Below are positions 1 through 40,152 of a DNA stretch of 40,152 nt, piece after piece; positions within the stretch are counted from its first letter, which is position 1, and every line of letters starts with the position of its first letter. The translations under genes were made by a program, and so were the position numbers. Under the pieces are notes generated by a model that did no database searches, was not told where the DNA came from, and was given only the letters and a program-made list of their open reading frames with translations. Origin of the DNA: an uncultured candidatus Brocadiaceae bacterium (GTDB lineage Bacteria; Planctomycetota; Brocadiia; Brocadiales; Brocadiaceae); NCBI GenBank assembly GCA_964355695.1, contig CAYHFB010000001.1:1-40152 (forward strand). The letters are read 5' to 3'.

Positions 1-216
1 TATTGATTTTAAAAATAAGTTGTGTTCTAACAAATCAATTTTGCTTTCTAATTTGTCAATTTGCCTGCCATATTCTAATTTATTTTCCTTTATAACATTG
101 GTAAAATAGTTATACTGAAAAAAATTACCCAAAACCAAAACAACTACCAACGGGATTTGTTTGAACAAATAATCCCAAGCTACTTTCCCCAACGGCTGAT
201 TACTCTTTAGCGTCAC
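1..216 (-). CDS. Partial ORF running off the left edge. It has one hydrophobic helix followed by a coiled coil (type-II membrane protein). Spanin-like or holin-accessory is only a guess.
   Basis: Not in the ORF track because there is no stop inside the window. The minus-strand frame is open from the TAA at 223-225 down to position 1. Only non-ATG starts are available: GTG at 214-216 or TTG at 190-192. My translation is (M/V)TLKSNQPLGKVAWDYLFKQIPLVVVLVLGNFFQYNYFTNVIKENKLEYGRQIDKLESKIDLLEHNLFLKSI... If GTG is the start, it overlaps the end of 200..478 by 17 nt. Confidence 0.3.
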   Translation of the reverse strand, partial: MTLKSNQPLGKVAWDYLFKQIPLVVVLVLGNFFQYNYFTNVIKENKLEYGRQIDKLESKIDLLEHNLFLKSI

Positions 217-478
217 GATTGTTTAATATAAATACGGCTATCGAAAGGACAATCAAGCAAAATGCCGTGTTAAGTGCCATTGGAGTAGAACCCCAACAAT
301 ATAACCATTTAACGCCCGTTGCTTCACCAACAAATGTTAATAAACTTATCCAAAAAACTGTCATGCTGATGGAATTAATCATGCCTGTCATTTTCATTTC
401 ATGGGTCATCACGTCCGATTCTTTGGATTTGTCACCCTGTAAGGGTCTTTTGTCAGTTTGTCGGGCGGCTTGTATCAT
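200..478 (-). CDS. Small membrane protein with two predicted TM helices. It is a class-II holin-like candidate; the function is unproven.
   Basis: 92-aa ORF. Its ATG (476-478) overlaps the TGA of the upstream gene as ATGA. It has a charged N-terminus, hydrophobic stretches GMINSISMTVFWISLLTFVG and TPMALNTAFCLIVLSIAVFIL, and a charged C-terminal tail NNRDAKE. Confidence 0.55.
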   Translation of the reverse strand: MIQAARQTDKRPLQGDKSKESDVMTHEMKMTGMINSISMTVFWISLLTFVGEATGVKWLYCWGSTPMALNTAFCLIVLSIAVFILNNRDAKE

Positions 479-789
479 GCTGACTTTTGAAGTTTGGTTT
501 CTTTGGTAAAACAGTCCATCAGATTCCCTTTGGCAAAGGCTGTTAAACTTTCGTTGCTTTCAATGAACTTTTTAAGGGCTTCCTGCTCTGATTTTTCAAG
601 GTCAATAACTTCGCCCTTGTTAATTGCCGTTGCCCATGATATTGCATCCATGTACCCAATCCCCGTATCTTTGTGCGGATTAATGCCTAACAAATTTGCA
701 AGGGTTTTGTTCAAATAAACAGGCTCGCCTGATTGGTCTTTGACATCTTCACCAAATACATTTAATGCTACTTTAAAATTTATTTTCAT
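475..789 (-). CDS. hypothetical protein
   Basis: 104-aa ORF in the same-strand operon. It has an ATGA overlap with the downstream gene and a 3-nt gap to the upstream gene. I recognise no motif. Confidence 0.6.
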   Translation of the reverse strand: MKINFKVALNVFGEDVKDQSGEPVYLNKTLANLLGINPHKDTGIGYMDAISWATAINKGEVIDLEKSEQEALKKFIESNESLTAFAKGNLMDCFTKETKLQKSA

Positions 790-792
790 AAT

Positions 793-1191
793 TTAATCTT
801 TGTCAACCTCCCAATCTGAACCAACCAAACCAAACGGTTTATCATCACCAACCATATATAACAGGGCTGCCGTTAAATCAATTACCCTTCTTTCGGTATA
901 AGTTGCCCCAACGGGGTAAACAATACCCAAAGCTAAATACAATGCATCAGCTTGCTCATTGGTCATTGATTTACCAAAGGATTGAATCCCTATCTCTGTA
1001 TAAGTAGGCTCGCTGTCATCCTGTAAGGAACTTCCCGTTTCTTTTAAGTAAAAGTAAGAAGCATTTATACTGAATCCATCGCCTTGCTGAAAAAAGTTAA
1101 GCAGCTTGCAATAGACTGTATTTTTTTCCGCCAAATCCAAAATATTGGTGGAAACTGTTTTTTTTGATTTTAATTTTAAAATATATTCCAT
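793..1191 (-). CDS. Hypothetical protein immediately downstream of the tail fibre gene. A fibre assembly or accessory role is possible from position only.
   Basis: 132-aa ORF, 10 nt downstream of the fibre gene stop. No recognisable motif. Confidence 0.6.
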   Translation of the reverse strand: MEYILKLKSKKTVSTNILDLAEKNTVYCKLLNFFQQGDGFSINASYFYLKETGSSLQDDSEPTYTEIGIQSFGKSMTNEQADALYLALGIVYPVGATYTERRVIDLTAALLYMVGDDKPFGLVGSDWEVDKD

Positions 1192-1201
1192 GATGTTATT
1201 T

Positions 1202-3001
1202 TTATACGGCTGTTAGTAAAAAGTAATATTCAGTTCCATTAATCCAAATCCTTTGTTTATGTGTAGAAGCTACTGCAATTCCAGATTCAGGAGCTTGTTC
1301 TAAGTATAAGCCAAGCGTAGCATTAGCACTACCTGCACTACTGTCTTTTGCAAATATTTGAATAGTATCAGCTGGGGCGGTTGTTGGAGCTGTACCTATT
1401 TTAGTTGCAAATGTATTAGTTCCTGATGTACCTATTGTTGCTGCTCCTAAAAATAAATTTGCAACATTATCCCCTCTAAATTTACTAATTCCATTAATTT
1501 GATAATTGTAAATGTCCCCACTATACCCACTTGCAGCATTTACCGCTAATACTGTACCTGATGAGCTACCTGTAAAGAACCCTGCTGTAGCTCCATCAAA
1601 AGCACCTGAACCAAGAGATACTAATCCATAGTTAGCAGAGGCTGTAGGGGCTACATTTACTAACACTCTACCTGCTGCAACATCTATTGCCCTAAAATCT
1701 GCCGCCGCTGTTAATGTTGGATTGATATATAGCCCACGACTGATACCATTTGCTCCGCCTGTTTGGTTGATGGTTGGTTTTATAACCGTTGAATTAAATA
1801 CAGCAGTTCCGCTTGTAGGTTTGAAATTAACAACATTTTGAAACCCATTTACTGTTCCGCTTGTATTTGTATATCCATTACCAAAGTTATTAAATTGAGT
1901 TAAACTGATTTGTACACCTTCTGTATATGAATTAGCACTTTCTATTTGAACACCACTACCTGATTTATTAAAACCTCCAGCACCACCAGAAAGTTGGAAT
2001 CCAGCATCATAATTAGCTGTAATTCCTCCTTTATTTGTCAATTCTCCATATTCATCTTGTTTTAAATATACAACCCCTCCTTTTTGAAGGTTTATTAATT
2101 CCGAACTACTACCAGAAGCTAAGTTCCCTGCTATTAAAGTACCTGCGGCTGCACCTGTAAAAAATCCGCTTGTAACTCCATCAAATGCTCCTGAACCAAG
2201 AGATACTAATCCTGAGTTGGGGGTCGAAGTTGGGGCTACTCCTATATGAAGTGTTGATAGAGGTGAAGTTGTTCCAATACCCACATTGCCAGTAAAATAA
2301 CTATTCAACGAATTATATGTAGTACCGAAGCGAGCCACTAATCCCTGCTCATTAATGATATTCATTCCCCAATACATTCTAAATGCAGTCCCAGGATTAG
2401 TCCCATCGTTGTAACTATTTGATAAATAAGTTGAGTTATCACCCAGATATAGTTTCGCAACATCCCCACTTGACCAAGTTGCGTCAGGTTTAATTAACAC
2501 AGTTCCAACAACTTCAAACTTTTCACTCGGACTCGCTGTCCCTATCCCCACATTCCCATTATTAAGAATCCGCATAGCTTCGGTTGCACCATTATTTCCA
2601 ACATTGAAAATAATATCTGCACCAGTAGCACCTACACCAGAAGTAGGTTGTAATATTAATGTTGAAGTTGTGCCTGTACCACCTATTATTTTAGGAACGG
2701 TTGCCCCTGTTATAAACGTTGGACTGGTCTGCATTGCCACCACCGTTCCGGTTCCTGTTATCGTGTATTCCCCAAGCGTTCCGGCGTTGTTATACAATAT
2801 CCGTGTAGTTGCTCCGCTTGCTATTGCGGTTGTTCCAATTGTTAATGGCGACGACAGCAAGTCGCTTATATTGGCAAATGATATTAACTTATTCTGATTG
2901 GCTGGTAATGCCTCATCAGGGTCTAAGAATAATAACTTTGCCACTAAGGGGTCAACTCCCGACCCGTCTGATGTATTTTTTGAACTCCAAGGTGCTCCCA
3001 T
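1202..3001 (-). CDS. Gly/Thr/Ser-rich tail fibre-like protein with internal repeats
   Basis: 599 aa. It contains repeated GNVGIGTASP / GNVGIGTTSP motifs and a duplicated ~45-aa block: APTSTPNSGLVSLGSGAFDGVTSGFFTGAAAGTLIAGNLASGSS versus APTASANYGLVSLGSGAFDGATAGFFTGSSSGTVLAVNAASGYS. The composition is beta-rich and low-complexity, as is typical of phage fibres. Confidence 0.75.
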   Translation of the reverse strand: MGAPWSSKNTSDGSGVDPLVAKLLFLDPDEALPANQNKLISFANISDLLSSPLTIGTTAIASGATTRILYNNAGTLGEYTITGTGTVVAMQTSPTFITGATVPKIIGGTGTTSTLILQPTSGVGATGADIIFNVGNNGATEAMRILNNGNVGIGTASPSEKFEVVGTVLIKPDATWSSGDVAKLYLGDNSTYLSNSYNDGTNPGTAFRMYWGMNIINEQGLVARFGTTYNSLNSYFTGNVGIGTTSPLSTLHIGVAPTSTPNSGLVSLGSGAFDGVTSGFFTGAAAGTLIAGNLASGSSSELINLQKGGVVYLKQDEYGELTNKGGITANYDAGFQLSGGAGGFNKSGSGVQIESANSYTEGVQISLTQFNNFGNGYTNTSGTVNGFQNVVNFKPTSGTAVFNSTVIKPTINQTGGANGISRGLYINPTLTAAADFRAIDVAAGRVLVNVAPTASANYGLVSLGSGAFDGATAGFFTGSSSGTVLAVNAASGYSGDIYNYQINGISKFRGDNVANLFLGAATIGTSGTNTFATKIGTAPTTAPADTIQIFAKDSSAGSANATLGLYLEQAPESGIAVASTHKQRIWINGTEYYFLLTAV

Positions 3002-3013
3002 TTTTATTTATAA

Positions 3014-3148
3014 TTAAGTTTCATAATCCATTTCTACTCCATTTTCAAATTCCATATTAACAAGGTTCTCAAAGGACATAGCATTTGCTCCGCCACCGCC
3101 ACCAGCTATTATGTTGTTCCAAATGTATATACCTATAGTCACTTGCAT
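3014..3148 (-). CDS. Possible small ORF (44 aa) filling the gap between two fibre-module genes
   Basis: Below the ORF-track size cut-off. My translation is MQVTIGIYIWNNIIAGGGGGANAMSFENLVNMEFENGVEMDYET, then TAA at 3014-3016. It is the only same-strand ORF in the 153-nt gap 3002-3154. There is no other support. Confidence 0.25.
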   Translation of the reverse strand: MQVTIGIYIWNNIIAGGGGGANAMSFENLVNMEFENGVEMDYET

Positions 3149-3154
3149 TTCATA

Positions 3155-3625
3155 TTACCAATTTGCATTTACTAAACTTGCTGTAGTTCCCGTTGACCAG
3201 ATTTTAATAACCTGAACGGGCAAAAAGAATCCCGCTGACAACCCAGGATACGTAGAATCATCACCGCCTGCTGTTGTAACCCTGACATCCCCCGCTCCTC
3301 CAATAGATAATATACACCCATCGTTACTCAGTCCATCGTAAACCACATAGTCCTCCGGTGCATAAGTAAAAATATCGGCATTTAAAGTTAGCGTTGTTTC
3401 GCTATCTACCGATACCACAAGGGCTGTTTCTTGCCCTGTGGTGTTATAGACAATATCTCCCTGTTTTACCCCGTCTGTTATAAATGTTGCCCCCGAATCA
3501 ACGAGTTTATTCGCTGTTACAGACGTGCTTTCCCCCGAAGATACTTCCGCAGGGAAAGGAATATTTGAATTGTCCGAAGGGATCACTCTTAACGAACGAC
3601 TTACTTGTAATTTTTGAGATGCCAT
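3155..3625 (-). CDS. Virion or tail-associated protein. It carries a ~58-aa module that also occurs in the protein encoded at 30534..31472.
   Basis: 156-aa ORF whose start shares one base with the upstream stop. Residues 39-96 (NKLVDSGATFITDGVKQGDIVYNTTGQETALVVSVDSETTLTLNADIFTYAPEDYVVY) align at about 55% identity with residues 125-182 of the 312-aa protein. Confidence 0.65.
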   Translation of the reverse strand: MASQKLQVSRSLRVIPSDNSNIPFPAEVSSGESTSVTANKLVDSGATFITDGVKQGDIVYNTTGQETALVVSVDSETTLTLNADIFTYAPEDYVVYDGLSNDGCILSIGGAGDVRVTTAGGDDSTYPGLSAGFFLPVQVIKIWSTGTTASLVNANW

Positions 3626-3831
3626 TAGTTTATGTTTTTATATGGAAATTTTGTATTTAAAAGTTCTTTGCGCTCCTCACAGTTACATGGACTATCTAAC
3701 GCCTTTGCTATTTTATCAACAACAAACTTAATGCCCGTTGCTTTGGTGAATTTCTCAATCGTATCTCCTAATCCGCGAGAAGGAACTACTTTGTGAACAC
3801 CTGGTGCAATATATTGTAGTGTTTCGGTCAT
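3625..3831 (-). CDS. small conserved-looking protein (GLGD...TGI...CxC...R..LLN pattern), function unknown
   Basis: 68-aa ORF with a one-base overlap to its neighbour at each end, which suggests translational coupling. Confidence 0.55.
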   Translation of the reverse strand: MTETLQYIAPGVHKVVPSRGLGDTIEKFTKATGIKFVVDKIAKALDSPCNCEERKELLNTKFPYKNIN

Positions 3832-4628
3832 TATACGTTCCGGCCTAATGTTGTGTTAAAGGCAGTTACAGCTACCCAGTAATTATATATTTCACCTGCC
3901 GTTAAAGCGTCACCTAAAAACATAAAGGCTCTTCGTGTATCTTGAAATTGTATTGGCGTATCGCTACCATCGTTCATTGCACCAAAATAAAAATTTTTAG
4001 TATTTGCTGCAATACTTGACATTGTTTTAGTTCCCGCCTGACCGTCGAGACCAGTATAATAATTCATAGTGGTGCTGTTTATACGTGAAACTATTTTAAA
4101 CCCTAAAATCCCTGATACGGCCACTGCGCTTAATGTTGCAGATGAACCAATCATAAAACTCATGTCTCCATTATTGTCAAAAGGAGCTAAGAAGAAATTT
4201 TGAATACCCGCAAAAGCACCCTCTCTCGCCAGTATTTGCGATGTGTTTTCGTTATAATAAACCCCCGTACTTGCACTGTCTACCGCCAAACTTACGCTTT
4301 GTTTAAGAAAAGAATTTGCATATGCCGTTGTTCCGTCAGGCTCTGCTCCTGAACTGTTATGTATCCATGAACCACCCCAAACAAGTCTAAATGCCGCATC
4401 TAAATCGCGAGGGTCTTTTAAGTTCCACTTATGCTTTGTAGCTGTTCCCCCCAATAGAGGATATACTGCCTTCATTTTTGACCAGATATTATACTCTTTA
4501 AGCGACTTAGTAAGCGTATTAACCGCTTCTTTTTGGGTTTCGTCGGTTATTTCAGCCGCAGAAATATACGCGAGGGCATCGCTATCCCAATACCCCAAAG
4601 TCATTCCCATTGCTCTTCTTACACTCAT
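3831..4628 (-). CDS. hypothetical tail-fibre-module protein
   Basis: 265-aa ORF with an ATGA overlap to the upstream gene. It sits between two fibre-like genes. I recognise no catalytic motif. Confidence 0.65.
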   Translation of the reverse strand: MSVRRAMGMTLGYWDSDALAYISAAEITDETQKEAVNTLTKSLKEYNIWSKMKAVYPLLGGTATKHKWNLKDPRDLDAAFRLVWGGSWIHNSSGAEPDGTTAYANSFLKQSVSLAVDSASTGVYYNENTSQILAREGAFAGIQNFFLAPFDNNGDMSFMIGSSATLSAVAVSGILGFKIVSRINSTTMNYYTGLDGQAGTKTMSSIAANTKNFYFGAMNDGSDTPIQFQDTRRAFMFLGDALTAGEIYNYWVAVTAFNTTLGRNV

Positions 4629-5110
4629 GTTCGCTGACTTATTGCATAAATAACCTCTGTTGCATTTATATATGTAACATATATATAGTTTACGACGCTT
4701 GTAACATAATTTCCGCTCCCGCTCAATTTCTTCATGTTTGTTGCAAAAGTAGGCTCTACAGAATGATTGTGAATAATAATATTGGTAACGCCCACTTTAG
4801 CTCCTGTTGCTGAATATGTAATGTTGCCTGTTCCAGGCGAAGCAATTGTTCCATACACCCTGTCTGTAAGAAATGTTAATGCGACACCTGTTGTTGCTGC
4901 CGCTTCAATAGGTAATCTGGCGTCTAACGCTTCTTGTAAATCCGTCTGGTCAGCCAGCGTTCCGTTAATATCCCCCCATTCCGTTGTTCCCGCAAGTTCT
5001 TCCGCGGTGTATCCTTCTGATTCGGCATTAACTTGCGAGCTTCTTTTTTGTGTTAAATCAACGTCTGGTGAAATACCAATGAATTTTGTTCCTGCGGGTA
5101 CTGTTGCCAT
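4625..5110 (-). CDS. Tail fibre or collar-like protein; first gene of the fibre operon
   Basis: The ORF track gives 4625..5155. I prefer the internal ATG at 5108-5110 (MATVPAGTKF...) because the 15-codon extension is a hydrophobic AT-rich read-through that would cover the promoter-like box at 5129-5136. It contains WGDINGTLADQTDLQEALD, a motif type common in phage fibre N-terminal regions. Confidence 0.65.
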   Translation of the reverse strand: MATVPAGTKFIGISPDVDLTQKRSSQVNAESEGYTAEELAGTTEWGDINGTLADQTDLQEALDARLPIEAAATTGVALTFLTDRVYGTIASPGTGNITYSATGAKVGVTNIIIHNHSVEPTFATNMKKLSGSGNYVTSVVNYIYVTYINATEVIYAISQRT

Positions 5111-5128
5111 AATGGTATAAATTTTAAG

Positions 5129-5136
5129 CAAAATTA
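5129..5136 (-). promoter_or_regulatory. Candidate Bacteroidota-type -7 promoter box (TAATTTTG) for the fibre operon
   Basis: The minus strand reads TAATTTTG, which matches TAnnTTTG. There are 18 nt between the box and the ATG at 5110. It lies in a divergent intergenic region. Confidence 0.4.
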
Positions 5137-5175
5137 AAATAAAAATATTAAACAATACGATTATTTAATATTTTT

Positions 5176-5183
5176 TACCTTTG
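5176..5183 (+). promoter_or_regulatory. Candidate -7 promoter box (TACCTTTG) for the lone plus-strand gene
   Basis: Matches TAnnTTTG. It is followed by the 16-bp perfect palindrome TAATTAAATTTAATTA (5188-5203) and then the ATG at 5208. Confidence 0.4.
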
Positions 5184-5207
5184 CAGCTAATTAAATTTAA
5201 TTAAATT

Positions 5208-5705
5208 ATGTTAGAAGGCAAAAAAACAGTAAAATCAGACTATCTTAAATTTTATAGGGTTGTTACGAAATTTTACAGAATCAAATATAATATACAGGAA
5301 GCAGAATTAGATTCGCTACTTTATCTATATTCTGAAAGGTATTTTACCAGCACACAGTTTTATCAGATTGCCGGAACGATGTTTTGGAAAAAAAACAGAT
5401 GGTACAAACTTATAAATGAAGGATGGATAATAGAGTGGAGAAGGTCTGTATATAGAAACAAGAAAACGATTTACGCCCTCTCTGTTAAAGCTATTTGTTT
5501 GGTTGAAGGCATATACAGAAAACTTGAAGGAGAAGAAATCTCAACAGCGCCAGGCACCAACAAGATATTTCTTAAAAATGTTCCATACACTCACAAGGTT
5601 TATCGGCATATGATAAAAACCATGAATGAGTATATTCATAAACAAAGGATGCACAGCAGAGATATGGGGGAAGCTGTTTCTTTAGAAGGTATCTATGATG
5701 ATTAA
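5208..5705 (+). CDS. Basic hypothetical protein and the only plus-strand gene. Possibly a winged-helix DNA-binding regulator (weak).
   Basis: 165-aa ORF rich in K, R and Y. It has its own promoter-like box, and no competing minus-strand ORF covers the interval. Its TAA (5703-5705) overlaps the TAA of the convergent GroES-like gene (5702-5704). Confidence 0.6.
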   Translation: MLEGKKTVKSDYLKFYRVVTKFYRIKYNIQEAELDSLLYLYSERYFTSTQFYQIAGTMFWKKNRWYKLINEGWIIEWRRSVYRNKKTIYALSVKAICLVEGIYRKLEGEEISTAPGTNKIFLKNVPYTHKVYRHMIKTMNEYIHKQRMHSRDMGEAVSLEGIYDD

Positions 5706-5962
5706 AACACCAATACAATATCCCGATAAGAACAAATGGTAACTGTTTTTTGTTCTAATATCATGGAAAAACTATTGGTCTTGTCAAAAAGAACAATATC
5801 GCCTTTTTTTACTTTATCTATTTCATCGCCTACAGCTAAGACTTCTGCCTTATGGTATCGCATGGCAGACATATCATCACCGGAAAGAACTAAGCCTGAT
5901 GAAGTTTTGACTTCTTCGATTATGGCACTTAAAAGAATATATTTTGCTATTGGTTTACTCAT
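5702..5962 (-). CDS. groES: GroES/Cpn10-like co-chaperonin
   Basis: I use the ATG at 5960-5962 (MSKPIAKYILL...), which forms an ATGA overlap with the GroEL stop; the ORF-track start at 6022 lies inside GroEL. 86 aa. The pattern is Cpn10-like: IAKYILLSAIIEEVKTSSGLVLSGDD...KAEVLAVGDEIDKVKKGDIVLF, with a mobile-loop-like G-L-V-L-S-G. Confidence 0.75.
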   Translation of the reverse strand: MSKPIAKYILLSAIIEEVKTSSGLVLSGDDMSAMRYHKAEVLAVGDEIDKVKKGDIVLFDKTNSFSMILEQKTVTICSYRDIVLVF

Positions 5963-7548
5963 GATGCCCTTGCTATGGTTACGGCTACACTTGTACTTAA
6001 TATCGTGCATGCAACTGCACATGCGTTTTGTAACGCTACCCGTGTTACTTTCATCGGGTCTGCTACTCCCATTTCGATAAGGTTTCCATATTGGCCTGTT
6101 TTTACGTTGTAGCCATGTCCGAACACATCCTTGCGATTGCCGTAAATATCAACCACACTCAAATCGGCATTTGCCAATACCTGAACAAGCGGAACTTTTA
6201 TTGCTGAAAGAACTATATCAAGTGCAATAGAATATTCCTTGCTCGTGTCGCTTTCAGGAGGATATTGTAGGTCTATTTCAAACAATGCTTTCCCGGCACC
6301 ACTCACTACTCCTTCTTCCAAGGCACTTTTTACAGCGCAGACAGCATCCTCGACCCGGTCATATATCTCCTTTTGCTCTAAATCGGTATTGCCCCCTACA
6401 TAAATAACCCCTATGCCACCAATTAATCCGGCAATCCTTTCATTGATAAAATCCTTGTCTGCTTTTTTATTGGTTATTTCTTGTGAGTTTTTTAATTCAC
6501 CTATCCTTTGATTGAGTTTTCCTTTATCTCCACTACCCGAAACTATTACAGTTTTATTTTTGCCTACAATCACTTTTGCGGCAAGTCCTAAATCAGTCAT
6601 TGTAATATGGCTTAAATCATCCCCCGTTTTTTCAGAGAAATAAGTCGCCCCTACACTCAGGGCAATATCTTCCATCAACTCATGTGATTTATAACCGAAA
6701 CTTGGAGGAGTAATAACACATGCCGATATGTTTCCTTTCATTACATTGCCGGCTAAAGTGTTCACCAAATTAGTATGACAAGGAGCGATAATTAGCAGTT
6801 TCTTTTTGTTTGAGATAATATCTTTAAGGATAGTTTCTATTTGTAGGATATTGGATATTTCACCATCACAAACCAATATATTTACATTCTCCATAACACA
6901 TTCGTCTTTCTCTCTATTGTTTATAAACATCGGAGAAGAATACCCTCTGTCAATTTTTAATCCGTTGGTTACATCGGAATATGTTTCGCTGCTTAAAGAC
7001 TTTTCTACCGTGACTATTCCGTCCTTACCAACACCTTTGTAAGCCTCTGCAATTATTTTTCCTATCGAATCGTCCCCGTTGGAAGAAATTGTTGCTACAT
7101 CTAAAATAATGTTTTCATCGCAGGGAATAGACTTTTCCCTGAGTTTTTCGACTACCGTTTCAACAATTTGTGTCATGTATCGAAGCACCTGAGTTTTGTT
7201 GATTCCTTCGGTTATACGCTTGTTTCCTTCAAGTATTAATGCTTCTGCAAGAACGATTGAAGTTGATGTGCCATCGCCAGCACTTGTAGCGGTGCGTTCG
7301 GCTGCTTCCAAAAGAATTCTGCAAGCAAGGTTCTCAACAGGGTCATTCAGAGAAATAGACTTTGCGACAGTAAAACCGTCCTTGGTATTTGTAAACCCAT
7401 GTGTTTGCAAAGGAGATTCTAACAGACACGTTCTGCCGTATGGACCAAGAGTAGAGGCCACCGCCTTACTCATTACAGAAACACCTCTCATTAAGGATTC
7501 GCGGCACTCTTCGCCAAATAGTAGTTCTTTAATTAGTTCTTGATTCAT
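5959..7548 (-). CDS. groEL: GroEL/Cpn60-family chaperonin
   Basis: 529 aa. The N-terminus aligns by eye with bacterial GroEL: LGPYGRTCLLE...TKDGFTVAKSISLNDPVENL...AGDGTSTSIVLAEAL, compared with LGPKGRNVVL...TKDGVSVAREIEL...AGDGTTTATVLAQA. The C-terminal equatorial region includes GVVSGAG. There is no C-terminal Gly-Gly-Met repeat; the protein ends ...VAVTIARAS. Confidence 0.93.
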   Translation of the reverse strand: MNQELIKELLFGEECRESLMRGVSVMSKAVASTLGPYGRTCLLESPLQTHGFTNTKDGFTVAKSISLNDPVENLACRILLEAAERTATSAGDGTSTSIVLAEALILEGNKRITEGINKTQVLRYMTQIVETVVEKLREKSIPCDENIILDVATISSNGDDSIGKIIAEAYKGVGKDGIVTVEKSLSSETYSDVTNGLKIDRGYSSPMFINNREKDECVMENVNILVCDGEISNILQIETILKDIISNKKKLLIIAPCHTNLVNTLAGNVMKGNISACVITPPSFGYKSHELMEDIALSVGATYFSEKTGDDLSHITMTDLGLAAKVIVGKNKTVIVSGSGDKGKLNQRIGELKNSQEITNKKADKDFINERIAGLIGGIGVIYVGGNTDLEQKEIYDRVEDAVCAVKSALEEGVVSGAGKALFEIDLQYPPESDTSKEYSIALDIVLSAIKVPLVQVLANADLSVVDIYGNRKDVFGHGYNVKTGQYGNLIEMGVADPMKVTRVALQNACAVACTILSTSVAVTIARAS

Positions 7549-7552
7549 TTAA

Positions 7553-7696
7553 TTAAATTTGATTTGCTGATTTTAATGCTTTTTCTACTAACAGAACAAT
7601 TAAAGAAGAAACGCTACGCTTCTTATCTTCGGCAAGAATCTTTATCTTTTCCAAAATCGGTGTATCAAAAGTTAGCGTTATCCTTGTCTTTGCCAT
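7553..7696 (-). CDS. Ribbon-helix-helix (CopG/Arc-like) small DNA-binding protein
   Basis: I use the internal ATG at 7694-7696, giving MAKTRITLTFDTPILEKIKILAEDKKRSVSSLIVLLVEKALKSANQI (47 aa). The N-terminal beta-strand (RITLTF) followed by two helices is the RHH pattern. Its stop lies 4 nt from the GroEL start. The ORF-track start at 7744 adds a hydrophobic extension that covers the promoter-like box. Confidence 0.65.
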   Translation of the reverse strand: MAKTRITLTFDTPILEKIKILAEDKKRSVSSLIVLLVEKALKSANQI

Positions 7697-7712
7697 ATAT
7701 AAAAGCAATGCA

Positions 7713-7720
7713 CAAAAATA
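7713..7720 (-). promoter_or_regulatory. Candidate -7 promoter box (TATTTTTG) upstream of RHH-GroEL-GroES
   Basis: The minus strand reads TATTTTTG, which matches TAnnTTTG. There are 16 nt between the box and the RHH ATG. It lies in the 64-nt gap after the giant ORF stop. Confidence 0.4.
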
Positions 7721-7760
7721 CACAATCATACACAAGATATGCAAGAAATAGTTTTAAAGA

Positions 7761-10700
7761 TCAATTCCCGTACGCCCTTTTTTTGATTGCGTCCAACTTT
7801 TCTTTACGTTCTTTTTTAAGCTGCTTCAATCTTTCTCTATGAGGGTTGTCTCCGTATTTTAATTCATATAAAGCAGGGTTTAGTTGTTTTATGAATTCTT
7901 TGTCGGGAGAAGAAGAAGTGGTTTCTTTTTTATTTGTGCCCTCCTCTGCATTAATATATTCAACCATGCCGCTCTTAAACCACCCGTCAATAAAATCTTC
8001 TGCTTTTGGGGTTTTGCTTCTTTGCTCTGATCCAGAAATGCCACGATATATACTTTCAATATCGCGCGACATTCTCCATGGTAAAGGGGTGTTGAATTGA
8101 CTTCCAATGGCCTTACCTACTTTTGCCCCGCCTTTACCTTTATCTATCTCGTCTAAGCCTTTTATTAGGTTAGCTGCATCGTCATAAGCCGGAACTTTGT
8201 TGAATGTGGAGGCCAAATAATACGCAAGTTCATCATTTTCTAATGCTGTCGCTACAATAACCCATTCGGCAATGCCAAGATTTGCGTATTTTTTTGCCCA
8301 TGGATTTTTCTGTAACCATTCGTCATAATCATCGTCTGCCCCCGTAGCTTTAAATGCGATATATGTAAGCATTGAAGCTATGCCACCAAAAAGCATCCGT
8401 GCGTTTACGGCTCTGCTTTTCAGTCTATTTGTAAGATTGTTTTCTAAGGTCCTGCTATTCGCCTCGTCCGATAGGTCTATTTTTTTTGGCTGTGCTATAT
8501 TATAGAGGGCAGATATAAAATCAATTCCCGCTTTTTGAGCTTTTAAAACTGTCCAGTTAGTACCTCCTCCAACAAACGGATTCAAAATATTCCGTGTTCC
8601 GATTTGCATTATTGTGTACCATACCGCACTCCCCCATTCTTTATTTTTAGTAGCCTGTTTTAAGTTTGTTTCTATGCGACTATTTCCTGCCGTTAAAAAG
8701 GCTGAAATTGGATTATTAGCTTCATGCCCCATGTCATAACCTGCACTTGTATAAGCTGATTCATAAGCAGCCTTTAATTGCTTGGTCGTTACTTTGCCGT
8801 GCTGTAATAATGCTTGTCGGACAATATCGTTTGCCAACCTGTCAATGCTTTGTTGATTATCGGGAACTATTTGGGTTTTGCCATTGATTTTATCAATGGT
8901 TTCTTTTGCTAATACTTGTGCATCGGTAAAGTTTTGGCCTGTGAGTGTTTCCGAAATATAGCTTATTGCATCCCGCTTAGTCATTGCTCCGTTAGGATTA
9001 CTTGGGTGCGTTAAAATACGTGTTAAGTTCTGAACAAAATACATATCTGTAAGTAGTGATTTATACATAGCGTCCATAGCCTCCAAATGTCCACGTCCGA
9101 TTAACTCCGACATGATAGTATGATACAACTTACTGTCAGATTGCTTATTTATGTAGTCATCTAATTCGCCCTTGGTAATAAATGCCGAATTTGTTTCGCC
9201 AAAAAATGTAGCCCCATTCTGATAAATGTCCTTCATAATAGTTGTCATCATTTTTCGCCTGTGCTTCCTTAGTTCGGGAGAGCCTAACCCTTTTGCTAAC
9301 ATCGCTTGCAATGTGCTAATAGACGCTTGTGTTAACCCTGACAAAGGGTTTTCTATTCTTTGCTTGACAGTATTTAGCATCATCCTATTTGATACCTCCC
9401 AATATGCTTGCACAAACTTAGCAACCCTTAACTTGCCGGCTCCCTTTTGGTTTTTTAATTCCTCGTTTAGCGTTATCCTTATTTTGTTTTTAATTTCATT
9501 TATTCCGTGTTTTAGATTAAATGGATCTATTCTGCTTTCTCCAATTTTTGCACTATACAATTCTGATAACCCGCGAGCCAACTCTTTTAGTTTAAAAAAT
9601 GTTCCTTGACTAACATCGCTAATTCCCAATAGCTTATTAATAAGATAATCATAGGAATCAGGGTTTTGCTCAAACAGCCCGTAATTATACATTTCAGCTA
9701 ATCTCTGTGCGGCAGTTTTTTGATCTGCTGTTAATTTTTTTTGATTTCCCTTGTTTAATTCATTTGCCGATTTTTCAATAATAGACTGTCGCAAGCTATT
9801 GTATTCTTTCTGCAAAGCATCTGACATCCGCGCAATTTCACCATCGCTATATCCTTTGTCTTTAAGATAATTGGTTACATTGGCTTCTATGTTTTCGATA
9901 CTACCTTCTTCGCCTGCCAGCTTCTTCCAGTCAAGAATTGTTCGCTTTTCTTTCCCTGTTTTAGTTGTTACGGTTATTTCCCTTCCGAATCCTGCTTCGA
10001 TAAGTGCATCTTTTACTAACTTGCTTTTTATAGGGTCAATTTCATTTAATACTGCTAACCTTGCTTTCTTTTCCGCTTTAAGGGATTCTATTTGTGTGGT
10101 TGATAGGGGGTTCTTTTTACCTTCCGATTCGGCACGTTTCCCGTCATTTATTTGCTTGTCAATTTTTTCAATTTCATTTGTAAGTCGAGTTACAATAGCT
10201 TTTTCTGATTTGTCAATATCAGGGTCAATTTCATTTAATACTGCTAACCTTGCTTTCTTTTCGACCTGTAAACTTTTTAGTTCATCGTCTGCAACATCCT
10301 CTTTCCTTGCTATTAATTCACGCTTTTTGTTTTCGATTTGCTCGTTGATGTCATCAATGCTTTTCTTTATTCTTTCTTTCCTGTCTTGTAATCGTTGCTC
10401 TGGTGTTTTGGGTGTGTTTTGAGATTCGATTTCATTAAAGAAGTCAATGGCAGCCTGTTTGTTTTTTGCTTTCATTTCACCTTTTTCTACTAACTCTGAG
10501 ATAGTAGATTCTATGCTATTCCCTTGTTCTAATCCCTTTGCAACCTTTTCTGCTATTGCATCACGTTTTGCACTTTCAAAAATCAGGTCATACTTTTTGG
10601 CTACCTTTTTTCTATTTCCCTCCCGTATTCTATTAGCTTTTTCCTTAACTTCATCAGGAACATTGTTTATTTCAAACTCTTCTGCTTCCTTGTTTATTGA

Positions 10701-13700
10701 GTTTATATCTGATTCAACCGATTTTACAGTTTTTTTCCTTTGTGTAGCTTCGGAAGATGTAAACATTTCTTCCGTAACTTCGGTTATATCATATCCTACC
10801 CGTGCCATTTGTCGCAAAATACCATACCCGGTTGCAATGGCAGCAGCCCTCTGTTGTTTTGTAGAAATATCCCTTACTAATTTAAGTTGTTTTTCTAAGG
10901 TTAATTTATTTGATGGATTTTGTGCTATTTGGCGTTCTAAGTCCAATTCGAGAGAAATAAGAATCAAAGACCTTGTGTCTATATCCTTTGCCTGCACGTT
11001 TTCATCAAGGTACGCAAGTAGTTTGCTTACATAGTCGCTTCCAAATTCTACTTTGGCTGCTTCCACAACATCGAAACCGTGCTGTATCGCATCTAACCGA
11101 ACTGTGCGCTGATATTCTTTTTCTTCGGAGGTAAGTTCTCGCTTTGTTTCGCGTTCTATATTATTTAGGGTTTCTCTTATTTCGTCCGATTTAATATCTT
11201 TATTAACAAGTGAGGCAAAAGTATCAGTAACTTTTTCAACTATCGGCTCTGGCGAAACAGGCTTCGAAGCGGCTTCTTCCTCAATATTATTCGCCTTGTT
11301 AAACAAATCTTCAAGGTCTTTGTCGGTAACTCTGTTAAGATATTTTCCTGACACTCTCCGCATCTCGGCAATAAACGCTTGTACGCCTTTTCTTGCATAC
11401 CCTATGGCAATTTTACTCATTGCCGCAATCACTTCGGCAGGGATAGTGGTAATGTCGTACAGCTTGCCACCTTTACCTGTGATTAAATCTTTAAGTTGCT
11501 TCTTGCCTTGTGCTATTTGTTGGTCGGGGGTTAAGCCTTTTACCGATTCTCCCAAAGTTACTTTTGATTTGTCAAATACAACAAGCATACCTTCATCAAC
11601 ATCCCCGCTTAAATATGCCGAATCATACCCTTTGTCTTTTAAGTTAGCTGTTACTTCCTCTGCAAGATACTTCCCAAACCCATTAGCGTATGCCACTTCA
11701 AGACCTGCATCATCTAAACTTTTAGCTTCGGCAAATTCAGGATAATCGTTTATTTCAGGATTATCTTTGGCAAACTTTTCTTTTGCTCCTTGCAATGCTT
11801 CGTTTTGAAGAGTTATAAGTTCATCTGCGTTTTTTAATTGGTATGGGTTTTCAATGTCAACGGTAACAGACTTTACATCTTTTGCCATGTCAGCATATCT
11901 GTTTACGGCTTCGGTAGAAATAAATGTTCCTGCCATTTCGTTGTTACCCATGCCTGTTCCTATCGTACGGGTAAGTGGCTTGGATTTAATTTCGGAAATT
12001 AGCTTGCCTTTTTTCGTTGGCTCATTAACAATGTTAGTTCCTTTTGGTTCATTTGCTATGTTATTAATTTGTTCTTTTAATGCTTCTTCAACTTTTGCCC
12101 GTTTAAATTCAGGAAACATCCATGCTTTTTGATTATTGTTCCACGTTCCCCCAAGTTCTTTAATTTTGTCTTTTATTGCAAAAGTATCGCCGCGTACAAC
12201 AAATGCTTTTTCGGAGATGCTTTCTAATTGAACTCCTTTTGGTTTTTCGGGTTTAACTTCTCTTTCCTGTTTAGCCTCAGCTAATCCTTCTGCGGATTCT
12301 TTTATCTTCTGCCTGTCCACTTCTGACAATTCCCGACCTGCAACAATGCTTCTGATCGTTTCCTGTTTTTCGTCAGACCGCTTCTTCCGGTTTGCATCTG
12401 CCATATTCCCCTCAAAGAAATACGAGTTAATCTTTGCAGAGCTTTGAGTATTCCTTCTGCTTACCCTTCCGTAAAGTTGCTCGGTTTTGTTCCCGGAATA
12501 TTCACTTGTGGCAATATGCATTACCCTTGGCTTATCTCCAACCACATCATCTAAATTAATGCCTGTGCCGCCACTCTTAGTAGTCATAAGAACTACATCG
12601 GCTTTGCCTTGTTGGAATTTTTCGTTTTCTTTTATGCCCCCGTAAATTCGGGCAACAGAGATTCCTTCCCCAACAAGTCTTTTTGCAAGTTGGTGGAGCA
12701 ATGTTTCTTCTGCGGCTATTCCTTTTTCGTAAAACCCGTATTTACTGTCTTTTGTTCCGGCCTTGATAACATGTTTGCCTGAAAATTGAGCCACAACAAT
12801 ACTTTTCTTTCCTTCGGCTAAATCCTTTTTAACAGCATCGTACATTGTCTGTACTTTATCCTGTTCGTTTATCTTATCAAGATTGGCTAACTGAGCTTTG
12901 CGTTCTTCATATTTGAACTTATCAACGGCTTCTTTTGCCATACTGTAATATTGACCTGTTCCTGCCTCATAGTCTTTTTTGATTTTGTCGAATAACCCAT
13001 TAAACGCAAGTTTATTCCCTAAATCAGCTTTAAATGCACCAAACTCACCACCCTCTCTTTTCGGTGAAAGCATCGAGTTTACAATCCTACCAATGGCAAT
13101 ATTGTCAGCATTATCCAATCTGTTTGAATGTATTAAATCAATTTCATTGACTTGTTTTTTTGCCTTATCAGACATTTGAACCTGTTTGGCCTCCATTTCT
13201 CCATAGAAAGGATATTCACGCCTTAAAATACCTCCACCTTTTACCACCTCGCCTCTCAAAGCATCGGTCTTTTCGTAGTAGTCTTTCGGCCCCGTTGATG
13301 TTTTGGCGACAGCGTACATTTCACCATCCTTGCCTTTATGGTATTCAATATCTACACCTACTTCTTTCTGAATTTCTTTCGGTGTTCTGCCTGTTAGTTG
13401 AGAAAAAAAGAATATAGAATGTTCAATTTTATCATATGGAGTAGCAGTAGCAAATACATTGTGCTTTGACTCTACTTTTGATTGCTGAATTGACCTTGCA
13501 GCCATCGGGTTTTTAAGATTATGCGCTTCATCATATATAGCTACACCATAATCCCCCTTACCAATTTTACCTGCTGTCAAATCATAGTATGTTCCTATTT
13601 CCCATTTATCTGTATCAGAAATATCTATTCCTAATGCTTTGGCATCTTTGGCAAATGAATCATCTATGATTGCTTGGCTTTCGGTAACTATAAGAGTTTT

Positions 13701-16700
13701 TTTGCCCGTTTTTTTCTGCATTTCTGCGCCCATAACGAGTTGTTCTCTTGTTTTGCCTACACCAGCACCATCAGCAAGTAAAAATGCCTTGTGGCCGTTG
13801 TCAAAGCGGTCTATTGCAACATTAGCACCGAAACGCTGTGTTTCGTCAATGTCGTACTTCCCGGCTACAACATGCTCTTTTTTTGGAGTTGGTAGATTTG
13901 CTTCATCTGCAATTCTAATCGGGGGTCTTCGTCCGCCCGTTCCTCCACTTGCTCCAATAGGGGTTTGTCCGCCCTGAATATTTTGTGCTGCTCCCTTTTC
14001 GGGTACTTGTCCATTATATCCTGTGGAAGATGGATCGAATCTGTTAATTTCTGTGTCATTTGATATTGATGTTAAAACTTCTGTTGATAATATATTATTT
14101 GCCTTGAAATGTTTGAAGGCTTCCTTTAAATAAGGTATCCATTCATTCATTCCCTTTTCAGCAAGGTATTTTGCTATGTCTTCAATTTTATAATAACCTA
14201 CTTTAACTAATCTTCCTACAATCTCCGAAAGTTTATCTATTTTAGATAAACCGCCAACTGTAAAATCGGGTTTACCTAAGTCACCTAATAGGTCGTCTAT
14301 GGCATCAAGTTCAGCCTTTATTTTTTCGGTGTTACGTTCAAAGACAATTTTATCTTTTGGGGTTTCTCCAATCAGTTTGTCTGCTTCTTGGATTGGCTTT
14401 TCGACACCACTTTCAGGAACGTCTCCTTGCTTTTCGGCTTCATTGCGGATAAGATTAGCGATAACTTTAGGGCTTCCTTTGAGTTTCTTGTCGAGATACC
14501 GCCCAATGATGTCTGACTTGTCTGTCTGTTTGCCTGCAAAGAGGTCAAATTTTCCTGCTTCTTCATTGTATGAATTTATAAATTGTTTAAAACTTTCTTC
14601 CTTCCCTAATGCCATAGCAACTGCCAATTCTGATGCCGTTACATTCTTTTCAACAAGCAAATCTTCCTGTATGGCATATGCTTCTAATGTCTGCCCGTAA
14701 TTTCTTGCTTCCTGATTCATTTCAATAGCCCTCTCAACTTCATTTTGAAGGCTATTATCTCCCATTGCCCTATTTTTTATTAATGGAACTAAGGCTGCCA
14801 ATAATTTATTCTTAATGTCTCCATTGCCTTCTAATCCAAGCGTCCTGATAGCTTTTTCACTTAAAGCAGAACCTAACATCAATGACTTTAAAAATTCTAC
14901 ACCTTCTTTGGTTGCAACCAATCTTGATACATCAAAATATCGTGGCATTTCAGCAGAAACAAGTATTTTGTTGTCAAGAAACAGCTTCATTATTTCTTTG
15001 ACCTTCGACGGAGTACTTGTAACGTCACTCATGTTTTCAGCATTGCCAAAAATCAAAAACAAACTTTCCCGTACAGGATCTGTGATAGTTTTGCTAACTT
15101 CAATTGCCCTGTCAATAGGGGATTTTTCCTTTTTCTCTGTTACATTAAACTTTTTAAAAGTTTCGGTGGTGTAAGGCATATCGGTATCTGTTTCAAATAC
15201 CAGCATTGGATTTTTAACAGTATCAATTTCGTTGGGGTCAATACCATATGCTTCTGCGTTCTCCTTTAATGCTGCTAAATATTTAGCATCTGTACCATTT
15301 TTAGCAGCAAGTTTCCTTGACATTGTGCGGTTGTTCCCGTCTAAAACTATTCCATCTTTAGAAACGACTGGTGTTTGGTCAATGGCCTTATCATTGAGTT
15401 CTCCGGCTATTTTAATTACTTCTGATTGTGCGTTTTTGTCTTGCTTGTAATCCCTGTCGTTTGGAGTTGTTCCATCTTCCCGTACAGGGAAACCAACTGT
15501 TTGAGAAAACGTTTCTTCGTTGTGTGAAGCCAATACATCATCTGCCGAAACAACTTTGTACCGTCCTGTTATTTCTTCTCCATTGGCTATCGTCTTTGTT
15601 CGCTTCCGTCCTACAAGTTGGTTTTTCCCTTCTTTATAATTTTGCGTACCTACTTCTCTTTTCTTGATTTCTTCAAGTTCCTTTTCGGCCTTTTCTTTCA
15701 AAGCCTTTTTTTCGGCAATTTCTTTTGACCTTTGTTTTCGCTTTTCTTCGGTTGGCTTGTTATAGATAAACTGGAACTTACCTTCTGTTGTTTTTTCGGC
15801 ATATCCTAATCTAACCAACCTCTCCCAAAACGGTTTTCCTGCACTATCTGATAGTCTTTCAGACGACCTAAGAGGGTATCCTGTTTTTTCAATACTCTCT
15901 TTGTTTATTTTAATATAAAAATCCGTGCCAATCCCTTGTCTTTGAAGTCCCATTGGAACGATTGCCATGTGTATTATATATCCGTCTTTATTAGGTTCAA
16001 CAGAAAATACAGAATCATCGCCCCATCCTTTTATTTTATACGATATTATTTTAACACCATCCACTATCCGTTCTCCCGACATCTCAATCTCTGGCAACAC
16101 TTCGGCTTCTTTTTGGGTTTCTTTTGGTGTTTCTGCTTTGGGTGTTTCTTTGAGGGATTGTAATTTATGATCAACTGCCTGATTTATTTCTGGCCGCAAC
16201 CCCCCCGGCAATCCTTTTGCCGCTTCTGAAATATCGTTTAATTCTGTTTTGTCTGTACTTACATCTGCAACCGCCCTAAGAATATCCTTCTTCCTCATGG
16301 CATCCTTGGTTTCATTAAACTCTTTGCGCCATGTACCTTTACCTTTACCATCTGCAACCTGCGTAGGATTATTTTTTAACCCATGTTCCGCATCGGCTAT
16401 ATATTTTTTATATTCATCACTATTGTATATTTCATCCAACGCCTTTTTTCTTTCGGCATCATTTTCAATTAAGCTGGCTTTATTAATTTTATTTTCAATC
16501 ACATCTCCCCCTACACCAACACTAACCTTTTCTACTGATTCGGTCTGTTCAGTCTTTGTTTCGGTATCAGTTTTCTTGTTGACTGGCTTAACATCTGCTG
16601 TAACGTCTGTAGCCTTTGTAGTCGGCTTAACAACATCAGTTTCAATTGGTCTTTCGGTCTTAGGTTTTTCATCTAATTGTTCTTTAATTTTGTTTAAAAT

Positions 16701-23112: not shown

Positions 23113-23919
23113 TTATACTTTCGGGAATGATACCATTGTTTCTGAAGAAATCACGAATAACTCTATTTTGGAAGTGCTATTATTTTCAAGCTCTATGGTG
23201 CAAAAGTGGCCCGCCAGCCCTTGGCTCTCTGCCGTTGTGTTTTTCATAAACAGCATAAAATCAGTTTGATTTGTTGGTACACTTCCTCCTGTAACAGTCG
23301 TATTAACCTCTATATAATTATCTCCGTTTGGGTAATCCTGAACCACATTTGTAATTAATCCGCATAACACAGGTGTTGTATAAGGTGGAACGGCAAAGTA
23401 CAAGTAATCTCCAACGCTTATAATAGAACCAATTGAAATTAGCGGACTGATAGAAAACTCGATATGTGTTGCTGCCGCTGCACCTGTAACTGCCAAACTC
23501 CTTCCTATTCCACTCAAACTTCTCAACGCATACTCGTCAGGTGAAGCAGGCACAACGGATCTATTTCTTATAAATGCAAAGTAACTCGCTTCTTTTAAAG
23601 CAAACCAAGCACTCTCTATAAAAAACCCTTCCTGTAAATCCGTGTATAAATCGGTTACATCCCATGGGCTATCTCCTATCAAAACAATCGTTTTGAAAAG
23701 TTTGCTGTCCAAAGGGTTTTCATTGAATACTGTCTTTATAGTACTTGGATATTGAACTCCGTAATATTTGTTTCGGGTCTCATTCGTGTTGTGCCTGTAA
23801 AGGTTTCCTCCTTTGAAGGTATAAAAATAGTTATTCATGCCAATCATCATATCGGGTTGATATGAGTAGAAAGAAGGCCATCCTTGTATTGGCGGTGAAA
23901 AAGTTAGTGTCGCTTCCAT
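23113..23919 (-). CDS. hypothetical virion/tail structural protein
   Basis: 268-aa ORF in the tail module. It is beta-rich (GWPSFYSYQPDMMIGMNNYFYTFKGGNLYRHN...). I recognise no catalytic motif. Confidence 0.65.
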   Translation of the reverse strand: MEATLTFSPPIQGWPSFYSYQPDMMIGMNNYFYTFKGGNLYRHNTNETRNKYYGVQYPSTIKTVFNENPLDSKLFKTIVLIGDSPWDVTDLYTDLQEGFFIESAWFALKEASYFAFIRNRSVVPASPDEYALRSLSGIGRSLAVTGAAAATHIEFSISPLISIGSIISVGDYLYFAVPPYTTPVLCGLITNVVQDYPNGDNYIEVNTTVTGGSVPTNQTDFMLFMKNTTAESQGLAGHFCTIELENNSTSKIELFVISSETMVSFPKV

Positions 23920-23930
23920 TTATTTATCTA

Positions 23931-24860
23931 TTAACAAGTTCCGAATTCTACAATTATTCCGTTTGCTACTCTATACCAATTATACGGATTAGGCAAAACG
24001 GTAGAACAAAAATAAAACCCATCTGGCAAAATATTTTGTCCGTTTACGTCTGAAAAAACCCAATCATATAATCCTAAATCACCACCGGGAGTTCCGTTTA
24101 CGTTTGCAACATAATACGTTGTCATCCCAACCACCATTCCGCATGCACCTGCTTCGTCCGCATATCGTATGCTGCTATCAAAACTTGTCAGCGCAGCAGG
24201 ACAATAAACTTCTACTCCAAATTCAGGAGAAGGGCAAGCGCAAATAACACTTATATTCACCACAGATGGTGAAATTACAGTTTTCGGTATTACCATAACA
24301 CAGTTTCCTGGGTCTGCTATAGTTAGATTAAGTTGCGATGCTCCTATCGTGATTAAATCCGTATCCCCTGTTACCAAGTCAAAGTTAGTTCCATTATACC
24401 GATATACTTGTAAAGTGTAAGGGCTGTCCGCTACCAATCCGCAGTCCAAATAATAATCTCCTATATAATTAGCAAGCCCTGATGGTGCGGCCAAATAACC
24501 ATATACAGGTGAACTTACCTTGTTGTAAGCAACGCTGTTAAATTCTGCTACTACTCCTATTGGGTTTGTAAACGCATCAAACTTTAATATTACCGCTCCC
24601 GTTCCCGTTCCTAAATCAATACTTATTTTAAAAATACCTTCGTCATATCCAAGGTGTGTTATGGGTACTCCGCATAGGTATCCGCAATTTGCACACGAAG
24701 CGGCTGGTTGCAATACACCGTTTAATAATTGCCTTACAACACTATCGGCCTGATAATATCCATCTACAGAAACTTGTGTCAAGGCGGCATCCATATAAAT
24801 TGCCGTTGCTGAATCTAAATCAACCGAATTAAGATAATATGTATATGTTTTTGCTGCCAT
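23931..24860 (-). CDS. Cys-rich hypothetical structural protein; receptor-binding or tail accessory candidate
   Basis: 309 aa with 11 Cys. The N-terminal and C-terminal ~50 aa follow a similar pattern, ...Y.D..L....DG(Y/F)Y............NG.......C. It sits 4 nt downstream of the 1,586-aa gene. Confidence 0.65.
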   Translation of the reverse strand: MAAKTYTYYLNSVDLDSATAIYMDAALTQVSVDGYYQADSVVRQLLNGVLQPAASCANCGYLCGVPITHLGYDEGIFKISIDLGTGTGAVILKFDAFTNPIGVVAEFNSVAYNKVSSPVYGYLAAPSGLANYIGDYYLDCGLVADSPYTLQVYRYNGTNFDLVTGDTDLITIGASQLNLTIADPGNCVMVIPKTVISPSVVNISVICACPSPEFGVEVYCPAALTSFDSSIRYADEAGACGMVVGMTTYYVANVNGTPGGDLGLYDWVFSDVNGQNILPDGFYFCSTVLPNPYNWYRVANGIIVEFGTC

Positions 24861-24864
24861 TTTC

Positions 24865-27800
24865 TTACGGACACCCGTTTACGTCAAATCTCATAGTTAC
24901 AATACCGCTATTTATGATTGGTATTACCGAAACACAGAAAAAATAAACTCCCGGTGTAAATGTGTTTAATATCGGACTACCACCGCAAGGCGTGTAATCT
25001 ATCTCTGCGGTTTCTGTTATTACTATTTCAAAATACCAACATTCACCAACAAAATTATCACAACCACAGGCACTTATTGTCTGAATAGTACCACCTCCTG
25101 TCTCAAAGAATGGAATATAATCACTATCAGAACACAAGAAGTATCCCTGATATGCCGCTACTGTTAAACTTAATATTTCTCCTGTATAGCAGTCTTTATA
25201 ACTTACTGTTCCTGCGCCACTTGATATAAAATACTCATTACATTCTGTCAAACATGCTTCACACTCACAACAAGCCTCTACAGAAGATACAGAATAACAG
25301 AGTGGTACACCAAGCGAAGTTCTGTAATCCCAAATAAGATACATATAACTTCCTCCTCCCGGCATGGTGAATTCAGCATAATTATTTGTTCCGCCCCCTT
25401 GATTCGGAGTGGCTACATTTGCAACTGCCAATAACGCTGCAATATCAGTTGGGGTATTTGCATAAAGCGTATTTGACCTTAAATATAGGAATCTGTCTTT
25501 TGATGTGTCGAAATTATAGGTATCAAAATCAAAGTTATTGCAAATCATTCTTACGATTGAACCTACCGTTGGAACATTTCCTGTACCGACATATCCATTT
25601 GTTTGGGTATATTGAGAAACCAATGGATTGTCTGTGCCTGACGCAAAAGCAACCAAGGTTGAAGTTGTAGGCGAAATATATGTTCCATCAATATAATTGT
25701 ATTGATTGTGAACAAAATCCCCTGCGTCTGAATCGTTGGTAACGCCAACTTGTATCATCATTAATTCTACCTGAACAGGACAACCTGCCGTTACCTCCAA
25801 GCGAATATCACCTGTAGAAATTATAGTTATTGTAAGCGTTTCTACAAACTGCAAATCTTTATTAATAATTACTAACCCGTCATCTGAAACCGAACCTGAT
25901 GATGTGTCCGTTCCGTTATACGATACTATTACTTCAAAAGGAGTTCCCGTTGGTGTAACTATCCATGAAATTACTGTTTCACCAACTGCCTGTCCTACAT
26001 CAACACAATAGTCTATATCTTCATATCCATACACATTGAATGTTTGTGACATTCCGCAAGCGATACATTGCTCTTCTACAGGAAGTGAAATGTCATTTGT
26101 TGTCAGAACATACTCATTCATGTAAGGGTCGTATCCTCCTAATTTCTGTGTATTGAAATCGGTTATGAACATATCTCTGAACCATGTTCTCATTCCAAAC
26201 TCTGAAATAACTGTTAAGGCTTCGTTGTAAGAACTTCCTCTTAATTGGAGAACTGCACCTCTTTTTGCGTCTGTAAAAAAGGTATCATATCCCCAAACTG
26301 TATAACTTTCAGGGCTTGAACTTATGCCAAATTTTTCTATTCGTGCTATTTGTGTTCCGAGAATTTCGGGAATAGATGTAATTGCCCCGCCTGCCGCTGC
26401 ATCACTTAATAGGTTTTTCCCTGCTAATACATACGATACTTTGTCTTCCTGTAATACTCGAATATCTGTTTCTCTGCCGTCAATAATTTGTATAGGGCCA
26501 AATGAACTTTCTAATGGCTTGTAGTTGACCAAACCAAGATTAAATTCATTTAGCTTGTTTATATTCGATTCATCGTTGTAAACTCCGCTATATGTTAAAT
26601 CTGCAAATCTGTTCGCTTCTTTATAGTCTTGTGCCGAAACCGATGTTACCCTGTTTCCAAAGTTGAATGTTTGTCCTGATACAGAATCACGTATCTTGTA
26701 GCTTTCCGCTCCGTTGCCAAAACAAAAACAGTTATAAAACCCTGTATCTATTATTGCAGGAGTGGAAGTGTAAAAACTTTGGTCTTGAACATTCCCTTGA
26801 TGGTCTCCGTCAATTATCGCAAAAGATAAATCGTTTTCAAAGAATACGTCAGGTAAGGCGTTTGAAGGTTCGGTTTCAAAGATTAACATGTTCTCAGCTC
26901 GGAAAACTTCAATATTTACCCATATTCTTGATGCCTTGTTTACCGTATTTCCGCACGACCTTACACCATTAACGGCTAAATATATTTGACCTGATGGCAC
27001 ATATTCCTGAAACTGAAAATGCCCATCTAAGTTACAGTCCAATAAGTTTGTATAAGGATATAGTCCCGGAATAAAATAATTGATAACATTTCCTGTCCCT
27101 GTATTTAGAGTTGATGCAATATTTTCTCCATCCCACCACTCCATAAAACCATCATAAGTTTGAGGCGATACAAATACTCTGTCGTAGGTATATTTTCTTT
27201 CTTCGCAAGCCGACCCAATACTTGTACCGTTACGCTCAAATCTAAAAAACAAATGTATTTTGCTGCCTGCTGGAATATTATAGTCATATACCCCAGGCGA
27301 TGTTTCTATATTTACAGGATAGTAAACAACAGGACATTGATTCTCATTCCGCTGTGACTCATACCTCTGCCCCGGTGCTATGACATCGGTATCTGTATTT
27401 ACAGCAGCAAAACTGTTCGGGTTGATTTTCATATAAACGCCAGCAGGAACGGTAAAGTTTCCATCAGGATTTATGAAACCAGATTTTTTAACTTCCTTTT
27501 CCAACACCGTTGCATAGGCGCAATTCTGTACTGGGCCTGATGAATCTGCCTTAACTATCAACCTATCTCCTACTTCTACCTTTTGAGCGTTTTCTCCTTC
27601 CAATAAAAAGTAAACAGAATTTGTATCAGGGTCATCAAAATAAATGCTCGTATAAACGGTTTCATAGTTTTCTTGGTCAGCTTTTATTACAAATTTATAT
27701 CGTGTAGCCCAAGCAGGCGCAATGTTATCATACGGAATAGTAACCTGAATAGAATTCTTCAAAGCAGAGTTTCCACATGGAACATGTACGTTGTTACTTG

Positions 27801-29625
27801 TACTTACCAAAGCCGTTGTTGAACGATTAAATTCGTCCATATAAACTATCCCTACTTCGTACCCTCTGTTAGAGTGCAAGCTTCTCGGATTGGCTATTTC
27901 CTGATAAATCGCTTGTGCTGTTGATACCTTGTAAAACTCATAAACATTTTGTGTCGGGGCAGTTATACTGTTCACATAACGCATCGCCACGAATTGAATT
28001 TTCATGGTATTGCCCGATACCGTTACGGCTATTGGTTGTCCGTCTGCCGAAATTCCACTTGCAAACTTTAAATATACACCTACGGTTGATGGAAGGTAAC
28101 AGTTTATATAGTCCGTCCATGTTGCTCCATTGCAATAATCCGCAGGGTCAGTTTGAATATTTGTTGCTATACCGACTCTTTCTTGAAATTCTACACTTGC
28201 TACCATTTGTGCAAGCGAAGTATATTCGTTAATCAGAAAAAACGACAACGAAACAGTTATGCTCGCATCAACGTCGGTTACAGGAGACATAGACGGATTA
28301 TAGGAAAATTGCTGATGTTCTATTGTAATATCTATACTTACAGAACCACCTGCCGGTAATGGAAACGTTAATCCACTAAAATCAATATTTAAAACACTAT
28401 TTGGTACAGTTTCTGCTCCGTTTATATTGTAATTCCCTGTTGATGTTGTATCGGCCAATATTGATTCGCCAATTTCATCTTCTACCAAGTCCGCTGCATA
28501 ACCTAACTTTACAGGCTGACCATACGAATCAATCATATTGTACCCTTCAATGTAATTTCCGTACACTAACCGATTGCCCATAATGGTTTGAGCTTTGGCA
28601 AATCTTGGCACATTATCGTACAGCCTTAGAATTTCATATTCAGGAAGAACGGTAAAAATCTTGCTGTTGTTGAACATATAGACTATATCTGTATTGTCCG
28701 AATAGGCTTGCTCTATTTTATTGAGTTTCTCAATTACTTTAATTGTCGCAGTTCCAGCTTCTTTGAATAACAGGTCAATGGCTTTTACCAATGCTCCGCC
28801 TGTGTTGAATGTTATTTGAACCGTATTATGGCCGTTTGTCATTCCCTCATTAAGGTAACTATCTACACTAAAGTTAAAAGGATTGGGGGTAAATGCAGGC
28901 TCACTCCATTGTGAGGTAGCAGAATACTCGTTGTCTTCGTATCTATATCTGTATGCAAAACAAATAAACCGTGTATCTATGAAATTTTCTTGCCCTCCTG
29001 TTAAAAACGTGTTAATAACTGGCGATTCAGTTGGCGGCTTTTTTATTACAAGAATAGCTTCTTCCAACAAAGAATCATCTATATTCCCTACAGGATTTTC
29101 ATAGTTTCTGGTTTTATTGAAAAATCTCGGAGCATTGTATTTATCGGTAAAATATACCAATCCGCTTTGTCCTGCCGGAGAGGTTTGTATCACCAAATCA
29201 ATGCCTATAATTAGATACTGTGGATTGAAATTTAAGGTTGTGTTTATTCCATCCCCGTCGTCAATACTTATAATATGATAGGTAAGAATATTTGTAAAGA
29301 CATTATAGGAAACTATCATATCAAGTTTACCTGTTGCCCCTACCGAAAAGTTGGGGTCATGGACAAACCAATAAAGCGTTTCGTTTACTGAATCGGCAAA
29401 TTTTCCTATTGTTCTTGCCTGGTCGCTTAAAGGTGTGCCGTCAATATATCGTAATGTAGTAAGCTGTTCGTTGCCTTTGGAATTACTTATTACTCCTACC
29501 TCTGCGTCTTCTGTGCTTCCAAGCCGGATATTTAAGGCATCAATGTATGTTCCTTGGGGAATTAGCCTTTCATCGGTCGTTTTCTCCATTCGCCCTTTAA
29601 TGAAATTACGTGTTATTTTCCCCAT
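24865..29625 (-). CDS. Large tail structural protein (1,586 aa), in the nozzle or tail tubular protein B-like position, with a Cys-rich C-terminal module
   Basis: It directly follows the adaptor-like gene. The N-terminus, MGKITRNFIKGRMEKTTDERLIPQGTYIDALNIRLGSTEDAEVGVISNSKGNE, resembles the N-terminal pattern of T7 gp12-type proteins, though only loosely. The last 144 aa contain 14 Cys, including CCECEACLTEC. Confidence 0.7.
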   Translation of the reverse strand: MGKITRNFIKGRMEKTTDERLIPQGTYIDALNIRLGSTEDAEVGVISNSKGNEQLTTLRYIDGTPLSDQARTIGKFADSVNETLYWFVHDPNFSVGATGKLDMIVSYNVFTNILTYHIISIDDGDGINTTLNFNPQYLIIGIDLVIQTSPAGQSGLVYFTDKYNAPRFFNKTRNYENPVGNIDDSLLEEAILVIKKPPTESPVINTFLTGGQENFIDTRFICFAYRYRYEDNEYSATSQWSEPAFTPNPFNFSVDSYLNEGMTNGHNTVQITFNTGGALVKAIDLLFKEAGTATIKVIEKLNKIEQAYSDNTDIVYMFNNSKIFTVLPEYEILRLYDNVPRFAKAQTIMGNRLVYGNYIEGYNMIDSYGQPVKLGYAADLVEDEIGESILADTTSTGNYNINGAETVPNSVLNIDFSGLTFPLPAGGSVSIDITIEHQQFSYNPSMSPVTDVDASITVSLSFFLINEYTSLAQMVASVEFQERVGIATNIQTDPADYCNGATWTDYINCYLPSTVGVYLKFASGISADGQPIAVTVSGNTMKIQFVAMRYVNSITAPTQNVYEFYKVSTAQAIYQEIANPRSLHSNRGYEVGIVYMDEFNRSTTALVSTSNNVHVPCGNSALKNSIQVTIPYDNIAPAWATRYKFVIKADQENYETVYTSIYFDDPDTNSVYFLLEGENAQKVEVGDRLIVKADSSGPVQNCAYATVLEKEVKKSGFINPDGNFTVPAGVYMKINPNSFAAVNTDTDVIAPGQRYESQRNENQCPVVYYPVNIETSPGVYDYNIPAGSKIHLFFRFERNGTSIGSACEERKYTYDRVFVSPQTYDGFMEWWDGENIASTLNTGTGNVINYFIPGLYPYTNLLDCNLDGHFQFQEYVPSGQIYLAVNGVRSCGNTVNKASRIWVNIEVFRAENMLIFETEPSNALPDVFFENDLSFAIIDGDHQGNVQDQSFYTSTPAIIDTGFYNCFCFGNGAESYKIRDSVSGQTFNFGNRVTSVSAQDYKEANRFADLTYSGVYNDESNINKLNEFNLGLVNYKPLESSFGPIQIIDGRETDIRVLQEDKVSYVLAGKNLLSDAAAGGAITSIPEILGTQIARIEKFGISSSPESYTVWGYDTFFTDAKRGAVLQLRGSSYNEALTVISEFGMRTWFRDMFITDFNTQKLGGYDPYMNEYVLTTNDISLPVEEQCIACGMSQTFNVYGYEDIDYCVDVGQAVGETVISWIVTPTGTPFEVIVSYNGTDTSSGSVSDDGLVIINKDLQFVETLTITIISTGDIRLEVTAGCPVQVELMMIQVGVTNDSDAGDFVHNQYNYIDGTYISPTTSTLVAFASGTDNPLVSQYTQTNGYVGTGNVPTVGSIVRMICNNFDFDTYNFDTSKDRFLYLRSNTLYANTPTDIAALLAVANVATPNQGGGTNNYAEFTMPGGGSYMYLIWDYRTSLGVPLCYSVSSVEACCECEACLTECNEYFISSGAGTVSYKDCYTGEILSLTVAAYQGYFLCSDSDYIPFFETGGGTIQTISACGCDNFVGECWYFEIVITETAEIDYTPCGGSPILNTFTPGVYFFCVSVIPIINSGIVTMRFDVNGCP

Positions 29626-30531
29626 TTATTTAATCCATTTCGAGTCGCCTCGCATCGCCATTAGTAATTTACCTGGACTGAAATTCCCGATTCTGATTCT
29701 TGCATTACGCAAAAGAGCGGACTTTTCTTTTCTTGCTCTGTTTATAATATATTCTTGAACACCCAATTTTTTATCAAGTATTTCATAATTAATATACGCA
29801 TAAATGTATTTTTCAAACATCTTGTTTATGCTAATATCTGTGTCTATACCATTTTCCATTCCGTCCGATATATATTCAAGAATAACCGATTCGCCTTCCA
29901 TGTCAGATGAAAAGTTTATCACACCACTTTTATTGTCAATTCGAAATGTAGGATTAAAGTTTGCGGTTTCCGTGTTCAACCCAAATCGTGTTCCTATGTT
30001 TGCTACAAAATACCAACTCCCATCCACGTACCAACCCCAGCTACCATCCAAAGGACTACCCGGATTAAGGTAAATAGATTTTTGAACTCCATCAAGTCTG
30101 TCCTGATTTAAACGCGAAGGGTCAACGTAGATGACATCTTCATTTATATCGAACAAAATTGTTCCGGCTGTATTTTGGGAATACTGAATTGTGGAATTAA
30201 CTTGGATGTTCTCCGTCAACGGGCGTATCCATCCGTCTTTGTAAAGGCTAATCTTGCACCAGTTTACATAATCGCTTGGCAAGATAAACCGTAAATTTTC
30301 ATCTACATTTAGCTGCAAGGCTTTAATTTCCTTAAAGGCGTCTATGTTTAGTTCTTTAATTGCCTGCTTTGCATGGAAGATTATCTTAAACCTTTCTTCG
30401 TTGTTTACTAATGAGTGGTTTCCGCTAAACATCAATTGGAAATTTTTTACAATGTCCTCTAAGGAAACATACTGATAACTCCCGTAGTTCGCAGGGTCAT
30501 TATAATAGGCGTATTGAGAAATGTAACCCAT
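29626..30531 (-). CDS. Tail adaptor candidate (tail tubular protein A, T7 gp11-like)
   Basis: 301 aa, immediately upstream of the nozzle-like gene. Its layout is gp11-like: a central ...NLRFILPSDYVNWCKISL... and a C-terminal helical segment FEKYIYAYINYEILDKKLGVQEYIINRARKEKSALLRNAR. The call rests on pattern and synteny only. Confidence 0.55.
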   Translation of the reverse strand: MGYISQYAYYNDPANYGSYQYVSLEDIVKNFQLMFSGNHSLVNNEERFKIIFHAKQAIKELNIDAFKEIKALQLNVDENLRFILPSDYVNWCKISLYKDGWIRPLTENIQVNSTIQYSQNTAGTILFDINEDVIYVDPSRLNQDRLDGVQKSIYLNPGSPLDGSWGWYVDGSWYFVANIGTRFGLNTETANFNPTFRIDNKSGVINFSSDMEGESVILEYISDGMENGIDTDISINKMFEKYIYAYINYEILDKKLGVQEYIINRARKEKSALLRNARIRIGNFSPGKLLMAMRGDSKWIK

Positions 30532-30533
30532 AG

Positions 30534-31472
30534 TTATTGTTGTTTATCTTTTTGTTCTTCTAAGTTGGCGAATTGTACCACTTCTGATTCCCTGATTGAG
30601 ATTCCGCAGTATCCCAATATCTTGGAAACTAACAACGGTTCGTACTCCGCAGGTAATTCAAAATCCTGATAGTCCGCAGCACTTTGGTCGAAAATCGGTT
30701 CTCCTCCACTTAAAGTAACATACGTCCATTTCGGGGCTAACGGATACCTGAAATATTGTGCCTGAACTTTTCCTATGCTATTTATTGTTGAAGGGTAAAC
30801 GGTACACAAATTTCCCGACAAGGTATAAGCAGGGAATGTATTATTTGGTGTTGTTAGTAACGATGTGTTAAGCATTGTTATTTTACCGTGTGTTACCTTT
30901 TCGGCTTCTTTTACTTGCGATGCTGAAACAATAACATAATCGTCAGGGGCATAGGTAAATATATTGTCTGTCAGAGAAATAGCCGTAGCACTTAATACCG
31001 AAACCACTCTCGCAACTTCATTTGTAGATGTATTAATTACTATGTCGTTTGCTGATATTACGTCTGATGTAAACGTGGCCACTGAATCTACCAACCGATT
31101 TACGACAATTGATGAAGTGTCGCCTGATGCTAATGTCGTGGTATAGCACAGTATCTTTCCTATCATAAAATACGTATCTCCCGTTGTTGATAAACTTGGG
31201 AGGTAAAACATGTTGTCGGAAGAGTGTGTTAGAAAATTGGTAACGGAAAATACCTCTATTGCTTCTGCTATGTCCTTGGATAAATCGGCATAATCTGTTC
31301 CGCTTCTTCGTGCATTTTCAAGGAATATTTGCTGATTGTATTTAGAAAAAAAGTTCTCAAATATTTCTAATTGACTTTGGAGAGCAAACTGATTAAAGTC
31401 GCTCGGAGTAATTACGCCATAGTTATTTTTATTCAAAATTGCGAGTACAGTTTGTCGGCAAGAATTTATCAT
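30534..31472 (-). CDS. Virion protein that shares a ~58-aa module with the fibre-operon protein at 3155..3625
   Basis: 312-aa ORF. Residues 125-182 are NRLVDSVATFTSDVISANDIVINTSTNEVARVVSVLSATAISLTDNIFTYAPDDYVIV. Confidence 0.65.
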   Translation of the reverse strand: MINSCRQTVLAILNKNNYGVITPSDFNQFALQSQLEIFENFFSKYNQQIFLENARRSGTDYADLSKDIAEAIEVFSVTNFLTHSSDNMFYLPSLSTTGDTYFMIGKILCYTTTLASGDTSSIVVNRLVDSVATFTSDVISANDIVINTSTNEVARVVSVLSATAISLTDNIFTYAPDDYVIVSASQVKEAEKVTHGKITMLNTSLLTTPNNTFPAYTLSGNLCTVYPSTINSIGKVQAQYFRYPLAPKWTYVTLSGGEPIFDQSAADYQDFELPAEYEPLLVSKILGYCGISIRESEVVQFANLEEQKDKQQ

Positions 31473-31486
31473 ACCTTATTTTTGTT

Positions 31487-31494
31487 CAAAATTA
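31487..31494 (-). promoter_or_regulatory. Candidate -7 promoter box (TAATTTTG)
   Basis: The minus strand reads TAATTTTG, with 14 nt between the box and the ATG at 31472. A second copy sits at 31519-31526 within AAAGTAATTTTG. Confidence 0.35.
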
Positions 31495-31565
31495 CAAATA
31501 AATAAATAAAAAAAGCGGCAAAATTACTTTCACCGCCACGTATGGTAAAAAAGAAGACAAAGGTT

Positions 31566-32327
31566 TTAGGTATTTTGCATTTCGTTCTCCAACATTTTAA
31601 GAATATCAATCCCCTCGTCGGTTTGTAAATACGATGCAGTTGCCTGATATGGGTCTTCCCCGAAAGGTACTGCAAGCATTTTTCTCTTATTTGCTGTCAG
31701 ATTAAAATACACGTCTCTGTTTTGGTTTCGTAAGACCAAAAGCCCTCTGTCAAAAAACGCCCTTGTGTTTGCCTGTAAAGCCATTTGCGGGTCGTCTAAC
31801 TGATTAAGAAACTCTTTTGGGTGCTGTCGGGCATAGATTAAAATGTCCCGTTGCATAACAGCGGTTTTCAGACTGCTTGGGTCTCTCCCGAATAATACAC
31901 GGGTGATGTTTTCCATTTGTTCTACGGATAATCCTCTTGCCGCTACCAAGGCATCTACCTCCGCTGTAAGTTTATCTACTTCTACAGAAGCATCCTTTTC
32001 TATATCAACCACCTCAAAACTTACTCCGTTTAAAGGATGGTAGTGTAAGAACTCCTGTAACGCCGGATTATTTCTCGGAACGGTTAAAAAACCTCTCTCA
32101 AAAACAATAGGGGCTAAGTTAAATACTCCTACCTGTTCGTCCACGAATGGGCTTTTTTGGTTAGGGCAATACCGTAATTCTCTGTTTGAATTTTTAGGTT
32201 CATCAAAGTAGAATAAAGGAAAACTCTGGGTATTTCTTGATGGTAAAATAAAGCTAAGTGGAGCGGCTTTGCTCTTTAGCTTATACGTTTTGTCGGCTGA
32301 TGCCTTTTGTTTTGCTTGAAATGCCAT
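31566..32327 (-). CDS. hypothetical head-associated protein (downstream of the capsid gene)
   Basis: I use the ATG at 32325-32327 (MAFQAKQK...). The ORF-track start at 32360 falls inside the terminator hairpin. 253 aa with no recognised motif. Confidence 0.65.
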   Translation of the reverse strand: MAFQAKQKASADKTYKLKSKAAPLSFILPSRNTQSFPLFYFDEPKNSNRELRYCPNQKSPFVDEQVGVFNLAPIVFERGFLTVPRNNPALQEFLHYHPLNGVSFEVVDIEKDASVEVDKLTAEVDALVAARGLSVEQMENITRVLFGRDPSSLKTAVMQRDILIYARQHPKEFLNQLDDPQMALQANTRAFFDRGLLVLRNQNRDVYFNLTANKRKMLAVPFGEDPYQATASYLQTDEGIDILKMLENEMQNT

Positions 32328-32349
32328 TTTATTTAATTTAATTAAAGTT

Positions 32350-32386
32350 GAAAAAAGCACGGGGAATATTGCGTACTCCCCGTGCT
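32350..32386 (-). terminator. Rho-independent terminator just after the major capsid gene
   Basis: The 10-bp perfect stem pairs 32356-32365 with 32377-32386 (core GCACGGGGA / TCCCCGTGC). The loop is 11 nt. On the transcribed strand a T-run follows (RC of AAAAA at 32351-32355). The hairpin starts 10 nt after the capsid stop codon at 32396-32398. Confidence 0.75.
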
Positions 32387-32395
32387 GTAAAGTTA

Positions 32396-40152: not shown

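Follow-up and report, generated by a model that had tools for sequence, protein, structure and literature searches.

A 3,936-residue podophage protein that probably combines ejection and polyvalent effector functions

Introduction

The polyvalent proteins of phages and conjugative elements have been described as a class, together with the ddrB-ParB domains that adjoin virion genes (Iyer, Burroughs, Anand, de Souza and Aravind, 2017; PMC5512222). In phage P1, the Dar proteins are ejected along with the DNA (PMC12810830), and the cargo proteins of crassviruses are ejected by partial unfolding (PMC10172136). The 2,811-aa protein gp47 of the podovirus phi24B is present in virions, is invisible by cryo-EM, and has been proposed to be an ejection protein (bioRxiv 10.64898/2026.04.10.717836). 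For T7 gp16, a topology with C-terminal transmembrane helices and a basic tail has been set out; the gp16-like proteins listed in the same work span 609-1,337 aa, and gp16-C binds DNA and is credited with bringing the first ~850 bp into the cell in an enzyme-like manner (PMC8954989).

Here we consider a giant open reading frame (ORF) in a stretch of 40,152 nucleotides, the whole of which we call the window. In our reading, a marine flavobacterial podophage probably has three ejection proteins inside its virion, and this ORF codes for the largest of them, with the same chain serving also as a polyvalent effector. Presence in the virion and delivery into the host are inferred.

Results

A single contiguous gene at the end of a conserved triple

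The window corresponds to the structural module of a podophage whose relatives are the Pervagoviridae (Cellulophaga phages phi38:1 and Calle), Elemovirus and MW202828. Family searches of the window ORFs place terminase, portal, capsid and tail/virion-protein families around the giant gene, all on the same strand, and a phage GroEL gene lies immediately downstream of it. The giant ORF is a single, real and contiguous gene. As first proposed, it is uninterrupted on translation, the stop-free run extending over 11.8 kb of DNA with a G+C content of 39%, and no ORF on the opposite strand within these limits exceeds 228 aa. It closes a run of three consecutive genes encoding 257, 512 and 3,936 aa, and its ATG overlaps the stop codon of the 512-aa ORF (TAATG at 19573-19569), both as had been noted. 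The triple does not directly follow the nozzle-like gene. Four ORFs separate the 257-aa gene from that of a 1,586-aa tail protein: one of 309 aa, one of 268 aa in which a crAss_MUZ_C domain is recognised, one for an HNH endonuclease and one of 155 aa. The features of the giant protein and its two upstream neighbors are collected in Table 1.

Table 1. Coordinates of the giant gene, its protein features and the two genes upstream.
Feature	Residues (aa)	Window positions	Strand	Remarks
Upstream 257-aa gene		21112..21885	(-)	Cysteine-free; Gly/Ala-rich N-terminus; phrog_13764 'virion structural protein'; presumed gp14-like
Upstream 512-aa gene		19571..21109	(-)	Cysteine-free; phrog_35506; presumed gp15-like ejection partner
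Giant ORF		7761..19571	(-)	3,936 codons/aa; ATG start; 437.8 kDa; pI 5.8; zero cysteine
N-terminal tandem motif	6-45	19437..19556	(-)	KAKYPQYKDM..LAKYPEYKDM
N-terminal core (N-core)	48-879	16935..19430	(-)	Presumed ejection/anchoring core
Gly/Ala-rich hydrophobic segments within the core	312-612	17736..18638	(-)	Hydropathy peak aa 411-443
Possible GNAT-like module	~1160-1275	15747..16094	(-)	RQGIGTDFY; conserved in P0051
ddrB-type ParB/Srx module	1272-1760	14292..15758	(-)	Pfam core aa 1330-1458; conserved helical extension
SNF2/Strawberry-notch-type SF2 ATPase	~1900-2400	12372..13874	(-)	
DUF5710-like small motif	~2450-2495	12087..12224	(-)	Weak match, E=0.03; helicase homologue P0067 carries PF18974
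ART-PolyVal-like domain	2525-2680	11532..11999	(-)	
Start of C-terminal super-module, helical domain	~2785-2935	10767..11219	(-)	TLNNIERETKRELT..LELDLERQ..KQLKLVRDISTKQQR
K/E-rich coiled-coil region	2940-3182	10026..10754	(-)	
Exact 14-aa/42-nt duplication	from 3104 and 3167	10221-10262 and 10032-10073	(-)	EKKARLAVLNEIDP
Conserved C-terminal all-alpha module (C-module)	3183-3876	7944..10025	(-)	C-terminal end of at least 273 clusters
Basic C-terminal tail		7764..7859	(-)	Last 30 aa: 11 K/R versus 5 D/E

Conserved modules at the two ends

The expected duplication at the N-terminus is present (AKYPQYKDM and AKYPEYKDM within aa 16-43). The tandem motif also occurs at the N-terminal ends of Gly-rich proteins that differ in other respects (P0003-P0006, at 44-72% identity, and P0010), and other tandem N-terminal motifs are found in relatives. 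The predicted P/T/E-rich linker corresponds to a P/T/S/E/Q-rich stretch at aa 56-145. The core matches the complete 966-aa protein P0001, encoded in the same slot of a related phage contig, with 44% identity over 853 columns, and its residues 151-253 are conserved in the MW202828 giant as well. The Gly/Ala-rich hydrophobic segments that had been noted lie within the core and are shared with P0018, P0019, P0021, P0002, P0140, P0146 and P0186, and weakly with elemoA gp21. By analogy with TMH I of T7 gp16, they are a candidate membrane-inserting region. The hydropathy peak in this region is moderate, as is a second one at aa 3722-3740. The protein's hydrophobic segments are weak, with 19-residue Kyte-Doolittle means of 1.2-1.6, and do not look like classical transmembrane helices.

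At the other end, the region of several hundred residues with hydrophobic helices that had been described is real, but it is actually part of a larger conserved unit, an all-alpha super-module of ~1,100 aa (aa ~2785-3876) that recurs across at least 273 protein clusters. There is no Pfam model for this unit, and our search found no published description of it. The K/E-rich coiled coils contain the exact repeat that had been noted, 14 residues identical over 42 nt. The C-module is marked by the motifs DWKKLAGEEGS (aa 3214), GHEANNP (aa 3615) and NPFVGGGTNW (aa 3664), and by a hydrophobic helix at aa 3722-3745. Proteins that bear the module range from roughly 350 to 4,234 aa, the shortest of which appear to be fragments. 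Its predicted model (pLDDT 63.7) has helices throughout; a comparison with PDB folds gave no match, and one with BFVD gave weak matches to giant proteins of uncultured phages, one of them ART-PolyVal-like. K/R-rich tails like the one in Table 1 end the relatives' proteins as well.

The gene slot in related phages

In phage and metagenomic relatives, the slot that follows a crass-type muzzle gene and two small genes (~200-300 and ~450-650 aa) always holds a large gene, of 966-4,234 aa, and the small/medium/large triple after the tail-tip (muzzle) gene is also present at nine other loci. The slot protein has 3,859 aa in MW202828, 3,694 aa in the cultured Flavobacterium 'elemo' phage elemoA, 966 aa in L003 and 4,234 aa in L011; in L008, L009 and L010 (2,188, 1,558 and 2,003 aa, respectively) each carries a ddrB-ParB domain. 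Further homologues of 3,300-4,234 aa are present in the protein library. The 1,691-aa slot proteins of Calle and phi38:1 are annotated as structural in GenBank, a label that the record of phi38:1 gp101 itself derives from similarity with another phage. We detected no sequence or profile homology between the giant protein and gp101, and a search of the PHROG families with the giant protein returned zero matches. The positional equivalent of the 257-aa protein in phi38:1, gp099, gives a weak full-length match to the Pfam family T7_gp14 (E=0.006).

Among these relatives the middle domains are swapped, lost or multiplied, while the slot and one or both end modules are kept. A region like the N-core and the C-module occur together in independent proteins, and among 15 proteins with this frame a Pfam census recorded ART-PolyVal, Kinase-PolyVal, GNAT, LRR and other domains. 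The giants of the closest relatives are similar in length and contain no recognisable enzymes. The accretion of domains is directly visible, in that the N-terminal 880 aa alone correspond to the full 966-aa gene in a relative's slot. Cysteine is missing from the 257-, 512- and 3,936-aa proteins (none among 4,705 residues, versus 84 in 8,403 residues in the rest of the window), and 35 homologues have between 0 and 2 cysteines each.

Cargo domains of the middle region

The ParB/Srx-like module that had been predicted is confirmed by its match to Pfam ddrB-ParB (E=1e-12 to 7e-14; 48.6 bits versus a cut-off of 27.6), with the arginine box DGNNRT at aa 1411-1416. Identities of 34-51% link it to more than 40 large proteins, and a tblastn match falls in the 'DarB-like antirestriction protein' of Pseudoalteromonas phage Y7. 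Across many phages the identity is 45-51%, which indicates purifying selection on the ParB domain.

The SNF2-type helicase was likewise recovered, with AAA_34 scoring 29.0 bits on a tile against a cut-off of 27, and SNF2-rel_dom, ResIII and Helicase_C lying near their cut-offs. Its homologues carry PF13872, PF13871 and PF00176, one of them (P0067) carries PF18974, and several stand alone as proteins of 560-880 aa. Searches of the PDB with a helicase profile returned exclusively SNF2-family ATPases, with E-values down to 1.2e-8; the solved structures nearest to it are those of dsDNA translocases. Motifs I (GAGVGKT, aa 1935), II (DEAH, aa 2014), III (TATP, aa 2042), V (GGTGINL, aa 2334) and VI (QLYGRVSRR, aa 2365) are all found, and their columns are invariant in a 10-sequence alignment. 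The SNF2/Strawberry-notch ATPase is apparently catalytically intact.

Of two globular modules originally left unassigned, one can now be described as ART-PolyVal-like. The assignment is based on a Pfam match that lies below the cut-off (E=0.003; 18.7 bits versus 31.2) and on matches of the predicted model; the homologues are P0022, P0024 and P0027, the last of which has a precomputed match to PF18760. The model has a pLDDT of 69.5 and yields a Foldseek list of mostly ART-fold proteins (E=0.03-2), with chain B of the cyanophage A4 pre-ejectosome as the best match (E=6e-4, TM 0.41 over the query). Arg 2534 (R/H in homologues) and the sequence GTFISTE are conserved. The Q-E-G-E of the homologues reads D-E-G-M here, with loss of the second glutamate of the ExE motif.

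The proposed GNAT-like module fared less well. An RQGIG motif is present and P0051 is 38% identical to the giant protein over aa 975-1268, but there is no Pfam match and the best PDB profile match is to a predicted acetyltransferase, with E=0.13. In the giant protein we found no sign of a zincin peptidase that might free the modules (neither an HExxH/HDxxH motif nor a peptidase Pfam match), of a peptidoglycan hydrolase, of LPD domains or, in Pfam and profile searches, of a methyltransferase domain. About 1,500 aa have no assigned function.

Discussion

A proposed model for delivery and action

The giant had originally been cast as a polyvalent effector in the position of T7 gp16. The ddrB-ParB, ART-like and SNF2/Sno domains among late virion genes and the third-gene slot support this in part, as do the conserved end modules, the lack of cysteine and the basic tail. 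Homology to gp16 itself does not: profiles of the N-core and C-module and single sequences searched against the PDB, together with Pfam, gave no similarity to T7 gp16 or to any solved ejection protein. Also counting against the reading are the weakness of the hydrophobic segments, the absence of a peptidoglycan hydrolase and of a zincin peptidase, and the lost glutamate of the ART-like domain. We suggest that a few copies of the protein would be packed in the capsid at assembly and that, on infection, the chain would exit through the portal and tail channel largely unfolded, after or with the 257- and 512-aa proteins. The passage of a 438-kDa chain through so narrow a channel is plausible, with N4 gp50 and crassvirus gp47/gp50 as precedents. 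As proposed for TMH I and TMH II of T7 gp16, the protein would then associate with the inner membrane through its Gly/Ala-rich region near the N-terminus and its hydrophobic helices near the C-terminus. The middle ~2,000 aa would refold in the cytoplasm at the site of phage DNA entry, where the ParB-like and SNF2 modules could work on the DNA as it arrives or on host proteins attached to it. The analogy with P1 DarB/DdrB suggests that this would most likely shield the DNA from restriction or from other defences that target DNA; alternatively, it could assist DNA entry. The ART-like domain may modify a host target, or may now be structural only.

Alternative explanations

Help with DNA entry could also be the main function. 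The protein would then be a genome-import motor, in which an SNF2 dsDNA translocase, fixed at the ejectosome's cytoplasmic mouth by the membrane-associated N- and C-terminal modules, reels the genome in with the ParB-like module as a clamp or end-binder, and anti-defence activity is secondary or absent. The intact ATPase motifs and the kinship to dsDNA translocases fit this idea, and the topology proposed above puts the middle part where T7 gp16-C sits. We nevertheless consider it unlikely. Most proteins of the same slot and frame have no helicase and a 966-aa version suffices, so that a motor is not a general requirement; in addition, such helicases have been read as counter-restriction or remodelling devices (Iyer et al., 2017; PMC5512222). 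The same doubt applies to a more elaborate form of the proposal, a cargo-cassette ejectosome in which the N-core and C-module would form a membrane frame, the inserts, free of cysteine, would be threaded unfolded into the cytoplasm where the DNA enters, and the SNF2 ATPase with a ParB clamp would make up an ATP-driven import motor. If true, this would be a protein-delivered import motor in place of the transcription-driven entry of T7.

It is rather improbable that the giant is a late cytoplasmic multi-enzyme protein that acts, unpackaged, in the producing cell and lies near structural genes through operon organisation only. ParB-like and SNF2 domains do occur in cytoplasmic phage proteins too, several helicase homologues stand alone, and the GroEL gene directly downstream would suit such a role. 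Suggested targets for a protein of this kind are replication, recombination or packaging intermediates, or abortive-infection systems. Against this stand the fixed third place in the triple with its translational coupling, the N-core that makes up an entire gene in that slot of a relative, the precedent of phi24B gp47 for virion packaging, and composition. An enzyme of the cytoplasm would give little reason for a family-wide exclusion of cysteine that the giant has in common with its two upstream neighbors.

We give little weight to a mainly structural role, in which the giant would be an internal-core or DNA-organising protein whose size and charge outweigh catalysis and whose enzyme-like modules are degenerate remnants. 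The lost catalytic glutamate of the ART-like domain and the long coiled coils and linkers are what would be expected, and the closest relatives' giants, similar in length with no recognisable enzymes, suggest selection on bulk. However, conservation is complete in the helicase motifs and in the arginine box of ParB, purifying selection is indicated for the ParB module, and slot lengths of 966-4,234 aa imply that bulk is not fixed.

A carrier of a virion-packaged RNA polymerase, comparable to N4 gp50 or crassvirus gp47/49/50, is very improbable: the place after a muzzle and two small cargo genes is that of the crassvirus RNA polymerase-associated giants, and a polymerase might hide in the unassigned ~1,500 aa, but no RNA polymerase chain was returned by PDB sequence and profile searches or among the Pfam matches, neither of the two D-x-D-x-D matches is conserved in homologues, and the model of the C-module consists of alpha-helices and shows no double-psi beta-barrel. 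An artefact of assembly or annotation, in which a frameshift error or a chimeric contig joined several genes, deserves almost no credence even though no other single protein was found with all the modules in the same order, given the length of the stop-free run at this G+C content, the fact that independent assemblies and the cultured elemoA phage genome fill this slot with one ORF of 3,300-4,234 aa, and the joint occurrence of the N-core-like region and the C-module in other proteins.

Implications and comparison with known systems

If the reading of the giant as both ejection protein and polyvalent effector is true, an essential DNA-delivery protein of podophages has been turned into a carrier of exchangeable effector enzymes. 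The frame's at least 273 clusters, with their varied cargo (ParB, helicase, ART, kinase, GNAT, LRR), would then be a catalogue of candidate anti-defence functions for the first minute of infection by marine Bacteroidota phages. Two unannotated conserved modules could enter family databases, and near-total absence of cysteine would be a simple sequence signature for recognising ejected proteins.

The resemblance to the polyvalent proteins lies in the joining of unrelated effector domains, ddrB-ParB, ART-PolyVal-like and SWI2/SNF2, in one chain encoded among late virion genes, and in the predicted delivery with the DNA. In contrast to that class, the giant has no zincin (MPTase), the hub domain that is frequent but not obligatory there, and no MuF or portal fusion, and its effectors sit between an ejection-protein-like N-core and the conserved ~1,100-aa C-terminal module. 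Like T7 gp16, it is the product of the third and largest gene of a tail-proximal triple in the late operon, is largely alpha-helical with a basic C-terminal tail, is moderately hydrophobic in parts of its N-terminal third and again close to the C-terminus, and would be expected to pass the tail unfolded. It is, however, about three times the size of gp16, contains no lytic transglycosylase, and has ATPase, ParB and ART modules in addition.

The P1 Dar system offers a functional model in the form of a large helicase protein that travels in the phage head and leaves it with the DNA, which it protects on entry, and the giant's ParB domain is of the DdrB type. P1, however, belongs to the myoviruses, and each of its Dar proteins is a polypeptide of its own that depends on DarA/Hdf for recruitment; neither DarA nor Hdf was returned by family searches of the window ORFs. 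DarB combines a methyltransferase with a helicase of another type than SNF2/Sno. The cyanopodophage A4 pre-ejectosome (gp26-gp29; PDB 9k3a) likewise contains ejection proteins that exceed 1,000 aa and have enzymatic domains built into them, but those enzymes, a transglycosylase and a metallopeptidase, degrade peptidoglycan, and the structural match is weak. With the crassviruses (PhicrAss001 gp45/gp46 and gp47/49/50) the locus shares the order of muzzle, small cargo and giant cargo, including a muzzle C-terminal domain in the window. The giants of crassviruses and N4 reside in the capsid until they unfold in part and are ejected; they carry a virion RNA polymerase, whereas none was found in the giant described here.

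The phi24B gp47 protein is also a giant polyvalent protein of a podovirus. By its description it is set apart by LPD5, LPD1 and LPD38 domains and a MuF-C metallopeptidase, with no module identified as common to both, and it belongs to an enterobacterial lambdoid phage. The novelty implied by the original prediction was overstated, as gp47 had already been proposed as an ejection protein and slot ORFs of more than 3,300 aa were already public (MW202828, elemo phage). The concept of virion-delivered polyvalent proteins is established, and one giant example has proteomic support. The giant protein opens no new category and represents, on a large scale, a strategy that has been described in phages before.

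The giant gene and its neighbourhood

Every large ORF in the window lies on the minus strand, and the gene identities, taken from PHROG profiles, are those collected in the first table. The giant, an ORF of 3,936 codons, is translated without an internal stop, and the longest opposite-strand ORF within it is at most 228 aa in the mechanical ORF list. Its ATG and the stop of the upstream 512-aa ORF have one base in common (TAATG at 19573-19569). Because the window has a G+C content of about 39% and uniform strand skews, a stop-free run of 11.8 kb is not attributable to chance. No contig encoding the exact window protein was recorded in the collection searched, which thus provides no independent copy of the gene.

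Features of the window
Feature	Position	Strand	Basis or remark
Large terminase	37419-39674	-	PHROG
Portal	34968-37400	-	PHROG
476-aa virion structural protein	32396-33826	-	PHROG
1,586-aa protein, one of several 'virion structural protein' families	24865-29625	-	PHROG
268-aa ORF with crassvirus muzzle C-terminal domain	23113-23919	-	Pfam E=7e-17
HNH endonuclease ORF	22274-23101	-	Strong PHROG matches; between muzzle-C-like and gp14-like genes
155-aa ORF	21876-22343	-	phrog_17252; immediately upstream of gp14-like gene
257-aa 'virion structural protein'	21112-21885	-	PHROG
Giant, 3,936 aa	7761-19571	-	ATG start; mechanical ORF list
42-nt exact direct duplication	10032-10073 and 10221-10262		In coiled-coil region; encodes EKKARLAVLNEIDP twice
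Phage GroEL	5959-7548	-	PHROG; directly downstream of giant

Searches with the terminase and with the 1,586-aa protein returned 87 phage records, all of them phages of Flavobacteriia, with groups that include the Flavobacterium 'elemo' phages, Cellulophaga phi38:1/Calle (Pervagoviridae), and Tenacibaculum and Maribacter phages. The closest relative of the window phage is the uncultured podovirus MW202828, with a terminase identity of 64%.

The 476-aa structural protein is probably the capsid protein. The C-terminal domain of the muzzle, the crassvirus-type tail-tip protein, occupies a gene of its own downstream of that for the 1,586-aa tail protein, and this gene ties the tail tip of a non-crass podophage group to the crassvirus muzzle. 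The HNH ORF within the tail/ejection block, missing from the same block in the relatives inspected, is probably a homing endonuclease insertion. The MW202828 gene at the position matching the 155-aa ORF carries the annotation N-acetyltransferase, and a small GNAT encoded beside the ejection genes may modify ejection proteins. The core genes of the Pervagoviridae include the co-chaperonin cpn10 (PMC8776804), and we speculate that a phage chaperonin could fold the giant or keep it assembly-competent.

A conserved slot with a variable gene

The original prediction placed the giant in the T7 gp16 position on the basis of synteny. The triple formed by the 257-aa, 512-aa and giant genes does occupy a conserved slot, but it does not directly follow the big tail protein: four ORFs, of 309 aa, 268 aa (muzzle-C), the HNH endonuclease and 155 aa, lie between them. 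Among the relatives the slot is kept and the gene in the slot is not, as the second table illustrates.

Genes in the slot across relatives
Phage or contig	Two preceding genes (aa)	Large gene (aa)	Annotation of large gene
MW202828	302, 644	3,859	'reticulocyte binding/rhoptry protein'
Calle and phi38:1	200, 549	1,691	'structural protein'
elemoA	202, 450	3,694	'structural protein'
Contig L003	255, 482	966	
Contig L008	272, 526	2,188	
Contig L009	1,194, 492	1,558	
Contig L010	268, 564	2,003	
Contig L011	249, 455	4,234	

Among the metagenomic contigs, precomputed crAss_MUZ or crAss_MUZ_C matches are frequent in the large upstream tail protein, and the small first gene of phi38:1, gp099, gives a weak full-length Pfam T7_gp14 match (E=0.006). 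The MW202828 giant (locus L001, MW202828.1, 741-12320) has only aa ~151-253 in common with that of the window and contains no significant Pfam domain; its annotation is evidently a misannotation. The elemoA slot protein (L005, 22843-33927) carries a DUF3293 (E=1e-12) in place of ParB, helicase or ART, a further case of cargo swapping. The 'structural' labels in the slot are GenBank annotations only, attached to proteins without a demonstrable sequence link to the window's giant. Those of phi38:1 (L006/L007, NC_021796) cite 'similarity to Cellulophaga phage phi18:1_gpNN' with phi38:1's own gene numbers; their provenance is doubtful, because phi18:1 is a 39.2-kb phage in a 2025 paper (PMC11946311).

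Architecture of the giant protein

The giant was mapped by local BLAST against all fetched relatives, by Pfam on tiles and by a HMMER scan of 1.84 billion representatives. Its product (437.8 kDa, pI 5.8) bears the sequence features listed in the original prediction: a tandem N-terminal motif (AKYPQYKDM / AKYPEYKDM, within aa 6-45), a linker rich in P, T, S, E and Q (aa 56-145), hydrophobic stretches rich in Gly and Ala (aa 312-612), coiled coils rich in K and E (aa ~3024-3155) and, in the coiled-coil region, an exact 14-aa repeat whose underlying 42 nt of DNA are also identical. The hydropathy of the hydrophobic segments is moderate. The homologues read contain a single unit with the EKKARLAVLNEIDP-type motif where the giant has two, and the 42-nt duplication suggests a recent internal event. 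The C-terminal 30 residues are basic, and most relatives likewise have a basic end.

The tandem motif recurs at 44-72% identity at the N-terminus of unrelated proteins, Gly-rich and 556-642 aa long, and other relatives of the giant have differing tandem N-terminal motifs. The N-core that follows (aa 48-879) shares 44% identity with the whole of the library homologue P0001 (966 aa), a complete gene in the slot; as P0001 shows, the N-core can stand alone as a viable gene. Its hydrophobic part is recognisable in P0002, P0018, P0019, P0021, P0140, P0146 and P0186, with a faint trace in elemoA gp21; searched alone against GenBank phages, the hydrophobic N-core gave no match even at E<=1. A linker of low-complexity appearance at aa 717-773 (window 17253-17423; ..VLPRQQGETGKTGSEREGVGQQQQGEE..) shares 54% identity with part of P0026, a protein otherwise built differently from the giant, and resembles a linker in P0077; it might serve as a conserved site of cleavage or docking. 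The region at aa 975-1268, including a putative GNAT module, is common to P0051.

Between the N-core and the C-terminal region lie domains that can be regarded as cargo. A ddrB-type ParB module (aa 1272-1760), with a Pfam match far above cut-off and an intact DGNNRT arginine box, recurs at 34-51% identity in more than 40 proteins of ~750-2,400 aa. It is followed by an ATPase of the SNF2/Strawberry-notch type (aa ~1900-2400), whose homologues match PF13872, PF13871 and PF00176 and in other proteins are fused to ddrB-ParB, MuF or DUF5710. Helicase motifs I, II (DEAH), III, V and VI are invariant in the alignment of the giant with its homologues, and in the PDB the helicase profile matched SNF2 remodellers and nothing else (Fft3 at 1e-8, ISW1, Chd1 and a Snf2/Rad54-family helicase). 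A weak DUF5710-like motif occupies aa 2450-2495.

An ART-PolyVal-like domain at aa 2525-2680 falls below the Pfam cut-off (E=0.003) and has homologues in P0022, P0024 and P0027, the last with a precomputed ART-PolyVal match. A four-sequence AlphaFold model of this domain (pLDDT 69.5, medium to low confidence) finds chain B of the cyanophage A4 pre-ejectosome as its top structural match (E=6e-4); the further matches are mostly of the ART fold, including MbcT, RES toxins, tankyrases/PARPs and PE-like toxins (E=0.03-2). Arg/His and S-T-E are conserved in the alignment. The homologues have Q-E-G-E and the window D-E-G-M, and because of this replacement the window's domain may be catalytically impaired.

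Neither a processing peptidase nor a peptidoglycan hydrolase was found in the giant. The PHROGs search gave no family and PADLOC only noise, megablast and tblastn against GenBank phages gave one ParB match and nothing else, and single-sequence PDB searches with four segments gave no match. A scan for the D-x-D-x-D motif of a crass-type RNAP found two matches, neither of them conserved, and this identity was rejected.

A C-terminal super-module

A helical domain, the coiled coils and an all-alpha module of 700 aa make up the super-module at aa ~2785-3876; DWKKLAG, GHEANNP and NPFVGGGTNW are invariant motifs of the all-alpha module. The super-module matched 273 clusters at E<=1e-3, of which 185 reached E<=1e-30 (HMMER, 1.84 billion representatives). 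Nearly all full-length members are 1,000-4,234 aa long and carry the module at their C-terminal end or close to it; in some, a further ~100-200 aa follow. The predicted model of the C-module contains helices only (pLDDT 63.7, medium to low confidence); it has no meaningful counterpart in the PDB, and its BFVD matches, to giants of uncultured phages, are weak and include a protein named 'ART-PolyVal-like domain-containing protein'. Profiles of the N-core and C-module matched no ejection protein, polymerase or enzyme in the PDB.

The C-module profile does reach E=2.5e-9 against BurrH/TALE, a full-sequence value that sums eleven weak matches, 1-6 bits each, of one 36-aa segment, and we regard it as no more than a curiosity. 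The segment at aa 3214-3250 (window 9822-9932; invariant DWKKLAGEEGS..V..L..KGYS..I) aligns with every 33-aa repeat of the TALE-like BurrH and may represent one TALE-like helix-loop-helix unit or a chance likeness.

With phmmer and two local HMMs, the C-module was not detected in phi38:1 gp101, elemoA gp21, the MW202828 giant or P0007-P0052. The 'hydrophobic helix plus acidic DDD/DEE' ends of the closest relatives and ParB proteins are a superficial likeness, with no phmmer or HMM match. N-core-like regions and the C-module occur together in independent proteins, as a frame around exchangeable cargo. A Pfam census of 15 C-module proteins found middle domains that vary from member to member, namely ART-PolyVal (2), Kinase-PolyVal, DUF7178, LRR_5, GNAT and a weak CbtA-like domain, with ddrB-ParB plus helicase in the window's giant only, and many ParB-module proteins do without the window's C-module. 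The giant of MW202828, the closest phage by terminase, has ~100 aa in common with that of the window. The pattern amounts to extensive domain shuffling within one gene slot.

Exclusion of cysteine

The three proteins of the triple (7761-21885) contain no cysteine in 4,705 residues, against 84 in the 8,403 residues (1.0%) of the other 20 window ORFs; at 1.0%, the chance of finding none in 3,936 residues is ~7e-18. Distant C-module homologues (n=35, 1,372-4,234 aa, within P0074-P0213) have 0-2 cysteines each, and ParB-bearing relatives 0 or 1. This exclusion may be the signature of proteins that have to lose their fold, thread a narrow channel and traverse an oxidising compartment, a reading that draws on secreted and translocated proteins in general and is no tested rule for ejection proteins.

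In many ParB-bearing slot proteins (P0008, P0009, P0011, P0012, P0014-P0017, P0020, P0023 and P0025-P0027; loci L009, L010) the sole cysteine lies within the last 1-4 residues (..VEC, ..GECP, ..IRC, ..IECK, ..DCIV). In cyanophage A4, the C-terminal cysteine of the ejection protein gp27 is disulfide-bonded to Cys5 of gp26 (PMC12002296); unlike gp27, the window's giant has no C-terminal cysteine.

Function and comparison with known systems

The best-supported reading is that the giant combines two roles, those of a gp16-like ejection protein and of a polyvalent effector. The structure of the gene, the identities of its domains, the conserved slot, the frame around variable cargo and the cysteine exclusion are shown; its packaging, ejection and topology, and the target of each of its enzymes, are what we infer. 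In the model for T7 gp16, the N-terminal part is periplasmic, TMH I and the C-terminal TMH II are inner-membrane segments, the large cytoplasmic hub that separates them binds DNA and contributes to internalising the first part of the genome, and infectivity needs the basic C-terminal tail (PMC8954989). The giant resembles this arrangement on a larger scale: its N-core has a hydrophobic region, ~2,000 aa of soluble modules follow, and the C-module brings hydrophobic helices and a basic tail. The searches showed it to have no homology with T7 gp16, a solved ejection protein or a PHROG.

The soluble modules would make sense only in the cytoplasm, because they would act on DNA or NAD. The ddrB-ParB domain, named from the P1 head protein, is restricted to phage-type polyvalent proteins adjoining virion genes (Iyer et al., PMC5512222). 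Protection of entering DNA is therefore the expected main function. That the SNF2 translocase directly pulls the DNA in seems less likely than such protection.

In the searchable literature we found no description of the N-core plus ~1,100-aa C-module frame (at least 273 clusters), of a ParB, SNF2 and ART combination in the gp16 slot, or of a family-wide exclusion of cysteine. The concept of a virion-delivered giant is already established by the polyvalent proteins, described in 2017 (PMC5512222), by N4 gp50 and crassvirus cargo, by the cyanophage A4 ejection proteins with their embedded enzymes, and by phi24B, whose 2,811-aa polyvalent gp47 is reported to be present in virions and is a proposed ejection protein (2026 preprint, bioRxiv 10.64898/2026.04.10.717836). 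In PhicrAss001, the downstream cargo proteins have been detected in virions, and partial unfolding is the presumed means of their ejection (PMC10172136); its gene order of muzzle, two smaller cargo proteins and giant cargo proteins is the same as that of the slot.

Follow-up and report, generated by a model that had tools for sequence, protein, structure and literature searches.

The window, i.e. the whole stretch of 40,152 nucleotides analysed here, contains a giant ORF of 3,936 aa whose product is probably a polyvalent cargo protein of a podophage with a crAss-like tail, ejected together with the phage DNA and acting without modifying it. We show the identities of its domains, its intact catalytic motifs and its gene context, and from these and known precedents we infer packaging, ejection and an anti-restriction role. 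The host of the phage probably belongs to the Bacteroidota, and a conserved C-terminal core of ~1,170 aa would have gained, on its N-terminal side, ~2,700 aa in the form of exchangeable effector modules, namely a ParB/Srx module of the P1 DdrB type, an intact SWI2/SNF2 double-stranded-DNA translocase and a degenerate ADP-ribosyltransferase (ART). The features are as follows (positions in the window):

23113..23919, minus strand: ORF with the crassvirus muzzle C-terminal domain (Pfam PF25729, 62 bits, E 7e-17, cut-off 27)
7761..19571, minus strand: giant ORF, 3,936 aa, carrying all parts listed below (ORF list and translation)
17772..18614, minus strand: N-terminal Gly/Ala-rich hydrophobic region, aa ~320-600 (hydropathy, composition, homology)
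14412..15674, minus strand: full DdrB-like module, aa ~1300-1720 (homologues, local HMM, AF2, BFVD)
15198..15584, minus strand: DdrB-like ParB/Srx core, aa 1330-1458 (Pfam PF18763, alignment, hhalign)
13932..14360, minus strand: conserved helical domain before the helicase, aa ~1738-1880 (homology, consensus)
12312..13904, minus strand: SWI2/SNF2-type SF2 ATPase core, aa ~1890-2420 (Pfam, PDB profile, AF2/Foldseek)
12072..12209, minus strand: DUF5710-like small domain, aa ~2455-2500 (weak Pfam match, homologues, consensus)
11547..12014, minus strand: ART-PolyVal-like ADP-ribosyltransferase, aa ~2520-2675 (Pfam, BLAST, alignment)
7764..11279, minus strand: C-terminal core, aa ~2765-3936 (homologues, gene contexts)

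According to the ORF list the giant ORF is the largest and final gene of the virion module, and the region 12417-15563 (minus strand) described in an earlier note corresponds to aa 1337-2385 of this uninterrupted frame. Not a single one of its 3,936 residues is a Cys, whereas 38 would be expected from the neighbouring ORFs with a Cys content of 0.98% (P about 2e-17). Hydrophobic stretches are confined to the N-terminal region (aa 411-439; hydropathy scan and composition in 100-aa blocks), which is homologous to the proteins P0107 and P0096 and possibly constitutes a membrane-contacting part. Pfam searches with the giant ORF and its fragments yielded no families above cut-offs other than those of ParB and the helicase, and both a zincin peptidase (MPTase) and the HExxH motif are absent from the giant ORF.

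The giant ORF closes the virion operon after the crAss_MUZ_C protein, and the muzzle ORF, which lies upstream of the cargo genes, represents the tail gatekeeper. Its C-terminal core, covered by 20 homologues (aa ~2765-3873, 33-45% identity), is found in related phages as a stand-alone protein of 1,000-1,600 aa encoded by the final gene after the muzzle. In the loci L082 and L083, which have the muzzle and a 301-aa structural protein in common with the window, it closes the operon after a crAss_MUZ_C protein; we presume that the core is a packaging and ejection vehicle. At the position of the giant ORF related phages carry giant genes annotated as structural, e.g. Cellulophaga phage phi38:1, the products of which are unrelated in sequence and likewise Cys-free. 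As the syntenic giants of the nearest cultured relatives have almost no sequence in common with the giant ORF, their 'structural' status carries over by position only. The nearest stand-alone relatives of the helicase adjoin portal genes, in neighbourhoods with a weak Pfam match to S-AdoMet lyase and with InPase and topoisomerase IB matches. In crAss001 the products of the post-muzzle genes are cargo proteins, which leave the virion in a partly unfolded state (PMC10172136), the Dar proteins of phage P1, DdrB and DarB among them, are ejected along with the DNA and provide protection from type I restriction-modification (PMC12810830), and a DarB-like protein of ~4,500 aa from Bcep22-like podophages is present in the virion according to mass spectrometry (PMC9144972). 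Moreover, Iyer et al. (2017) counted DdrB-ParB, SWI2/SNF2 and ART among the hub domains of polyvalent proteins and proposed that these proteins are delivered during invasion (PMC5512222).

Based on these findings we propose that the giant protein is probably packaged in the head and, partly unfolded, threaded through the tail before or along with the genome, to refold in the cell. Its DNA-directed modules would then act on the incoming DNA, ParB by NTP-dependent binding or nicking of DNA and the SNF2 motor by ATP-driven tracking along duplex DNA, thereby stripping or blocking host restriction-type complexes, and the genome would finally be protected without methylation. An action on DNA at entry and without modification, as proposed in the earlier note, is plausible and we infer it because of the gene position, the fused cargo core, the Cys depletion and the P1 precedent.

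The ParB/Srx signature recognized in the earlier note was recovered by Pfam, as ddrB-ParB (PF18763) matches the core with 52.1 bits (E 9e-14; curated cut-off 27.6), and the quoted strings KVVSADDVLASHNEE, NDRDY and KDGIVLDGNNRTMSRKLAAKNG are indeed located at aa 1339-1353, 1371-1375 and 1405-1426. The position had thus been given correctly, but the true module is wider (aa ~1300-1720), i.e. it consists of the ParB core extended by about 270 conserved helical aa, and is aligned by 41 homologues with 30-49% identity. Residues S1349, H1350, N1371, D1372, Y1375, G1412, N1413, N1414, R1415 and Y1431 are invariant among the ParB homologues. A local HMM of the module matches aa 27-389 of P1 DdrB (85.7 bits) and hhalign aligns the core with DdrB aa 27-194 (96.6%, E 4.8e-10). 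In BFVD, the AF2 model of the full module (pLDDT 82) matches 'DdrB-like domain-containing' and polyvalent phage proteins (E 4e-16 to 1e-9); neither this model nor the sequence profile gave a significant match in the PDB, and we know of no solved structure of any DdrB-type ParB domain. The homologues also bear PF18760, PF18798, PF18809, PF18812 and PF18796, and relatives' giant ORFs combine LPD38, ART-PolyVal, RadC and ddrB-ParB, in line with the previously suggested link to polyvalent proteins; an assignment of the giant ORF to this type of phage anti-restriction is supported.

ParB proteins and SF2 helicases serve in partition, replication and recombination in many replicons, and the product might accordingly be an intracellular protein that is never delivered by a virion, in which ParB would be a partition or segregation factor and the helicase would take part in replication or recombination. 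We regard this as very unlikely, since the ParB domain is of the DdrB type with GNNR where the GERRxR CTPase motif would stand, neither an HTH nor a ParA partner was detected by Pfam in the giant ORF and the window ORFs, and both domains lie inside a Cys-free ORF of 3,936 aa that ends the late structural operon.

The SF2 motifs previously read from the sequence are all found where they had been placed, i.e. GAGVGKT (motif I) at aa 1935-1941, DEAH (II) at aa 2014-2017, TATP (III) at aa 2042-2045, TKSGGTGINL at aa 2331-2340 with motif V (GGTGINL) starting at 2334, and QLYGRVSRR (VI) at aa 2365-2373, so that the Walker A lysine is K1940, in agreement with the earlier note. Profile searches, proposed there as a check, bring ddrB-ParB as well as the helicase families to or above their cut-offs, with scores on the excised helicase fragment of 28.9 for AAA_34 (cut-off 27), 25.2 for Helicase_C (23.5), 23.6 for ResIII (22.5) and 24.9 for SNF2-rel_dom, which equals its cut-off of 24.9. 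A profile of 29 helicase sequences retrieved solely SNF2 ATPases from PDB sequences, down to E 2.5e-13; the ParB and helicase matches are far beyond chance. The predicted structure (AF2, pLDDT 86, pTM 0.81) is that of SWI2/SNF2 and not another fold, with SWI2/SNF2 remodellers making up all 50 of the 50 best Foldseek matches in the PDB (Mot1 as best match, ISW1, CHD4, Rad54, CSB and INO80; E 1e-17 to 1e-13), and the large insert noted between the two RecA-like lobes amounts to ~285 mostly helical aa in this model. Among 149 homologues (25-50% identity) D2014 and E2015 are present in all, Q2365, R2369 and R2372 in 147 each and K1940 in 140, eight of the remaining cases being alignment gaps; judged from sequence conservation, the catalytic activities of helicase and ParB appear to be under selection. 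PADLOC and NCBIfam families gave no helicase match beyond weak ZorD-like ones, and Pfam detected neither Helicase_C_4 nor the Sno-specific C-terminal wHTH around the helicase. To our knowledge, no close relative has been characterised experimentally.

The motifs were correct, but here too the module extends beyond the limits first given, spanning aa ~1738-2500 with flanking domains on both sides. The helical domain with RPPIRIA...NLP at its end always precedes the helicase; homology in other giants begins at aa ~1730-1780 and the consensus of helicase-bearing giants is kept in it. The helicase is directly followed by the DUF5710-like domain (KAFVVRGDTF...GGTWNNNQKAWMFP), for which the PF18974 match is weak (E 0.027); PF18974 also occurs in P0060 and P0062, both stand-alone homologues of the helicase, and the consensus GGxW...W..P is kept after the helicase in other giants.

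T7 and N4 genomes are pulled into the cell by RNA polymerases. Similarly, the SNF2 translocase, tethered to the ejection channel via the C-terminal core, might pull the genome in, a role in keeping with an intact translocase of the double-stranded-DNA type that is covalently joined to a conserved cargo core in a podophage group, with the lack of an RNA-polymerase-like DxDGD motif in the giant ORF, and with a large helicase clade whose members lie within giant, cysteine-poor phage ORFs and are widespread in those of 40-70-kb viral contigs. Nevertheless, this is improbable: the close relatives MW202828, Panino and phi38:1 have the same capsid and muzzle but giants without the helicase, and the motor can thus not be essential for entry in that phage group. 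Moreover, the helicase also exists as a small stand-alone protein.

The reading as a cargo protein that does not modify DNA is in line with the absence of a methyltransferase, which had been noted by eye and was confirmed within the 40-kb window; a methyltransferase may be encoded elsewhere in the genome. The motif [DNS]PP[YFW] does not occur in the entire giant ORF, and Pfam found no methylase families on the whole protein, on ten overlapping fragments or on the remaining ORFs of ≥150 aa in the window. As the same regular expression finds no match even in P1 DarB, the informative test is that by Pfam, and the motif screen of relatives, in which 75/76 representatives and 70/74 viral loci lack a methylase motif, is weak for the same reason. 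By Pfam, 13 of 14 helicase relatives scanned have no methylase, i.e. its absence is the norm in this clade and not a loss. The label 'DarB-like core, incomplete' was thus rejected, and the helicase, whose HMM does not match P1 DarB at all, appears to lie outside the DarB clade; hhalign yields 51% probability (E 1.5e-4) for lobe 2 only (motifs V-VI). The link to the Dar system is real, but via DdrB and not via DarB. That the protein is a decayed methylase-helicase, partly or non-functional after loss of its methylase, has in its favour this weak lobe 2 match and the fact that P1 DarB is a virion methylase-helicase. It is nonetheless highly improbable in view of the clade norm, the failure of the HMM to detect DarB, the strongly conserved catalytic residues and a gap of only ~180 aa between the ParB module and the helicase, too short to hold a methylase remnant. 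ParB and helicase, treated as one module in the earlier note, do occur together, but in only 15/76 and 5/74 helicase-bearing giants (7-20%) and in either order, suggesting shuffled modules rather than a fixed pair; any joint action is thus speculative.

The ART domain scores 17.2 bits with PF18760, which is under the cut-off, and matches the PF18760-annotated N-terminus of P0011 in BLAST (E 1e-13). In the alignment, E2660-G-M2662 stands where the homologues have their ExE motif, and as the second Glu is missing the domain is probably degenerate and inactive. The missing Glu also speaks against a host-takeover effector, i.e. ejected modules that target host chromosome and proteins rather than the phage genome and shut the host down. 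In this case ParB would attack host DNA by nicking or degradation, or else lower the level of an NTP, and the SNF2 motor, like RapA and Mot1, would remove host proteins from DNA, e.g. RNA polymerase or nucleoid proteins. For DdrB-ParB, Iyer et al. list the degradation of host DNA and the sensing or degradation of NTPs as options (PMC5512222), the best structural match of the helicase, Mot1, removes protein from DNA, and an ART-type host-modifying domain adjoins the helicase. P1 DdrB, however, is genetically tied to protection against EcoB/EcoK and not to host shut-off (PMC12810830), and the sequence holds nothing that would separate host from phage DNA as target. We consider takeover unlikely.

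As in the polyvalent proteins surveyed previously (PMC5512222), unrelated effector domains are combined in one polypeptide encoded among late virion genes, the hubs DdrB-ParB, SWI2/SNF2 ATPase and ART are represented, and relatives bear LPD38, RadC and ART-PolyVal. The survey shows the SF2 helicase as half of a methylase-helicase dyad (PMC5512222), whereas the giant ORF and 13/14 clade relatives have no methylase; it also lacks the MPTase, the main hub of the survey, and its effector domains are joined to a conserved cargo core encoded behind a crAss-type muzzle gene. With P1 DdrB it shares the ParB core and the helical extension (DdrB aa 27-389). DdrB is head-internal, co-ejected with DNA and required, along with DarB and Ulx, for protection from EcoB/EcoK (PMC12810830), but it is a separate, proteolytically processed protein of 995 aa with a C-terminal metallopeptidase, whereas the module here is internal to the giant ORF, has no peptidase and is only 23-24% identical. 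P1 DarB and the Bcep22-type DarB-like proteins, shown to be present in virions, are likewise very large and contain an SF2 helicase, and the latter are also encoded at the end of the podophage morphogenesis module. Both carry an N6-adenine methylase, unlike the giant ORF, and BLAST revealed no similarity to them and matched no phage record. The very large cargo proteins gp45-gp50 of crAss001 are encoded at the same position after the muzzle gene and are expected to exit via the tail partly unfolded (PMC10172136), which the Cys depletion of the giant ORF fits; crAss001 cargo includes the virion RNA polymerase, whereas the giant ORF carries ParB, SNF2 and ART. With Mot1, ISWI, Rad54, RapA and ZorD the helicase has in common a two-lobe SF2 core, helical inserts and a full set of intact motifs, and it leans towards Strawberry notch in its AAA_34 match and the lobe 2 pattern GINL...PR...Q..GR.SR. 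Nevertheless, it is only 12-17% identical to SWI2/SNF2 and Strawberry-notch ATPases, has none of their accessory domains and forms part of a phage cargo protein. Taken together, the giant ORF belongs to a known class of multi-tool phage proteins, in which it is an unusual, methylase-free variant.

The window covers the late region of a podophage genome. The ORF at 32396-33826 encodes a capsid-type structural protein, which shares 60% identity with that of phage MW202828, 52% with that of Maribacter phage Panino and ~43% with those of the Flavobacterium 'elemo' phages; it also has matches in Cellulophaga phages of the Pervagoviridae. The genes for terminase, portal and capsid, in this order, are followed by more structural genes, a gene for a ~1,500-aa structural protein and that of a giant protein, in which the segment studied here, 12417-15563 on the minus strand, is embedded. 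As residue n of the giant begins at nucleotide 19571-3(n-1), this segment corresponds to aa 1337-2385.

Features of the window and of related phage records
7761-19571, minus strand: giant ORF, 3,936 residues in one open reading frame
23113-23919, minus strand: ORF with the C-terminal domain of the crassvirus muzzle (crAss_MUZ_C, PF25729; E 7e-17)
aa ~1738-1880 of the giant: conserved helical domain that always precedes the helicase
aa ~2455-2500 of the giant: small DUF5710-like domain directly following the helicase, as it does in two stand-alone relatives
aa 2520-2675 of the giant (11547-12014, minus strand): ART-PolyVal-like ADP-ribosyltransferase domain between helicase and C-terminal core, just outside the segment studied
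aa ~2765-3936 of the giant (7764-11279, minus strand): C-terminal core of ~1,170 aa, no Pfam domain
L003:741-12320, L002:31774-37263 and L080:21710-26785: cysteine-poor syntenic giants in records of related phages

All motif strings that the earlier note had quoted are present in the giant at the positions it gave, with K1940 as Walker A lysine. Its proposal of a ParB/sulfiredoxin-type domain withstood the profile check, as aa 1330-1458 match Pfam ddrB-ParB (PF18763) at 48.6 bits when the entire protein is scanned and at 52.1 bits (E 9e-14) when an excised fragment is used, above the curated cut-off of 27.6 bits. A search of 5.8 billion proteins yielded 41 homologues, all containing PF18763 and aligning over aa ~1300-1720, i.e. 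the conserved unit consists of a ~130-aa ParB core and a ~270-aa helical extension. Residues that are invariant in this alignment include S1349-H1350, N1371-D1372, Y1375, G1412-N-N-R1415 and Y1431. The family is defined by an active-site arginine (GxxR) that follows a core strand and by a tyrosine conserved in a lineage-specific helix (Iyer 2017, PMC5512222), and R1415 and Y1431 fit this description. The same two elements align with SGNGRTMG and ...YREYL of DdrB from phage P1 (hhalign; 96.6% probability for the ParB core), and a module HMM finds P1 DdrB over aa 27-389 with 85.7 bits (BLAST E 2.6e-7). When modelled with AlphaFold (pLDDT 82), the module retrieves phage proteins annotated as 'DdrB-like domain-containing' or 'large polyvalent protein associated' from BFVD (E 4e-16 to 1e-9). 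Foldseek found nothing significant for the 476-aa model in the PDB, the best real protein being SspE with a probability of 0.06, and single-sequence and profile searches of the region against PDB sequences returned no ParB, only spurious designed-repeat matches. Since no solved structure matched significantly, the ParB/Srx fold assignment rests on the Pfam family rather than on direct structural comparison. Judged by its sequence, this is a genuine DdrB-like ParB domain.

The ParB proteins of chromosome and plasmid partition are CTPase clamps with a GERRxR CTP-binding motif, a helix-turn-helix (HTH) DNA-binding domain and a ParA partner. At the position of GERRxR the giant has GNNRTMS; Pfam scans of the giant gave no match to ParBc or HTH families, and none of the window ORFs of 150 aa or more was recognised as a ParA-type ATPase. 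Thus, although a ParB-type domain might bring to mind a partition or replication function exerted outside the virion, we regard such a role as very improbable for this protein encoded in a late structural operon.

The assignment of the second part of the segment to the SF2/SNF2 helicases, including the insert between the two lobes, is likewise borne out, with profiles and predicted structure in agreement and no sign of a different fold. All helicase profiles of Pfam stay below threshold when the whole giant is scanned; on the excised fragment (aa 1881-2420) AAA_34 reaches 28.9 bits (cut-off 27), Helicase_C 25.2 (23.5) and ResIII 23.6 (22.5), with SNF2-rel_dom at 24.9 bits, exactly equal to its cut-off of 24.9. 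A homologue search yielded 31 relatives, mostly stand-alone helicases of 470-960 aa, and the profile built from them detects exclusively SWI2/SNF2 ATPases among PDB sequences (E down to 2.5e-13), e.g. a 1,080-aa 'DEAD/DEAH box helicase' (8qy7), Fft3, SNF2h, SsoRad54, INO80 and Chd1. The AlphaFold model based on the alignment of these relatives (pLDDT 86, pTM 0.81) consists of two RecA-like lobes with a helical insert between them, and the best 50 Foldseek matches in the PDB are all SNF2 remodellers (Mot1, ISW1, CHD4, Rad54, CSB, INO80, DDM1 and others; E 1e-17 to 1e-13). Motifs I, II, III, V and VI are intact and invariant in the homologue alignment. Among 149 homologues of 25-50% identity, K1940 is kept in 140 (eight of the remainder being alignment gaps), D2014 and E2015 in every one, and Q2365, R2369 and R2372 in 147 each; purifying selection thus acts on the ATPase.

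Within the SNF2-like proteins the helicase leans towards the Strawberry-notch branch, in view of the AAA_34 match and the lobe-2 pattern GINLDD...PR...Q..GRVSRR. Strawberry-notch-like helicases combine AAA_34 with Helicase_C_4 and a winged HTH domain, whereas the giant has AAA_34 followed by the DUF5710-like domain in their place; neither Helicase_C_4 nor the Sno-specific C-terminal winged HTH was found in Pfam scans of the giant, and Helicase_C_4 was recorded only in more distant homologues. Searches of the modules with PADLOC and NCBIfam gave weak ZorD-, DpdE- and SCO1167-type matches around single motifs only, for which reason membership in a catalogued defence helicase family was rejected.

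Whether ParB domain and helicase form one functional module, as the earlier note had treated them, can be judged from their distribution. An exhaustive HMMER search with aa 1300-2450 over 1.84 billion cluster representatives gave 2,539 matches with E up to 0.001, of which 682 have an E of 1e-30 or below. In the best 133 representatives (own protein left out), most of them 2,000-6,000 aa long, the helicase occurs in 76 and the ParB module in 72, and 15 contain both, 14 of these in the order ParB then helicase. In IMG/VR the helicase was found in 74 viral loci, mostly on contigs of 40-70 kb and in ORFs whose median length is 2,715 aa; ParB is present as well in five of these loci, downstream of the helicase in four of them. 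Hence the two domains are indeed present together in the giant, but they are not a fixed pair: as co-occurrence is rare and both orders are seen, they are recurrent, independently shuffled modules. All four IMG/VR contigs that share the muzzle-type structural protein of the window (L014, L016, L017 and L019) encode a helicase giant, which on L017 starts about 2.3 kb downstream of the muzzle-type ORF. The closest stand-alone helicases (P0043 and P0042) are encoded near the portal gene on two phage contigs (L004 and L005), together with a second large SNF2 protein, a protein with a weak Pfam match to S-AdoMet lyase, an InPase with an encapsulated-ferritin-like domain and a topoisomerase IB, an arrangement reminiscent of a polyvalent effector set whose members are not fused. 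No PHROGs family was found with the whole giant. In BLAST searches of 50,697 catalogued phage records (nucleotide and protein) neither aa 1337-2385 nor the C-terminal 1,236 aa had a match, i.e. the combined ParB and helicase module occurs in none of them at this level, and the N-terminal 1,300 aa gave two short N-terminal matches.

The C-terminal core connects the giant to the virion operon. Over aa ~2765-3873 it is 33-45% identical to whole stand-alone proteins of 1,000-1,600 aa, which in two related contigs are encoded by the last gene of the virion operon (L082:10001-14713 and L083:10001-14083); contigs of this type share the muzzle and another structural protein with the window. The muzzle, a gatekeeper of the crassvirus tail, is one ORF of ~1,450 aa in L082 and L083 and is distributed over three ORFs in the window (24865-29625, 23931-24860 and 23113-23919, all on the minus strand). 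The muzzle gene of the closest relative, MW202828, is split in a similar way, and directly after the split muzzle of the window lies an ORF resembling NUMOD4/HNH/AP2 homing endonucleases (22274-23101, minus strand). In crAss001 the genes that follow the muzzle gene encode cargo proteins, which are stored in head and tail and ejected partly unfolded (PMC10172136). Since the core stands alone at the end of the operon in relatives, the giant reads as a conserved cargo core to whose N-terminal side an array of exchangeable effectors has been fused. The core is not a vehicle common to all helicase giants, an idea that we rejected because the core HMM has no match in the other ParB or helicase giants collected; the combination in the window is thus one mosaic among many. 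A hidden virion RNA polymerase, by analogy to crAss cargo, was dropped as well, with no DxDGD-type motif and only low-information D.D.D strings in the sequence. The ART-like domain in front of the core scores 17.2 bits with Pfam, below threshold, and has a BLAST E of 1e-13 to a homologue annotated with PF18760. Its ExE motif, QEGELVVF in the homologues, is DEGMLVVF in the giant, where Met2662 replaces the second Glu, so that the domain is probably inactive. Immediately downstream of the giant gene a phage GroEL is encoded (Cpn60, E 2e-53; 5959-7548, minus strand), and GroEL or GroES genes are present in relatives, too; this GroEL might help to fold or refold the giant cargo protein.

The giant does not contain a single cysteine in its 3,936 residues, where 38 would be expected from the neighbouring ORFs (P about 2e-17). 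The syntenic giants of MW202828 (3,859 aa), Panino (1,829 aa) and phage phi38:1 (gp101, 1,691 aa, annotated as structural protein) are almost unrelated to it in sequence and contain one, zero and zero cysteines, respectively, and most helicase-bearing giants examined as well as the homologues of the C-terminal core are also cysteine-poor. Cysteine depletion may characterise proteins threaded through a phage tail and, if general, its near-total form could help to recognise ejected phage proteins in metagenomes.

Other regions of the giant are less widely shared. Residues 1-42 (19446-19571, minus strand) contain a tandem KYPxYKD motif that also occurs in the protein P0091 and in the DNA immediately preceding the annotated start of the Panino giant (L002 near 31590-31780; 33711-33899 of the record), which is why the Panino gene may start earlier than annotated. 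As a general packaging signal the N-terminal KYPxY repeat was rejected, being found in only 4 of 211 large relatives. The region aa ~320-600 (17772-18614, minus strand) is rich in Gly and Ala, includes at aa 411-439 all hydrophobic stretches of the giant and is kept in two other ParB-bearing giants (P0096 and P0107); it may be a membrane-contacting segment. A GNAT-like string, QRQGIGT, is located at aa 1210-1216 (15924-15944, minus strand) in a region that is conserved in a few ParB-bearing homologues (P0010 and P0030). The idea of an acetyltransferase at this site was dropped, as neither Pfam nor PDB sequences supported it.

The position behind the muzzle gene, the fusion to a cargo core and the depletion of cysteine, with P1 as a precedent, lead us to infer that the giant is delivered together with the DNA. 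It would be packaged, ejected with the phage genome and refolded in the cell, where it would then act on the entering genome. The SNF2 motor would translocate on duplex DNA, thereby displacing or blocking restriction-type complexes, and the ParB module would bind or nick DNA under the control of an NTP. As no methylase is present, any protection conferred by the giant, or by its clade, would have to be mechanical, for instance through translocation, displacement or protection of DNA ends. On balance we consider delivery with the DNA and mechanical protection by motor and ParB module the probable role of the giant. The same modules could instead be directed against host DNA and host proteins, which we think unlikely. 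Somewhat less likely still, the motor could be, instead of an accessory for countering restriction, the engine of a new mode of DNA entry that, tethered covalently by the C-terminal core to a trans-envelope ejection channel, reels the genome into the cytoplasm at the expense of ATP with the ParB module clamping or nicking its leading end; close relatives without any helicase weaken this explanation. If it were true, this widespread clade of giant phage proteins free of cysteine would constitute a protein-delivered DNA import motor, analogous but unrelated to the polymerase-driven entry of T7 and N4. The system is accessible to experiment, since cultured relatives exist on Cellulophaga, Flavobacterium and Maribacter hosts, and the non-modifying, mechanical role together with the possible link to P1 DdrB function makes the giant worth the effort.

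Polyvalent virion proteins are thought to encounter host defences before any other phage molecule, and to our knowledge almost none has been studied outside P1. The giant unites a ddrB-ParB domain, an SNF2 ATPase and an ART-PolyVal-like domain in one ORF of a late structural operon, and LPD38, RadC and ART-PolyVal are found in its relatives. It is thus a polyvalent protein in the sense of Iyer et al. 2017, i.e. a polypeptide of a phage or conjugative element with at least two unrelated effector domains, encoded near virion or transfer genes (PMC5512222). Its domains are firmly assigned, and proteins of this class are known already. Apparently undescribed are the large SNF2-like clade without methylase in giant cargo proteins, its fusion, downstream of a crAss-type muzzle gene, to a conserved cargo core and the cysteine-free signature.

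In the DarB-type dyad an N6-adenine methyltransferase with LPD36 is fused N-terminally to the helicase, and the earlier note had accordingly called the segment a DarB-like core that is incomplete, having seen no methyltransferase. The absence of the methyltransferase was confirmed: the motif [DNS]PP[YFW] does not occur in the giant, and Pfam scans detected no methylase family in the giant or in the other window ORFs of at least 150 aa and no LPD36 in the giant. The scans carry more weight than the motif, a weak screen given that it is absent from P1 DarB itself. Moreover, the gap between ParB module and helicase is only ~180 aa. Among 14 helicase-bearing relatives scanned with Pfam, AAA_34 is found in 13, SNF2-rel_dom in 12 (best E 5e-10), ddrB-ParB in eight, LPD38 in five, RadC in two, and ART-PolyVal and N6_N4_Mtase in one each, so that as a rule the clade lacks a methylase. 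A clade HMM of the helicase does not match P1 DarB at E up to 10, and hhalign aligns the two with 51% probability over 107 columns, confined to lobe 2 and motifs V-VI. The DarB label is therefore untenable, as the giant fails in both methylase content and helicase similarity, and a decayed DarB, i.e. a DarB helicase that has lost its partner, is highly improbable.

The DarB-like protein of Bcep22-like podophages, ~4,500 aa long, was found in the virion by mass spectrometry (PMC9144972), and the Dar proteins of P1 are co-ejected, with DdrB, DarB and Ulx all tied to protection against EcoB and EcoK (PMC12810830). What sets the giant apart from the DarB paradigm is an intact SNF2-type translocase in a cargo protein without the methylase that defines it, representing a large and unstudied clade. 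Full-length P1 DdrB ends in a zincin metallopeptidase, which the giant lacks (HExxH occurs nowhere in the giant, nor does it match a peptidase family of Pfam). It is through the DdrB-type module that the giant is truly tied to the Dar system of P1, and the fusion of this module to the helicase may be taken as a Rosetta-stone hint that P1 DdrB cooperates with a DNA motor.
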